A stretch of DNA of 64,000 bases, the filler included, from Stramenopiles sp. TOSAG23-6 (Eukaryota): the NCBI GenBank assembly GCA_900128565.1. It is 11 parts of 11 records of this genome, joined end to end, with 100 filler letters (N's around TTAATTAATTAA, not from the genome) between each part and the next. Parts side by side here need not be neighbours in the genome. Positions count along the whole stretch, not along the records: positions 48,153 to 54,913 come from LT636651.1; 10 more parts are not named here. The stretch is one strand, 5' to 3'. Shown here piece after piece: positions 1 to 64,000 of the stretch (position 1 is the stretch's first letter; the number at the start of each line of letters is the position of its first letter). The notes below the pieces were generated by a model. It did not search any database. It had not been told where the DNA came from and worked only from the letters and a program-made list of their open reading frames with translations. The position numbers and the translations under genes are program-made.

Positions 1-60
1 AAATTTTGTACCTAACAAATTTTTTTAGATTTTTTTTTGAAATATTTTTCCAAAATACAT
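1..60 (+). mobile_element. Introner-like intron, 3' part (mirror of 6063-6171)
   Basis: GTACCTAAC ... CAAAATACAT|GGC AGT TAT. Confidence 0.8.
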
Positions 61-650
61 GGCAGTTATGCACTCATGTGGGGTACCGGGTTCGAACTTG
101 TAGATATGCTATTAACATGTAAATTTGCTGAAGGAGACTCTCGTATTTTGCAACAAAAACTAATGAGAGATCGACTCCTTGCTTTGAAAAAAGGCGGAAT
201 GTATGTTTTATTTTTTTTTTTACAAAAAAATCGATTTTTTTTTTCATACGAAATTTACAAAATACATGATGAGTATCATTTCTGAAACCATCAATGGCAA
301 TGGTGAAGAAGCCCGTTTAGCTGCAAAGTTAGGTAAAATGTTCAGTTCTGCTGGTCGAGATAAGAATAAATTATCTGACCTTATCAATACAAATTGGAAA
401 GATGTGTACAAGTACGTTGTTTTTTTTTTCCAATTTTTTTTTTCCAATTTTTTTTTACTACGAAATTTCGTACCTAACAAAAAATTCTACAAAAAAATTT
501 AAATATTTTTCACAATATATACTTTCTGAGTTAGTGGCTTCTAGACACATACGAGATGGCGAAAGAGGTGAATTCATTGAACCTTTAATTGAACGTTTAG
601 AACCTGCATCAACTCTGTTTGATGAAAATTGGAAAGATAAACTTGATTAA
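61..650 (+). CDS. Acyl-CoA oxidase/dehydrogenase family protein, 3' part (exons 61-200, 268-411, 521-650); left-arm copy
   Basis: GSYALM...CKFAEGDSRILQQK motif; frame restored by removing GT..AT introns. Confidence 0.75.
201..267 (+). mobile_element. Introner-like GT-AT intron (internally collapsed copy)
   Basis: AT|GTATGT...AATACAT|G gives KKGGMMSII; the branch-point segment missing here is present in the mirror copy 5856-5924. Confidence 0.7.
412..520 (+). mobile_element. Introner-like GT-AT intron, 109 nt (mirror copy 5603-5711, minus strand)
   Basis: AA|GTACGT...TACGAAATTTCGTACCTAAC...CACAATATAT|A gives DVYKLSELVA. Confidence 0.85.
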
Positions 651-768
651 AAAAATAAAAAAGTCATGTTTGAAATTTTTTTTTCATTTTTAAAAAAATC
701 AAATATTTTACATTTTTTTTTTTAAATCTTTTTGGAGGTTTTTAACAACTAAACTAGGGTTAGGGTTT

Positions 769-1535
769 TTATACTGTAGTTTCTACAAAAAATTGTACTT
801 GAGTGTGTAAAGAACGAAAATTTCTTATTGGTATTATTTTAGGCATACTCACAGATTGTGTACTATTTGATACAACTTTCAAAGATGAGGAACTATGTTG
901 AACAATTTTACTTGAAGGTGAAATCTCAACAGCGTCTGGAGTTGTAAGTATCCATATATTATGAAAAAATATTTTTTTTTGTACAATTTGTTAGGTACAA
1001 AATTTCGTATGAAAAAAAAATTTAGATAAAAAAATTGAAAAAAAAACATACACTGTTCGGTAGAAACATCTTGAATAGTCTTTTCTGCGTAAACAAATAT
1101 CTGAAAAGTACATCCTGATCTTGGTTTCCCTAGTGTTGTGTCAATCATTAATAGTCTAGTTAAAGCAGCTGTGAAACCAGAAGACAGAGGCACACAGTTT
1201 GAGGATTGAATACTTGGAATACCATTTACACTGTTTTGTAAAAGTTCATGCTTCAATTCAAACACGAAACGCTCTACTATGATACCATCTGCCGATACTA
1301 AGGCTATTGCAATTTGTTGCACTTTATTCGTATCAATCCAAGGATGAATTCGATTCAATACATTTTCTATATAGTCGTTTAACTGAGGATGGCGAGACAT
1401 CCATACGGCAATGCCGTAACTTCTACGACGCTCAAATAATGCTTTTGGATAAATCTCACGTACAAAAAGTATCTGATGCACTGCAACCTTGAGAAAATCA
1501 ACGAGATCATTCGTCTGAGAGTTTGATGACATCAT
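769..1535 (-). CDS. REV7: HORMA-domain protein REV7/MAD2L2 (intron 954-1051)
   Basis: FLKVAVHQILFVREIYP..LFERRR.YG..V.MSRHPQL..YI and ERFVFE motifs; the spliced exon 2 supplies the W-I-L motif. Confidence 0.9.
954..1051 (-). mobile_element. Introner-like GT-AT intron, 98 nt
   Basis: CAG T|GTATGT...CATAATATAT|GG ATA CTT gives Q-W-I-L. Confidence 0.85.
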
Positions 1536-1918
1536 TCATTTGTTCAACGAAAGCAGTGTTGTTGACATATCAGTATAATATGTGCTTGGAGATTTTTTTC
1601 TTTTATATTTTACTACTAGTAAAAAAAATAATGCAGCTGGTCCGGTCAAATTGATAGATTGACAGTGTGACCTTGGCTTGGTGCACCCAAGAAAAATTAT
1701 ATAATTTTGATGTTACCGGGTATTATATTATAGCCATCATTCATGAATCATGTGATCTATCGCGATTTCAGATTATACACACACACACGTACCTATTCTT
1801 TTTCATCCTTTTTTCAGTAAAATATAGCCTCCGTCTAGGTGGATTTTGTAGAAATACTTTTTGTCTCATTAGATACAGCTTAGTTGTGTTTCTATTACTT
1901 TTGTTCTAAGATAGTGTA

Positions 1919-2940
1919 ATGCAATCTGGAAATATTCCTTTTAGCAACATTCCACAAAATGTGTCTTTCGATGATGCCATTCAGGACTATCAACAAAGAG
2001 GCCAAACGAGTCAAGCTTTTTTTCTGTCAAATGTTCAACTCGTCTTGAAACAACACGGTAAGTAACATAATGAAAACGAAACGTACTTCCATATTTTGTA
2101 TTTTGCCTATTTCGTTTTGTACAGTTTGACTAATATTTTTACTTGTTTTATATTTTCGTACGCTACTGGTCATTTTTTAAACGTCATTCCTTTACTCAAT
2201 GGTTTCCAAATAGACCTTCAGCGTCTCTACCATGTTGTTGATTACCATAGTGGTTACGAAAATGTTGATAGGCAACGTTTGTGGATAGTTGTTACTCGTG
2301 ATATGAACTATCCTCCTAATTTCGCAAGCTTCTTACGATATACGTACCAACGCTGTTTATTTTTATTTGAAAGAAGCCAAATGAGAGTAGACCCAGTTCG
2401 TTACCCGGGTCTACCAATGATGCAAAGTTCTCCTAACCCAAATATTGAGTACGATAGTGTATCAATTGGGAATGGTGTAGCAACAAATACAAACCTGTCT
2501 AATATGTGTCGCGTAATAGGAGAAGATGGCAGCACTAATTCCGCTCATCCAGATGACATCAAAGCACAAAATGATTCAGAGATTAAAGGCTTAAAAACTT
2601 TGTTACAAAACTCACAAAATCTACAACGTATACAAACAGAAACATTTCAAAATGTAGAGACTTTGAAAAATTATAATGAAAAGTTGAGCTCAACTTTGGA
2701 ATCATCGGAAAAAATACCAAATACAATTAAAGTCAGGCAGCAACCCAACCCTAACCCTAAAGTCGGGCAGCAACCTAACCCTAACCCTAAAGTCGGGCAG
2801 CCACCAGAAGTGCAACATACATCTAAAATACAACAATTACCTCTTGTAAAAAGTGCTATAAAAGATTCAATAGGAACTCTATCAACAAAAATCATTCCCT
2901 CTGGCGAATGTCTGTTGAAAATTAAAATACCGGACAAACT
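1919..2940 (+). CDS. ARID/BRIGHT DNA-binding domain protein, 5' part (intron from 2058 to ~2168; truncated at palindrome centre)
   Basis: FLSNVQLVLKQH-G-HFLNVIPLLNGFQIDLQRLYHVV...GYENV...W matches the ARID pattern. Confidence 0.75.
2730..2800 (+). repeat. 30-nt coding tandem repeat (VGQQPNPNPK) containing CCCTAA units
   Basis: About 2.5 direct copies visible. Confidence 0.8.
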
Positions 2941-3007
2941 GTAGGTTTTATTTTTTTTTAATTTTTTTATTTTTTTTTGTTTCTTACGAAATTCTATACT
3001 TAAAAAA

Positions 3008-3040
<33 letters not shown>

Positions 3041-3041
3041 C
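2941..3041 (+). mobile_element. Introner-like intron, 5' part, running into the palindrome centre
   Basis: CT|GTAGGTTTTATTTT...TACGAAATTCTATAC. Confidence 0.65.
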
Positions 3042-3042
3042 G

Positions 3043-3075
<33 letters not shown>

Positions 3076-3142
3076 TTTTTTAAGTATAGAATTTCGTAAG
3101 AAACAAAAAAAAATAAAAAAATTAAAAAAAAATAAAACCTAC

Positions 3143-4164
3143 AGTTTGTCCGGTATTTTAATTTTCAACAGACATTCGCCAGAGGGAATGATTTTTGTTG
3201 ATAGAGTTCCTATTGAATCTTTTATAGCACTTTTTACAAGAGGTAATTGTTGTATTTTAGATGTATGTTGCACTTCTGGTGGCTGCCCGACTTTAGGGTT
3301 AGGGTTAGGTTGCTGCCCGACTTTAGGGTTAGGGTTGGGTTGCTGCCTGACTTTAATTGTATTTGGTATTTTTTCCGATGATTCCAAAGTTGAGCTCAAC
3401 TTTTCATTATAATTTTTCAAAGTCTCTACATTTTGAAATGTTTCTGTTTGTATACGTTGTAGATTTTGTGAGTTTTGTAACAAAGTTTTTAAGCCTTTAA
3501 TCTCTGAATCATTTTGTGCTTTGATGTCATCTGGATGAGCGGAATTAGTGCTGCCATCTTCTCCTATTACGCGACACATATTAGACAGGTTTGTATTTGT
3601 TGCTACACCATTCCCAATTGATACACTATCGTACTCAATATTTGGGTTAGGAGAACTTTGCATCATTGGTAGACCCGGGTAACGAACTGGGTCTACTCTC
3701 ATTTGGCTTCTTTCAAATAAAAATAAACAGCGTTGGTACGTATATCGTAAGAAGCTTGCGAAATTAGGAGGATAGTTCATATCACGAGTAACAACTATCC
3801 ACAAACGTTGCCTATCAACATTTTCGTAACCACTATGGTAATCAACAACATGGTAGAGACGCTGAAGGTCTATTTGGAAACCATTGAGTAAAGGAATGAC
3901 GTTTAAAAAATGACCAGTAGCGTACGAAAATATAAAACAAGTAAAAATATTAGTCAAACTGTACAAAACGAAATAGGCAAAATACAAAATATGGAAGTAC
4001 GTTTCGTTTTCATTATGTTACTTACCGTGTTGTTTCAAGACGAGTTGAACATTTGACAGAAAAAAAGCTTGACTCGTTTGGCCTCTTTGTTGATAGTCCT
4101 GAATGGCATCATCGAAAGACACATTTTGTGGAATGTTGCTAAAAGGAATATTTCCAGATTGCAT
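3143..4164 (-). CDS. ARID domain protein, mirror copy
   Basis: Reverse complement of 1919-2940. Confidence 0.7.
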
Positions 4165-4547
4165 TACACTATCTTAGAACAAAAGTAATAGAAACACAAC
4201 TAAGCTGTATCTAATGAGACAAAAAGTATTTCTACAAAATCCACCTAGACGGAGGCTATATTTTACTGAAAAAAGGATGAAAAAGAATAGGTACGTGTGT
4301 GTGTGTATAATCTGAAATCGCGATAGATCACATGATTCATGAATGATGGCTATAATATAATACCCGGTAACATCAAAATTATATAATTTTTCTTGGGTGC
4401 ACCAAGCCAAGGTCACACTGTCAATCTATCAATTTGACCGGACCAGCTGCATTATTTTTTTTACTAGTAGTAAAATATAAAAGAAAAAAATCTCCAAGCA
4501 CATATTATACTGATATGTCAACAACACTGCTTTCGTTGAACAAATGA

Positions 4548-5354
4548 ATGATGTCATCAAACTCTCAGACGAATGATCTCGTTGATTTTCTCAAGGTTGC
4601 AGTGCATCAGATACTTTTTGTACGTGAGATTTATCCAAAAGCATTATTTGAGCGTCGTAGAAGTTACGGCATTGCCGTATGGATGTCTCGCCATCCTCAG
4701 TTAAACGACTATATAGAAAATGTATTGAATCGAATTCATCCTTGGATTGATACGAATAAAGTGCAACAAATTGCAATAGCCTTAGTATCGGCAGATGGTA
4801 TCATAGTAGAGCGTTTCGTGTTTGAATTGAAGCATGAACTTTTACAAAACAGTGTAAATGGTATTCCAAGTATTCAATCCTCAAACTGTGTGCCTCTGTC
4901 TTCTGGTTTCACAGCTGCTTTAACTAGACTATTAATGATTGACACAACACTAGGGAAACCAAGATCAGGATGTACTTTTCAGATATTTGTTTACGCAGAA
5001 AAGACTATTCAAGATGTTTCTACCGAACAGTGTATGTTTTTTTTTCAATTTTTTTATCTAAATTTTTTTTTCATACGAAATTTTGTACCTAACAAATTGT
5101 ACAAAAAAAAATATACGAAATTTTGTACCTAACAAATTGTACAAAAAAAAATATTTTTTCATAATATATGGATACTTACAACTCCAGACGCTGTTGAGAT
5201 TTCACCTTCAAGTAAAATTGTTCAACATAGTTCCTCATCTTTGAAAGTTGTATCAAATAGTACACAATCTGTGAGTATGCCTAAAATAATACCAATAAGA
5301 AATTTTCGTTCTTTACACACTCAAGTACAATTTTTTGTAGAAACTACAGTATAA
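4548..5354 (+). CDS. REV7: REV7/MAD2L2, mirror copy (intron 5032-5169 with a 40-nt internal duplication)
   Basis: Same protein as 769-1535. Confidence 0.88.
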
Positions 5355-5472
5355 AAACCCTAACCCTAGTTTAGTTGTTAAAAACCTCCAAAAAGATTTA
5401 AAAAAAAAAATGTAAAATATTTGATTTTTTTAAAAATGAAAAAAAAATTTCAAACATGACTTTTTTATTTTT

Positions 5473-6809
5473 TTAATCAAGTTTATCTTTCCAATTTTCA
5501 TCAAACAGAGTTGATGCAGGTTCTAAACGTTCAATTAAAGGTTCAATGAATTCACCTCTTTCGCCATCTCGTATGTGTCTAGAAGCCACTAACTCAGAAA
5601 GTATATATTGTGAAAAATATTTAAATTTTTTTGTAGAATTTTTTGTTAGGTACGAAATTTCGTAGTAAAAAAAAATTGGAAAAAAAAAATTGGAAAAAAA
5701 AAACAACGTACTTGTACACATCTTTCCAATTTGTATTGATAAGGTCAGATAATTTATTCTTATCTCGACCAGCAGAACTGAACATTTTACCTAACTTTGC
5801 AGCTAAACGGGCTTCTTCACCATTGCCATTGATGGTTTCAGAAATGATACTCATCATGTATTTTGTAAAAATATTTAAAAAAAAAAACTAAAATTTGTTA
5901 GGTACAAAATTTCGTATGAAAAAATCCGCCTTTTTTCAAAGCAAGGAGTCGATCTCTCATTAGTTTTTGTTGCAAAATACGAGAGTCTCCTTCAGCAAAT
6001 TTACATGTTAATAGCATATCTACAAGTTCGAACCCGGTACCCCACATGAGTGCATAACTGCCATGTATTTTGGAAAAATATTTCAAAAAAAAATCTAAAA
6101 AAATTTGTTAGGTACAAAATTTCCTATAAAAAAAAATTTCGATTTTTTTGTAAAAAAAAAATAAAACATCCAACTTCCTGTCTTAATTTATGAACTCTTT
6201 GTGTAGCAACATCAATACATCGAATTTTACACACAGCGATAGCTTCAACTAAATCATCATCTGGTATTTCTCCATTGGATAGGCATTTATTTAATCGTTT
6301 TTCCACACCTGCGGTAAACGCCAACATATCATCAATTTCTTTATACGATTCATCCAAAACTCCTCGAAGTTGTGGCATTGAAGCGAGTGAAGTTTCACCA
6401 GCCAAACCGTTACATACCTTTGATAAAGCATACTCTTCTGTCTTCATATGCAATACACGAGCACTTACCAATGCAGCTTCAGCAATTGCTTGGCGACCTG
6501 TCAATAATCGTTGTCCAATGACCTCGATTCTCATTGGTTCATCTCCAACCTGAACATATTTGTTATCTTTAATATCACAAAATTTATTTAATAGTGCATC
6601 TTTGGGTAATTTTACATTATCAAACCACACACGAGAATTATCGAGATCATTGGCAATCGTTTTCGGTCCCATGTCAGAGATTTTGATACCAGGTTCAAGA
6701 GACCCATTATCGCTACGAAGACGCATAAAAAATGCATGAGGCCCATGTGAAACACCATCTACTTTAAGTTTTGCAATTACAACACCTAATTCAGCTGTAT
6801 AGCCCTGAT
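5473..6809 (-). CDS. Acyl-CoA oxidase/dehydrogenase family protein, 5'-truncated, three family introns
   Basis: DMGPKTIANDLDNSRVWFDNVKLP, GQRLLTGR and RQEVG-SYALM motifs. Confidence 0.8.
6063..6171 (-). mobile_element. Introner-like intron with GG donor and AT acceptor, 109 nt
   Basis: GTT|GGATGT...CAAAATACAT|GGC gives RQEVGSYALM. Confidence 0.75.
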
Positions 6810-6909
6810 NNNNNNNNNNNNNNNNNNNNNNNNNNNNNNNNNNNNNNNNNNNNTTAATTAATTAANNNNNNNNNNNNNNNNNNNNNNNNNNNNNNNNNNN
6901 NNNNNNNNN
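6810..6909. other. Artificial contig spacer N-TTAATTAATTAA-N (also ~13716, 20588, 27457, 34323, 41189, 48053, 54914, 61769, 62888)
   Basis: Identical all-frame-stop 12-mer between N runs at each contig join. Confidence 0.98.
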
Positions 6910-7290
6910 CTGCCCTCTTTGTTGCTGGTTGTGACAATGGCATTGTCTTGGCTTCGAGGCGTATTGCTGTGTGAGAGTGATAGTGTTGAGGAATATTCGA
7001 ATGTTAATCATGATACTTGGGAAGCATCAGAAGAAGAAAACCCAAAGAGAGACTGTGATGAACCACGTATGCCAAGTATGAAACGAGCTGAATTCATTTG
7101 TGCTGAGCGAAGACGTTCGAAGGCTGAACAAAGCCGTATAAGGAGAATTCAAGAGTTAGAATCTGAGCGCGATGAAGCACTAAGAATACAGCAGCTAGCT
7201 GCAAAAAAAAGTGGTCGTACTGAGAGATATCAAGATAGTTGGCGAAGACCATCTCCAATAAAAGCATCTTCTAGAAAACAGCAAAGCTAA
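6910..7290 (+). CDS. Hypothetical protein, 3' part (coiled coil)
   Basis: Open frame from the contig edge; no recognised motif. Confidence 0.45.
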   Translation: MPSLLLVVTMALSWLRGVLLCESDSVEEYSNVNHDTWEASEEENPKRDCDEPRMPSMKRAEFICAERRRSKAEQSRIRRIQELESERDEALRIQQLAAKKSGRTERYQDSWRRPSPIKASSRKQQS

Positions 7291-7552
7291 ATAGTGTTTA
7301 GTCTATGCATGAAGTTACCCCAATTATTAGTATTAGATTGGGCGATATTAATCGTAGGTAGTCTATTATAAATAAAGACGTTTTTCCTTTATTCTCAAAA
7401 ATTAATGTTCCCCTGCATAAAACACGAAATAATTATAAAAGTTTGTGTGCCACGTGTGGCCATTTTCTTTATGCATTGACTTCTTCTCTTTGCGAGAAGA
7501 ACACATATGACTGTAGCTCTGTAGCGAGTCTTCGGTTTATCTTTATTGAATC

Positions 7553-9097
7553 ATGATTCGTAGTGTTACATGCCGAGTAAATACTCACATTTCGCGGGTT
7601 TCATTGTACCCACGATCAATAGCACAAAATGTAAGGCCAGTTGCTACTGCAACATTACCTCTACAACAGGCAGCTAACGACAAAGACGCTGCAACGGGTA
7701 GTGCTGCAGATCCCGTTCTGCGAAGTGTGTTTGGAGGTTTAAAGGATCAAGATCGAATATTTAGGAATTTGTATGGTGAACATGATTGGAGGTTAAAGGA
7801 AGCTAAAAAACGCGGTCAATGGTATCGCACGAAAGATATTCTTTGTATGGGTCCAGACGCCATCGTTGATGAAGTTAAGGCTTCTGGATTACGTGGTCGT
7901 GGAGGTGCGGGTTTCCCTTCAGGTCTCAAGTGGTCCTTTATGCCGAAAAAGTGTGATGGTAGACCATCATTCTTAGTTGTAAATGCAGATGAGAGTGAAC
8001 CTGGTACGTGTAAAGATCGCGAGATCATGCGTAAGGACCCTCACACTCTTATTGAGGGTTGTCTTGTTGCTGGTTATGCTATGCGTGCTCGAGCTGCCTA
8101 CATCTACATTCGAGGTGAATTTTTTAATGAAGCTATGATTTTGGAAGAAGCAATTCATGAAGCGTATGAAGCAGGGTATATTGGTCGTAATGCTTGTAAT
8201 TCTGGGTATGATTTTGATGTGTATCTTCATCGTGGAGCTGGTGCTTATATTTGTGGCGAAGAGACAGGTTTAATTGAAAGTCTTGAGGGTAAGCAAGGAA
8301 AGCCACGTATCAAGCCTCCATTCCCAGCAAACATAGGATTATATGGATGTCCATCCACCGTAACAAATGTGGAGACTGTTGCAGTTTCTCCGGATATTAT
8401 TCGTCGTGGTTCAGGTTGGTTTAACAGTATGGGTAGACCGAATAACCACGGACAAAAGTTATTTGCAATTTCAGGACACGTCAACAATCCTATTGTTGTT
8501 GAGGAAGAAATGAGTATTTCATTAAAGGAACTCATTGATCGTCATTGTGGTGGTGTTAGAGGGGGATGGGATAATCTTCTAGCATGTATTCCTGGTGGTT
8601 CCTCTGTACCTGTGATTCCATATGATGTCTGTGATGAAGTACTTATGGATTTTGATTCTTTAAAAGATGCCAAGTCAGGCCTTGGCACAGCTGCTGTCAC
8701 TATATTTGATAAGAGTACTGACATGATTGCTTGTATTCGTCGTCTTTCACACTTTTATGCTCATGAAAGTTGTGGTCAGTGTACACCTTGCCGAGAAGGA
8801 ACAGCTTGGCTTGAGGAAATTATGACCCGTGTTGAGGTTGGGGAAGCTGATAAGAGAGAAATTCCCATGCTTGACGAACTTAGTCGACAAATTGAAGGAC
8901 ATACAATATGTGCACTTGGTGATGCTGCTGCATGGCCAGTACAAGGTCTCATTCGTCATTTTTCACATGTGATGGAAGATCGTATTGATAACAAAGATAG
9001 GTATGATGAACAGGATTGGTTTCAAAGTGCATGGAGTGGTCAGGTCACTGACGCTAATGCTTCATGGGTAAAAGAAATGCAACAGAAATGGGGATAA
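7553..9097 (+). CDS. NDUFV1: NADH:ubiquinone oxidoreductase 51 kDa flavoprotein subunit, mitochondrial
   Basis: [56 protein letters not shown]-terminal presequence; intronless. Confidence 0.98.
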
Positions 9098-9189
9098 AAT
9101 GTTTTTTTGTCATGTGTATTTTGATAGATATATTTTCATTACACTGTCAAAAATTTAATAATAGGTTTTCAGGTTTAATTTATTGACTA

Positions 9190-10197
9190 TTAAAAGTGTT
9201 TTGTCTCGTAGTAACCTTGGTTTGATTTTTTTGTTTTGCTCTTTTTATTCGCTTTTCGTGCAGGAATTAATTGACGAATCATAATCACATTATCTCCACG
9301 TACAAGCAATGTTTTGATGAAGCGTTTTGCTTGACGGGTTTCCATTTCTATGTCTTGATGATTATCTTTTTCTCTATTTTGCCAATATGAAAGTGCATTC
9401 ATTATATCTGCTTCACTTTCCACACTGCCGAAATCACCACGTAATATGTGCGTACTATTATTTTCTGTATGTTCAAGTTGATTACTACTGCTATCTACAT
9501 TACTATATATTGTTATACTATTCTCACTTTCAAAACGTGTTTCAGAACCATGGTCAATATTTTGGTGCGCAGGTTTCTTTTTAGTTTTCAAAAATACTGT
9601 AAACACTTCAGTCACATCAGTCAAAATCATATTCAAGTGCTTATCAAAAGCTTTGACTCGGGCGGTACAAGTACCGCGGACACCCCCTGCTCGTCGCATT
9701 GTTACGATTACTTTCGTATTTGAATGAAGACATTTATATAATAACGAATGTGGTCCTTCTTTTAAGTGCTCTGCAATTTTCATGTGTGGTAATTTTTCCT
9801 TTATACTTTTTTTCTTTTGTGCTTGTTTCGACTCCATAGAGGATGCATTCGTAGCTTTTTGACCAGGAAGAAGAGTACTTCGCATAGGAGCATACTCTAC
9901 ATCCGAAGCTGGCAATAGACAGCGACACTTTCTTAAATTATCTAATGGTCGTACACGTTGGTTAGGTGGAAGTAATCCAGGTTGAGCTAAGGCTTTTGCA
10001 GGATTGAATAAGGCCGAACAAAAGTCTACTTCCGCTAATTCCCGCTGCCGAATTGCTTCTGAGTATTTCTTTTGGAGAAACAAGAATAGAGTATCTTCTC
10101 GACCTTTATACTTTTCTAGTACAATACCAATTGTGCTTAATTTTTGAGGTGCATATATAGCGAAAAAATCACGAAGCTTTGACTCGTTTGTCGTCAT
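9190..10197 (-). CDS. LSM11: U7 snRNP-type Sm-like protein LSm11
   Basis: FNPAKAL..PLDNL N-terminal motif, GPHSLL, Sm1 (AFDKHLNMILTDVTE) and Sm2 (LLVRGDNVIMI) separated by a long insert. Confidence 0.8.
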   Translation of the reverse strand: MTTNESKLRDFFAIYAPQKLSTIGIVLEKYKGREDTLFLFLQKKYSEAIRQRELAEVDFCSALFNPAKALAQPGLLPPNQRVRPLDNLRKCRCLLPASDVEYAPMRSTLLPGQKATNASSMESKQAQKKKSIKEKLPHMKIAEHLKEGPHSLLYKCLHSNTKVIVTMRRAGGVRGTCTARVKAFDKHLNMILTDVTEVFTVFLKTKKKPAHQNIDHGSETRFESENSITIYSNVDSSSNQLEHTENNSTHILRGDFGSVESEADIMNALSYWQNREKDNHQDIEMETRQAKRFIKTLLVRGDNVIMIRQLIPARKANKKSKTKKSNQGYYETKHF

Positions 10198-10638
10198 TGC
10201 ATATTTTCATATTATAATTGTCATATTTAGTGAACAAACTGTTTTGGCCGTCAATTCACAACGAACTAGTCAACTGACTGGAGTTGACATCAGATGACGT
10301 CATCATCATGAGTCCAATTTTTTTTCTGACCAGTTCCTTTATTATATATTTTTTTTTAGTACACAGTGCACTACACAAAAACAATAATCATGGTTAAAAA
10401 GAGATATGGCAAATAATGAACTCATGCATTGGCTACTTCGGAATAATGCATGTAGTGTGCAACGGATACACCATTCATTATCAAAACAACGAATGTCGCC
10501 ACTTTGACCAAAGGATTATATTTTCTCCAAATACTTGTAATAAATCAAAAATACCCAATATAATGTATATAATAACTAAAACACAAAACAAATGAAATTT
10601 TTTTATATTGTAAATCCTACATACCTTAAATAATGACT

Positions 10639-13600
10639 TTAAAACGCTGCTCTGCATAGTGGACAGCTACTCTTTTGAGACGACTGGAACCATTTGTATA
10701 AACAATGAGAATGAAAACATGTATTACATGTTTTACAAGATCGACTAGGTAAAGTACGATGAGTCATATGCAATACATTGTAGCATATTGGACAAGGTTC
10801 AACACCAGAAAATTCCTTGTCAAGATTTTGCTTCCACAATTCCACAGCGTCAACAACAGAACCAACGGCACCATCTTGTGCAGACAAAAGTCGCCTGATC
10901 TGGAGTGCCCAACGACGCCATTGTTTATCTTTTACTCCAAGTCGTCTTTCACACGTTACTTCTGGGAGTTGAAGAGGATGTGACATAGCAAGTTGTAAAC
11001 ATATTTCCAATGTACAGTCATCTGTTTTATACTCTGCTATAATCGAACGCGCATGTAGACTTCCTCTAATTGAAATACTACCAATGCACTCCTCTTGATC
11101 TGATGTATTCGATTTATCTTTCTCCATGTTCGTAGTATATAGATCAACATCAAAAAGTTCTGATCTAACGAGAGCAGGTGTAACACATGCAGCAAAGTAT
11201 CGTTCAACATTAATGATTTCATTACGTGATAATCCAGATATATTCTCAGACCACCAAGATCTAACTTCAGCAGGCATTGCACGTGCAGTTTGAACAATAA
11301 TCTTGTTGGCTAAATTTCGAACATTTATGAGATTCATTGGATATGCAGAAAAAACGTCAGATTGGAGTTTCAAGTCTTTAGCAAAAGGTCTAGTCCATTT
11401 ACTGAGATGGCGATGATCCGGTAAAAGCCATATAAGACAAAGTTCTAACATACTTGGTAAAAGTCGCTTACATTTTACAAATTTGTTTATCGCGGGTCTT
11501 AGCATTGAATCTCTAGGTGAATCGATTACATAACCCATTACTATTAACCAAGCTAAACATATTCCATATAGTTCATGTTTTTGCTTGTCCGTATTTGTGA
11601 CATTTCCATCTGAATCAGTATGGGAAAAAACACCTAGGGCGTCAGCTGAAGTTTTTAAAATACGTAACAAATCCTGACGAATAAGTTTTTGTAAAGTTGA
11701 AGGCAAGAATTTCATAATTACATTGTTCATTTCTTTATCTTCTTCTTCACCTCCTTCAACAGATCCTTCAGATAAAGTAGATATACTATCACCCATAGTC
11801 CCTTTCAACACATTAGAGTATGTGAATGCAAAAGGAAACATCTTTTGAACCTTATATTTGTGCATTGAAGATAAAATTCTATAGGCAGAAGCTTGCAATT
11901 CTGAGCTTGAACATGACAAAAGTTTATGTAACATCGTGACGGTTTCAGGTATAATATAAGTATTTGTGGTATTACTGTTATGGAAATCAGGTTTTGTTGT
12001 CCCTACCGAGACAAATGACGAGGAAATAACACCAGCAAGTACCTTCATTTGTCGCATCAATAACATCTGATTATTTGTTGTTGAAGAATTCTCAGTATAA
12101 CCGTATTTTTTTCCAATCATAGATGATTCACATGTCATAAAAGACATGGATAATAGTGATTCAAAATGTTTCCAAAGTAATGCTAAGGAATTACATCTCT
12201 CATTCCATTCAAGTAAAGGCAAGAGACAAGAAAGTGATAGTATGCATTGAAATTGTTCTTTCAATCGACTGAAGGAATGCACGTTCGTATCATCTTCATT
12301 TCCTTGTAAATTTTTGAAGTGATTGCGTAGCTCAATGGACAAAGTCAATGCATACTCTTGTAATTTTTCACGTATATCACATTCACCATCAACAAAGCTA
12401 ACAGAGGTATTACTACATGCACTTTGATTATTACTTTCTGAAAAACTCCACCACACACTTGCTAAAAGTTGGGCTACATATGTAAAATATTCTGCTTGAA
12501 TTGATCCTTTTTGATTCATAGAATCACTTCTAGATTGTATAAAAACATCGATAGTTTCCAGTGTTGAAGATCGTTCACTCTTTATCCATTCATCGTGATG
12601 CTCACACATTCCCCAATTACCATAATAAATACATACATATCCATTCAATGAACGCAAAGCCAGAGTAACTTTATCTCGTTTACAACTAGAATTTTTACCA
12701 TCTCTGATAATACTTCGCCAAGTATTTGACAAACTTTGAATTGTATTTAAAGTCTCATCTATATCAAAACTATTCCGATCCGAACAAGTTGCTGAAAAGA
12801 CGAGTGAAGAACAGATAGATTTTACTATGATGTTATACAAATCGAACATACAACAAGATTTGTATTGTTGTTCTTCTTTTTCACTACTATGTTCAGCATC
12901 ATATATAACATTTTTGTGAAGACTTGTTACAACAGTTGAAATAAGTTTCATTGCAAGTGATATACGAGGATTGTCATAAATATTTTTTTCTACTCCAGTA
13001 TCATCACTAGAAACACTCGTTGACAATTTCTTTTTATTGCTGGTATGTTTCTGTGTTATATTCTGAACATTACTATCTGCTTTATTTTCATGAGAGTTTT
13101 TCAAAGCAACTTGAGACTGACTTGAAGACGATGATGCTGATTGTGTTGGAACTAATGATAGCTTAATAGCTTCTTCCAATTCACTTTCATCTTCACTAGA
13201 TTCATCATCTTGATCTTCTGGTGAATAAGGAACATTATACTTTGTATGAAGTGCCTCCATTAACTCGGATTCCATTCCAGAATATTTGACCATTAATTTA
13301 TCAAGTTTATCAGGAGCTTCTTCCAATACACCTTTAGCATGCTTGGTGTAGAAATCTTTGACACGTTGTCTAAAGTTACTACTTTGTATACTATCGTCGT
13401 CTTCAACCTCTTTAGAAATAGTTTCAGATGATTTCAAAGGCAAATCAGTGCTCTTCCAACGAGAAAGTTTCTCTGCAATTGTTCCAATGATCTTACCATC
13501 ATCAAGTCGAATTTCAAAAAATATACCACCTGACGGATCGTGGTGTACTTTCATGACTGTAACTGGACTATCCACAAGACCACGATGAATATTTGTGTAG

Positions 13601-13715
13601 AATAATATATCACCTTTTACACAATTTTCAATAGGGATATCCGCATCATCATTTGAATCACAAGTCGCATTTTCTTTTTCTATTACATCTATTGTTTCTT
13701 CTTCTTCGACTATAT
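10639..13715 (-). CDS. LTN1: E3 ubiquitin ligase listerin, C-terminal part
   Basis: PAEVRSWW, RWD-like region, WKQNLDKEFSGVEPCPICY...FHSHCLYKWF..S.KSSCPLCR RING. Confidence 0.93.
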
Positions 13716-13815
13716 NNNNNNNNNNNNNNNNNNNNNNNNNNNNNNNNNNNNNNNNNNNNTTAATTAATTAANNNNNNNNNNNNNNNNNNNNNNNNNNNNN
13801 NNNNNNNNNNNNNNN

Positions 13816-14197
13816 TTCATTCAACAAAACAGCAGTTGATGTAAGTTTAGGTTGTCATATTTTCAGAAGAAGAAGAATTCCACAAAATTTCCCTAAAGGA
13901 TCTAATGAAATACATAAACAGAATTATTTGTACAAACGTGCTAATAGGTGTTTAGAATCAGGGGTTCAAGATGTTCATATTTTTCGTGGTGGATCTCGAA
14001 ACTTTGCATCCCCAGGTTGGACTCATGACACTTCTTTGTTGAATAGATATAATAGAGTATTACTTTCACGTTTTGCGGAGAAAACGAGATCTCAGAAATT
14101 ATCTCAAGAAAGAAGAAATAGACCAAAAGTAGCACATTCTGAAGAGGCACCAAAAATAATATCTCGGTCAGTGGAGCATGAATTTAGGTGGATATAA
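13816..14197 (+). CDS. Hypothetical protein, 3' fragment
   Basis: Open frame near the contig edge; no motif recognised. Confidence 0.35.
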
Positions 14198-14316
14198 AGT
14201 ACAAAAGAATTGTACTTGCAAAATACGAAATTTCAAACTTTTCTACTTTTACGCCAATGGTATAATTTATTTTAAAATACATCTTGAAGTTCAGTATATA
14301 TATATATAATAAAGTA

Positions 14317-17103
14317 TCACACATTAAACTCAATTTCATCATTATTTGAAACATCTTTCAAATGTAGATTTTCATTGTAAAAATCGGTACTATGATTTTC
14401 TTGATTACAGCATTGTAGAGCTGAATCTTGTTTTGCTGTAATTTTTGTTTTTTTGATTGGTACATTCATTGCGACAGAGTGCTCTTGATTTTGTTCTTGA
14501 AGGCCTCTGATGCACACATTTATTTTTCGCTTCTTATTCTGCGATGGTTCGATTGTATTATATTCTTCCACATAATTAGAAACCTTGACCGGCGTACACT
14601 CAACAGAAGAGGCAACTTCAACACTTTCATTAAAATGCAGTTCATTTTGATCAATACTCACAGAAGGTTTAGAAATAGTAGCAGACATCACTTTGACATT
14701 TTGACCAACACTCGTGGAAGGCACAATAGTTTCAACATTTTCATCATTACCATTTAAATTTGTATGACAAATTATGGTGTTTGGAGATACAGATATTTCA
14801 ACATTCTCTTCCTTTCCCGAAAAATTCTTAAGCATTTCCATTTGTTTGGCACGCCATGTATCAAAATTATCATAAGATTCATCATTCTGATGCTGTTGCA
14901 AAAACATGGCATACAATTTTCTCCAACTACTATTTCTTTCATTTTGAATTTTGTTTGAGTCATCTGTACACTTTTCAACAACTACTTCTTTGTTTTCATT
15001 TTGAATGGTTTGCGCATACCATTTCCTCAAACGAATGCCAATCAGTCGCACAGCACGATCGTTTTGTTTTGTTTCACCATTACGCCAGTTACTAAAAGAA
15101 GTCGGACTACATTTAATGATGGGGTGCATGGATTTCTGAGACTCATATGTTTTACCAATAAGCTTTTTAATATCATTTTTAGTGCCACAAAGTTTTTCGT
15201 GTTCCTCTACTTCTTCCTTTGTTCCAGTAAAATTACATTTATCTGTTTCGCATTCAAAATCAAAACAAGGTAAATCCGGTCTTGCATTTGCTACGCAATA
15301 TATGGAACAGAATTTAGTCGAACAATATTGATTATTAGGATATTTTTTGTTAAAAAGTTCAACACGATTTTTACACTTTTCGAATATTTCAGATCCTTGA
15401 TCAATCTCATTTTCACAATAACCACACATAAATTTTGCACCAGCCTTTATGCTTGAAAAGTTTTCTTTTTTAAGTTTCAACCACCTCCTTTCTAAAACTT
15501 TAGAAGAGCCTCGTTTAGAATTAGTTAACTGTCGAAAAAGAGATAATATTGTTGACCAACTCATTAATGGATGACGCACAATGCACAAGAGTAAAACACG
15601 GTCTTCATAATAAGTAAAATCAGCAGGTTTTCTCTCAAGATATGTATTTGTATTATTGTATTCATTAAGACTAATATTAACAGTTTTCAACCATGATTCT
15701 AATTTTGATCCAATATCAAAAGAGAGCTCAATATTTAGATGATTTTCAAGATCATGCAAAGGTACATCTATTTCTTTAGCTACATCTGTCATTTTACAAT
15801 TAAGTAGGACAGTAGCTGCTAAAACACTTTCCTGATACCAAGTACGTTCATTGCAACTATTTCGACATTCTTGTTTTGTTTTATCTAGTGATACTTTCGT
15901 TACTCTCCTTCCAACTTTAGCTTTAGAAAGTTTAACTACACTACAACTGTCATCACTATTTTCATCACTCTCAGTATCACTACTATTGCCATCATCACTC
16001 TCAGTATCATCACTACTATTGCCATCATCACTCTCAGTATCATCACTACTATTGTCGTCACTACTGCTTAAAATTTCGATCTCAGCAGGTTTCAGATTTT
16101 GTATAATTTTACGCCACTGTTTTTTTACACTTGCTTCTGTTCGAATTGTTTCAGGTAAAATGTTTTTAAATTCAGAGTAAAATTTTTGCCTGTTTGATTG
16201 CAGAACCATAGATCTAGAAATTGCAATCACCAATGCACATTTCTCATTATGTGTATAACTCACATTTGGTTTGCTCTTTTTGACATTCTTCTTACACAGT
16301 TGTAGTTTAGAGCACCACAAAATGAATTTTCCACCAGCAATTTTAAGATGATTTTGGGTAGTGCCAACCGCCCGTTTTAAGCAAGAAATTTTCGATTTAC
16401 CAATGTTTGTCAAATCTGCAAGTTTCCTCTGTGAAGAAATGTTCATAAGGGACATTATTATGTGTATTAGATTTGAAACAAAATTTTCATCATGGTCGTT
16501 GGCAGCTTTGAAGAGTTTTATACATTGGTCTTCACAGTCTTTTGATAGGTCTGAAACAAGAAATCCTTCAATAGTTTTATACGTTTTTTTTAGTTTTCTT
16601 TTTTTATATCGCAATTTATACGTTTTTTTTTGTTTTCTTTTTTCATATCGCAATTTATTCCAACGGCTAATAATAGAACCATCAGATCGCTCAAATGAAG
16701 AAGATTTGTTAAATATTTTAGCAACTTCGTTTTTGTTACATTGCCTGACTTGAAATTGAGGATCCTTTTTTTTAAGAAGATTTACGGTTTCCAGTAGCGC
16801 TTTGTCTTCTTCATCTGTCCATCGGCGCTTAGATAAATTTTGACTAGATGCAGGGACATTAGATACCACCCTCAAACCACCATACGGACTCTTTGGATCT
16901 GGATTTGATGCTTCATTATTTTGCTTGGAAGATTGTTGATCACGTGTTTTGCCACTACGCCATTGTAGTGTGAGCTTCCGCCTTCGAATCACTGGAATTT
17001 TGATTTCTTTTAGGAGTTCAATGAATTCCGCTTGTGGCATTTGAAGAATTTCCTCAATGTCGCACGAATACTCTTTGGCAATATCATTAAGCGTATACTC
17101 CAT
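14317..17103 (-). CDS. Multi-Myb/SANT-like DNA-binding protein (928 aa)
   Basis: RRWTDEEDKALL...SRW, YTHNEK...KKQW and FTYYEDRVLL...RRW Myb-like repeats; acidic Ser/Asp tract; Cys cluster. Confidence 0.65.
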   Translation of the reverse strand: MEYTLNDIAKEYSCDIEEILQMPQAEFIELLKEIKIPVIRRRKLTLQWRSGKTRDQQSSKQNNEASNPDPKSPYGGLRVVSNVPASSQNLSKRRWTDEEDKALLETVNLLKKKDPQFQVRQCNKNEVAKIFNKSSSFERSDGSIISRWNKLRYEKRKQKKTYKLRYKKRKLKKTYKTIEGFLVSDLSKDCEDQCIKLFKAANDHDENFVSNLIHIIMSLMNISSQRKLADLTNIGKSKISCLKRAVGTTQNHLKIAGGKFILWCSKLQLCKKNVKKSKPNVSYTHNEKCALVIAISRSMVLQSNRQKFYSEFKNILPETIRTEASVKKQWRKIIQNLKPAEIEILSSSDDNSSDDTESDDGNSSDDTESDDGNSSDTESDENSDDSCSVVKLSKAKVGRRVTKVSLDKTKQECRNSCNERTWYQESVLAATVLLNCKMTDVAKEIDVPLHDLENHLNIELSFDIGSKLESWLKTVNISLNEYNNTNTYLERKPADFTYYEDRVLLLCIVRHPLMSWSTILSLFRQLTNSKRGSSKVLERRWLKLKKENFSSIKAGAKFMCGYCENEIDQGSEIFEKCKNRVELFNKKYPNNQYCSTKFCSIYCVANARPDLPCFDFECETDKCNFTGTKEEVEEHEKLCGTKNDIKKLIGKTYESQKSMHPIIKCSPTSFSNWRNGETKQNDRAVRLIGIRLRKWYAQTIQNENKEVVVEKCTDDSNKIQNERNSSWRKLYAMFLQQHQNDESYDNFDTWRAKQMEMLKNFSGKEENVEISVSPNTIICHTNLNGNDENVETIVPSTSVGQNVKVMSATISKPSVSIDQNELHFNESVEVASSVECTPVKVSNYVEEYNTIEPSQNKKRKINVCIRGLQEQNQEHSVAMNVPIKKTKITAKQDSALQCCNQENHSTDFYNENLHLKDVSNNDEIEFNV
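15951..16065 (-). repeat. Coding tandem repeat (SSDDTESDDGN)n
   Basis: 30-33 nt units, about 3.5 copies. Confidence 0.85.
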
Positions 17104-17418
17104 CTTCTAAAGATCAAAGTGCAAACACAATATACTCGGGTACGCTACGTAATACTGGTATGGCTGGTGTCGTTGCGTATTGATCACGTGGCCAACTTTT
17201 GCTATTTTTTATGACATTCGAATCGGTCAACCACGAATTTGCGAATTAATTTTTTTTTTTATTTTTATTTTATAATGACGGACGCAAAAAATAGGTATAT
17301 TATAGTAAAAAGAATCCTGCGACAGCCATGCTCTTCATTACGATATATATGATATCTTTTGGGAGTCTTTAATTTATTGTTGATAGAATTGTTTAATAGA
17401 TTTTGATATTGGCGTAAT

Positions 17419-18075
17419 ATGAAAATATCAGAAATTGCATGCAAAGAGGTAGAAGAAGAAGACGTTGCTGCTGCTGATGAGGAGAGTCAGTCCGTCTTAC
17501 CAAATAATTTGAGTTTTACCCAAATGAAACCTAAGCGCCTAACTTGCGTTCCATGTATTAGCACATCAGGTTGGCTTGGTAGATCATTTTGTCTTTGGGG
17601 CAGTTCATCGAAAGACTCTCACATATTTCCATTCATTTGTATCGTGGGACCAGATGTTCACTGCTGGGCTTTTACCGTTTTCCTCTGTGCAGTTCCTTGG
17701 GTACTTACATATATATTTTCTGCTTCTAAAAATAGCGTTGTATCAAAAGTGCTATGTATTTCTTTTGGAGCTATACATATACTATCCTTTTTGTTAGCTA
17801 GCTGTTCTGATCCTGGGATTATACGGCGTTCAAGTAATTCAAATGTTGATCCCACAAATTCTGGGACGCGAAAATGCACATATTGTGCTGTTCAGAGACC
17901 CCCACGAGCTCATCATTGCTTCTCATGCAATGTATGCGTTTTAGAATTGGATCATCACTGTCCATGGACAGGAAAGTGTATTGGAAAATATAACTTACGT
18001 TTTTTTTACGCATTTCTATGTTGCAACGTAGTTGCTATCTTTGCAGTTATTGTTTTGAATACTGGGGGCTTCTAA
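17419..18075 (+). CDS. DHHC palmitoyltransferase
   Basis: SDPG, C..C...RPPRAHHC..CNVCV..LDHHCPW.G.CIG..N.RFF. Confidence 0.93.
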   Translation: MKISEIACKEVEEEDVAAADEESQSVLPNNLSFTQMKPKRLTCVPCISTSGWLGRSFCLWGSSSKDSHIFPFICIVGPDVHCWAFTVFLCAVPWVLTYIFSASKNSVVSKVLCISFGAIHILSFLLASCSDPGIIRRSSNSNVDPTNSGTRKCTYCAVQRPPRAHHCFSCNVCVLELDHHCPWTGKCIGKYNLRFFYAFLCCNVVAIFAVIVLNTGGF

Positions 18076-18377
18076 TTTATAAACTTTGAGCTTGATCTTC
18101 ACACGCATTTTTAGTATAGACTGTAGTTAAAGTTGAAATTTCTTAATATGGCGTAATAATTTATTTGAATGATTCTAATTTATGAATAAAGTAGATTTTT
18201 GTTGTTGAATCTCAAATCTCGAAGTAACAAATATTTACTTAATGCCAAATGCGATAATTTATTTTTCTAATTTAGATACCCCACTATAGGATTCAGTGGG
18301 ATGTAGAAGTAACTATTAAAAATGTTGAAAAGGCTGATGTCAACAGCTCAAGCACTGCCGTGTTCTAGAGGTACCCT

Positions 18378-19562
18378 TCAAAGTGGATTCACATCAACTG
18401 CCGGAGGGCCAATATTAAGATTTGAAACAACACTTCTCTTCTTTTTGTTATTCAATTGGAATAATGCGGACATGGACTTCCCAAGATGCAATCGTTTGAT
18501 AGTTTCCGCCAATAGTGGTGCAATTGTTAGCTGTTTAACCTTTTTCGAATTTGGAAATTGAGACGAAAAAGGAATCGTATTACAAACTACAACTTCTTCT
18601 AGAACTGAAGCTTCAATGCGTTCAAATGCAGGTCCTGAAAACACACCATGTGTGGCAAAACAATACACTTTGTGGGCGCCTTTCTCTTTTAAATGCAATG
18701 CTGCTTTGCATAATGTACCAGCAGTGTCAATCATGTCATCGACAATAATGACGTCACATCCTTCAACGGTTCCAATTAAATCCATTTGCTCAATCTTTCC
18801 TGCACCGCTTCGTTGTTTGATAATCATAGCGACTCCTGCCTCTTTTTTGGTAACACGCTCCAACATCATACGAAACTCTTTCGCACGCTGTACACCACCT
18901 GCATCGGGTGACACAACAATCGTATTCTGTAAGCTTTTTTCAGCAAAATAAACAGCACCAACAGGGCCTGCGTTGAGATTGTCTACAGGAGTAGATGGAG
19001 GGAAAAAGCCTTGTATTTGCCCACAGTGCAAGTCTACACACACGACACGATCAACACCCATACATTGTATCATTCTAGCTACATCAGCAGCTGATATGGG
19101 TACACGTGACTCTAGTTTTCGATCTTGCCGGGCGTACCCATAGTACGGAATGATGGCAGTAATCTTTGCAGCCGAAGCTCGGCGCATTGTCGATACTAAC
19201 AGTAAAAGTTCCACTAAATTATCATTAACAGACCCACCGGAAGAGTTACAGCATGGTTGTATGATATAAACACTCTTGTTGCGGACCGATGTGTTCACTC
19301 GAATGCTTACTTCACCGTCATTGAAACGTCCAACTGAGATATCGTCTAGGGGACGACCAAGAAATTTTGCAACATCTTCAGCAAGATCTGCATTGGCCGA
19401 GCCTGCAAATACAAGGCATCGATCATCCTCTGATTGTGCCTTTGGCATTGGTCCACTATAAAAATACCATCGATTAGTCTTTACTCCCTTAAAAACAGGA
19501 GTAGGAACGTTCACGGTATTCGTAACCATTGAATTTTTCCTAACTTTGTGTGGAGTTTCCAT
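18378..19562 (-). CDS. PRPS: Ribose-phosphate pyrophosphokinase
   Basis: FNDGE, PYYGYARQDRK, DLHCGQIQGFF, VSPDAGG, VDDMIDTAGTL. Confidence 0.96.
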   Translation of the reverse strand: METPHKVRKNSMVTNTVNVPTPVFKGVKTNRWYFYSGPMPKAQSEDDRCLVFAGSANADLAEDVAKFLGRPLDDISVGRFNDGEVSIRVNTSVRNKSVYIIQPCCNSSGGSVNDNLVELLLLVSTMRRASAAKITAIIPYYGYARQDRKLESRVPISAADVARMIQCMGVDRVVCVDLHCGQIQGFFPPSTPVDNLNAGPVGAVYFAEKSLQNTIVVSPDAGGVQRAKEFRMMLERVTKKEAGVAMIIKQRSGAGKIEQMDLIGTVEGCDVIIVDDMIDTAGTLCKAALHLKEKGAHKVYCFATHGVFSGPAFERIEASVLEEVVVCNTIPFSSQFPNSKKVKQLTIAPLLAETIKRLHLGKSMSALFQLNNKKKRSVVSNLNIGPPAVDVNPL

Positions 19563-19920
19563 GTTTAAACAAAAAGATGAACGAAACGAGAGGTCGACTT
19601 GAGCAAGAGAACCACCCTTCAATTTTTAAATTGGTCACTGGAACAATGTCGATGTCATTGCTTTAGGTAACAATTTTTGCTACGAATTGGTCTGACCAGT
19701 GCAGTCTGACTCACTATGCAATCATCTCTGTTAGGTCATCCGCGATCAAGATCATTTCATTACAAAAAAATCTAAAATCGTGTTCTCTCGAAACTTTCAC
19801 ACACACAGGGTAAAAAGATGCTCCAAAATCTTGAATAAAGAAGCAATTATCAGCCAAAATCAATATAAAAAGAATATTTGCTTTATTCTAGTGTTATAGA
19901 ATTTTCCACCGTGTACGATA

Positions 19921-20523
19921 ATGGGATTACATAAACGTAAACTTCTAGGCGTTTTCTATAGTGAGTTTGATAACGCTTTCGGTCCAAAGATAATGCATCA
20001 AGCTCCCGATAATTTGTTATCTCCTGAGCGTTTCGATGCACTCAGTGGATATATCATTACGGATAGGAAACTATGCGAAAAATTAGTCACTGTAACTGCA
20101 TTTGGGTTCAAAGTAATGTGTTTTCCTATATGTTTGGAGCATACAAAATATGGTCGAAATGCTTTTCATTTTACGGTGGGTTTTGTTCTTGCTTGTCCAA
20201 CTGAAGCAGAAAATAACTTTTCCAACTTTGAAAGTTTTATAGAAGATGAAAATAATGTCGATATTAATATCGCATCACTGTATAGTCCAATACTGCGTAA
20301 ATTGGGGTCCTTTCTCAAAATGCTTGAGTTAGAGTCCGAATTCTTATCTCAGCCAGAACGAGCTGAGGAGAAATTCAATGAGTTGAGCCAACTTTTATCC
20401 GCCGTACAGGAAGGTCTCACCACTAGTGGCCACTGTATAGTCCATGCAGGTGGTGCATTACTTACGCTTGCCATACAAAATAACATTGGGAATCCTAGAA
20501 TAATTCATAATTGGGAAGTTCCT
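19921..20523 (+). CDS. NPRL2: GATOR1 subunit NPRL2, 5' part
   Basis: FYSEFDNAFGPKI.HQAP, YII...LC, KYGRNAF.F, LELESEFLS, VP before the intron. Confidence 0.88.
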
Positions 20524-20587
20524 GTATGTTTTATATGAATTTCTAATTTAATTTTTTTTTCATACGAAATTTCGTACCTAACGATTT
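20524..20587 (+). mobile_element. Introner-like intron, 5' part (contig ends inside it)
   Basis: CCT|GTATGT...CATACGAAATTTCGTACCTAAC. Confidence 0.8.
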
Positions 20588-20687
20588 NNNNNNNNNNNNN
20601 NNNNNNNNNNNNNNNNNNNNNNNNNNNNNNNTTAATTAATTAANNNNNNNNNNNNNNNNNNNNNNNNNNNNNNNNNNNNNNNNNNNN

Positions 20688-23600
20688 CAAACGCATTCTT
20701 CGTGCTGTGAAATCTTTGCGCTTGACTGATGTTACTAATGCAATTGCAATGGTTGCAACATCTCTTGAATATATACAGTTAAACCCATCAACATCATCGG
20801 ACCTTCTTCGTATCACATCTGTAGCTGCTAATAAAATCGTTTCTATTGGTAAACAATTAGCGGAAATGGCAGGTGCTGTAGCATCAGAAGTACTTTATAC
20901 TCATGGTGCCGTTTGTAAGCTACAGTACGTATTATTGTGTACTGTTCAGACATTACTTGATAAAGGATTTTGCAAGCCTCAAGAAGAAAAATCTGAAGAG
21001 GGCGATGAATCTAAATTAGAAGATGATTGTGATGGCACAGGAATGGGCNNNNNNNNNNNNNNNNNNNNNNNNNNNNNNNNNATGATGGGTCTCGAAGGCG
21101 ATCAAAAAGAACAAGAACTTGAGGGTGAACAAGATGGTGATACTGGTAAAGAAATGGAAAACGACTTCGAGGGTGACATGTATGTTTTATTTTTTTTTTC
21201 AATTATGAACTTATTTTTCGTACGAAATTTTGTACCTAACGATTTTTTTTTTGGAAATATTTTTCCGAAATACATGTGTGACATTGAAGAAAAACAAGAA
21301 GACGAAAAAAATGATGATGATGAGGAGGAAAAAGAAGAAGAAGATATTGATCGTGAGATGGGTGATCAAGATGAAGAAATGGATAACGTTGTAGATGAAA
21401 AACAATGGGATGAAAATGAAGACGAAGAAGAAAAAGAAAATAAACCCGATGAAAAATTTGAAAAAGATGCTCCAATCAACGGTGGCAAAGATGAAGAAGA
21501 AATGCGCGCTGCTGATGAGGAGGATGAAGCACAAGAAAATGAGGACGAGAAATTGAATGATGAAAATAAGTCTAAAGAGCCTGAGGAAAAAGAGCCAGAA
21601 GTTGAAGACAATATGCAACTTGATGAGGATGAAGGTCCAATCAATGAAGATGGTGAAGATCAATAATGATGATGGCAAAGAAGATGACGAAGAAGAAGAA
21701 AATGCTGAGGAAGATGTAAATGCAGATGAAACGTTGTCACCAGAGGAAGAAGCAAAGTTAGAGGAGGAAAAACAGGAAGAAGAAAATGATGGTGATGTTA
21801 TTGAAGCTGAGATTCTTGAAGAAGAAGAACCAGCCGAAAAAGAAGAAGATGCTGTTTCTGCACCTGTAGATGATCAAGAGAAAGCACCAGAAGAGGAAAA
21901 TGATGACAAAAAGGATGATGAGAATAATGACCATGAGCGAAAAGAGCAAGGTGGCATTGAAGCATCTGAAGATGGTGATGGTGGAAAGAATCAAAACGAA
22001 GCAGAACCCGAACCTGTACCCAAACCAAATGAACAACAAGACACTGAAGATCAACCTGAAGACGAGAATGATACTGAAAAAGAGATTAGTGATAATTCTA
22101 AAAAAGAAAAAGACAAGGATGGCGATTGGTGTGAAGATGACTTTCAACCAGAAACGGATGAAAAAGACTCTCAACAACAACAATCTGAACAGTCTCAATC
22201 ACAGCTCGACAAAGATGATGAAGGTGACGATGCAAAACCTCAGAACAATGCAAATCCTCTTAGTAATCCTAATGCAGCACTTGAACATTGGCGTCGTCAA
22301 TTACAACGTCTTGAAAAAGACGAAAATAATGTTGAAAACAAAGATGATCCAGTGGAAAATCCACCAGAAGATTCTCAAAAGGACATCAAGGGTGCTGACG
22401 ATTTAATGGAAATTGATGAAGACGTCAAAGATGATAGAGCTACACAAGTTCTTGCAGCAGACAATCAACACGATAAAAACGAAACTGAGCGAGATGAAAC
22501 ATCTGACGATAAAAATAAAGAACAAATTCCTGAAGATATTGATACCGAAGAAAATGAAGAGACAATAGACGAAACACATTCAGATGATCTTGAAGTCGAA
22601 GAAGATAAAAATCAGCTAAATGATAAATCGGAAAATGATTCAAATAAGGTAAAAAAACAGGATCAAAAGATGAAACAAAATTCAATTATTTTACCTGAAG
22701 ATGAAATTAAAGATATGATGGAAGATGACGAATTAAATGGTAAAGATGAATACAGTGGTGAAAATAACGTTGATGAAGTTGAACGTGATACAAAAGCATT
22801 TACTCGCGAAGATGATACTGAATTTGTAGATGATGATGATATTATTGCTCGAATTAAAAGCGGAGAACTTGGTCAAATAGAACTGCAGCGTTTGCGTGAT
22901 GAAGTCAACAATCAGCGTACCCAAAGTGTATCCGAAGATGATGTCGATGGCCACGCTTTGTGGCATCGTTATGAGGCTTTGACCGCGGAATCTGCCCAGC
23001 GACTCACCGAGCAACTTCGCCTGGTTTTAGCACCAATGTTGGCAACTCGTTTAAAAGGAGATTATCGTTCTGGAAAGCGAATCAACATGCGAAAAGTGAT
23101 TCCATTTATTGCATCACAATTCCGTAAAGATAAAATTTGGTTACGTCGCACAATGCCTTCCAAACGATGCTATCAAGTGGTTGTTGCAATTGATGACTCC
23201 AAAAGCATGGGACCTGCGGGTCATATGGCATGTGAGGCTCTAGCAACGTTATGCCAAGCAATGTCTAGACTCGAAGTGGGAGAATTATCAGTCCTTAGTT
23301 TCGGCGAAAATGTTCGTATGTTACATCCCTTCAACGAACCATTTACAGATGATTCAGCTGGTCGGATGCTTTCACAATTTCGTTTCAATCAAGAGAATAC
23401 AAAATTTGCAAAGACAATTGAAAGTATTACTTCTATATTGGCTTCGATGCGACATTCGCAACAAATGTCTGCAGGTATTAAAGTTGAGTTCACCCAGCTT
23501 GTATTTATGATATCTGATGGAATTATGAGCGAAAATCGAGAAAAGGTGAAACAAATGGCACGAACTGCTATTGAAATGCGCCAGATGCTTGTGATGATTA

Positions 23601-23800
23601 TTGTGGATGATCCATCGAATGAGAATACATCTATTTATGATCTTAAAACTGTCAACTTAGCGAATGGAAAGGTGCAAATGTCAGCATACTTTGATGACTA
23701 TCCTATCTCTTATTATGTTGTGGTTCAAGACCCGAAAGCTTTGCCTGAAGTTATGGCAGATGCGCTTCGTCAATGGTTTCAAATGCTTTCTCAAGATTAA
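20688..23800 (+). CDS. MDN1: Midasin C-terminal part (acidic region plus VWA/MIDAS); intron 21180-21275; apparent frameshift near 21661
   Basis: KGFC, GTGMG, LTEQLRLVL.P..ATRLKGDYRSGKRINMRKVIPFIAS.FRKDKIWLRR, DDSKSM, LRQWF. Confidence 0.93.
21180..21275 (+). mobile_element. Introner-like GT-AT intron, 96 nt (in frame, no stop)
   Basis: AT|GTATGT...CCTAAC...GAAATACAT|G gives FEGDMCDIEE; retaining it would put a Phe-rich peptide into an acidic tract. Confidence 0.85.
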
Positions 23801-24054
23801 GAATTATAGTATTAGTTATAAAATATATATTGAAATTTATTGTAGTACACACTCATCTTGTTTCGTCTACATTAGCTTTCATTCTACTAGCGCTAGCGGA
23901 AGCAAAAAATCAAAAAATAAAATTTAATTCCGCCATTTTTTTCTCGTTTTTGACTTGCTATTTTGATTTTGTTAGTCGCATTTTAGTCCTGACCTATCTT
24001 GGTTATTATATCGTTCCTATCTATCCTAATCAAAAACTACGGTGTGAGAATAGT

Positions 24055-25673
24055 ATGAACCCGCTTCGTTTCCTTCATAAAGGTGCGTCTCCTACCCAGA
24101 TATACTTTATTGGAGACCTTCATGGAGATGATACTTGTGCCCGTCAATGGGTTGCTAAGACGCAACTTGTAGACTTTACAACCAAAGAGTGGCGTTGGAC
24201 TGGGAAAGAAACAGATGCTCTTGTCTTTACTGGTGATTATATCGATAAAGGAGCATATTCTCGACGAGTTTTGGAGTTTGTACGCACCCTGCAGACCACT
24301 TTTCCTGACAATGTTTTATGTCTCTTGGGCAATCATGATTTATATGGTCTTGTTTTTTGTATTGACTACAAAAAAAGTTAGAATTGTGCAATCTTTCACA
24401 ATTACACATTTTATTAACTTTCATTTGACCATGTTGACATATTTCCCTTTATACAGGTAGATAGTATATTAGATATTCGGGCGGATCGTCCTATGGGCGC
24501 ACCTGTTTCAGAGTTTACATTTTCTTTTTTACACCCCCAAGAGTATTTGAACGCAGGGTTTTCGCCTAAGCGACCTGATGATGAAGAAATTTTATCTTTG
24601 ATGTTGGATGCACTAGAAACTGTATATGAAAAAGGGTATCAAAATAGGTATACAATGAAAAATGTGCTGACTAAAGTACCACCATTCAGTGACCATGAAC
24701 TAAGCAAACGTGCTGTTGCCCGACTGGACGCTTGGGAAAAGGAATACAATGAGGGTTTAGTCAAAACTGGTTTGTCTGACTGGCTAAAAAATCGACCAGT
24801 GGTACGTTTTCATTATGAATTTCAAATTTGTTTTTTCGTACGAAATTTTGTACCTAACAAATTTCAAATTTAATTTTTTTTACAATACATGTTGCAATTG
24901 TCGGCGATAGTTTAGTAGCACACGCGGGTTTGTCTTTGCGTTCTTTACGAAAGATAATTCAAAGTAATAAGGAGAAACTTCCATTGAGTGAGTTAATACA
25001 TAATAATACAAACAAGGCATTTTGGGATTGGTTTCCTGAAGCTCCGTTGTCAACTTTATCAGACGACAAAATTACAAAAAATTTTAAACTTGAATTCCCT
25101 ACAGATTTAGTTTTATATCGAGGTTATTTTTCTCCTCAGATGTCGTCCAGTGTCGTATCAGGATGCTCTGAAGTGGCTGAGATAATTCGTTTACTCCACT
25201 CTGAGGGAGTTCGTCGAATTGTTGTTGGTCACACCCCATCGGATTTTGCTTATGAGAAATGTAATGGTCAACTTTTGGCTGCTGATTCCTCACTATCTCG
25301 TCACTTTCGCCAATATGCAAATTTATATTGCCCTATCTCAGGAGGTACGAAAGGTTTTTGTAGTAGCAAACCCTTACAGTTTTGCGAGGGGAGTATTTCT
25401 CGTATAGAAAAAAAACAAGCTGACCAATGGAGTGATCATTTCACAATTTTGTATCACAACAAAGATGATGACAGTATGATAAACAACTTTAATGATAATT
25501 TGAGTAGATCTCAGACTAAAGATGATCAAACTCATTATAGTATTGGTACTGGATATACTTTTTTATTCTATATATGTGCCTTTTTTGTTTGCTCTAATGT
25601 ACTTCAGGTTATATTCGTGAAACTATTTATGAAGAAAAGAAAAAGAAAGACAAACAAAGTAAGTATTTTGTAA
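24055..25673 (+). CDS. Shewanella-like metallophosphoesterase with C-terminal TM (introns ~24352-24456 GT-AG and 24802-24890 GT-AT); start uncertain
   Basis: GDLHG, GDYIDKG, GNHD, VAHAG, VVGHT, ADSSLS motifs. Confidence 0.85.
24802..24890 (+). mobile_element. Introner-like GT-AT intron, 89 nt
   Basis: GTG|GTACGT...TACAATACAT|GTT gives RPVVAIVGDSLVAHAG; no in-phase AG before the HAG motif. Confidence 0.9.
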
Positions 25674-25737
25674 GATAAACAAAACATAAATATAATATGC
25701 TCTATACTATTATTTATTCAGCAAAAATATATAGTGT

Positions 25738-26568
25738 TCACCTACGATCTCCTAATAGAGATAAAATGTACAGAAATAAATTGATAATGTCGAGGTATAT
25801 ATTTATCGCAGCGAATACATATTCATCTGGAGATAAAGCATATTTGTGTTTTCCTCCCATGATTAACTGAATATCGTAAACTAAATAGCAGGAGAACAGC
25901 AAAGCTCCTAATGAGGAGTATACCGTATTAAGAAGACCAATTTTATGAGATGGCACAAAAACTGCACAAATGAAACCAAAAATCATTAAGCATATTAAGC
26001 ACGAGAATAATATACCACCATGCATGGTGAAGTCTATCTTAGACTGACACGCAAATAGAGTCAAACAAAACACAATAAGAACGGTAATACCTACCGCAAC
26101 TAACACAGTATCAGCTGAATAAAATGTACATATCGTAGCAACAAGATAACTCTCTACAAGCGTAAATCCAGCTAATGTAAAATAGTTAGTGGGAACTTCT
26201 TTACGAAGTCGTTCAACACAACTGATAGCACACAAAAATGCTATGGAAAGAGCAAAGGCAATCCATAACATCCAGTCATTTTGTTGTACATATGACTTGA
26301 TATTATCATTCGAAATAAAGAGACCAATCATGCCAAATGTTACAATTAACTGAGCACAAAGAATACCAAACACCTTTCGAACAAACCCGCGTCGTACCGT
26401 AGCCATTGTAAAGTTTGCAAGGTTGTTCACATTTCTACCGGTGCCATCTTCAAGGTCCCTACTCTGATAAGTCTCTTGAACGCTTTGTGGAGGGTCGCTT
26501 TGAGGATAAGTAGATTTTGGAGGGTTATAACTAGACCCAACTGGTTCTGCAATAGGAATTTCAGACAT
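25738..26568 (-). CDS. Lifeguard/Bax inhibitor-1 family (TMBIM) membrane protein
   Basis: VRRGFVRKVFGIL..QL, P.NY..L..FT, YDIQLI.GG, SPDEYVFAA..IYLDIINLF. Confidence 0.93.
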   Translation of the reverse strand: MSEIPIAEPVGSSYNPPKSTYPQSDPPQSVQETYQSRDLEDGTGRNVNNLANFTMATVRRGFVRKVFGILCAQLIVTFGMIGLFISNDNIKSYVQQNDWMLWIAFALSIAFLCAISCVERLRKEVPTNYFTLAGFTLVESYLVATICTFYSADTVLVAVGITVLIVFCLTLFACQSKIDFTMHGGILFSCLICLMIFGFICAVFVPSHKIGLLNTVYSSLGALLFSCYLVYDIQLIMGGKHKYALSPDEYVFAAINIYLDIINLFLYILSLLGDRR

Positions 26569-26944
26569 CGCGATTATGCGAAAGAACCAATGAACAAACT
26601 GTTTTGTACTTCCACGAACAGGTGAAGTAGTAGAGTACACGTAGAATGATTTGCTACCAAACGACTGGACGAGGGCAAGTTTTTTTAATGAAGAATTCTT
26701 CAAGAAACACGAAATATTGCAAAAATGAGAACGAAACAAAGTTGGAACCTAAAAAATTGAAGTCTTTTTATAAAATAATAAAATCCAAACACTAAAAGTT
26801 CTCAAAACCACATAATAAATCATGTAGGAGCTCCTCAAGTAAATGGGACCCATTACAAAAGTTAAGCATCAAAGCAATATAACAAATCTTTGCAAGATTT
26901 ATCATACATTTTTTTTTTAAATTGACAGAAAGAATTTATAAAGC

Positions 26945-27456
26945 TTAGAAGCACTTGCGGTGAACAATTGCTGGACCTGCTTCATCATATTCTGCTTTGG
27001 TAATCCACATAGATTGGAATGTACCAAGAGCGGAAAGAATAGATCCTCCAATCCAGACAGAGTATTTACGNTCTGGTGGAGCAATAACTTTAATGTCCAT
27101 GGTAGGTGGAGCAAGTGCCTTGACTTCCTTGGTGAGACGGGTATCAATGTCTCTGAACATAGTAGAACCACCAGAACAGACAATGTTCTTATAGAGATCT
27201 TTACGAATGTCAACATCACACTTCATGATAGTTTGGTAGACTGTTGCGTGGATTCCATCAGCTTCTTTGCCCATGAATGATGGTTGGAAGAGAAGCTCTG
27301 GGCACTTGAATCGACTTGCTCCAACGGTGACAATGTTTCCGTCAGGAAGCTCATACGTTTGTTGGAGGTCAGACGAAGATTCAGCCGATTTTAATTCAGC
27401 GTCATAGTCCATAGCAACGTAGCAGTGTTTTTCCTTGATGTCACGAACAATCTCAC
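26945..27456 (-). CDS. ACT: Actin, C-terminal part
   Basis: [44 protein letters not shown]. Confidence 0.97.
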
Positions 27457-27556
27457 NNNNNNNNNNNNNNNNNNNNNNNNNNNNNNNNNNNNNNNNNNNN
27501 TTAATTAATTAANNNNNNNNNNNNNNNNNNNNNNNNNNNNNNNNNNNNNNNNNNNN

Positions 27557-27624
27557 TTTTTTTTCATACGAAATTTCGTACCTAACGAATTTCAAACAAA
27601 AAGACATATTTTTCCACAATACAT
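27557..27624 (+). mobile_element. Introner-like intron, 3' part
   Basis: CATACGAAATTTCGTACCTAAC...CACAATACAT|G GCA. Confidence 0.8.
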
Positions 27625-27910
27625 GGCAGGTCGGTCATATACGTACAACTTTGCTGCAAACATGTCCTTAGAGGCTTCTGGATCCCGTAAGGATAGTGAT
27701 GGAGTCAAATTGTATTGTGCCCCCATGGCTACGCGAGTATGTGATAATGCGATTCAAGCCCTTGGTGGATATGGTTATGTTGGCGAATATGTTGTTGAGA
27801 GATTGTGGAGAGATTCGAAATTAATACAAATTGGCGGAGGTACTAATGAAGCGCATCATAAAAATATTACGAATGATATGAGAGGTTTTAGCCTTGCTGA
27901 ATGGGAGTAA
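27625..27910 (+). CDS. IVD: Isovaleryl-CoA dehydrogenase-like protein, last exon
   Basis: AIQALGGYGYVGEYVVERLWRDSKLIQIGGGTNE. Confidence 0.8.
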
Positions 27911-28143
27911 ATATACCCTGTAGAATTCCGGAAATAATAAAATCATAACTTACCTACTTTTGATATTTTTGTACTTTTGATATTTTTGTGTACCAAATCT
28001 GTTTACCCAATTCCAAAAAAAAAAATATTTTGAAGCTTGATTCTATTTGCATCATAGGAGAAAATCTGATTTATTCATATTTTTTTATCTAATTTTTTTA
28101 ATTCTGTAACGAGGGCTTATGTAAAATGTAGAATAATTATTTC

Positions 28144-28734
28144 TTATACTGGTTCTTGTAACTCTCTCTGCTCCTTCGCGTACAATTCCATTTGTTGTCC
28201 ATATTTCTCATGAGCCTCTAAATACGGCTCCCACGTAGCATCAATCCTTTCCTGTACCTTTACTGCTCTTTGTGCTGCCTCTTCCATTTCGGAAGCCCAA
28301 GCTTTTTGTTGAGCATCAAATTTTTCTTTCTTCTCTGCTTTTGATGCAGCCTCTTTTTCAGGGTCATACGCGTCAAGTACATGAGTTCTTTCAGATACAA
28401 GATGATAGACAGTTTTCTCATTACTCTTAACTTCCGTACGTATTTGCTTTGCCTTTTTCAAAATATTTAGCTGGTTTTTCAATTTTGTTTTGCTCTTGAT
28501 TATATCAGTAAGTCCTGTTTCCTCTGTTTTATCCCAAAGAACTAAGTTGTTTTGTGGCCCGTATGTTTGAAGTAGGTAATATATTGCGGATGATACAGAG
28601 TGTGGTCGATCTTCTTTACCATCCCATTTTGAAACAGTAGTTGATGTTGAAAAACTACCTGATGATCGTGAAATATGTAAAGAAGATCTATGTGAACTAG
28701 TGCGTGCCGTTGTAATAAGTATAGAGCGTAACAT
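28144..28734 (-). CDS. Hypothetical protein with a mitochondrial-type presequence
   Basis: Arg/Ser-rich N-terminus and coiled-coil C-terminus. Confidence 0.55.
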   Translation of the reverse strand: MLRSILITTARTSSHRSSLHISRSSGSFSTSTTVSKWDGKEDRPHSVSSAIYYLLQTYGPQNNLVLWDKTEETGLTDIIKSKTKLKNQLNILKKAKQIRTEVKSNEKTVYHLVSERTHVLDAYDPEKEAASKAEKKEKFDAQQKAWASEMEEAAQRAVKVQERIDATWEPYLEAHEKYGQQMELYAKEQRELQEPV

Positions 28735-28933
28735 TATTATGCAACTCGAATTATATTGAAACACTACTCAGTAGTAGTGCGTGAACTTCGTGAAGTTCTT
28801 GACTGAAACCTCAAATTGGCACGTGCCTTTAAAAAAACAGATTTCGTGTTTTACAGTTTCATTTTGATATATCAATAACGGACAGAGTACAACTCGAAGA
28901 AAAGGTTACAAAATACTTAACATAGAGTACATT

Positions 28934-29929
28934 ATGTCAAGCCCTGATGAAACCACACCTCTGACCAATGAAGAAGAACAAGGTAATCCATCCGCAGCTA
29001 CTTCTATAGTTGAAGAAAGTCGCAAAAAGAAGAAAGCTGAGAGTGAAACACCGAAAACAGAAACAAAGAAAAATACTATTCACGAAATGCTCGCAAATGC
29101 CAAAATAAAAAAAGAAAAAGAAAAGGCTGAAGTGAAACGAATTGTTGCTGATGAATTGAATAATGATAAAACAGAAGAAAAAAACGAAAATGATAGTCTT
29201 TTACATGAAAGTGAGAAGAAAAGTGATGGTGGAGATCTATTAGATAAAGGTGTAAAACTTCAGCCTGATCTAGATAAACATTTCAACCCTGTTTCTTCTA
29301 AACGACCCAGAGGCTGGGCACTACAGCTTCCAATAGCTTATAACATACCACAGAGAAAACTGAGATTAGCTATATACATATCTAGTATGCTATTAGTACT
29401 TGAAATTTTCATTGCAGTTCAAGTATCCTGCCTTTATTACGAAATGTGCTTCAATTCTAGTGATTTTGCTACAGGCTCGGTAATATCTAATTTAATAGTT
29501 CCAATATCATTAGCTTTACTATTTCTAGTTGTTCCACAGGGATTTAATATTGCCCAATCACAAACCGTTGCTCAGCTAGGTATTAGTTTTTCTTTATCCT
29601 TGATTTTCTGTGTGACTTTATGTATATGTTTCGTTTTTAGTACTGCTCGCTTTGGCGACATTTCAACTGGAACTTTAGCGGAAAGTAAAGCAGAATCATC
29701 TCTCGCAGAGAAAACGTGGACTGGGATGACAAGTAGAGAACAAAACTGGTATAATAATAACTTCGAATCATTTCAAGACAAAATGCGTAGAAATGCTCTT
29801 ATTGCCTTGATTTGCTCTTTAATTGCAGCTATTTTATTAGCAGTCATTACAGTTGCAATGGGGTACATTTTTATTCCAGCTATGTGTCAATTAAGAAGGC
29901 ATCTAGCTAGGAACAGTTTGCCAATGTAA
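28934..29929 (+). CDS. Hypothetical multi-pass membrane protein
   Basis: Charged N-terminus followed by about four hydrophobic segments. Confidence 0.65.
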   Translation: MSSPDETTPLTNEEEQGNPSAATSIVEESRKKKKAESETPKTETKKNTIHEMLANAKIKKEKEKAEVKRIVADELNNDKTEEKNENDSLLHESEKKSDGGDLLDKGVKLQPDLDKHFNPVSSKRPRGWALQLPIAYNIPQRKLRLAIYISSMLLVLEIFIAVQVSCLYYEMCFNSSDFATGSVISNLIVPISLALLFLVVPQGFNIAQSQTVAQLGISFSLSLIFCVTLCICFVFSTARFGDISTGTLAESKAESSLAEKTWTGMTSREQNWYNNNFESFQDKMRRNALIALICSLIAAILLAVITVAMGYIFIPAMCQLRRHLARNSLPM

Positions 29930-30156
29930 CTATTTTTGATTTTTATGTCTCGGTAGAAAAAATATGGATAGTGTTTTTGATAAACTAACATTGCATAACC
30001 TGATACGAAAGCACCCAAAAGACTGGAGAAATTGAAAATTAAAAGTATTCTTTGAAATTAAAATTGGAAATGTTAAGAAATAATGTAGTTTTTTAATATA
30101 TTATATACAATGTAATAAAATATGAGTTGACTCTACATAGTAGCTGATACCTTCAA

Positions 30157-31041
30157 CTATGTCCTTCTCTTTTTCGAAATTTGATTATTTGGAGCAGATG
30201 TTTTGCGTTTTGAGTGGCCGTAATGTTGTTGCATGAGAGTGAACATAGGTAAAATTATATCATTAAAATCTGAGGCAATATGTTTCTCTGACCAGTCACG
30301 AAGTGATTTGAATATCTCTTTGCAACATGTGCAGCCTTTCATGTGAACACGCTTAGCATGTGTAGGTTTTCTTTGATGACCCAATAAACAAATCGGGGCT
30401 TTCCTAATTTGGGGACTTTCCCCTCTTCTTTCAACACCGTCATCACTCTCTGTATCCGTATCAGATGTATCCTGAACCTCCACAAAAAAACGTGAATAAC
30501 CACGACCACTTCGACAACTGCGCCTAGGATTAACGCGACGTCGATTTACTTCACGAAGTGGACTATCACCCAAGCCACTTTTTCGAGTTTTGCGAGCATT
30601 GTTTCTTTCGGATGATCTTCGAGTCGCCTGCCATACATCGGGTGTTTGTTGATTGTTTCCTTCTTGGTTTGATGCCACCCTGTGCAGGACGATGTTTGCC
30701 ACAGAATTAGTTTGTGTTGTCGTAGCCTCTTGTACTCTTGTAATACTTGATGGACTCGAAGGTTCTGGATTGTGTGGCTTCTGCGGTTCCATGAAATTAT
30801 TAATAGTGTTTTCAAGTTTCTCAAGTCTTTGGCGATTGATCAATTGTTGACGCCGCAAATTCAACAAAAAATTTTGTAATTTTGATCTTTTTTCATTAGA
30901 AGAATGACGAACAAGAACGCCATGTTTACGGGCTGCACGAGATACAACATATTCTTCGCCAGACGCCGCTAACAAAGGAGTATAATCCTTAGTTTGACAT
31001 CTACGACTAGTATTACTGTGACGTTGAGTTGCTGATTTCAT
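30157..31041 (-). CDS. Hypothetical basic, low-complexity protein
   Basis: 294-aa ORF with a Cys/His cluster near the C-terminus. Confidence 0.5.
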   Translation of the reverse strand: MKSATQRHSNTSRRCQTKDYTPLLAASGEEYVVSRAARKHGVLVRHSSNEKRSKLQNFLLNLRRQQLINRQRLEKLENTINNFMEPQKPHNPEPSSPSSITRVQEATTTQTNSVANIVLHRVASNQEGNNQQTPDVWQATRRSSERNNARKTRKSGLGDSPLREVNRRRVNPRRSCRSGRGYSRFFVEVQDTSDTDTESDDGVERRGESPQIRKAPICLLGHQRKPTHAKRVHMKGCTCCKEIFKSLRDWSEKHIASDFNDIILPMFTLMQQHYGHSKRKTSAPNNQISKKRRT

Positions 31042-31321
31042 TGTCAGGATTAATAATTTATACCAAAACCGTTTACAAAAGTCAAATTCTTAGATACTGA
31101 CCGACAAGAAAGGACAGAAGATACCCTAGTAGAATATTGAGTAAATATTGAATAAAATTGAATAAAATTGAATTAAATTCAATTAAATTGAATTAATATT
31201 GAGTAAAATCTCGAGTACACCGGGTACCGGGTACCCAGTAGTCAGTTGTGATCGATCTCATCACAAACTGGTAAAAAAGTTGTTGAGTACTACGCTAGCA
31301 GCAAAAGTTTATTATTTTACA

Positions 31322-32005
31322 ATGACAACGATTGTAGTAAGTAGAAATAAACGTAGGTTAGCACCGACTTCAATTCCTTTTAATTCACAGAACTCTGATT
31401 GTCCAGTAAAAGAGCAGATAGAAAAAAATGAGCAGAAATCTAGCAAGAGGCAGCGACTGATGAAACAAAAAAATCAGACTGAAGTGAACCCTTCACGTAA
31501 AAACGATAGTATAGATGTTACGAGTAGCGTAACGATAGAAGAAGCTCGATTAGAGCGTAAACGTTTAAAGAAACGACGCCAAAGGGAAAAGCGCAAGTTA
31601 GAGGCTACTTCTATAAAGACGTTGGAAAAGAGTGCTAGTGCTACTTCCGAACCGATAAATGTAGTGAAAGCAAGTGATCAAACAAAAAATGGATCAAAGA
31701 AACCAATGAAAGAGATAAAGATGGTTAGTAACAAGCCTGATTTTTTAGGAAATTTATGGGATACTCTAGGTGAACAGAAAAGAATAAAGAAAGAAAAGGC
31801 AATAATTGCAGAAGAAAAAGAGTTGAAACGTCAAAGAAAACGCGCTGCAAGGGAGAGAAAGCGTAAACAAATGGAAAAAACTAAAGCCGCAAAGCCAATG
31901 TACTTTACCGAGGAAGGTTTACCGATTTATTCTGTAGAATCATTGAATATTGGGAAAGGAGTGGATGGCCCCGACTGCCCTTTCGATTGCTGGTGTTGTT
32001 TTTGA
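31322..32005 (+). CDS. DUF1764 family protein
   Basis: C-terminal TEEGLPIY...LNIG.G..GPDCPFDCWCCF. Confidence 0.8.
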   Translation: MTTIVVSRNKRRLAPTSIPFNSQNSDCPVKEQIEKNEQKSSKRQRLMKQKNQTEVNPSRKNDSIDVTSSVTIEEARLERKRLKKRRQREKRKLEATSIKTLEKSASATSEPINVVKASDQTKNGSKKPMKEIKMVSNKPDFLGNLWDTLGEQKRIKKEKAIIAEEKELKRQRKRAARERKRKQMEKTKAAKPMYFTEEGLPIYSVESLNIGKGVDGPDCPFDCWCCF

Positions 32006-32193
32006 TATCTATAGTAATTTGTTTAGAGAGTTAACGTCTCAATTGCCAAATAGAAATGTCTCCATTACCAAATAAAAAACTTCATTCCCTTGACTCTCTA
32101 ATTGTTTCTACTACAATATCATAAATACAACTTTATAATTTTAGTTTTATTGATATGTTAAACACTTTTTGAGGTCTTGAATTTATTGAAATT

Positions 32194-32922
32194 TTATTCA
32201 ACTACATCTCCACCAGTTAGTCCAGATTCCACTGAGTAACTAAAAGGAGTTATTTGGACTGGTCTTTTTCCCACACCTTCTATGGAGAAATCTGTGTCAA
32301 GTTGTTTCTCCGTCCATTGTGTGAATTCTTCGGAAAATGGGTCAACATCCACCGGCAAACCAGCTGCTTTATTTTGGGCTAACTCGTCTCTCAAATTCAT
32401 TCTGGCAGTCATCAACGCTCTCTTTGCCTTTTCAAGATTTGTGTCCACCTTTTTCGACCTAGAAAGCTCAGCTGTTGCAGAACCCAGTCGTTTTCTTGCT
32501 TCTATAAGCTCAGCCTTGCAGCGCTCCATTTCACCTAATTTAACCACGCGGTGAAGATGGGTCCACTTGTGTCGTTTCTTTTCGTTTTCGTCGGATACAG
32601 CCATTGGTTCTTCTGCAATTCGTAACTCTTGACCTTTTAATACTTGACGTTTTGCCCACTCAGGTGTCAGCCATGACATAGCCGTCGTGCGCTTTACGAA
32701 TGTATCATGCACACAAACTAATACACCCGTAGCTCGCGTCGCCCAGTGAGGAGCATATATATACCATATACCACTTGCGTCTGCTACAGTCCAGGTTAAG
32801 GGTGCTGTAGCAGCTTTTTTTTGCGCTACTACTGCTGAGGCTGGTACATTTACTGTAACAGGGGGTACTATTGAAGGTGGTGCTGCCGCTGCATCAGTGT
32901 CGTGATGAGAAGAACTAGGCAT
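32194..32922 (-). CDS. Hypothetical protein
   Basis: 242-aa ORF with coding-like composition. Confidence 0.6.
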   Translation of the reverse strand: MPSSSHHDTDAAAAPPSIVPPVTVNVPASAVVAQKKAATAPLTWTVADASGIWYIYAPHWATRATGVLVCVHDTFVKRTTAMSWLTPEWAKRQVLKGQELRIAEEPMAVSDENEKKRHKWTHLHRVVKLGEMERCKAELIEARKRLGSATAELSRSKKVDTNLEKAKRALMTARMNLRDELAQNKAAGLPVDVDPFSEEFTQWTEKQLDTDFSIEGVGKRPVQITPFSYSVESGLTGGDVVE

Positions 32923-33415
32923 CTGAATTTTGGTAAACTAAAGATCTGATCTTGATCACAAACTTAATGCTAAATTATAATATATCCTAGTACAATTTTT
33001 CGAAATTTTTCTATCCAAGGAAGGTTCGAACTTCAAAGTTTAAACAAACCCAGAAACAGCAAACAAATGCAAATGCAAACGCAAACAAACACGAAAAAAG
33101 AAAAAAAAAATGAGTCAAGCTCGCGATTTGATGATGGATTCCTTGAATTTCTCTTCCCGAATCCCGATATTCTTGTACATATTATATGCATTGGATACCA
33201 GCTTCGCTAAGGATCAAAAAGAAAACACAGAGTGTCTTCAAAAATCAGTATTGAAATATTTCTTTTAAGATTTTTAAAATTGATATCAATAAGAACATCT
33301 ACTGGGACTTTAAGCCCCAGAAGCTCAGTCTGATTCAGCAAATTTGAAATTGTATGCGACGTTGAAACGAATTTACCCTTCCCCATAGAAATCTCCTTCC
33401 TTAAAGTGTTCAAAT

Positions 33416-33940
33416 ATGTCGCTCCCGCTGACCACTTTTGTTGAATGGAATAACTTCCGTTTTCTAATCATGGATGCGCCAAATGATCACAATGTACATT
33501 TGTACTTAAAAGAAATGCGACAAGTTGGATGTACTCAATGTGTCAGAGTTTGTGAATCGACGTATGAAGTAACCTCAATGGTAGCAGCTGGAATAACAGT
33601 TCATGACTTACCCTTTACCGACGGAAGGTCTCCACCAGACGAAGTTCTACAAAAATGGCTTGATATTGTTGAGAATAATATGGATTCTGCCTCCAAAAAT
33701 ACGTCTAAAAAAAATGCTTCTGAGGAAAAAGAAGGGACAATCGCAATTCACTGTATTGCTGGTCTTGGTAGAGCACCAATGATGGTCGCCATCGCCTTTA
33801 TTGAGAATGGACTGGAGTGGACAAAAGCTGTTGAAGTAATTAGAGCTCGTCGTAGGCATGCCATCAATGCCAAACAGCTAGAGTATTTGAAGAATTACAA
33901 ACCGACACGAGCTTCCGGTTGCAGTTGTGTGATAGTGTAG
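33416..33940 (+). CDS. PTP4A: PRL/PTP4A-type prenylated protein tyrosine phosphatase
   Basis: RFLIMDAP, VRVCE.TY, HCIAGLGRAP, C-terminal CaaX (CVIV). Confidence 0.93.
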   Translation: MSLPLTTFVEWNNFRFLIMDAPNDHNVHLYLKEMRQVGCTQCVRVCESTYEVTSMVAAGITVHDLPFTDGRSPPDEVLQKWLDIVENNMDSASKNTSKKNASEEKEGTIAIHCIAGLGRAPMMVAIAFIENGLEWTKAVEVIRARRRHAINAKQLEYLKNYKPTRASGCSCVIV

Positions 33941-34421
33941 TTTCACTGTATTTTTGACACGTGGCAATTCGAGCTGCAACAACACAGGGAAGTTTCCTAA
34001 GCAAGTTTCCATGTCAATTATTCTAGTACAGTTTAATATAAAAATGTAGAAGAATATACTGATATCATTTTTATTTTTGAAAGACAGACAAATATAGAGC
34101 TTTCGATAGCATCTTTACTTTTTTGTACCTTTTGACGGTAATTTAGCATTGCCTTCTCTTTTACACTGTCGTAAACGTTCCAAAATTTTATAGATATATG
34201 GAACACCACCTTTTGCTTTAACTGCAACATCAAACTCATGATGCATGAATTTCCTTCCCAAATTTGATGAATCAGACTGAGCTTCTGGGGCTTAAAGTCC
34301 CAGTAGATGTTCTTATTGATATNNNNNNNNNNNNNNNNNNNNNNNNNNNNNNNNNNNNNNNNNNNNTTAATTAATTAANNNNNNNNNNNNNNNNNNNNNN
34401 NNNNNNNNNNNNNNNNNNNNN

Positions 34422-34518
34422 NTTTTTTTTTTTACCAAAAAANTCGATTTTTTTTCGTACGTAATTTTGTACCTAACAAATTTTAGTTTTTTTTTTTAAA
34501 TATTTTTTCATAATACAT
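34422..34518 (+). mobile_element. Introner-like intron, 3' part
   Basis: CGTACGTAATTTTGTACCTAAC...CATAATACAT|CT. Confidence 0.8.
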
Positions 34519-35065
34519 CTTCCCATGATTCTGCTGAAAGAATTCCTCTTAAAGAAAGGAAGAACACAATCACTAGTTTTTCTCGTAGTGCTGCTGGTTC
34601 AACTGGTTTTTTAAATGCAAAGAACATAAATCCAAGTTTTTCTCGTAGTGCTGCTGGTTCTCCACCTCGCATTCGTCGAAATATGAAGAATACATCACTT
34701 CACGAAATTAGGGGACATGAGATTAAAACTAAAAGATCAAACAAAACATCTGGGTCGATGAGAATACGGCAGAGATTGACAAGGCAGAATGTTCATCATC
34801 TTGGTACAGGTCCACGTTACCGCAGTATGTTAATGTACGTTTTCATCATGAATTTCAAATTTATTTATTTTTTTTGTATGAAAATGTCGTACCTAACGAT
34901 TTTTTTTATCCACAAAAAAAAACAATATTTTTCACAATTTATTAACCCTGGTCGCAGTCTTGTATTTGGTGTTGGTGATCGTATATTTATACTAGCGCAA
35001 AATGTAAGACAGCGAAATGATGTACTTGAATGGTGCACTGAAATAGAAGAAAGTGTTAGACGAAT
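34519..35065 (+). CDS. Internal exons of a protein with an RCK/BK-channel-like motif
   Basis: Spliced product reads MLINPGRSLVFGVGDRIFILAQ, resembling the end of an RCK domain; SFSRSAAGS occurs twice. Confidence 0.45.
34835..34942 (+). mobile_element. Introner-like GT-AT intron, 108 nt (in frame)
   Basis: AT|GTACGT...CGTACCTAAC...CACAATTTAT|T gives MLINPG. Confidence 0.8.
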
Positions 35066-35161
35066 GTACGTTTCATATGAATTTCTAATTTAAGTTTTTT
35101 TTTTCATACGAAATTTCGTACCTAACGATTTTAATGTTTGAAATATTTTTTCATAATCCAT
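35066..35161 (+). mobile_element. Introner-like GT-AT intron, 96 nt (donor phase does not match the long downstream ORF)
   Basis: AT|GTACGT...CATACGAAATTTCGTACCTAAC...CATAATCCAT|G. Confidence 0.75.
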
Positions 35162-36175
35162 GATTTTGGTATCATTAAACATGTTGGGAATCCTGCGCTC
35201 ATTGTCAAATCTATTAATGAAAAGAATATAAAAGAAGCGACTAAGAATATCTTTGGGACGGACCAGGTCACACTTTTACGAATAGTGGTAAAAACACTAA
35301 TTGGTGGAAGCTCTGGTTATGTCATTGACCCACGAGAGTACTTAGGAGCACCAGAAACTGATAGTTTTTGTGCATTTTCTATTCCTATGCCAAACACAGT
35401 AGCGTTTAAGGTCCAGGAAGCAACCAAACCACAGCGTCAACGGTTATATACTCCATACACAAAGACGATTAATAAACGTATGGAGACAAGTGAAGGTCAT
35501 ATGACTAGTTGGACCAACAAGCTTCAATTCCATGCATATTATTCATCCCTTCCAGGTACAGATCGATTTGATGTGTATTGGAAGAGAGATGGAGCGACAC
35601 GTAATTATTTCAAGTGTGCTCGTAAGGCCGCAGATCCTTGGGGTTGGTTCTTTATGTATTCATTTTATGCATATCCACTGGTTCGTATTGACGTGTATAA
35701 ATCACTGAAAACAGAACATACGTACTATTTTAGTGGTAGTGAAAAGATGACAAATATACCACCACCTGACCCTGAAGAATTTGAACATGAGTTTTCATTC
35801 TATGCTCTACAATATCAAATGACTGGAACTATCAACTTTAACTGCATGCATACCGACAAAAGACAAGTTGGTGATGATCCGGGTATTACACGATCACTTA
35901 GATCGCGATGCAGTTCCGAAGCACCACATTCCATATGGGAACATAACTGCCAATTTTATGCTTTTGATACACCAATACGGGGCACTAATCGATTACAAAT
36001 TCAGATATCTATTGATGACCCAGTAAGATATCGTATTACGCCAGAATTTATGATAAAAGGTCCATGGAGACATCTCAATACAGTTTATGTTTTAGGAATT
36101 GTATCCCCAGATGCTGTAAAGTTTGCCCATGGTGCACCAGATCCTGGAAAAGCTTTGTCAGCACTGGTTTCATAG
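35162..36175 (+). CDS. Hypothetical protein, last exon (~337 aa)
   Basis: Long open frame beginning at the intron 3' end; no family recognised. Confidence 0.55.
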   Translation, partial: DFGIIKHVGNPALIVKSINEKNIKEATKNIFGTDQVTLLRIVVKTLIGGSSGYVIDPREYLGAPETDSFCAFSIPMPNTVAFKVQEATKPQRQRLYTPYTKTINKRMETSEGHMTSWTNKLQFHAYYSSLPGTDRFDVYWKRDGATRNYFKCARKAADPWGWFFMYSFYAYPLVRIDVYKSLKTEHTYYFSGSEKMTNIPPPDPEEFEHEFSFYALQYQMTGTINFNCMHTDKRQVGDDPGITRSLRSRCSSEAPHSIWEHNCQFYAFDTPIRGTNRLQIQISIDDPVRYRITPEFMIKGPWRHLNTVYVLGIVSPDAVKFAHGAPDPGKALSALVS

Positions 36176-36288
36176 TAACCTTAGCCTCGAATTAAATAAA
36201 TACAACTCAATGTCTATAAAAAATAAAATATTAGTAATTACATACAACTTTAATACCTAAAAGGAATAAACTTGGATACTACTCTACA

Positions 36289-38130
36289 CTACCCTTTTTG
36301 TTTTCCAACGTAAGAAACGTTCTTCTCTCCAAGTTGAGAATTAATAACGAGTAATCTTCCTAACTTTTCAGTATCCTCTGCTCTACATGTACTGCCAACA
36401 CGAAACTGTTCTACTTTCATTGCCACAGCTAAATCAGCCGAAAACGTGTCACTTGTTGAACCCGGTGTATTTGCGACAATGACTGCAGTACCTCCACTTT
36501 GAAATGATTTGCACAATTCAATCGTCTCTGTCACAGATGAGCAAGTTCGAGCAGCATTCAAGACAGCACCACCGAAACAACCCCGTTGCTGACCCATTTT
36601 AAAATTTGTCGTTCCCACAAGAGTATCAGCTACTACTACTAGAGGATTGCCAGATTTCGTTTCGGAATTCTGTAATTGTCCCCAGAATGAAAGAGCATCA
36701 TTCATCAATGGATCATCAACAAAACAAACGGCATATCGTTTAACAATACGCTTTATATAAGCTACAAGATCCTCTGCTTCAAGTTGATCTTCTTCACGAT
36801 GAACGTTGCACTTATAACCAAGGTCATATAATGCCCTTGTCGCCATATCATCTTGTTCAGTATTCTCTTCTTTTACACTCTTACCGGCATTAGGTACATG
36901 GAAAAAATTTGATGCTGCAATACTCATACCAATCATAACCTTACCCTCACANTGTGCGGCAATGATACACTTATTCAAATAATCCACAGCTTCTTTAAGT
37001 CCTGGTGTTTTTTCATCACTTTTATCNGATTCATCTACAAAAGACGCACCTACCTCTTTTGTATTTGATCCAATAAATTCTGGGATAAATCCACCATTAG
37101 CTGCACGGTACATCTTTTTTGGTGCTAGACGATCTACTGCTTCTTCAAGTAAAGTCGCAAATTGTACAGCTTCTGAAAAATTCTTCGCTCCTGAAGGGAC
37201 TACATGTAAAGAATGAATAGGAAGTGTGCAATTACTCGAATTATTCCCACTACTTAATAAGCTAAATACTGGAACGGGAANATAATATTTACTATCTGGT
37301 CGCTCTGCTAAATCTGCCAAATGACTATATACTTCGCTGGAATTTTCTTTNGCGCCTGCTCGACAAACTGCCTGTGAAACAGCGAGTGATGCACACCTTA
37401 AAACAATCTTCTGTACATTATATTTCAAGGTTTTTGCAAGTTTCTTTTTACGCATTTCGACAGTTTCAAGGACTCCATCTTCATCATACTTCTGCTGCTG
37501 CAGTTTTTGCTCCTTTTCTTCTTGCATCTGTTTCTTAGCATCGGATTGCTCTCTTTTCCGGAAAGCTACTTTTAGCATTGAATCTACTAAACGTTGGTCA
37601 GTTGGATCCTGACGATTTAATGCACCTGCAACGTTTGCGCTTGTAACAAATTTNGATGTCTCAGAAACNACCTCTGATATAACATTATGATAATCCTCAT
37701 AAGAAAGTATTACATTTTTAAGTGTTTTGAGACGAATTTTCTCTTTTTCAGCTTCGCTGAGGTTTTCTTCCTCACTTTGAGAATTTTCACCTGTTNGTTT
37801 ATTTTCTTCTTCAGTCGTCTCTGAGATTTGTTCTATTGGTAAAACGTCCGGAACATCAATCCCAGTTGAAACTGAAGAACGAAATACCCCATTCCGTGTT
37901 GTGACCATCACTTCGATNGCTGCTCTACCAAGACCATCAAAAGTAGATCGAGCTTTCACACTTAATAAACCTTGGAGAGATGGTGCCTGAAGTTTCAGCA
38001 ACTGTGAAATGGAAGCAAAAGGGTCTGAAGGGAGGCCACGTAGCGATATGTTCAATATTTCATTCATCTTCTGCTCTACTTTGTGCTTCCGAAGGTAATC
38101 TCGCATCTCAGTGGTAAAATTTCCCGACAT
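36289..38130 (-). CDS. ENO4: Enolase-4-like (divergent, probably non-catalytic) protein with an N-terminal Dpy-30/RIIa-like docking motif
   Basis: YLRKHKVE...LP.DPF; VKARS.FDGLG; DPTDQRLVD..L; PVP.FSLL; DTFSADLAVA; canonical enolase catalytic motifs are degenerate. Confidence 0.75.
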   Translation of the reverse strand: MSGNFTTEMRDYLRKHKVEQKMNEILNISLRGLPSDPFASISQLLKLQAPSLQGLLSVKARSTFDGLGRAXIEVMVTTRNGVFRSSVSTGIDVPDVLPIEQISETTEEENKXTGENSQSEEENLSEAEKEKIRLKTLKNVILSYEDYHNVISEXVSETXKFVTSANVAGALNRQDPTDQRLVDSMLKVAFRKREQSDAKKQMQEEKEQKLQQQKYDEDGVLETVEMRKKKLAKTLKYNVQKIVLRCASLAVSQAVCRAGXKENSSEVYSHLADLAERPDSKYYXPVPVFSLLSSGNNSSNCTLPIHSLHVVPSGAKNFSEAVQFATLLEEAVDRLAPKKMYRAANGGFIPEFIGSNTKEVGASFVDEXDKSDEKTPGLKEAVDYLNKCIIAAXCEGKVMIGMSIAASNFFHVPNAGKSVKEENTEQDDMATRALYDLGYKCNVHREEDQLEAEDLVAYIKRIVKRYAVCFVDDPLMNDALSFWGQLQNSETKSGNPLVVVADTLVGTTNFKMGQQRGCFGGAVLNAARTCSSVTETIELCKSFQSGGTAVIVANTPGSTSDTFSADLAVAMKVEQFRVGSTCRAEDTEKLGRLLVINSQLGEKNVSYVGKQKG

Positions 38131-38631
38131 TTTTAATCAAAGAGTGGTGTACTTTGTTTCTTCCTTTGTTTCTTCCTGGAAGAAAAGAAAAAAAGTAAAA
38201 AACGAAACCGTTCTGCGTTAGAAGAACCGAACGAACGTTTAATTATAACTGCCAACCAGGAGCAGGTTTGTGAATTAATAATTGTACATCATGAAAGGCA
38301 CTTTAAAGTTTGTTTCAAATCTGATCGAATATATTTTTAAAAACTTGGGAAATGTAAAATTAATTGCCGTATATTTTTAGTGTTTTGGCGTCTGCAGATG
38401 TGTAACTTATAATACTACTAATGGCAACCAGAATTATTTAGCTAAAAAAAAATGTTTAATGCTCGTTTCATTATTATTTCAAATAATAGTCATTGTTGAA
38501 GCAGCCCAGTTTAGGATTTTGCTGAAAGAGACGTGCTTCAACTAATACTTGTTTAATGTTGGGTACAATAGTGTAATTTTTGATAGTTCTATACTTTTCA
38601 ACGATTGATATTTTCCAAAGATATTAATCAA

Positions 38632-40965
38632 TTATTCATCCTTGCACTGCCAAGTAAGCCTTTTAGGGACACTAGTTTCTAGGTTACCATTTATTAGAGA
38701 GTTGACAATAGGTGTATCTTTCTTNGTCGGATCTTCGGTAGATAAAAATTTNAGATACTGTAATTTGTATAATTCAAGAAACTGCTTAAACGACATTTCA
38801 ACAGCCAATCTATTCAACATCCATCTAGACAGNGACACATCAATCCCAAGAAGAAATACATCGTTACTTTGAGACACTAATATTTTAGCACTGGAATTTT
38901 CTTCTTTGGGGAATTTCCCGAATTTTCTTTTGTATTTATTCATAAAAGTTACTGAGTTTTTTTCATACTCGTTCGCAGGGCAATCCAAACGGACAACGCC
39001 ATCTAACACCGNCCTCCCATTGAGTAATCGTGTCGACGAAACTGTGTGACCTACTATCATAAAACCAGCACCTAGCTGCTTCAGTGTATCAGCTAATTGA
39101 TTGCATCTATGACGCTGTGATGAATTGTAACCATCATAGTATTGTCCTTTAATCATGTCATCATCGGGCATTTTGGTTANATAAGCCCTTACCCATAGAG
39201 GATTATCGTATACAGGAAAATAACCACCTACATTCCATTCAGCAACAGGAGGTAGATTTGACCCACCCAAACTATTCCCAGAAATTTCTGTAAGTCGTTT
39301 ATACATTTCTAGATTAATAATGTCCATACAACTATCATTTATAGTTTCAGTACCGCACAAATGCTCTACGAAGCGAGGCTCAATGCCACCATGAGTAAAA
39401 ATACCAACAGACAAGTAATCATCGTCATTCACAGGTATCACCAAACTATCACCAATGGATGTTGTTCTTAATCTTGGCAGCATATTCTTTACATCGATTC
39501 TTGCAACCGTAGGTCTCTGCAAAATAAATGCCATATTTTGTTCAAGCCATTTGGTCCTCGCAGCTCGTTCCCCAGGCCCACTACAAACGCACAAATCATC
39601 TTCTGAACGTGTTTTATCTTTAGAAGATACAAACTCATAAAAAGGGCCAAATGGTTCTCGAGTACCATCTTGAAATATATTGACCTCCTCGTGATTGCCT
39701 AGAAGGAAATGAAAACGACCCTTATGTTCGCCTTCTAAAGATATTAGACATTCTTCTAGCTCGAAGATTGTTTGGTCATATGGTCCCCGATCAAATGTAT
39801 CTCCTACTTGAACAAGTGATACATTGAATAAAGAGGAAACACAATAGACTTCGTCATGTTCCGCAGCAAAATCAATCACAGCTTCTGGTGTAACGCCCCG
39901 CTTCGCCTTTAATCGTGTGTCGCCTTCATGTGCTGGAGAATCAATAAAGCTACGATACATTGCCAAATAGTAGTCTCTATTTGTCACTGCGGCGGCTACA
40001 CAGCAACCTTTTTCAGGAGTACAACTTTCACGTTGACTTTCTTCAGAACAGGTTGAACTATGTGCAAGATTTGAAGACTCCAGCAAGCGGAGGAACACGT
40101 GAAAGTCGCCATGAATATCCCCGAGGGCAACAACATTTTGGGTATCTTCTGCAAGTACAACACGGGAGGGTGGTTCCATCAATGTTGGTATGGATGTGAA
40201 GGTCAGTTTTGAGTAAAAAAAACCAATATCCTCCGGGTACATACGGGGTTGACAAATTTTAAATTCACTCTGATTAGCTCTCTTCCAATTGTAGTCAATA
40301 TTTCCACCTCTAATAACGAGGTTTGCCGCGATGAATCTTATGATANTATGGTTATCTTTATCCTTAGAAAAGAAGTCGAGTCCTCCTTGAAGAAAGAAGT
40401 CGAGTCCTCCATTACTTTCTTCTTTTGATACCTCACTGTTTATTAGTGCGCGAGGACAAGTCTCACAAATCAAACCATTCCACCATTTGCCCTCAACACA
40501 ATGACAATAAGGACTGCTAGAAATTCCATGACCTTGTGTCACACCTTTATGAACTTTGCAAAAATACCAGTTCTTACTTTCAGGTATTGGTGCTGGATAC
40601 ACTTCGTGTTCAGTTTCGCAGTCACCGAACCTTTCTCTATAAACGTGAACAACAAGCTCATCCCAAATTTCGTTCTCAGTATATCTAGAGCCATGTCCAC
40701 TAAGGATACTTGACCAGATAGTTGAATCTATTGAAATTTCTTCGTCGCACAAGCTTTGAAGTTTATTTTGTTCGGGAAGCGAGAGTTTTTGGAATGATTC
40801 ATCTAAAGATAGTTTCTTCGAAGCTTTGAATAAACTTTTAAAAGGGTCGCTACTCTCTAACTCTTCGGCAATTGGTCGCAAACTAGTATACGTGGATCCA
40901 TCTGAAGCTGACTTTACGATAACAAATAATGAACAAATGATTATTGTGGTATAAATCCCAAGCAT
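38632..40965 (-). CDS. Secreted Shewanella-like metallophosphoesterase
   Basis: Signal peptide; GDIHG, GDTFDRG, GNHE, THGG, PLWVR, VGHT, ID..LS. Confidence 0.85.
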   Translation of the reverse strand: MLGIYTTIIICSLFVIVKSASDGSTYTSLRPIAEELESSDPFKSLFKASKKLSLDESFQKLSLPEQNKLQSLCDEEISIDSTIWSSILSGHGSRYTENEIWDELVVHVYRERFGDCETEHEVYPAPIPESKNWYFCKVHKGVTQGHGISSSPYCHCVEGKWWNGLICETCPRALINSEVSKEESNGGLDFFLQGGLDFFSKDKDNHXIIRFIAANLVIRGGNIDYNWKRANQSEFKICQPRMYPEDIGFFYSKLTFTSIPTLMEPPSRVVLAEDTQNVVALGDIHGDFHVFLRLLESSNLAHSSTCSEESQRESCTPEKGCCVAAAVTNRDYYLAMYRSFIDSPAHEGDTRLKAKRGVTPEAVIDFAAEHDEVYCVSSLFNVSLVQVGDTFDRGPYDQTIFELEECLISLEGEHKGRFHFLLGNHEEVNIFQDGTREPFGPFYEFVSSKDKTRSEDDLCVCSGPGERAARTKWLEQNMAFILQRPTVARIDVKNMLPRLRTTSIGDSLVIPVNDDDYLSVGIFTHGGIEPRFVEHLCGTETINDSCMDIINLEMYKRLTEISGNSLGGSNLPPVAEWNVGGYFPVYDNPLWVRAYXTKMPDDDMIKGQYYDGYNSSQRHRCNQLADTLKQLGAGFMIVGHTVSSTRLLNGRXVLDGVVRLDCPANEYEKNSVTFMNKYKRKFGKFPKEENSSAKILVSQSNDVFLLGIDVXLSRWMLNRLAVEMSFKQFLELYKLQYXKFLSTEDPXKKDTPIVNSLINGNLETSVPKRLTWQCKDE

Positions 40966-41287
40966 TCTATTTTATAGAGTATCTACGGTATTTTGTGGTT
41001 TGAGAATTTAAAGGAATTGGTTTTTTTGCTACCTTCGTACAAAAGCCAATTATTTTCGCCAATTTATGTCTTCAAATTTGACCTAAACAAACTAACCCTA
41101 ACCCTAGTAATCATCGTCAAAGAGTCGATGATGCAAAGTCAGTCACTCAATGATAACTAATTTGCTTGCACTGTATCAGACTTTTTCNNNNNNNNNNNNN
41201 NNNNNNNNNNNNNNNNNNNNNNNNNNNNNNNTTAATTAATTAANNNNNNNNNNNNNNNNNNNNNNNNNNNNNNNNNNNNNNNNNNNN

Positions 41288-41350
41288 TTTTTTTTCGTAC
41301 GAAATATTGTACCTAACGATTTTTTTTTGAAATATTTTTCCAAAATACCT
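41288..41350 (+). mobile_element. Introner-like intron, 3' part, ending in CT
   Basis: GTACCTAAC...CAAAATACCT|TGT GGT. Confidence 0.7.
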
Positions 41351-42731
41351 TGTGGTGGGATTGGCTATTATTTTCTTGGAAAAGAAGAGAAATTATTACG
41401 ATATAATTGCGAAACTCAGAGTACGGGAGATGTTGATGTTGATACATTACATGAAGTTTTATGGTCTATTGAAGATTCTTGGGAGGAGAATTTATTAACA
41501 TTGCCAAATGCGGACTTGTACGTTTGTATCATGAAGTTTAATTTTAGTTTTTTTTCATACGAAATTTTGTACCTAACGACTTAACAAAAAATTAAATCTT
41601 TTTTCACAATATATGCGTTCTTTAGAAGAGTTTTTATTAGGTGTTAAAAATAGTCCTTTGAATACTCTTGACACCAAAACTAAAAATAATAGTGATCAAA
41701 ATGACACTATTCCGCTAATATCACCACGGGTATTATCTTTAGCCGAGGCTGGGTATGGAAACACATCAGGCTCTGATTTAAACAAATTATCATTTTCAAT
41801 ATCGGCATTTGCTGAGCATTGTTGGAAAGAAGATGGTAATCATGATCATCGACCAGTCGGTTCGCTTTCATGTGCTGTGGATATTTTACGCAAAGGTATT
41901 CATATACATACTGAAACGCCTGTTAGTCGTATTGTTTGGCATAATCCTGATACTTTATATGTTGAATCAAGTAATGGAAAAAATGTTAATGCATCTGCTA
42001 TTGTTTTAACAGTACCTCCAGCATTTCTCCATGATAAAATAGTAGAATCAAAATCAATTGATACGTCTAACAATGAGAATAGAATACCTACAACAGAACG
42101 TATTTTGTTCGAACCTTGTTTACCTGATTGGAAGCAATCGGCTGCTCGAACAATATCTTTTGAAATTGGTGTGAAACTCATTGTAGTATTCGATACAATT
42201 TGTTGGCCTAAAAATTGTCATGGAATTATTTGTTCAGATTGTTTTTTCCCTGAAATTTGGATGCAAGAACAAGAAACATCTGAAAAAAATAGAGAGAATC
42301 CTTCTTTTTACTATGCTACTGCATTCTTAATGGGTCAGAAGGCAACGGCTGTGACCAATCTTGCTGGTGGTGTGAAGGAAGCGAGTTTTCTACTAATTGA
42401 CCAGATTCAACGTATATTCAAGACTCATCCAGTGGAACATTATTTAACTAGTATTTTGGCAGATTGGGGGAAAGTACCTTATGTAAGAGGTGCATATACA
42501 AGTCCATCTGTCACAGAAGCAAAAGCTGCTGTAGAGTGTAACCGTGATACTCGAAATTCGTATAATACTGGTGGTTCAATTCGCCAGTTGCTGTCAAAAC
42601 CAGTAGATGGAAAATTGTTCTTTGCCGGTGAAGCAACACACTCATCATCGTTTATGACGGCTCATACTGCAATGGAAACTGGTCATCGAGCAGCCTTAGA
42701 AGTAATTAATACACTGAATGGTATTAAATAG
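41351..42731 (+). CDS. Flavin-containing amine oxidase, 3' part (intron 41518-41614)
   Basis: VLTVP, F.P.LP.WK, DWGKVPYVRGAY, LFFAGEAT...AHTAMETG.RAA. Confidence 0.88.
41518..41614 (+). mobile_element. Introner-like GT-AT intron, 97 nt
   Basis: TT|GTACGT...CACAATATAT|G gives ADLRSLEEFL. Confidence 0.85.
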
Positions 42732-42784
42732 TTTCATTTTGTGAACATTTTGTTAGGTACAGAATGTAGTATGGAAAAAAATGG

Positions 42785-43621
42785 TTATTGTGCTTGTTGT
42801 TTCGCTGTTAATAAATGTTGTTGTGCCCTTAATTTTTGTAGTAAATCCGAAATAACCTCATCTTTGTGTTGAAGAACTTTCAATACTTCAGTACTTTTTT
42901 TATCAAAGTAAATTCGTTGTGCTTCCATTTTAGCTTTCACCTCGTGGATTGTTTTGACACAGTTTGGACAAAGAACCTTATTTTTCATATTATTTCTATT
43001 ACTATAACTGAAGGTTGGTGAATTATTTTCATTTTTCACCATATTGTTTCTATTACTATGATTGAAGGTTGGCGAATTATTTTCTTTTTTTTTGTCTTGT
43101 TTTTTGGAATGATACACTAATTTTTCTTCTTCTTTTTTTTTGTCTTGTTTTTTGGAATGATACACTAATTTTTCTTCTTCTATTGATAGATGTGGTACTA
43201 AAGCAATTCCACGTTCTACCCTATGTATCATCACAGGTTTTCTTGACATTTTGGAAAAGCCACTTTTCAGTTTGTTTTGAGTTTTTTTCTTTAGATAAAA
43301 CATTGAATAAAACTTCTGGTCAAATAAACTTGATTTAATGTGAAAAACATCTCGCTGACCAGCTTCACCGCGATTCTTATTAGGAAACGTTTTGAGAAAT
43401 AATTTTACAGTTATGGAGCATTTCCCATATGGGCCAATTCTATTCGATTTTGGTGTTACAGAGAAACGACTAGGAGAACCACTGCGAATTACAAAATCAA
43501 CAGGTGTATCGAGGGTATTTCGGATCACAATTGTTCGAATATACGCTTGATTAAAGGATACACTGTAAAAAACCATAGTTTGCGGCTCAAATGTAAGTAC
43601 ATTTAAAGCAACGGATGACAT
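42785..43621 (-). CDS. MSP/PapD-like (ASH-type) domain plus coiled-coil protein
   Basis: FEP..M.F......Y.R.I.IRN......F......RFSVTP beta-sandwich pattern; internal repeats at ~43000-43180. Confidence 0.6.
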   Translation of the reverse strand: MSSVALNVLTFEPQTMVFYSVSFNQAYIRTIVIRNTLDTPVDFVIRSGSPSRFSVTPKSNRIGPYGKCSITVKLFLKTFPNKNRGEAGQRDVFHIKSSLFDQKFYSMFYLKKKTQNKLKSGFSKMSRKPVMIHRVERGIALVPHLSIEEEKLVYHSKKQDKKKEEEKLVYHSKKQDKKKENNSPTFNHSNRNNMVKNENNSPTFSYSNRNNMKNKVLCPNCVKTIHEVKAKMEAQRIYFDKKSTEVLKVLQHKDEVISDLLQKLRAQQHLLTAKQQAQ

Positions 43622-43917
43622 TTTCAAATATTGCAAAAAGTCATTAGCCTACGTACTAGGCTATATATATATCGATATACATTGGTTATTTTGAAATCTC
43701 GAAAATCCCTGGTTTGCCGTTTGAAAATTTGACATTTTTCGGGACGTTTTAGCATATTTATTTCGTGTTTTTTTGAAGAAATGTACTGGTCAGAAATTCT
43801 TTCAAGTACTTTCCTTCTTTTCNNNNNNNNNNNNNNNNNNNNNNNNNNNNNNNNNNNNNNNTTTTTCAAGGTTTTGTATGAAGAAAAATATTACAGATAT
43901 AGATTCACTGATATAGA

Positions 43918-45402
43918 ATGGGGTCATACTTATCAACTCCAATAACGGAAAAACACACCGATACTGGTGTACATTTACATTCCGATATCAAGCTCACGTA
44001 CTGTGTATCAGAAATGCAGGTTTGTTATACCACCAATCTGCCACTAGTTTCATTTTGTACTATTCTTCGAGTCCCGCTTTATTTTTCGCATGTGCATGTT
44101 TTTATGTGTTGATATACTAACATCAATAATTTTATTCATCATACTTTACAGGGTTGGCGCAAAGACATGGAAGATGCACATATCACAGAACCTGATATTG
44201 GTACAGATTCCGCGTTCTTTGCGGTGTTTGATGGTCACGGGGGTAGTGAAGTTGCAACTTTTTGTGCGAAACATATGACCGACGAGTTAAAAAAATTACC
44301 AGAATATGTAAATGGAGACTACGAAAAAGCCCTAACCTCAATAAACCATCACTTAGATGATTTAATTCGTAATCCAAAGTTTCGTGAGGAGATAGACAGC
44401 TATACTAACGCAAACAAGTCCAAAACAAGCCCAACAGAGTCCTCTACAGATAGTATCGAAGATGCAGAGGGAGAATCAGCTGAAGATGGTGTTGGAGTAG
44501 GCGCTGGGCAAGAAGCGAACGATGACGATGCTGATGAGATGGAAGAAGAATTTGTGAGCAGGTCGAGATCAGCTGAAGACTTGGCAACATTAGAAGCAGA
44601 AGTTCGTCATATTTTTCATATTTTGTAATAATATATCACTATATATTCAATGCTAAACTCTAACATTCGCTATACTTTTTATATTTATGTAGTATATGTG
44701 GTCGCTGGAATGAATAAAGCAAAGACTGAAGGAATTTCAAAAGCTGAAGCAGTGGAAGTTATGATGAAACTTATGGCGTTGCAACGAGGAAGACAAGATG
44801 GTACAATTGAGAACGGCGAAGGAGCAGAAGGTAAAGGCGAACAATCCTGTGATCTTGTCAACGCAGGATGTACATCTGTTGTTACTTTGATTAGAGGTCG
44901 CGATTTGTATGTCGCAAACGCAGGGGATTCCCGTGGTGTTATGTGTCGTGCAGGAACTGCTGTAGCTCTATCATATGATCACAAACCTCAAGACGAAGTC
45001 GAGTTAAATCGAATAAAAAAAGCTGGTGGTTTCGTCACTGATCAAGGTCGAGTAAATGGTAATCTCAATTTATCTCGTTGTATTGGAGATTTAAAGTACA
45101 AAATCGATAAAAGCATTCCAGCATCAGAACAAATTATTACAGCCGAGCCTGATATTTTGAAATTTAAAATTACAGATGAAGACGAATTCATTATCCTTGG
45201 TTGTGATGGTATCTGGGATTGTAAGACGAATCAAGAAGCCGTGGATTTCGTGCGTCCTCGTCTTCAGTCTGGCGTTCCACTAGAAGAAGTGACAGAAGAG
45301 TTACTTGACTCCATAATCTGCAAAGATCCCTCATCTACTGGTGGTATTGGAGCTGATAACATGACCTTTATGATTATCAAAATAGATAAAGTAGTAAAAT
45401 GA
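43918..45402 (+). CDS. Protein phosphatase 2C, PPM1G-like (introns 44020-44151 and ~44602-44697)
   Basis: MGSYLSTP, MQ|GWRKDMEDAH, VFDGHGG, ANAGDSR, DHKP, LGCDGIWD, GADNMT. Confidence 0.95.
44020..44151 (+). other. Canonical GT-AG intron with TACTAAC branch point
   Basis: CAG|GTTTGT...TACTAAC...TTACAG|GGT TGG restores MQGWR. Confidence 0.92.
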
Positions 45403-45590
45403 TGAAGAAAATCAATAGATTCAAATTATGTATTTAGAGTCGTACATAAGAATAATAATACCTGCTCCTGTCGAAAATGAGGAGTATATAGTATGACTTT
45501 TTTTAAACACAAAAAAAACTAAATTTACTTTTTTTAAAACTTTTTATATTTTATATTTCTAATATTTGTTTTTTCTCAACAATTTTGTAT

Positions 45591-47740
45591 TTAACTATTT
45601 GACTGTTTGATTGTAGCTGCATGTATAGCATCATGTAAAGCATTTCGTGCTTTTACAATACTTTCTGATGTCTTGGTGGCAGTTTCACTTTTCTTGAGTT
45701 GTTCAGNNNNNNNNNNNNNNNNNNNNNNNNNNNNNNNNNNNNNNNNNNNNNNNNNNNNNNNNNNNNNNNNNNNNNNNNNNNNNNNNNNNNNNNNNNNNNN
45801 NNNNNNNNNNNNNNNNNNNNNNNNNNNNNNNNNNNNNNNNNNNNNNNNNNNNNNNNNNNNNNNNNNNNNNNNNNNNNNNNNNAAAATAATTTTTTTAGTA
45901 AAAAATTTTGTACGAAAAAAAAAAAAAAAAAATCAATTTTGAAAACGTACATTATTTTGTAAATGAAATTCACCTAACATGAGACCTTTTCTAACAAAAT
46001 CAATCTTACAAGCCCTCTGGGTATCATCAATAAAATGCTTTGCATCATTAGCTAATATATCAGGAAAAATGAGAATTAGTGTTTTAAATTTCCTTCGTGT
46101 TCCTGATGTTGGTTCCAATGATAAAAAACGATCCAGGAACCGTCTAATGAACTTCCGCATAGAAACTTTATCTTTATTTTGTAATTGTCCAGTGTGTAAT
46201 ACACTCATATATATCGTATTCCTACGCAACGCACCTGGCATGAATGGACACACAGGACCAGATCTACCTGATCCTGGATGTGGTTTTGCAAGAAACTCAC
46301 GAAGGTAGCATAAGATATCTTGATAGGGATTCATCACAGAGTCGAAATTATGATGTCCATCTGTAGCAGATATTTCATGATTCATTCCACTTTTGTCATT
46401 ATTTTCAACACTTTCAGGCGGCTCGAAAATTTCAATGACATTTATTTGATCTATGGTATTCGAAGTAATAGTATTAGTATGATTGTCATCATGATTAAGC
46501 GACTGTAACTGTTGATCAATATCTTTAGGTGTGAGCAAAGGGCAAGTTGATACATTTGGAAATGGATTTTCTAGATTTTTTTTGTTTTTGTTATAAGGAC
46601 AGGAATAATTACTTTCATTCTTTTTATGCAAAGATAATATTGTTTTTGGTATAGTACTCAATAACTTTTGAATGATTGATGATGACTCTTCTGAATCAAA
46701 TAAGAAAAATAAAATTGCAACAATCATTGCAATCACAAATAAATGTCGTGCTTCTTGATTGGTTGAAGTAAAAATACCATGTATGGATGAAAAATATTTC
46801 AAAAATTTGAAATTCGTTATGTATGAATTTTTTTTTCGGAAAAAAGAAATTTAAATTCATAATGAAAATATACATATTCAGTATTCAATGTAGAATATGC
46901 AATTATTGATACTACAATAGATACACACACACCAATAAACCATATTGGTTGCTTTAATAAGCCTCCCTTTCTGATAGGTGTGTTTTTGATTACAGCAGAG
47001 GCAAGCTTTTCAGTAAATATTTCACTCATTCTCATTCGAGAAACCCAAGCCAAAGTACTCGGAAAAATATATGGATTGCCATTTGCACAAACACCCGTGG
47101 CAGCACGTAATATTTCGGCAAGAGGGGGGTGGTGTCCAAAGAATGCACTCCTAAACGCATAATCACAACTGTTATCTTGATCAAATACAAACACCCCACC
47201 AACTTGAAAAATGTCGCCAGGATATATATCAACAGTACCTCCAGGTGCAAAATTATCATTGAAACCAGCCAAAACAGCAGCTTCACCAAGGGCTTTTGAT
47301 TGTTCTGTGAATAAATGACGACCCCTTCGAAGTCGCAATGCCCTATAAGTTAGAGATACACGAGAAATATTGCCTCCATCCTCTGGACAATTTGGTTCCA
47401 GAGTTGGGTCACCACATGTGTTAGCATCCAAATATAATTCACCTTTATAACCACTCTCCTGCAAAAACAAATCAGCAGAATCTTGATTACCAAGCGAAAC
47501 AAATATCAGGTCGACATTGTGTTCGACAAGTTTTTTTGCAATTGATATAAGCTGAGCACTTTGTTGTTTGCAGAATCTACAACCCAAATGGCGTAAAAAA
47601 GCGACGACTACTCTACGACCTTTCCATAATTGATACAATGAGATACGACTGCCCTTTACAAACGTTGGGTGAACGTTGGTGGCGACATGAAGAGAAAGCT
47701 CTCCAGTTGATGGTATTGAAACACTTTGGCGACGTGCCAT
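45591..47740 (-). CDS. Fusion protein: AhpC/TSA-2 (PRXL2-like) domain, TM segments and DUF6875-like domain (intron 46779-46873; second intron from 45950 into a gap)
   Basis: FLRHLGCRFC, FQVGGVFVF; FLAKPHP..GRSGPVCPF.P.AL, F...GLMLGEFH. Confidence 0.7.
45883..45950 (-). mobile_element. Introner-like intron, 5' part
   Basis: AAT|GTACGTTTTC...TTCGTACAAAATTTT. Confidence 0.7.
46779..46873 (-). mobile_element. Introner-like GT-AT intron, 95 nt
   Basis: TAT|GTATAT...ATACATAAC...CATCCATACAT|GGT joins two ORFs in frame (TEY-GIF). Confidence 0.8.
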
Positions 47741-48152
47741 TATAATTCTAGTTGAATAAGGCGTAGATTTGATAGATTAGTGAAACACAAAGTAATGTCC
47801 CTTTTGCGCTAAGCGCTTGCTGAAATCGGAATTAAATCGGTCAGAAACAAACGATGTCGATGATGCATGTTGACATCATCAAACAAGAGCCAATTTCAAA
47901 TTGCAATAAATGGCAAAAAACGAAAATGGTACAAAAGCTATACATGTAGGAACTGTATCGTACTTGAAATGTCTCTCTTTGTATTCCTCGCACAAACATT
48001 AAAAAATTGGGAAAATATTTTTTTAATTAAATTTATTTTTTCAAAGAAGATTNNNNNNNNNNNNNNNNNNNNNNNNNNNNNNNNNNNNNNNNNNNNTTAA
48101 TTAATTAANNNNNNNNNNNNNNNNNNNNNNNNNNNNNNNNNNNNNNNNNNNN

Positions 48153-48236
48153 ATTTTTTTTCAATTTCGAATTTATTTTTTTATAAAAATTTTGTACCTA
48201 ACAAAAAAAAATTTGAAATATTTTTCCAAAATACAT
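48153..48236 (+). mobile_element. Introner-like intron, 3' part
   Basis: GTACCTAAC...CAAAATACAT|ATT TGG TTA AGA; no AG between branch motif and the conserved Trp codon. Confidence 0.85.
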
Positions 48237-49130
48237 ATTTGGTTAAGAATGGCCGAATGTTGCATTTGTGTGTATCATCAGAATCAGCAGTTGCATCCAT
48301 CAATTATACGAGAAATACTCGGTGAGGATGATGATGACGTATTTCGTGTTATTTTATGGAGTTCAAAATGGTCTGATTCCAATAATTCTAATAATTCTCA
48401 TCAAATTGATGCATCTACTACAACAGAAGTTTTGGATCAAAACGGAAAAGAATATTCACTTCAATATGCTTTACTGTACTTAAAACGTACACTTTCAATT
48501 TTACAGCAAAATGGTATTTGTATAACAAAACAAGAGACTGAAACAAATACAAATACAAGTGTTACTAGTCATAATACAAATACAAGTGTTACTAGTCATA
48601 AAACAAATCAATCTCCTCGTGGAAGTTTGTATGGTCAATTACATTCTACATTACTTAATATGGCATATGTTTATCTTTGTCTCAATGACCCTTATAATGC
48701 TTTCAATACTTCGAAACAATTATTAATGATACCAGTAGGATCTAAAATAGGCCAATGTTCAGAGAAAATCCATAATCAAGTAGTACAATATAACGTAGAA
48801 GCACTTATTTATTTGGGTCGTCCAGATGAGGCACTAAAAATTCATTTAAATAATTCGAAAGACGTATTAAAAAATGATAATTTAGACAATTTAAAGAAAC
48901 ATAAAGTTGATGGAATAAAAAATGCCAATTTAGCAAATATTTATCTTGCATGTGATGATATTGATAACGCAGAGAAATGTGCTGAAAAGGCTGTTATGGC
49001 AAATATTGGCGTTGAAGCAATTAGAATTCTTTTATACATTTATATGAAAAGAGGTAATGTTGAAAGCGCATTGAAACTTCTCCAAAAGCAAAAAATACAA
49101 AAGGGATCTTATGATAAAAATAAAACATAA
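48237..49130 (+). CDS. CNOT10: CCR4-NOT subunit 10, last exon
   Basis: IWLRMAECCI, AYVYLCLNDP, Y..EALI.LGR..EAL TPR motifs. Confidence 0.85.
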   Translation: MWLRMAECCICVYHQNQQLHPSIIREILGEDDDDVFRVILWSSKWSDSNNSNNSHQIDASTTTEVLDQNGKEYSLQYALLYLKRTLSILQQNGICITKQETETNTNTSVTSHNTNTSVTSHKTNQSPRGSLYGQLHSTLLNMAYVYLCLNDPYNAFNTSKQLLMIPVGSKIGQCSEKIHNQVVQYNVEALIYLGRPDEALKIHLNNSKDVLKNDNLDNLKKHKVDGIKNANLANIYLACDDIDNAEKCAEKAVMANIGVEAIRILLYIYMKRGNVESALKLLQKQKIQKGSYDKNKT

Positions 49131-49409
49131 TCTTTCCTCCTTATATATTTCACCACATATCAGTATAAAACGGAAATTTGTAGAAATATATATATGTATA
49201 AAATGTTTTCTGTACAATATTACCTTTTGGCTACATTGAATTATTTTTGAGAAGAAAGCTACAATGTCATTAAGAAGGGTTATTGTCATTTATTCATTAG
49301 GATCCATCACTTTTTCTGGTTTTTCTGGTTCACTATGCTATATATTAATTATTCCACACCATTGGTGGAGTAAAGGAAACATGGATATGCCAAACATTCA
49401 TGATTACAA

Positions 49410-49799
49410 TTATGCGCTTTGTAACTTTCTTTGTTCCGGATAACCATTATTTCCGTTTTGCGGTCTCTGTTGTTGCACCCCGTACTTTAACTGTAACGAT
49501 GTCAGCTCTTTCTGTGCCTTTCGAAAATTTTCTGTTAACGACTCAAGTACCTTTTTAATGCCAGTTTGATTTACCTTTACCGCTGGAAGTACAGCTCCGA
49601 CAGTGTGTTCAACAAGTACTCCACCCACCATTCGGAAACACTTGCGGTCAGAATTTGTACCACTGAGTGTTTTAATAACCATGGAATGTTCGTTCTCATC
49701 CATCTCTAACTCCGACATCTTTTGCTGAAGACTATGTGCCATCTGCTCAAGCTCCTGTATTCGACGTCTAGCCTTTTCAGGTGTCATCTTATCTGCCAT
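49410..49799 (-). CDS. PFDN2: Prefoldin subunit 2
   Basis: ELE.D..EH.MVI.TL.....RKCFRMVGGVLVE.TV..VLP. Confidence 0.93.
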   Translation of the reverse strand: MADKMTPEKARRRIQELEQMAHSLQQKMSELEMDENEHSMVIKTLSGTNSDRKCFRMVGGVLVEHTVGAVLPAVKVNQTGIKKVLESLTENFRKAQKELTSLQLKYGVQQQRPQNGNNGYPEQRKLQSA

Positions 49800-50060
49800 A
49801 TTTCTATTATGATGTGCTTAAAATTGTACTACTACTATGTGGAGAACGAATAAGCGTGTGAGTCTGTCTGTTTGAGTTTGACAGGCTGACTGGCCGATCG
49901 AAAATTTAAATTCCAAATTCAATTTTACGTTTACAATTTTATATCTCAAGTTTATAATATTATATAGCCTTGATATTATACAGTAATGATAATAATGATT
50001 AAAAAAATGCTTGAGCAAATCAAGTAATTTCTAGCTATATATGACGGTCATAATTTGATA

Positions 50061-50849
50061 TCAATATAAATCCCGCGTTAATTCTTCTGCTTCGTTTGCC
50101 CATTTTATTATTAAACCATAATCTACCTTATTAAAGACTTTAGCTATTTCATGTCGTATATTTGTTTCAAGCACATCAAGACGATCATTTTTCTCTTTAT
50201 CGGTATCATTACAGTTGTTAGAACAATTTTGCTTATCTTCATTGGTAAACAACTTCTTTTGCCTCTTTTTTGGAGGTTCCAAAGCTGATTCGTCATTGTT
50301 GTCAATAGCGTTTAAAGTCCGTCCTGTCTCATAATCTGCTCCAAACTTTTTAATACAGATTCTGACGCCATTAACACATCCCCAATCTGTATTCTTCACA
50401 AGTGGCTTATTGCGCAGTTCATTCATTGCTGTCTTTACTCCTTTCCCGTAATTCCTCTTGCGATAAAGCGACAGGTGGAGTGTTTTGCCTGAAATCTCAC
50501 CCGAAATTCCTTCCGGAAAGCCTGCTAATTTCACAGCGGTGTTCAATGCTTTACGACTACCACTCTCGAGACCAAGTGCCAAGCACATAGGCCAGTTAAG
50601 CAGTCCTGTTACTTTCAACTTCAGCGGAAACTCCAGAGAAGTTTCCAAGTAAACAGCTGCTGCTTCTTCTTCTGTCAACTTTACTTCCTTTAGGCTAATG
50701 TGACGAGTACCATCACGTTGGAAGCATTCTTGCTGAAGTCTTGAGCCTGCTAAAGCTCTGCATTTTGCCAACCTTTGAAGGTACTTTGGATCACCCTCAT
50801 GCTCACCGTCGGCTAACGCAAGGTAAATAATATACTTTATTTTTGGCAT
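50061..50849 (-). CDS. Hypothetical protein, possible 2H phosphoesterase
   Basis: Two HxS motifs (RHISL, LHLSL) about 75 aa apart. Confidence 0.5.
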   Translation of the reverse strand: MPKIKYIIYLALADGEHEGDPKYLQRLAKCRALAGSRLQQECFQRDGTRHISLKEVKLTEEEAAAVYLETSLEFPLKLKVTGLLNWPMCLALGLESGSRKALNTAVKLAGFPEGISGEISGKTLHLSLYRKRNYGKGVKTAMNELRNKPLVKNTDWGCVNGVRICIKKFGADYETGRTLNAIDNNDESALEPPKKRQKKLFTNEDKQNCSNNCNDTDKEKNDRLDVLETNIRHEIAKVFNKVDYGLIIKWANEAEELTRDLY

Positions 50850-51069
50850 TCCAGTTTTGATTGTAATTAAATAATTTAATAATTGTTCAATTAGTGTCGT
50901 CGTGAATCGTGATGACATCAACAACAGCAGGTTTGTCGTTTTTTTTGACCGCTTTGATGTTGAAAGCCATCAGATGTTTACATAATGTTAACACAACAAC
51001 AACAACAACAACAACAAAAACAACAACTTCGACCAAAGAAGACCAAGTTACTTTAAGTTAGTGTTCACT

Positions 51070-51819
51070 ATGATTGTAGGGACAGCCCAACTTTTATTAC
51101 CTCTTAATGATTGGTTTCATGGTCATTTCTTTGCTGCTTCTCGTCGATATGGTATTACTGCTAACCAGAGACTTCAACATGAATGTCTGAGAGACGGATT
51201 GAACGGAGAATATGAGTGTACGATTCTTGATTATGAAGAAAAGCGCCAGATTACACTTGAAGTATATCGAAGTGGGGGAGATTTAGTCACACTACATGAT
51301 ACATCCAATAGCAATTTTCAAAATTTGGATACGAAAGACTTTAAAACTTCAAAACTTCATTTTGAAACAATCAAACTTTTATCAGGTGACAAAGCGGTAC
51401 AACATATTCGACGATTCTTTCCAAAAANTAGNTCACCTTTGAGTGACCAAACGTTGTATACATATACTGTTGCCATAGGTCACATGTCGTTAAACAATTT
51501 TGATTTTACAAGGGGTAGGCGTATATTAGATACAGCTTTTAGTTCTAGTCATTTTGTTCAATCAGAAAGCAGTAGTCTTTCTAAAAAGCAGTCACATACT
51601 TTGAATAAATCAAACTCAAATGTAAGTGGTACTTTAAAGGTTGCAGTTATGTGTGAAAATAATACTAGAAATAAACGTACCAATGTTGCTATAAAAGCAT
51701 CTGGCGGTTGGATTCAGAGTAATCGTTTGCTAAAGAAGAAAAAGAAGGGAAAACATTTCAGAGCTGCGTTTCGTGACCAAGGAATTTCAATATCTCAATC
51801 TCAACAAATTGAAGTTTAG
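51070..51819 (+). CDS. Hypothetical protein
   Basis: ~250-aa ORF preceded by an (AAC)n tract. Confidence 0.55.
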   Translation: MIVGTAQLLLPLNDWFHGHFFAASRRYGITANQRLQHECLRDGLNGEYECTILDYEEKRQITLEVYRSGGDLVTLHDTSNSNFQNLDTKDFKTSKLHFETIKLLSGDKAVQHIRRFFPKXXSPLSDQTLYTYTVAIGHMSLNNFDFTRGRRILDTAFSSSHFVQSESSSLSKKQSHTLNKSNSNVSGTLKVAVMCENNTRNKRTNVAIKASGGWIQSNRLLKKKKKGKHFRAAFRDQGISISQSQQIEV

Positions 51820-52061
51820 TTCAATATAAAATACTACTCAACAAAGTATTCATAAACACAGACATAACTAGCTAATCTATAATCTATAATAAAATATTGT
51901 ATAAGATTGAAATAAATACGGGAATTCTTACTCAAATAAAAGGCAAAGTGTTTATTCAAAAATAAAAAAAATTAAAAAAAAAATTAAAAAAAAAATTTTT
52001 TTTTAAATTTAAAAAAAAAATTAAAGAGGCAAAGTTTTTATCAAAATCATTTTCCCTTTTT

Positions 52062-54828
52062 TTATTGATCATTGACTACATTTTGAATTTCTTGAATCGA
52101 CATCGAACTAGATGATAAAGTTGGGCAATACTCATCCCATTTATCCTCAACAGTGTCTACAATAATAATATCGCTATCTTTTGGACTTTTTACACTAAAT
52201 GAATTTGATGCATCTAAAAAACTTGACATTCTCCTCTTCTTAGCATCGAGATCCTCTCCTTTTGTATAGTCTCCAAGAGCTCTCGAAGATGGGAAACGCC
52301 CGAGTCGTTTTGATGCAGGTGAAGATAAAATTGACCTCGACGCAGGAAGTCGACCAAATGGTTTTGGAAATTGGATAGAGCTTGATGAAGTTGCAAGACT
52401 ATTGGGGGTAGTACATCTAATTCTCAATTCTTCTCCGTTTGATAGTTTTAATCGACTCCTCTTAATTACCTTTAAGAGTTGCAAACGTAAAAATGAATTT
52501 TCTTTGCGTAAAGAGTTCAGAGTTTTGTTTTGCTTGTGATGTAAAATCTTTAATAAATTTAAATTTCTATTATCCATTCGTAATTGCTCAAGAGTTTTTT
52601 CATTACAATCACTAAAACTCTTGGGTAATTCTTTNCCTNTTAGANTTTTTTTTTCTTTTCCATTATTCTCATTATTTTTAGTTGGTTTTGATGGTGATGT
52701 AACTTGAACAAGTGTAAGCTCCGAGTTTTCTTTGTGCTGTTCATCCTTCGTCACATTCACTCCATTCAATGCATTTTTATTCTTGTTAACATTACTCTTT
52801 GTTTTAAGGCTTACATGAGCTTCACATTGAGGTGGCATTCGAAATGTTATTGTCACTGGACGCTCACAATTTGCCAATAATTCTAAAACTTCATCAAAAG
52901 TTTTATGGTTAAATGAATGCATACTTTCTTCATCGAAATGCCGACACCCAACAACGATACACCCACGACATAATTTAGTCCAATTTTCTTTGTCAGTCGC
53001 AGGAAGTTTTGCTTCGATTTTTTTTGATACATATTTTACTTGAACCGAATATTTCAACTCCAATCCAATTTTACTCTTGCTTAGGTTGACATCTGTTAAC
53101 ATTAAACCCAATTTACCTGGACCAAACGTGACTTCAAACTCTTCACGGGCATCCCAATTTCCTAATTTATTGCATAAAGCATTCGCAATCTGAGGGTCAT
53201 CGCGAACTAATTTGATAAATTCAGTGCAACCTACAGGTCTAGTAGCCAAAACAGCCCGAGCTGTAATTACAACTTTACTTGACGTTGAAGCTAATGATGG
53301 CGCAATTAATTGATCTTCCGTTACTAATGTTGCATGCGAGCATAACCATTTTAATAAAGCTTGAGACTCAGATGGATCTAATTCTCCATTTCCGTCTACA
53401 TCAAAAAGAGAAAAACAAAGTCTTACTTTTTTGTGAAAAATATGTTTTACGTTTGAAATTCGTTAGGTATGGAATTTTGTATGAAAAAAATACATTTAAA
53501 ATTCCTAATAAAAACATACATTTGTTGTCTAAACTACCTTCTCCATTTATAAGACTCATACCTGTAATAAATGACCCTAAACTAAGCCCAGCTTGTAGAG
53601 GAATATTGAGTACATTTTCATTTCCTCCTTTATCATGTTCTTTCACTTTTGCTTTTGGAGAAGAACACGCATCTTCAGCCGCCCCTAACATAGTGAATGC
53701 AGTATACAAACCATCTGCATAACTTTCATGCGCTGGAGCAAACATAGCAACAATTCTTTTGAATGATTCACGCGATATTCGTCTATAGTCAGGAATGCGA
53801 TGTCGGGGACTACATTCATTATCAAAAGCATCTACTAACCGATGAAATGCAACTAAACCCAGAGAATTATTTGCAGTATCCCTAAGCACAGATAAATCGC
53901 TTTCAGTGACAATAGCAAGACACTGTAAGCGGAGATGGCGAATATATTTTGCACCACCAATGACACTCAGATTATGTAATATTTGTGAAATAAAGATATC
54001 GGCATCAAATTTTTTCAGCTTGAATGTCCTTAAAGACAGAAAGAAAGTCAACTACATTACTCGTTTCGCATAGGCGATGAGCTCCTATTTGAAGAAGAGT
54101 TAACATTGCTGCAATAAGAATGTTACTACCAGCAATAAATAAAGCATCAATAATTCGAACGACAGTGCATTTCGGCAAATGCATAATAAAAAGACCCATC
54201 ATAGGAGCTACGGCAAACCCTTCGAGTGGTAGTTCTAATTCTCGAAGATGTGCATTCAAAACAGGTAATTCTTGAGAGAGGAGTTCCTCAAGTACTAACA
54301 AGTCTGTTCGAATGCCTTGCATTGACGAAACATAATATTCCGGGCATATTGTTTCAACAATAGCGTTTATAAGCCAGAAAGAAATTTCTTCATCAAGAGA
54401 TGTCATATTCAGTATAAATGCCGCGATGAAATTCATTGATTGACAGTATCCTACTACACGATTTCGCATTGCTACAGCAATTAAAACATTTTGTAATGAA
54501 TCAAGACCACCTTCTTCTGTATTTATTAGTGTACTTGAGATACTCCCGCAAGTGCGTGGCAAATCTCTTTCGATTTGGCATATATTATGAAAAAATATCA
54601 CATTCGAATTGTTTTGTTAGATACAAAATTATCTACGAAAAAAAAAATCAAAATCATTTTTGAAAACATACATAATTCAGTTTTAGTCAAGGCAGTAAAA
54701 CCTAGAGACACAAGTCGTTTGTAGTAATTTTTACCATACTTTTTTGCAGCGTTTTTCATTGCTTGAGTTCCACTTCGTAAACAAATCCATACTTGAGGTC
54801 GAATACTTGGCGGGATCCCTTGCCAAAC
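52062..54828 (-). CDS. Rab-GAP TBC domain, EF-hand and PDZ-like protein, 5'-truncated (introns 54580-54671 and 53426-53519; apparent 1-nt frameshift near 54010)
   Basis: GIPPSIRPQVW, QIERDLPRT, GYCQSMNFIA, LFDVDGNG EF-hand, F.PGKLGL..ERPVTITF. Confidence 0.88.
53426..53519 (-). mobile_element. Introner-family intron with canonical GT-AG ends, 94 nt
   Basis: T|GTATGT...ATACCTAAC...CACAAAAAAG|TA AGA gives KLRLCFSLFDVDGNG. Confidence 0.88.
54580..54671 (-). mobile_element. Introner-like GT-AT intron, 92 nt
   Basis: T|GTATGT...CATAATATAT|GC gives ELCQIERDLPRT. Confidence 0.88.
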
Positions 54829-54913
54829 ATGTACGATAAAGAAATAGTCAAATTCAAAAGTCGTTCGTTACAAAATTTTCAAAAAAAAAAAAAAAAAGAA
54901 AAAAAAAAAAAAA
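54829..54913 (-). mobile_element. Diverged introner-like intron, 3' part
   Basis: ...ATCGTACAT|GTT TGG CAA GGG ATC CCG. Confidence 0.65.
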
Positions 54914-55076
54914 NNNNNNNNNNNNNNNNNNNNNNNNNNNNNNNNNNNNNNNNNNNNTTAATTAATTAANNNNNNNNNNNNNNNNNNNNNNNNNNNNNNN
55001 NNNNNNNNNNNNNAAAAAAACAAAAAAAACAAAAAAAACAAAAAAAACAAAAAAAACAAAAAAAACAATAAAAAAT

Positions 55077-55556
55077 ATGAAAAATAATGATTCTGTCACT
55101 CAATTACGAGTCTCACTTGCTTTATATCAAGGGTTGTTTGAAATGATTCGAACTTGTGATGAAAATTCTTTATATATTGTCAAGTCTAGTGACGTCATAG
55201 CTAATGAATCATCAAATTATTCAAGACAAGATAAAAATATTTGCCTTCAATGGACAAAACAATACATCGGGGAAAAACCATGGGCTGAACATTTACGCAA
55301 TGCAGGAACGATAGCTGGTTATCTTAGTTTGTATGATGAAACAAATATATGTGAACAGTTAATGCTTCTATATTGGACAAAATATATAGATTATATAGAA
55401 AAAATGAAATATAAAGATTCTCAAGGAATTCAAATTTTTGTACGAAAGAGACAAAATCCATATACATTCAAAATTGTACCTGTTTGGACACAATTAGAAA
55501 TGAAGGCTGTTTATAGTTATATACCCTATGATACTACCCTATATGATACCCTATGA
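55077..55556 (+). CDS. Hypothetical protein
   Basis: 159-aa ORF after a (CAAAAAAAA)n tract. Confidence 0.45.
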   Translation: MKNNDSVTQLRVSLALYQGLFEMIRTCDENSLYIVKSSDVIANESSNYSRQDKNICLQWTKQYIGEKPWAEHLRNAGTIAGYLSLYDETNICEQLMLLYWTKYIDYIEKMKYKDSQGIQIFVRKRQNPYTFKIVPVWTQLEMKAVYSYIPYDTTLYDTL

Positions 55557-56085
55557 TATTAAACATTAAATATTTGCCCCCCCCCCCCTGAGGCAGGTTT
55601 GTGTCATCACTTAAAAAAATTGTCGGAGGTCATGTGCAACATATAAAACGATATAAAACACTGAAAAATGTAAAAAGAATCATACAAATTCATAATAATT
55701 TATTTTTAAACCTAACCCTAATTAAATTTTTCATTTTTCATGCAGCCAACTTAAAAGTGTGGGTCCTCGCGCAGCCCTAGATTTTATTCAAAGGAGTTTT
55801 TTTCAAAATTCTTTGACACGAGTTGTTTCGAAGTCTTTCGAAGTTACCTTGTTTGTTCGTTGTGTGAATTAATTCAACATACACGAGTCGTCTCGAGATG
55901 CGCTCCTTGAGTTGAATATATATGAAACTATACATGAAATTATTGTATTATAGTGTGATTACTGTGAAATATATAAATGCTTGTCAAGATATCTATTGAA
56001 ATAGTTGTATAAATTACTTATAGGAATGATTTAATTGTTTTTTTGTGTCAGAAACAATCTTTTTGAGACTAAAATATTCACAAGA

Positions 56086-59000
56086 ATGCCTAATCTTCGA
56101 GTGAGAACACCGCCATCAAGTAGAAGACCAAAGTGTGAGGGAGAACATGAGACAAAATACAATTCAGAAATGAAACTTGGGTATATAGATTCAGATGCAG
56201 CATTAGCCTTAAAGTTACAACGTGAGGAAATACGGACAAGTGGTGGCAATACAAAACGCTTATTTTCACGTAGACTTTCTTCTAAATCGCAAGACAACAA
56301 ACACAGTGGAGTTCGAAAAATTCTAATTAAATGCGGTAAACGTAAATCTTCACATGTCGAAGAAGGCAACGTATCTTATAAAAAGGCAAAGATTGTTAAA
56401 CTAAGGGTAAAACTTCCGAAATCTTCAACTGAAAAAACAAGCAAAAGTAACAAACAACGTGAAAAAGAAAAAAAAGCCAAACAGACTTTGAGGACTAAAA
56501 AAAAATCAAGTGACTTGAAGATAAAATCTAAATGGCGATGGGTTGGTCCTGCATATCATACATCCCTTTTAAGCAATTTATCGTCCGATGTTCTGCCCTC
56601 TATCGTTTCTTCCACGAAGAAATATTCGGAAAAAAGTAGCAATAGTATATTCAATGAAAAAGTAAATCACCCTACTGAAAAAGTAAATCACCCTACATTT
56701 GAAAAGACAGCGGGAGGGAAGTTTATAACTTTGACAGGAAAAAAGGCACCCAATCGTAAAAAGACGGGTGTTACATATTATAATACACTCCAACTTCCAG
56801 GTGGTGAGTATATCCGCCCTCTTGATCACGTTGAAGTTTCTTTCGAATCTGGTGAGAGTAATAAGAAGAAACATTACATTGCTCAAGTGGAAGCCATGTT
56901 TGTTTTATTTTTTTTTCGATTTCGAATTTTTTTTCGTACGAAATTTTGTACCTAACGAATTTTTTATTGAAATATTTTTTCATAATCCATGTGGGAAGAT
57001 CACAGTGGTTCAAAGATGTTCACGAAAGGACGTCGTTCAATTATTGGCCGTACAAAAGCATCGCGAAATACAAAATCATCGAGAAGTGGGAGTCGTGATG
57101 ACCGTTGTTTCGTCAGATTATTATGGTTGTTTTGGCCTGAAGAAACTGATGTTGTATGTTTTCAAAATTTAATTTTGAATTTCTTTTTATTTCATAGAAA
57201 ATTTCATACCTAACGAATTTCGAATTTGACATGTTTTTTTCACAATACTTGGTCGAAGTAAACGACATTTAGAACTTGAGGTATTGAGTTCGGATTGTCG
57301 TGACAATGTGTCTATTAGTTGTATAGTCCGTAAATGTAATATAAGCTATGAATACGACGATAATAGATTCAACAATCATACAGCAGTAGTACCAAAATAC
57401 CTTCAGCAATTAGAGTCGTCTATATTTGATGATATTAACACTAGAACTCGAAAACGGCGATCAAATAAAAATCGAAGTAGACGAAACCAATTAGTTGTTC
57501 GTTCGCATTATCATTTCAATACGGGAAAAGTTTCCGATTTACCTCCACAACCTCGTGGTGACTGTTGCATTGAAATAGAAACAGAAATTAATAATCTTCC
57601 GTTTGAAGATCCTAAAATACCTAATTCAAAAGATACTTTTAAAAAACCTACTCTTAGATGTGATTTATGTTGCGAAGATGTGACATATTTCCCACATGTA
57701 ATTTGCCAGGATCCTACATGTAGGTTTTCATCTTTCAAAAACAAATTGATAAATACTTTTATTTAATGAATTTTTCACCTAACAATATCAGTTTTGAAAT
57801 ACTTTCCAAAACACATGTTGTCAGGAAAATGTAAAACAATTAAAAAGAAGACTTTATGACTTAAATAAATTAGGAAAACGTGTTTTTGAAGATCAGTCTT
57901 GGTTAGAAATGAATAGCCCTGATTTAGCAAGCTCAGATGGTAGCGATTCTGAAAACAGTGACTATGAAAAAATTACCACCACGAGAAGTGGCAAGATACA
58001 TTTTACTGTAGTTCAATCTAGCAGTCGAAATCGATCATTAAGTTATTCTAGTATGAAAAGTGACAGTAGTTTTAGTTCGATTGCTCTCACCGAAGAAAAC
58101 AAAGACAATGACATTTGGTGGAGAAAAAAAACAGAAGATATGAATGAGTCCACATTTACATCTCAGCGTGTTGGTCGTGTCATTTGTGCTCAATGTATTC
58201 GGAAAGGTTGTGAAGATACGTGGCACAAAAGATCGCATAAGTATACCGTACCTAGACCTTCCATTTCTGTTGATTCTAAAAATTTACCCCAAATATTACA
58301 AAAAATATGTAAAGACCGAAATATACGTCTAAAATACAGATTACTCTCCATCAAACACCCTAGTGATTTCAGTAAACAAATGAAGACAGGTACTAGCGTT
58401 TGGGACCCAAAAATGAAACCCGAAATTTTATTTGGTGCGGAGTTGTCGTATGATACTCTTAGTCATACACAGGTTAAAATACTTTCTCAGAATTCTAGTA
58501 CAATTAGAGCAACCCGTAACTTTAGTAAGAAAAGACCAATTGATGCATCATTGTCGTCTCCTCCTAAAATTGTTCATCGGTATCGTTCAGTTCCAGCTCT
58601 GAAGTACAGTAATAGTTTACAAGATGCTCGTCAATCTCCATCTCTCTCGGCGTTATCAGCTATATTTGGAGCGTCTCATAATCTGCAACATGTAGTGCTT
58701 GCATTTGGATGGTGTGCATGGGAGGAGAAAAAACTACTTGACGGTATATTAAAACATAACTTTGCATGGGATTTAGTCGCATCGGTTGTGGGAACAAAAT
58801 CTGCATCAGCTTGTGAAAAACATTATTATGATGATATGCTTCCTCTTGCAGGATCTCATCCAGGCATGTGCGGTCCACGCCTTCCTAAAACAATTCGTGG
58901 GAAAAACCTTGTTGGCACTGTTGTTCGTGTTCCTCCTTCGAAACTTATCTCTGGATGGGAACAAGCTAGGGTTTTGAGTTATAACCCAAAAAGAAAGAAA

Positions 59001-59327
59001 CCACCTCATCCATATATGGTTCAAGTTCTATTTTCTGGATCTCGCAAATTCCGTGAACGTGGTATTGGTTTTCGTGAGTATTGGGATGACTCAGATTTTG
59101 ACGAATGTTTTGTTTGTGGGGAAATGCCAATAAATACAAAAAAACGAAAACGTGATGTAGTGATGAATGCTAAATCAATGTTGTCAGATGCTGATCGTGC
59201 TTTATTAGCCGATATAAAGTTAAATGGTCCCCCTCAAAGTCCATTGATCACCCCCATGAATGAACATATTCAACCACTAAAACTAAAGTTAAGACTCAGA
59301 TCTAGTAGTTCAAGTAGATCATCGTAA
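56086..59327 (+). CDS. Chromatin protein with BAH domain and SANT/Myb repeat (introns 56898-56990, 57154-57250, 57720-57816)
   Basis: YIAQVEAMWED, FWPEET..GR...H...EV..S...D..SISCI..KC; W...EEKKLLDGI..H...W..VA..VGTKS...C..HYY. Confidence 0.85.
56898..56990 (+). mobile_element. Introner-like GT-AT intron, 93 nt
   Basis: AT|GTTTGT...CATAATCCAT|G TGG gives EAMWED. Confidence 0.9.
57154..57250 (+). mobile_element. Introner-like GT-TT intron, 97 nt
   Basis: GTT|GTATGT...CACAATACTT|GGT CGA gives PEETDVGRSKRH. Confidence 0.85.
57720..57816 (+). mobile_element. Diverged introner-like GT-AT intron, 97 nt
   Basis: ACAT|GTAGGT...CACCTAAC...CAAAACACAT|GT, in frame with ORF 57909. Confidence 0.8.
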
Positions 59328-59358
59328 TAGTTATAAAGAAAAACTTGTTAATTTAATT

Positions 59359-61716
59359 TTATTTTTTGGTCTCTTGGTCTAATGCATCCAACAATTTATC
59401 TACATTATCAGTAGATGCAATGACTTCTTCATTGATCCCATCTGTATCTATTAAAGCATTTTTTTTTGCAATTTGCTTTTCTACCAACATTGAATAAATC
59501 CCCCCACGTGCTATTAATTCTTCATGAGATCCATATTCTACAATTTTACCTTTATCAACTACAGCAATTACATCTGCATTGATAACTGTAGATAGTCGAT
59601 GCGCGACAAGAACTACTGTTGATCCATTTGAATTATTTACTCCTTTGGCGATTAGTCTATCTATTGCATTCTGAACAAGACTTTCACTTTCAGCATCTAA
59701 TGCGGATGTTGCTTCATCTAATAGTAGAACTTTTGGTTTACGCAAAAACACTCGCGCTAATGCAATACGTTGTCTTTGTCCTCCACTAATTCGCAAGCCT
59801 CGCTCTCCGACCCTTGTGTTGTATCCATCTCTGAAATCTACGATGAAATCATGAGCACATGCATTCTTTGCAGCATTGACAATGTCTTCTTGAGTATATG
59901 AACCAGGGACTGCGCCATATACGATATTCTCGGCTATTGTTTTCGCAAATAATGACGTATCCTGTGCTACGGCGCCAATCAAAGATCTTAATTCACTCAC
60001 ACAAATATCTCGTAAATCCCGCCCATCAAATAAGATAGCTCCACCTCGAGGATCATAAAACCTCTGTATCATATTGACAATTGTGGATTTACCACCACCT
60101 GATCTACCGACAAAAGCTACAACTTTACCTGCTGGGATTTTGAAAGATATATCTTGAAGTACCTTTTGATCAGGTCGCATTTGGTAGTGAAAATTCACAT
60201 TCTTGAACTCAATTTCACCCTTTACTATCCAATTTATTGGTGCACCCTCTGAGGGATTTATATCAGGTAAAGAATCCATTAATGAAAATACTCTTTCAGC
60301 AGCTGCAGCAGAACGAGTGAAACCAGTTATAACACCTTGTAGTGCTTGATAGGCTGAATTCATATAGTTCCAATAAAGTTGAAATGCAATTAGATTTTTT
60401 ACTCGTACAATACCAAAGTCCTGGTCAGGATTCTCTTGATGTCTTATACAAAGTAATCCTCCAACGCTAAGAATAAGCATTCCAGTGCCTAAGTCTAGGT
60501 AGTTTGTAATTGCTGATGTCAGGGCGTACCCCCAGGCGTCGCGAATTCCTTGTTTAAGGGATTCTTCTGTGCTATTCATATATTCTTTTAATTCTTTTTT
60601 TTCATTTGAGAAACTTTTAACTATCCGTATATTACCCAAAGCTTGGGTGGCACATGAATTTGCTTCTGCAAGAGCAGAAAGCACAAGTCTATTTATCCGT
60701 TTTGACCAGTTTCCGTACAAGTCCCAAAGATAGAGTATGAAATGTAAAAAAATATATTTTTAGAAAAAAAAATGTTAGGTGCAAAATTTACTTGAAAAAA
60801 AAAAGAAAAAAAAAGTTGAAAACGTACATTGGTCCTACTGACGTAAATGCCAGCATACTTAATTGGTAACTCTCATAAAAACACATAACAATTCCACCAA
60901 TGAGCATAATGATATTGAATAGAAGTGTTGATAATGTACTTTGTATCGGACTCATCATCATTCCCACATCATTCGTAAGTCTAGACGTTAATCTTCCTGA
61001 AGTTGTGCCATCAAAATATGCAATATCCTGGATCAACAAACTCTTATATAGCTTGTTTCGTGCATGGAAGGCTATTTTGCGGCCTACCATAGTAAAAGCT
61101 AGTCCTTTAATGCCATTGAAAATACCAAGGAGAACCATAACAATTATATATGTCTTTACATGTTTGTTGAAGTCGTCTTTTGATGATTTTATAATATCTT
61201 GTACAATTAATCCTTGAGAATTAGGCAGAACGAGCGTTGCAATACTTGTACCAATCAAGAATAAGACAGCTAGCAACATCCAGCGCCATTCTGGGAGAGC
61301 TAGTTTAAACGCACGCTTCAGATATTCTTTATTTGTCATTGTGTTTTCATTTCGAGTACCACTGTCACTGCGTAACATATTTTCACCGACAACTGCTGCA
61401 TCTTTTCTACTTGCACATTTAACACAGATGTCAAAGTCACATAATTTACATCGCCATGCCTTTTGGATTCTAGTAGAACAAAGATCACACCAGTGACAAA
61501 TCGCATTTGAATCAAAAAAAACAGGATGAGGGTGGACATTGGGAAGTAATAGACCACGTTCTCTAGTTTCTTCTTCTACAAAAGCTCTTATTATCCATAC
61601 GGCTATATTTACCCAAAGTGCACTGATGCACATTGTCACAGCCTGCACAACTTTTGAACCTTTAATTGAGAAACGGAATTCAAGACATTTGATCCCAATA
61701 TATACCTGACAACCAC
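59359..61716 (-). CDS. ABCB half-transporter with an N-terminal Cys/His zinc finger (intron 60737-60827), 5'-truncated
   Basis: QDIAYFD...SGRLTSRL..D, GRSGGGKST, ISGGQRQRIALAR, LLLDEATSALD, VAHRLST. Confidence 0.93.
60737..60827 (-). mobile_element. Introner-like GT-AT intron, 91 nt
   Basis: AT|GTACGT...GCACCTAAC...TACATTTCAT|A gives VGPILYLWDLYG. Confidence 0.87.
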
Positions 61717-61768
61717 ATGTATTGTAAAAAAAATTAAATTCGAAATTTGTTAGGTACAAAATTTCGTA
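61717..61768 (-). mobile_element. Introner-like intron, 3' part
   Basis: TACGAAATTTTGTACCTAAC...TACAATACAT|GT. Confidence 0.8.
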
Positions 61769-61868
61769 NNNNNNNNNNNNNNNNNNNNNNNNNNNNNNNN
61801 NNNNNNNNNNNNTTAATTAATTAANNNNNNNNNNNNNNNNNNNNNNNNNNNNNNNNNNNNNNNNNNNN

Positions 61869-62132
61869 TGAATTCACTTTAGGAGTCTTAGATTTTTTAC
61901 CTGAAATTAATGCGTTTCTATACGTCATACTACTACTACCTAATTGATTCGCCTGATTATCATTCAATGGGTATCTACTTTTATTATTGCCTTGGGAATT
62001 GCGCGCATGCTTAATGTTTTCTTTATCTTCCTTCTCATCTTCTTTAATTCTTTCTTCGTTTCCTTTTGATTGGGAACCTGCTACGACATCTCTGAAAGAC
62101 CTTGAACTACCATATTGAGGAGCTGGTTTCAT
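61869..62132 (-). CDS. Hypothetical protein, 5' fragment
   Basis: Open frame running to the contig edge. Confidence 0.3.
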
Positions 62133-63307
62133 GATAAATACCTGTAGATTTGTTCTTTTACTATAATAACAACAGAAACTTACACCGTAACAAATAGTGT
62201 TTTTTTTTGATTTTTTTGACACGTGGATATATGGGAGCAGCTGCTCGAATCTATCAATCAGAGCCACACATAATATCTTTATATGATGCGTTGGAGGACT
62301 TGGAGATATTTCGGATATATTTCAAGTTGAGTATGATATCTGTATCATTCCAGCTGCAGCCATGCGGTAAAGCTTTTGTAAAGATGAACAATCAGAACGA
62401 AATGATGGTTTTTGGTTTGAAATCATTTCATTGATACGTTTCAACGTAGAAAAAACAGTGTTGTGCATTACTTTCTCTTACAATTGTTCTCGCCTGCATC
62501 AACACCTGTATAAGATAATGAATTACTTTGAAACACTATCGCAACAGAAGCTCTATCAGCTCATTCAAAGACACAGTGTGACCGACACTCCAGGTAGCAA
62601 ACGAATTTCGAGATCTATCGCGTTGCGCGGAAATCCAACCTGAGGGATATTTTGTGTACAACTATCTGTCTAGATACAAAGAGCGTAATACAAGTGAATG
62701 GTATTAGATCACAGGGATTATACAGTACACACTATTTATTGTATAATGCTAAAGGAATACCGACCATTGCGGAAAGTACAGTCAATAGATAAAATAAAAT
62801 AACGATTTCTCTATATCTTTTATTTCATATAAATAGTGTATTCAACCGTGTGAAACTACATGATATTACTCATTGGGATACTAGTGCNNNNNNNNNNNNN
62901 NNNNNNNNNNNNNNNNNNNNNNNNNNNNNNNTTAATTAATTAANNNNNNNNNNNNNNNNNNNNNNNNNNNNNNNNNNNNNNNNNNNNACTTCACATGGTA
63001 TTTTTTCGACATCCTTTTCCAAAATAGAATATAATATGAATTCAAATGCCGAGGAGCGACGCGAGATTTTCCAAAGTTGGATTCCGCGGCAAAAGAAGAT
63101 GATGTCGATGTTTGACCGCGACAAAAAAAAAATGAAAAAAAGAATTTAAATTCAATTTGAGATTTCGTGTCATTTTAAAATCTAAATTCTTAATTTCTTG
63201 GGATCGATCGTATCATCTAACAAGATAAGACCAAATATTGTATAAAATCTTTTAACATTTGAATAACTGTGAAATTGAAGAAAAACATATTTATTATAAA
63301 AACATTA

Positions 63308-64000
63308 CTACCGTTTTAACCGTCCTACAGCAGATTGAGGTCTTGAACCACCTCGAATTTTAGACTTTGCTGGGTGTGCAGAGTTCGGTCGATTTGTATT
63401 TGATCCTGTCTCACGACAGTATTTATCATTACTTTCTTCTTGGTTGTTTTTTTTCCTCAATACCTTTGCTGCTTTGGCACCACTACCTCGACTCCCAAGT
63501 TTTGGCAAGGCAGACATTGGTCGTTGAAGATTTTTAGATTCTTTCTTGGATGTTTTTTTGTCATTATATCTACCTCTTGGTATAGCTGTTGAAGGTCGCA
63601 TTCCTTTTTTCTTTGGAATATTTTTTGTAGAATCAATAAAAAGAGGTTCGAGAAAATTCCAAATAGATACTTGGGCAGCTCTAGGTGCGACTGAAATAAA
63701 TGTTTCTTTCCTGCTGAAGTCTGCATCCATCTCTTGTTTCAGACGAGTAGCTGCCAATGTATCCACATCATATTTTGCTTTTGCTGCGCGTAATGCTTCT
63801 CGAATACTTCTGCTACTTCCGCGAAAACCTCGAGCTGCACGAGGTTTAGATTTAGATAATGGTATGAGTCTTGAAATTGCATTATTTTTCATTTCATTTT
63901 GTTTTCTTTCTTTATTAGCTTTTTCAACAAGTTTTGCATCATCTTTATTTCCCGGCGCGCCCCTGCGTTTTACTTTATTCTTTTTTGTCTTTTTTGTTAT
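63308..64000 (-). CDS. Hypothetical basic protein with RPxSA repeats, 3' part
   Basis: RPSTA, RPMSA, RPNSA and RPQSA motifs. Confidence 0.5.
   Translation of the reverse strand: MTKKTKKNKVKRRGAPGNKDDAKLVEKANKERKQNEMKNNAISRLIPLSKSKPRAARGFRGSSRSIREALRAAKAKYDVDTLAATRLKQEMDADFSRKETFISVAPRAAQVSIWNFLEPLFIDSTKNIPKKKGMRPSTAIPRGRYNDKKTSKKESKNLQRPMSALPKLGSRGSGAKAAKVLRKKNNQEESNDKYCRETGSNTNRPNSAHPAKSKIRGGSRPQSAVGRLKR

Follow-up and report, generated by a model that had tools for sequence, protein, structure and literature searches.

The window analysed here is a 64-kb stretch of DNA in which scaffolds, the longest about 6.8 kb, follow one another, separated by linkers of the form N44-TTAATTAATTAA-N44 and with a GC content of 30-39%. 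Scaffold 1 (1-6809), which carries the ARID-domain gene and the intron considered below, is an inverted duplication. Positions 969-3032 are 100% identical, over 2,064 nt, to the reverse complement of 3051-5114, and the outer parts of the palindrome match at 97.5%. The palindrome is probably an amplification or assembly chimera and, for this reason, the copy of the intron on its second arm is not independent evidence. Further flaws of the assembly are a homopolymer frameshift near 54010 and scattered N. The DNA of the stretch is also found in small DNA runs and seawater metagenomes, and parts of it in marine metatranscriptomes; the source organism, a eukaryote, is marine and its genes are compact.

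The ARID-domain gene and its intron

The gene product matches Pfam PF01388 (ARID/BRIGHT) with 42.0-44.3 bits, against a cutoff of 24.1, over profile positions 17/18-89 of 89, and phmmer aligns it to 10 ARID chains of the PDB at E ≤ 0.01, down to E = 3.6e-6. The match lies in exon 2 and runs from H2171 to about 2371; the Pfam alignment begins at profile position 17/18 (codons 2168-2173), with His2171 as profile position 18. Exon 1 ends in FFLSNVQLVLKQH(G), a candidate ARID helix 1. A Pfam search with exon 1 alone gave no match; its codon log-odds against the intron model are +33.3 bits, or 0.72 per codon. Coding scores were computed with a codon-versus-intron-triplet model trained on the other genes and introns of the window.

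An uninterrupted reading continues from exon 1 as GGT AAG TAA and stops at the in-frame TAA at 2063-2065, and the ORF that follows (2066-2943) shares its frame with exon 1. An intron is therefore required on three grounds: i) the shared frame of the exons is broken by the TAA; ii) there is no Met ahead of the ARID domain; and iii) exon 1 is strongly coding-like. Since the upstream and downstream frames are identical, the intron must contain 2063-2065 and its length must be a multiple of 3 nt. Reassignment of the stop codon was considered and rejected because neighbouring genes end in TAA. That a real intron interrupts the gene is very probable, and it almost certainly starts at 2058. The features are collected in the table.

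Table. Features of the ARID gene, candidate splice sites and two family introns (a slash marks the cut)
Feature	Position	Strand	Remark
Exon 1, ARID gene	1919..2057	+	ATG 1919; 46 codons and first base of the split Gly codon
Intron, best reading	2058..2168	+	111 nt, GT..TG; joined ORF open, ...VLKQH/GHFLNVIP...
5' splice site GTAAGT	2058..2063	+	phase 1, after G2057 at codon position 1
Branch-point-like GACTAAT	2128..2134	+	branch A taken as 2133; T-rich tract follows
TG, proposed last two intron bases	2167..2168	+	T-to-A at 2167 alone gives an in-phase CAG
Exon 2, ARID gene	2169..2943	+	stop TAG 2941-2943
In-phase AT, 96-nt option	2152..2153	+	TTTTATAT/T; missed by the sequence-only reading
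In-phase CG, 105-nt option	2161..2162	+	lowest 3' weight-matrix score, -28.5
Alternative canonical intron GTAACA..CAG	2062..2124	+	63 nt, in frame; added residues NLTNIFTCFIFSYATG
First AG downstream of branch motif, 156-nt option	2212..2213	+	in phase with donor 2058; deletes 2171-2215
Inverted exact duplicate of ARID intron	3915..4025	-	second palindrome arm of scaffold 1
Family copy K, GT-TT	57154-57250		reading frame and homology
Family copy Q, GT-AG (minus strand)	53519-53426		reading frame and homology

The donor G/GTAAGT, the motif GACTAAT and the T-rich tract are all present as the sequence-only reading had described them, and the 5' GT carries the U1-complementary consensus of canonical U2-type introns. 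A 3' AG that lies past the branch site and leaves an intact product was not found. Within 2050-2230, AG occurs only at 2061-62, 2123-24, 2212-13 and 2220-21; the absence of AG from 2125-2211 bears out the earlier claim that none follows until well inside the ARID domain. The companion claim, that there is no in-phase AG, holds for usable sites between the motif and the ARID loop but missed the AG at 2212-13. An AG-free gap of such length is uncommon, not rare: among roughly 3,300 intervals from one AG to the next in the window, 46 (1.4%) extend to 88 nt or more. The CAG ending at 2124 precedes the branch-like motif and has the wrong phase for the donor at 2058, again as claimed; the donor that it does fit in phase is GTAACA at 2062, and no other. 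From 2066 to 2171 there are 36 possible 3' ends in phase with the donor at 2058, a single one of which (2152-53) is AT. The intron resembles a canonical U2-type GT-AG intron in its perfect GTAAGT, TACTAAC-like branch motif, T-rich tract and shortness, but differs in having no AG between the branch motif and the conserved coding sequence, the sole AG in phase with the strong donor cutting into the ARID domain.

U12-type introns have the 5' consensus RTATCCTT and the branch site TCCTTAAC near the 3' end. The intron has the 5' end GTAAGTAA and the branch-like motif TTTGACTAAT, on which a U12-type (minor) intron was rejected. An Rfam scan of the whole window returned 0 matches, including none to U11, U12, U4atac or U6atac, and no spliceosome genes were found among the 127 ORFs scanned.

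The GT..AT intron family and its transcripts

A family of introns with the pattern GTAYGT ... CCTAAC ... CAYAATAYAT/G and a length of 89-109 nt recurs in the window. The profile built from 12 copies has 27 matches there at E < 1e-3, which come to about 23 loci over about 59 kb, or one per 2.6 kb, after removal of the palindrome duplicates. Copies with an identifiable ORF are all sense-oriented. The ORF is kept at the family-homologous boundaries in 14 of the 15 frame-testable copies, the exception being copy F (35066-35161); a sixteenth, copy A, was outside the frame test as it lies too near a neighbouring intron, and is confirmed by RNA. Eleven of the 14 ORF-keeping copies are GT-AT, and the other three are GG-AT (D, 6171-6063 on the minus strand), GT-TT (K) and GT-AG (Q). 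A CTAA[CT] motif stands 33-46 nt ahead of the 3' end in 13 of the 14 copies checked, and 34 nt ahead in a non-family intron, N2 (44602-44697), whose AT end falls in the top 0.08% of background on the 3' weight matrix. In metagenome contigs the family-core pattern was found at 8 loci, only one of which (L005) is a real copy, too few for an acceptor census.

The ARID intron was described in the sequence-only reading as non-family, and this is upheld: with filters off, the nhmmer family profile had no match in 2058-2168, nor in two other non-family candidates. Membership of the family would call for an AT end in frame 33-46 nt past CTAAC, whereas the sole in-phase AT of the ARID intron is at 20 nt and its TG is at 35 nt. 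The two share the organism, a GT start and a CTAA[CT]-type motif about 35 nt from the proposed 3' end. In both, a run of T gives way to some 10 mixed bases ahead of the cut, the end is not AG, and the length is similar (89-109 nt versus 111 nt). They differ in the donor (GTAYGT in the family, GTAAGT here), in the end (AT versus the proposed TG), in the lack of detectable homology of the ARID intron to the profile and in its poor 3' weight-matrix score.

RNA contigs of four runs (X5, X9, X10 and X11; 90% likeness) were aligned to 3060-6809. Over the ARID gene they cover only 3151-3698, which is exon 2 sequence mirroring 2385-2932; coverage of 3810-4184, the mirror of 1899-2273 that includes the intron junction, is zero in the four runs. 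Exon 2 is found in RNA libraries from at least three studies. Contigs of the polyA metatranscriptome run X9 skip three family introns (5603-5711, 6061-6169 and 5858-5924). Record 20 joins 5602 to 5712 in a single register, with the sense sequence CAA/GTACGT...ATATAT/ACT and a length of 109 nt, and has 5 mismatches over 85 nt on one flank. Record 21 links 6060 to 6170; 3 letters are ambiguous there, which allows the registers TG-CA, GG-AT, GA-TG and AT-GG, none with GT. It also joins 5925 to 5857. The only 3' ending common to the three introns is AT. These contigs show that transcripts of the source organism, or of near relatives, splice GT..AT family introns. Some nearer dinucleotides are passed over: the RNA-confirmed copies B and D bypass an AT 21-30 nt past the motif in an ATAT/TTTT setting, and D bypasses an AG 13 nt past its branch motif.

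Placing the 3' end

The coding sequence brackets the 3' end from both sides. The Pfam ARID score is 43.6 bits with the loop 2171-2215 and 31.8 bits without it, and because these 11.8 bits mark the loop as conserved coding sequence the 3' end should lie before 2171. Conversely, the stretch 2126-2167 scores poorly as coding (its codon log-odds of -3.4 bits stand at the 0.75th percentile among 399 coding windows) and extending the ARID match upstream into it adds only 0.7 bits (Pfam), so the 3' end should lie after about 2155. The stretch is intermediate in character; 1.3% of 315 family-intron windows score as high, and the non-family intron N2 has a similar score per codon.

Within this interval the TG at 2168 is the leading candidate and is tentatively taken as the acceptor, on protein spacing, profile score and distance from the branch motif. 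The earlier claim that a cut here yields KQH-G-HFLNVIP with normal ARID spacing was borne out, in that the joined ORF reads as proposed and the spacing equals that of five of five homologues. In the homologues that include helix 1, the distance from the helix-1 Phe to the I/A-Pro of the loop is 20 residues in all five, with Gly at position 13 in four; the 111-nt cut reproduces the 20 residues exactly, and other cuts give 22, 25 or 36. An ARID profile built from these five homologues gives 54.7 bits for the 111-nt cut, 53.2 for the 63-nt, 53.1 for the 105-nt and 52.1 for the 96-nt cut. The 111-nt isoform is the only one aligned from profile position 7, the gain being just 1.5-2.6 bits, and the preference of the protein profile appears consistent but weak. 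The relatives themselves cannot fix the junction, since the best of the 9 found by full-library phmmer has just 35% identity. A word-index search for protein relatives showing the spliced form, at near and shorter lengths, gave 0 matches; a metagenome scan with six peptides for related DNA matched 145 stretches, none of which was confirmed. The distance from the branch motif is 35 nt for 2168, 29 nt for 2162 and 20 nt for 2153, as compared with a family range of 33-46 nt. The 111-nt cut can be written in four registers, GG-CT, GT-TG, TA-GG and AA-GT, which are equivalent because a GGT stands at either end.

Several observations stand against TG at 2168: no other intron of the window shows TG as its 3' end; the weight matrix derived from 18 family 3' ends gives -6.4, within the top 5.5% of background; the preceding 12 nt are not T-rich and are mildly coding-like (+4.5 bits); and an in-phase AT is available at 2153. 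On this matrix every candidate in the ARID intron scores poorly, with -8.3 for 2153 and the lowest value for 2162.

Two other signals were tried and rejected. Boundary repeats of the direct kind, read as the footprint of an insertion, do not discriminate, as the 111-nt (GGT) and 105-nt (ACG) cuts both have 3-nt repeats. A terminal helix, in which the two final bases of the intron would pair with the two final bases of the exon (CG/GUA with UACUG/ in the ARID intron, AU/GUAU with AUACAU/ in the family), shows no covariation; six of 14 family copies have exon bases other than AT yet end in AT, and the 5-bp terminal pairing match in the ARID intron is treated as chance.

The sequence-only reading had proposed a TG or CG acceptor. 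Of these, TG is best on spacing, profile score and branch distance, but CG has no specific support and the AT at 2153 had been overlooked. Splicing to that AT would give ...KQH-VSYATG-HFLNVIP, with 5 extra loop residues after helix 1. AT is the one non-AG ending confirmed by RNA in the source organism, family copies B, C, G and I finish with the same five bases, TATAT, and the next 12 nt are mildly coding-like (+4.5 bits). We consider this end unlikely, however: it is too close to the branch motif by the standard of the family, B and D pass over an AT in the same ATAT/TTTT setting, its ARID profile score is the lowest, its spacing is 25 residues where all five homologues have 20, its matrix score is poor, and an in-phase AT is expected by chance in an AT-rich stretch. 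The cut at CG 2162 (...KQH-ATG-HFLNVIP) is likewise in phase, has the ACG direct repeat at its boundaries and a profile score of 53.1 bits, but it combines the worst matrix score with a branch distance outside the family range, a spacing of 22 residues instead of 20 and a dinucleotide that has no precedent as an ending in the window, and is very unlikely.

Ends in AG were weighed as well. The sole GT-AG pairing that spares the ARID loop joins the weaker donor GTAACA (2062) to the CAG at 2124 and would insert 16 residues between helix 1 and the loop. It keeps the frame open, scores 1.5 bits under the best cut, and has part of its extra peptide (CFIFSYATG) aligned by phmmer to helix 1 of ARID3A/Dead ringer in 4 of the 10 PDB matches. 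Its donor is overlapped, however, by the perfect GTAAGT 4 nt upstream, nothing like CTAA[CT] occurs within its 63 nt, the exon would retain GACTAAT and the T-tract, and the retained stretch is the one that scores so low as coding and adds so little to the Pfam match. The RNA-confirmed family intron that bypasses an AG 13 nt past the motif also indicates that use of an AG is not automatic, and we regard this pairing as improbable. Splicing from 2058 to the AG at 2213, the first past the branch motif, would be the choice expected of a scanning spliceosome, the AG being in phase with the strong donor and its context TTTCCAAATAG/A resembling family 3' ends such as TTTCCAAAATACAT/G. It would remove 15 residues of the ARID loop; alternatively, the gene would be a pseudogene or its splicing unproductive. 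The deleted stretch holds the 11.8 bits of ARID homology, and hence is under selection as coding sequence, 2171-2212 outscores all 315 intron windows, and the RNA libraries containing exon 2 speak against a dead gene; the chance of this outcome is slim. Lastly, the population may carry a GT-AG intron with the 111-nt boundaries and a normal CAG, T2167 being a private mutation or an amplification or assembly error. The single base change would place CAG/G exactly at the ARID-matching junction, in an assembly that has defects of several kinds. But a single change separates 6 of 16 dinucleotides from AG, which makes the coincidence weak, consensus substitution errors are rare, and both palindrome arms agree, though they are not independent; such an origin is highly unlikely. 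Taken over all ends, a non-AG acceptor of some kind is likely.

Position of the 3' site and known systems

Few signals in the expression of eukaryotic genes are as conserved as the AG that ends introns. In the mechanism proposed here, the ARID intron is spliceosomal, has phase 1 and interrupts its ARID-domain gene within the first third. The gene is that of a marine protist, whose genome is apparently densely populated by an introner-like family of introns with AT in place of the final AG. The ARID intron would begin at the consensus donor at 2058, and GACTAAT would serve as the branch site. With no AG between the motif and the conserved ARID loop, a non-AG terminal dinucleotide would be used; the exact 3' end is predicted to follow G2168, about 35 nt beyond the motif, and the spliceosome that handles the GT..AT family introns may also tolerate TG.

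The sequence-only reading had further suggested that relaxed 3' splice-site recognition is a property of the organism. This has partial, indirect support: AT endings are confirmed by RNA (three junctions, one run), while the TT of copy K, the AG of copy Q and the TG of the ARID intron are read from frame and homology. It is possible, though doubtful, that the 3' site is chosen mainly by position, roughly 33-46 nt past CTAAY, with the last two bases nearly irrelevant, such that AT (in most introns), AG, TT and TG all work. Under positional choice, an AG 13 nt past the motif would be skipped, and the ARID intron would be old and not a repeat, its end having drifted to TG under the tolerance. A mobile element ending in AT would likewise owe to this tolerance its spread to about one site in every 2.6 kb of coding sequence. 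That 3'-site tolerance explains the spread of the GT-AT family is speculation.

Few organism-wide departures from AG are known, among them those of Fritillaria, Amoebophrya, and the euglenids and diplonemids. An earlier paper reportedly ties the non-canonical introns of Fritillaria to transposon insertions. According to the available text on the tunicate Fritillaria borealis, its non-canonical introns are recognised by divergent U2AF paralogues and 95% of introns escape GT/AG at both ends (PMC13326754). An organism-wide departure from the 3' AG rule with a modified major spliceosome, as that text describes, would be a point of likeness; the difference is that in Fritillaria both intron ends depart, whereas here the 5' end is canonical (PMC13326754). 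Amoebophrya is, in the portion of the report at hand, a marine protist with non-canonical introner elements whose variable splice motifs were confirmed by transcripts, and it shares with the present case repeated intron elements with direct and inverted boundary repeats (PMC7789003). Amoebophrya genomes are GC-rich (54-58% for the quoted genes), and the points of splicing shift with respect to a hairpin, whereas the family described here is AT-rich with fixed GT..AT ends; moreover, the Amoebophrya introners are repeat elements and the ARID intron is not a repeat (PMC7789003).

An introner survey, as far as its available text goes, counted no 3' sites other than AG and AC as known, and dropped families with unfamiliar sites unless they were supported by RNA (PMC12130899). 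No GT-AT intron family in marine protists or single-cell genomes is described in the literature searched, at the level of listings, and the intron and splicing passages in the main texts of two papers on uncultured marine stramenopile single-cell genomes mention no non-canonical sites.

If 3' ends are indeed free in this organism, its canonical 5' site and branch site, combined with an unconstrained 3' dinucleotide, would make this unicellular marine protist with a grazer-sized genome a simpler natural setting in which to study how the second catalytic step selects its site. Such a genome would also reveal how thousands of working introns can arise from a mobile element whose ending is "wrong". 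Gene predictors restricted to GT-AG will mis-model most intron-bearing genes of the source organism.

Layout and abundance of the introner-like family

The introner-like family introns are about 90-110 nt long and share the layout GTAYGT...TACGAAATTTTGTACCTAACRA...CAYAATAYAT/G (the slash marks the splice site). The 64-kb window contains about 23 family loci, equivalent to one per about 2.6 kb. Every copy with an identifiable ORF is in the sense orientation, and most copies are bounded by a short direct repeat (ATG or CATG). Eleven standard copies, together with the register-free junction B, are fitted by the GT..AT pair only, and contigs from polyA metatranscriptomes confirm three of the family junctions. 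The sole family copy found in the metagenome contig collection, one of eight pattern matches, is on the minus strand of contig locus L005 (364-443); its end, CACAATACAT/GG, resembles those of the window copies.

Positions of family copies and scaffold linkers along the window
Feature	Position	Strand
Family copy	201-267	
Family copy	412-520	
Family copy	954-1051	minus
Family copy D	6063-6171	minus
Family copy	21180-21275	
Family copy	24802-24890	
Family copy	34835-34942	
Family copy F	35066-35161	
Family copy	41518-41614	
Family copy	46779-46873	minus
Family copy Q	53426-53519	minus
Family copy	54580-54671	minus
Family copy	56898-56990	
Family copy K	57154-57250	
Family copy	57720-57816	
Family copy	60737-60827	minus
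Half copies of the family, adjoining gaps	20524, 27555, 34446, 41286, 48159, 61717-61769	
Linkers	6810-6909, 13716-13815, 20588-20687 and 7 more sites	

Scaffold structure and assembly quality

The window consists of separate scaffolds chained by N44-TTAATTAATTAA-N44 linkers; the scaffolds are merely joined, and genes flanking a linker are therefore not neighbours. Positions 1-6122 of scaffold 1 form an inverted duplication, whose centre, near 3041, falls on a poly-T/poly-A tract. The two arms match exactly over their inner 2,064 nt, and the outer parts differ by indels within family introns, one of them being a 40-nt tandem duplication at about 5099-5138. The structure looks like a chimera produced by amplification or assembly. 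Single N letters are scattered over 36952-40346 and 51428-52645. In the RabGAP-TBC gene (minus strand), the frame changes at about 54005-54020 within an A-run (GCTGAAAAAATTTGATGCC), and no intron signal accompanies the change. A homopolymer indel error is the probable cause; the assembly is thus not base-perfect.

Deviating copies, RNA depth and non-family introns

Four family copies deviate from the standard. Copy Q has an AG end by phase (CACAAAAAAG/). Copy D, which is RNA-confirmed, has no GT register, and GG-AT as well as other pairs are possible. In copy F, GT..AT breaks the frame because the length must be 2 mod 3. Copy K has the 3' end ACTT/GG (TT) at the homologous in-frame site; alternatively, it may end at the in-phase ACAT/ upstream, at 57232. 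In RNA runs X5 and X11, from each of which about 1,000 contigs were aligned, the summed contig depth reaches 6,000-8,000 on family-element sequence at 5060-5184, 5810-5934 and 6060-6184, with a depth of about 2-25 on the flanking exons. This would reflect either abundant unspliced or lariat family RNA, or DNA within these libraries.

Besides the ARID-gene intron, there are two more non-family candidate introns, in the PP2C and Metallophos genes. The PP2C-gene candidate (44602-44697, 96 nt) fits GT..AT, and the family weight matrix places its 3' end among the top 0.08%; the intron could instead be GTCATA..TAG (44606-44692). The Metallophos-gene candidate (24352-24456) may be read as GTTTTT..CAG (105 nt) or GTTTTT..CCAT (81 nt).

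At 2735-2800, in the C-terminal part of the ARID protein, the peptide QQPNPNPKVG is repeated in tandem; telomere-like CCCTAA/CCTAAC repeats encode it.

Follow-up and report, generated by a model that had tools for sequence, protein, structure and literature searches.

The 64,000-nt stretch of DNA analysed here (the window) contains a family of repeats of about 95 nt (about 90-110 nt), which are present at about 25 loci in 64 kb. Excision of these repeats from the G of GTAYGT to the last base of a conserved 3' block joins the reading frames of their host genes, and one RNA contig places the 5' cut of one copy, the focal intron at 53519..53426, immediately before its GT. The most likely reading, to which we assign a probability of roughly 0.78, is that the repeats form an introner-like family that is spliced at a non-AG 3' site, and that in the focal copy this site has changed by mutation to a canonical AG. 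Contigs of ~6.9 kb from an uncultured marine eukaryote make up the window, which is gene-dense and has a GC content of ~34%. A comparison of NDUFV1 with PDB and the ESM Atlas pointed to no particular lineage. The family copies sit in unrelated genes, namely those for acyl-CoA oxidase, REV7/MAD2B, a metallophosphatase-like protein, amine oxidase, a TBC protein, a BAH-like protein and an ABC transporter.

The focal intron interrupts a TBC/RabGAP-EF-hand gene on the minus strand, which corrects the preliminary description of this feature. The features of this locus are listed below, followed by the nearest relative of the focal copy that the window contains.

53426..53519, minus strand: focal intron, repeat-family member, GT..AG, 94 nt (nhmmer E 8.7e-17)
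53514..53519, minus strand: 5' splice site GTATGT, with the exon/intron boundary between 53520 and 53519
53467..53483, minus strand: decayed central palindrome of the family, here CATACAAAATTCCATAC (family form CRTACGAAATTTYGTAC)
53462..53469, minus strand: branch-box-like TACCTAAC; its A at 53463, 37 nt before the 3' end, is the putative branch A
53426..53443, minus strand: conserved 3' block ATATTTTTCACAAAAAAG, with the AG acceptor (53427-53426) as its last two bases
53520..54579, minus strand: upstream exon of the TBC/RabGAP gene (Pfam RabGAP-TBC, E 3.1e-37)
52065..53425, minus strand: downstream exon of the same gene, with EF-hand matches
53402..53367, minus strand: EF-hand loop DVDGNGELDPSE, in the downstream exon
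27557..27624, plus strand: closest relative, 3' part only, at a contig start, ending CCACAATACAT

The focal intron reads GTATGT…TACCTAAC…CACAAAAAAG, beginning with GTATGTTTTTATTAGG and ending with CCATACCTAACGAATTTCAAACGTAAAACATATTTTTCACAAAAAAG, between the exon flanks ...GACAACAAAT and TAAGACTTTGTTTTTCTCTTTTTGATGTAGACGGAAATGGAGAA. Its removal as a GT..AG intron joins …SLDNK/L/RLCFSLFDVDGNGELDPSE, which gives D N K L R L C F S L F D V D G N G E, so that the EF-hand is intact after GT-AG excision, as had been claimed. The EF-hand match begins three residues past the junction, and residues 3-29 of the downstream exon match the EF-hands of calbindin (E 3.9e-5) and calmodulin (E 0.004) in phmmer. 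Judged from its sequence, the EF-hand of the host protein is genuine, with a predicted 12-residue Ca-binding loop between two helices. A search of the protein database gave zero candidates with the 74-aa upstream exon as a query, and none of 8000 candidates at E<=0.001 with the 453-aa downstream exon, so that it yielded no intron-less or transcript-derived relative for comparison. Nothing useful was matched in Pfam by single BAH-like exons or by the upstream TBC exon. A 1-nt frameshift at ~54012 breaks the upstream exon (53520..54579), and independent DNA and RNA contigs lack it (X3 and X12 differences at 54010-54013).

The AG of the focal copy was reported to lie exactly at the consensus position, and this holds: the copy is aligned by MAFFT without a gap as TTTTTCACAAAAAAG, and its AG occupies the columns of the consensus AT. 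This AG is the first one past the branch box and is in frame, and its homologous position indicates that it marks the 3' cut site of the family. The terminal G is read from this assembly alone, as the X3 pieces shown stop short of 53426-53441. The identity of the focal copy to the family consensus is 0.79, within the family range of 0.69-0.86, so that it is no more diverged than other copies. Its closest relative, at 27555, shares 84% identity over the 3' half and ends in ATACAT. The focal end is plausibly an AT end mutated to the canonical AG.

RNA and DNA contigs were compared with the N-free part of the locus, 52646-54913. Record 2 of the poly(A) metatranscriptome X11 (171 nt, depth 8.5) matches 53520-53683 without a difference from its letter 8 onward. 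Its first seven letters differ from the focal intron, so that the match ends at 53520, the boundary between the exon and GT; this contig shows only the 5' side of the junction, and adapters occur at X11 contig ends. The 3' junction of the focal intron lies outside all RNA contigs, a gap in coverage that carries no weight as evidence. A cut shifted by -2 predicts a mismatch at 53520, and a cut shifted by +4 predicts a match extending to 53516. Record 10 of the independent metagenome run X3 (53442-54645) carries the 5' 78 nt of the intron contiguous with the exon. The element is thus found in DNA but missing from the RNA contig.

The family was delineated with an nhmmer profile of eight copies, which gives 25 matches at E<1e-3 (best 2.2e-20). 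The first contig is inverted and has a duplicated arm; with this arm left out, the matches represent 21 distinct loci, and four further loci (45950, 54880, 60827 and 57720) were found by eye or by regular expression. The signals of the family are, in order, GTAYGTTTTCA at the 5' end, a run of T, a palindrome of 16 nt (GTACGAAATTTCGTAC), the branch box TACCTAAC, and the 3' block AAATATTTTTYCAYAAT-AYAT. GT is present at the 5' end in 17 of the 18 loci that have this end, the exception being GGATGT at 6171, and the 5' motif is conserved to about +11. The branch box is present in all aligned copies except one (CATAAC at 46873; 54671 has TATCTAAC and 60827 has GCACCTAAC) and lies 33-46 nt from the 3' end. 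The consensus 3' end of 16 copies aligned by MAFFT is TTTTTCACAATACAT, and the general 3' pattern is YAYAAT-NN-AT. Among the 22 loci that have a 3' end, the dinucleotide at the consensus position is AT in 19, TT in one, CT in one, and AG in the focal copy. The 10-mer CACAATACAT, which had been taken for the usual family end, is exact at only one of the 22 loci in the window (27555), plus L001. L001 is the single locus found in an independent metagenome contig by a scan with a 26-nt core. In a scan of prokaryote genomes, the single locus (L002) was rejected as a chance match within a Bacteroidales coding sequence, and scans of viral contigs gave no match.

The copies show a sign of copy-and-paste descent. 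They form subfamilies with linked variants in the spacer, which is not a signal: the 3' halves, including the variable spacer, of some pairs from different genes are 97% (24802 versus 61768), 92% and 88% identical, against a median of 69% for 210 pairs. At the boundaries, the donor and the acceptor carry the same base at each of positions -2, -1 and +1 in 13 of 17 rows, and at other positions in 2-10 of 17. This in-register 3-nt repeat, AT/G, may reflect a target-site duplication of 3 bp or else a preference for certain targets, and points to spread by insertion. Terminal inverted repeats were not found in the family, and RNAalifold predicts no conserved pairing among 15 copies (0 pairs).

Alternatively, the family may not be mobile, and the shared sequence may represent long constrained splicing signals of this species plus T-rich filler, as in some intron-poor picoeukaryotes. 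All recognised introns of the window (about 25 loci) bear the motifs, even the diverged ones at 57720, 54880 and 60827, and a PP2C intron (44602..44688) with CTCTAAC and ..TTTAT/G as its only signals fits this explanation. A clear GT-AG intron from outside the family was not seen in the window, and part of the shared sequence could therefore be splicing signals common to the whole species. However, this explanation does not account for the linked spacer variants and the high identities of particular pairs. Likewise, the 16-nt palindrome upstream of the branch box is not known to have a role in splicing, the assembly breaks inside the repeat at 7 of the 20 contig ends, and the AT/G repeat is probably not explained by U1 pairing, judging from the U1 5' end. 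We therefore consider an immobile family unlikely.

Introns other than the focal one were located in three genes of the window as follows.

54580..54671, minus strand: second family intron of the TBC gene, GTATGT..ATATAT (GT..AT); the next exon matches the TBC profile at position 49 from its first residue
54828..54913, minus strand: third family intron of the TBC gene, degenerate, 3' part at a contig end, ..CGTACAT/G (E 0.0016)
60737..60827, minus strand: family intron of the ABC-transporter gene, GTACGT..TTTCAT (GT..AT), checked at the codon level
56898..56990, plus strand: family intron of the BAH-like gene, GTTTGT..ATCCAT, checked by frame
57154..57250, plus strand: family intron of the BAH-like gene, GTATGT..ATACTT (GT..TT), checked by frame
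57720..57816, plus strand: diverged family-like intron of the BAH-like gene, GTAGGT..ACACAT (GT..AT), checked by frame

The PP2C intron noted above has only CTCTAAC and ..TTTAT/G.

Spliceosomal removal, as originally proposed, is supported mostly by evidence beyond that first offered, namely the GT at 17 of 18 5' ends, the boundary seen in X11 and the first in-frame AG. Constrained U2 introns of the yeast type have the form GTATGT ... TACTAAC ... YAG. The focal copy shares with them GTATGT, a branch box that resembles TACTAAC, and the use of the first downstream AG as an acceptor, but the branch box TACCTAAC has an extra C, and the rest of the family ends in T, not in G. With its extended 5' GT motif, branch motif and first-AG in-frame acceptor, the focal copy would be a U2-type GT-AG intron. 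The family might instead be removed by the minor (U12-type) spliceosome, which would explain its long invariant motifs (a 5' motif conserved to about +11 and a nearly invariant branch box) and a tolerated non-AG end. GT-AT is a recurrent non-canonical U12-type boundary, and in Physarum it accounts for 17% of 1,014 non-canonical introns classed as U12-type, according to the available text of bioRxiv 10.1101/2020.10.12.336362. The Physarum introns share with the family the terminal dinucleotides and long conserved 5' and branch motifs. The motifs themselves are not of the U12 type, however: the 5' motif is GTAYGTTTT, not [AG]TATC[CT]TT, and the branch box TACCTAAC lies 33-46 nt from the 3' end, in contrast to TCCTTAAC at about 10-15 nt. 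A Rfam gathering scan of the window gave no match, so that no snRNA gene was seen, and a tRNA scan gave none. Removal by the minor spliceosome is quite improbable, and the family elements are probably removed by the U2-type (major) spliceosome.

Excision at the consensus positions joins long flanking open reading frames at 16 of 17 loci (16 window loci with both ends, plus L001), for which the chance at p=1/3 is about 3e-7 for at least 16 of 17 by our arithmetic. In this test, the upstream frame of 57154 was assigned by hand and then confirmed, and 57720 was checked from ORF coordinates; removal of the introns of the BAH-like gene covers both loci. The locus at 35066 is one base off at the consensus positions. 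This difference and the GG donor at 6171 could be assembly errors, because the assembly shows indel differences from X3 at 53497, 54012 and 54657. When its three consecutive introns (GT..AT, GT..TT and GT..AT) are removed, the BAH-like gene is an ORF of 1001 codons with no stops. For the ABC transporter, the residues that exon 1 leaves unaligned at its end and exon 2 at its start, with the junction codon added, were counted against the intervening residues of solved structures, and GT..AT excision is codon-exact for all seven chains common to the result lists of both exons. The intervening residues number 9 in 3zdq_A, 7y48_B and 4ayw_A, 9 in 7v5c_A, 11 in 5och_A and 7ehl_A, and 30 in the second half of 7zka_A. 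The same codon-contiguity check found no PDB match for REV7 exon 2 and nothing informative for the amine-oxidase exons, a short one of which matched SeviL lectin instead. For acyl-CoA oxidase (the GG-donor locus 6171), exon B was unmatched and the match of exon A ends before the junction.

These results bear on the possibility that AT is not the acceptor of the AT copies, which might use nearby cryptic AGs, stay in the transcript or belong to dead genes, so that only AG-ending copies are true introns. This possibility is consistent with the finding that no RNA contig crosses an AT acceptor (none over the 54671..54580 junctions), with in-frame AGs within 60 nt downstream at several loci, and with the presence of family-core sequence in RNA libraries (X9 depth up to 56.7, bin 54622-54697). 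However, of the first AGs past the branch box in the 14 AT or TT copies, 10 are out of frame and four are in frame, which is the chance level. At 54671..54580, a single AG, at +15, is in frame, and its use would remove QIERD from the motif QIERDLPRT, which corresponds to TBC profile positions 49-53. In the ABC transporter, where the junction is codon-exact at AT, use of an AG would delete 16 residues that align to ABCB10 from residue 6. Retention would put stops in 16 of 16 host ORFs, and the host genes have long intact ORFs, so that this possibility is very improbable.

In another possible register, both cuts would lie two bases further upstream, and the family would consist of AT..AC introns (ATGTAYGT...AYAC). 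Introns of the AT-AC class are known, and this register gives the same mRNA wherever AT precedes GT (11 of 18 5' ends). It is hardly tenable: AT..AC is possible at 4 of the 16 two-ended loci, as compared with 13 of 16 for GT..AT, and the other 12 would combine AA, GT, TG, TT or AT at the 5' end with AT, AC, CC, TT, TC or AA at the 3' end; the focal copy would be AT..AA; X11 record 2 matches 53520-53521 without a difference; and ATGTAYGT is unlike the AT-AC 5' consensus ATATCCTT given in the available text of bioRxiv 10.1101/2020.10.12.336362. The preference for GT..AT over AT..AC in the preliminary description holds, and is decided by the 5' GT at 17 of 18 ends (against a preceding AT at 11 of 18), the X11 boundary at 53520, the frames joined at 16 of 17 loci, and the codon-exact GT..AT excision in the ABC-transporter gene. 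The intact EF-hand, on which it was also based, does not decide the register, because shifted cuts keep the frame as well, (-2,-2) giving KVRLCF and (+4,+4) giving KCILCF.

According to the reading that we prefer, splicing at a non-AG 3' site, most copies would use an acceptor in which the A at -2 is kept and -1 is T. The acceptor would be placed by the conserved 3' block, 33-46 nt past the branch box, and not by the terminal dinucleotide, and one copy indicates that its position would tolerate TT as well. In this reading, the focal copy is an ordinary member in which the last five bases changed from TACAT to AAAAG, giving a canonical AG at the homologous position.

Introners of Micromonas, Aureococcus and many other eukaryotes are transposon-derived intron families, which are abundant in marine protists. 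The family resembles them in its many short, near-identical copies, which serve as introns of genes unrelated to one another, bring splice signals of their own, and are bounded by a short direct repeat. It differs from them in that 19 of 22 loci have AT in place of AG at the 3' end, and in that no terminal inverted repeats and no identifiable transposon class were found. In Fritillaria, intron ends are mostly AG-AC or AG-AT. Its spliceosome likewise uses non-canonical intron ends lineage-wide, but there the 5' end is also non-canonical, whereas that of the family is canonical. Amoebophrya, as described in the available text of PMC7789003, is also a marine protist with repeated intron families and non-GT-AG boundaries, which are overlapped by direct repeats of 3-5 nt. 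Its boundaries are, however, highly variable at both ends, flanking inverted repeats of 8-20 nt form a hairpin, and the intron GC content is about 44-46% (PMC7789003), as compared with about 34% for the whole window here. In contrast, the family has a GT at 17 of 18 5' ends, a nearly fixed AT at the 3' end, and no conserved pairing or inverted repeats. Published introner surveys began from annotated introns, with AG and AC as the expected 3' ends, according to the available text of PMC12130899, so that a GT-AT family could have been missed. In the available text of PMC5778133, which deals with genomes of single cells from uncultured marine stramenopiles, introns are mentioned in the methods only. 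A description of a GT-AT introner family was not found in the literature searched.

A broader proposal, which we make tentatively and rate slightly short of an even chance, is that the spliceosome of this protist routinely accepts AU in place of AG at the 3' site, and that essentially every intron in the 64 kb derives from one mobile GT...AT introner family of ~95 nt. The terminal AT may come from a 3-bp (ATG) target-site duplication, and AG and apparently TT would work there too, so that the site would be set by the 3' block. The 3' AG is among the most conserved signals of eukaryotic gene expression. If RNA confirms this reading, the genome would contain an intron family that is abundant and probably mobile and that is excised at ...AT. 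It would provide a natural system for site choice in the second step of splicing without a terminal G, and would mean that entire families can escape introner surveys that start from GT-AG annotations. The AG copy would mark the position of the cut as an internal control, and would serve as a natural AT-to-AG variant that can be compared in splicing efficiency with its AT siblings in the same gene.

When the window is searched with a profile built from eight copies, 25 matches are obtained at E<1e-3 (best, 2.2e-20). As the first contig is an inverted self-duplicate, these matches represent 21 loci, to which four further family loci were added by eye or regex. The family density is approximately one copy per 2.5 kb, and 7 of 20 contig ends lie inside a family copy. 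The family consensus starts with GTAYGTTTTCA, continues with a T-run and CRTACGAAATTTYGTAC, which is palindromic when intact, and then with CTAACRA, and ends with a variable spacer followed by AAATATTTTTYCAYAAT-AYAT. An additional copy with the same ends is present in an independent metagenome contig (L001). No conserved pairing in the family is predicted by RNAalifold, and no paper describing an introner family with GT-AT ends turned up in a literature search. The variable positions mostly alternate between CG and TG or CA (GTACGT/GTATGT, CGTACG/CATACG/CATACA, TTCGTA/TTTGTA and CTAACGA/CTAACAA), as noted across copies such as 24802, 35066 and 53519; CpG decay would be expected to leave such a pattern.

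The window consists of contigs of ~6.9 kb in descending order of size, separated by N44-TTAATTAATTAA-N44 linkers (6810-6909, 13716-13815, 20588-20687 and onward); blocks that adjoin here may lie apart in the genome. Its GC content is ~34%, and it is filled with long ORFs bearing eukaryotic domains, including those of NDUFV1, an enolase-like protein, PP2C, TBC/RabGAP, acyl-CoA oxidase, REV7 and an ABCB transporter. Near-identical DNA is found in seawater metagenomes, and small shares of it also in seawater poly(A) metatranscriptomes, indicating that the source is an uncultured marine eukaryote. Contig 1-6809 carries acyl-CoA oxidase, REV7 and an ARID-like ORF each on both strands; its arms differ in internal deletions and duplications within the same introns (201-267 versus 5954-5854), it contains a tandem duplication at 5032-5171, and it looks like an amplification or assembly chimera. 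Short telomere-like TTAGGG/CCCTAA runs are present inside contigs (2750-2800, 3260-3340, 41091-41110 and 55711-55725, and L001 160-240), some of them within a longer repeated unit (..GCTGCCCGACTTTAGGGTTAGGG..).

The 5' end of the family is GT at 17 of the 18 loci that retain it and GG at the other (6171), and this GT is preceded by AT at 11 of the 18. At the aligned 3' position, 19 of 22 loci have AT, and one each has TT (57250), CT (41350, the 5' end of which is lost to a contig break) and AG (the copy at 53519). Of the 17 loci that can be tested, 16 have their long flanking ORFs joined by cuts at the consensus positions. Locus 57154 is counted among the 16, since its upstream frame is confirmed by removing three consecutive introns of a BAH-like gene, which leaves 1001 codons with no stop. 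In 10 of 14 AT or TT copies, the reading frame would not be kept by using the first AG downstream of the branch box; this is the chance level. The exon following intron 54671..54580 matches the TBC profile from its first residue, at profile position 49, and the sole in-frame AG after this intron would remove QIERD from the QIERDLPRT motif. The exons flanking intron 60827..60737 align to solved ABCB half-transporters, and in all seven chains common to both lists the number of intervening residues is that of the unaligned residues and the junction codon together. This agreement indicates that GT...AT excision of this intron is correct to the codon. Individual loci are as follows.

35066-35161, plus strand: the sole copy that, cut at its consensus boundaries, is one base out of frame with the downstream 337-codon ORF; any one of a +4 donor, an assembly indel and a short alternative C-terminal tail would account for this.
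6171, minus strand: copy in the acyl-CoA oxidase gene with the donor GGATGT instead of GTATGT, where cutting at the consensus positions keeps the frame; so does use of a GT 3 nt upstream of the consensus donor, and comparison with PDB structures favours neither donor.
44602-44692, plus strand: PP2C intron without the family core, readable as GTTCGT..TTTAT (GT..AT), or as GT..AG if both ends are shifted by 4, with products that differ in one residue; the window showed no GT-AG intron that was clearly outside the family.
42742-42782, minus strand: degenerate fragment of the family core without a 5' splice site, immediately 3' of an ORF; unlike every other copy seen, it is not evidently an intron.
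41351-41515, plus strand: short exon upstream of an amine-oxidase-like exon, matching the beta-trefoil lectin SeviL (PDB 6lf1, E 2.7e-4) and not an oxidase N-terminus.

The AG-ending copy, 53519..53426, is 94 nt long and reads GTATGT...TACCTAAC...ATATTTTTCACAAAAAAG. The upstream ORF is part of a RabGAP-TBC gene (Pfam E 3.1e-37) and ends with ...GEGSLDNK plus one base, and the downstream ORF starts with two bases followed by RLCFSLFDVDGNGELDPSE. Residues 3-29 of the downstream exon match EF-hands (calbindin, E 3.9e-5; calmodulin, E 0.004). The position, AG and EF-hand are as reported in the preliminary description, and lie on the minus strand. The AG is the first one after the branch box, and its terminal G is read in a single assembly, this one, which differs from independent DNA by indels at 53497, 54012 and 54657. 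The TBC exon is split into two ORFs by a frameshift at 54010-54013, where an independent metagenome DNA run (X3) and an RNA contig (X12) have three letters versus four in the window, giving a single frame. This frameshift is probably a homopolymer error of this assembly.

A poly(A) metatranscriptome contig (X11 record 2; 171 nt, depth 8.5) matches 53520-53683 with no differences from its eighth letter; the match stops at 53520 and is not carried into the intron, leaving seven letters unmatched. In X3 record 10, exon and intron are contiguous (53442-54645). The element is therefore present in DNA and missing from that RNA. With the X11 boundary, the 5' cut falls exactly in front of GT, and this rules out the registers (-2,-2) and (+4,+4), in which both cuts are shifted relative to (0,0), the cuts at GT and after the consensus 3' end. 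We infer the 3' partner from the frame, the first-AG rule and the EF-hand match.

The intact EF-hand, previously taken to fix the register, does not tell these registers apart, because all three are in frame, with the junction peptides KLRLCF (0,0), KVRLCF (-2,-2) and KCILCF (+4,+4). The preference for GT..AT over a shifted AT..AC register is nevertheless upheld, because GT is near-invariant while the AT before it is patchy, and by the X11 boundary. Of 16 loci, 13 allow GT..AT and only 4 allow an AT..AC pair. The unshifted register is also favoured because this copy is canonical GT..AG with its AG first after the branch. With the family consensus it has an identity of 0.79 (family range, 0.69-0.86), and nothing indicates that it is older or younger. 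The nearest copy to it within the window is 27555 (84% identity across the 3' half), which ends with ATACAT. Of the last five bases of the AG-ending copy, three depart from the consensus, two of them at positions variable family-wide. The simplest reading is that this copy was made canonical by mutation.

Removal by the minor spliceosome is a rival explanation, because GT-AT is a known non-canonical U12-type pair (bioRxiv 10.1101/2020.10.12.336362), but the 5' motif, branch motif and distance of the family do not fit the U12 type. We take the family to consist of U2-type introns, because its members have GTAYGT, a box resembling TACTAAC and a tract rich in T. Acceptor position -2 is A at 20 of 22 loci, and -1 is usually T. 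The branch box lies 33 to 46 nt from the 3' end, so the 3' site is not set by a fixed distance; it is probably set by the conserved 3' block.

AT|G is repeated in register at both boundaries: each of its three positions matches in 13 of 17 rows, as compared with 2-10 of 17 at other positions. Pairing with U1 does not explain this repeat, which is consistent with either a target preference or duplication of a 3-bp target site. The variable spacer is nearly identical in some copies from different genes (97%, 92% and 88%; median 69% over 210 pairs). This near-exact identity across genes argues that the family arose by copying, and that its likeness does not reflect shared splicing constraints alone.
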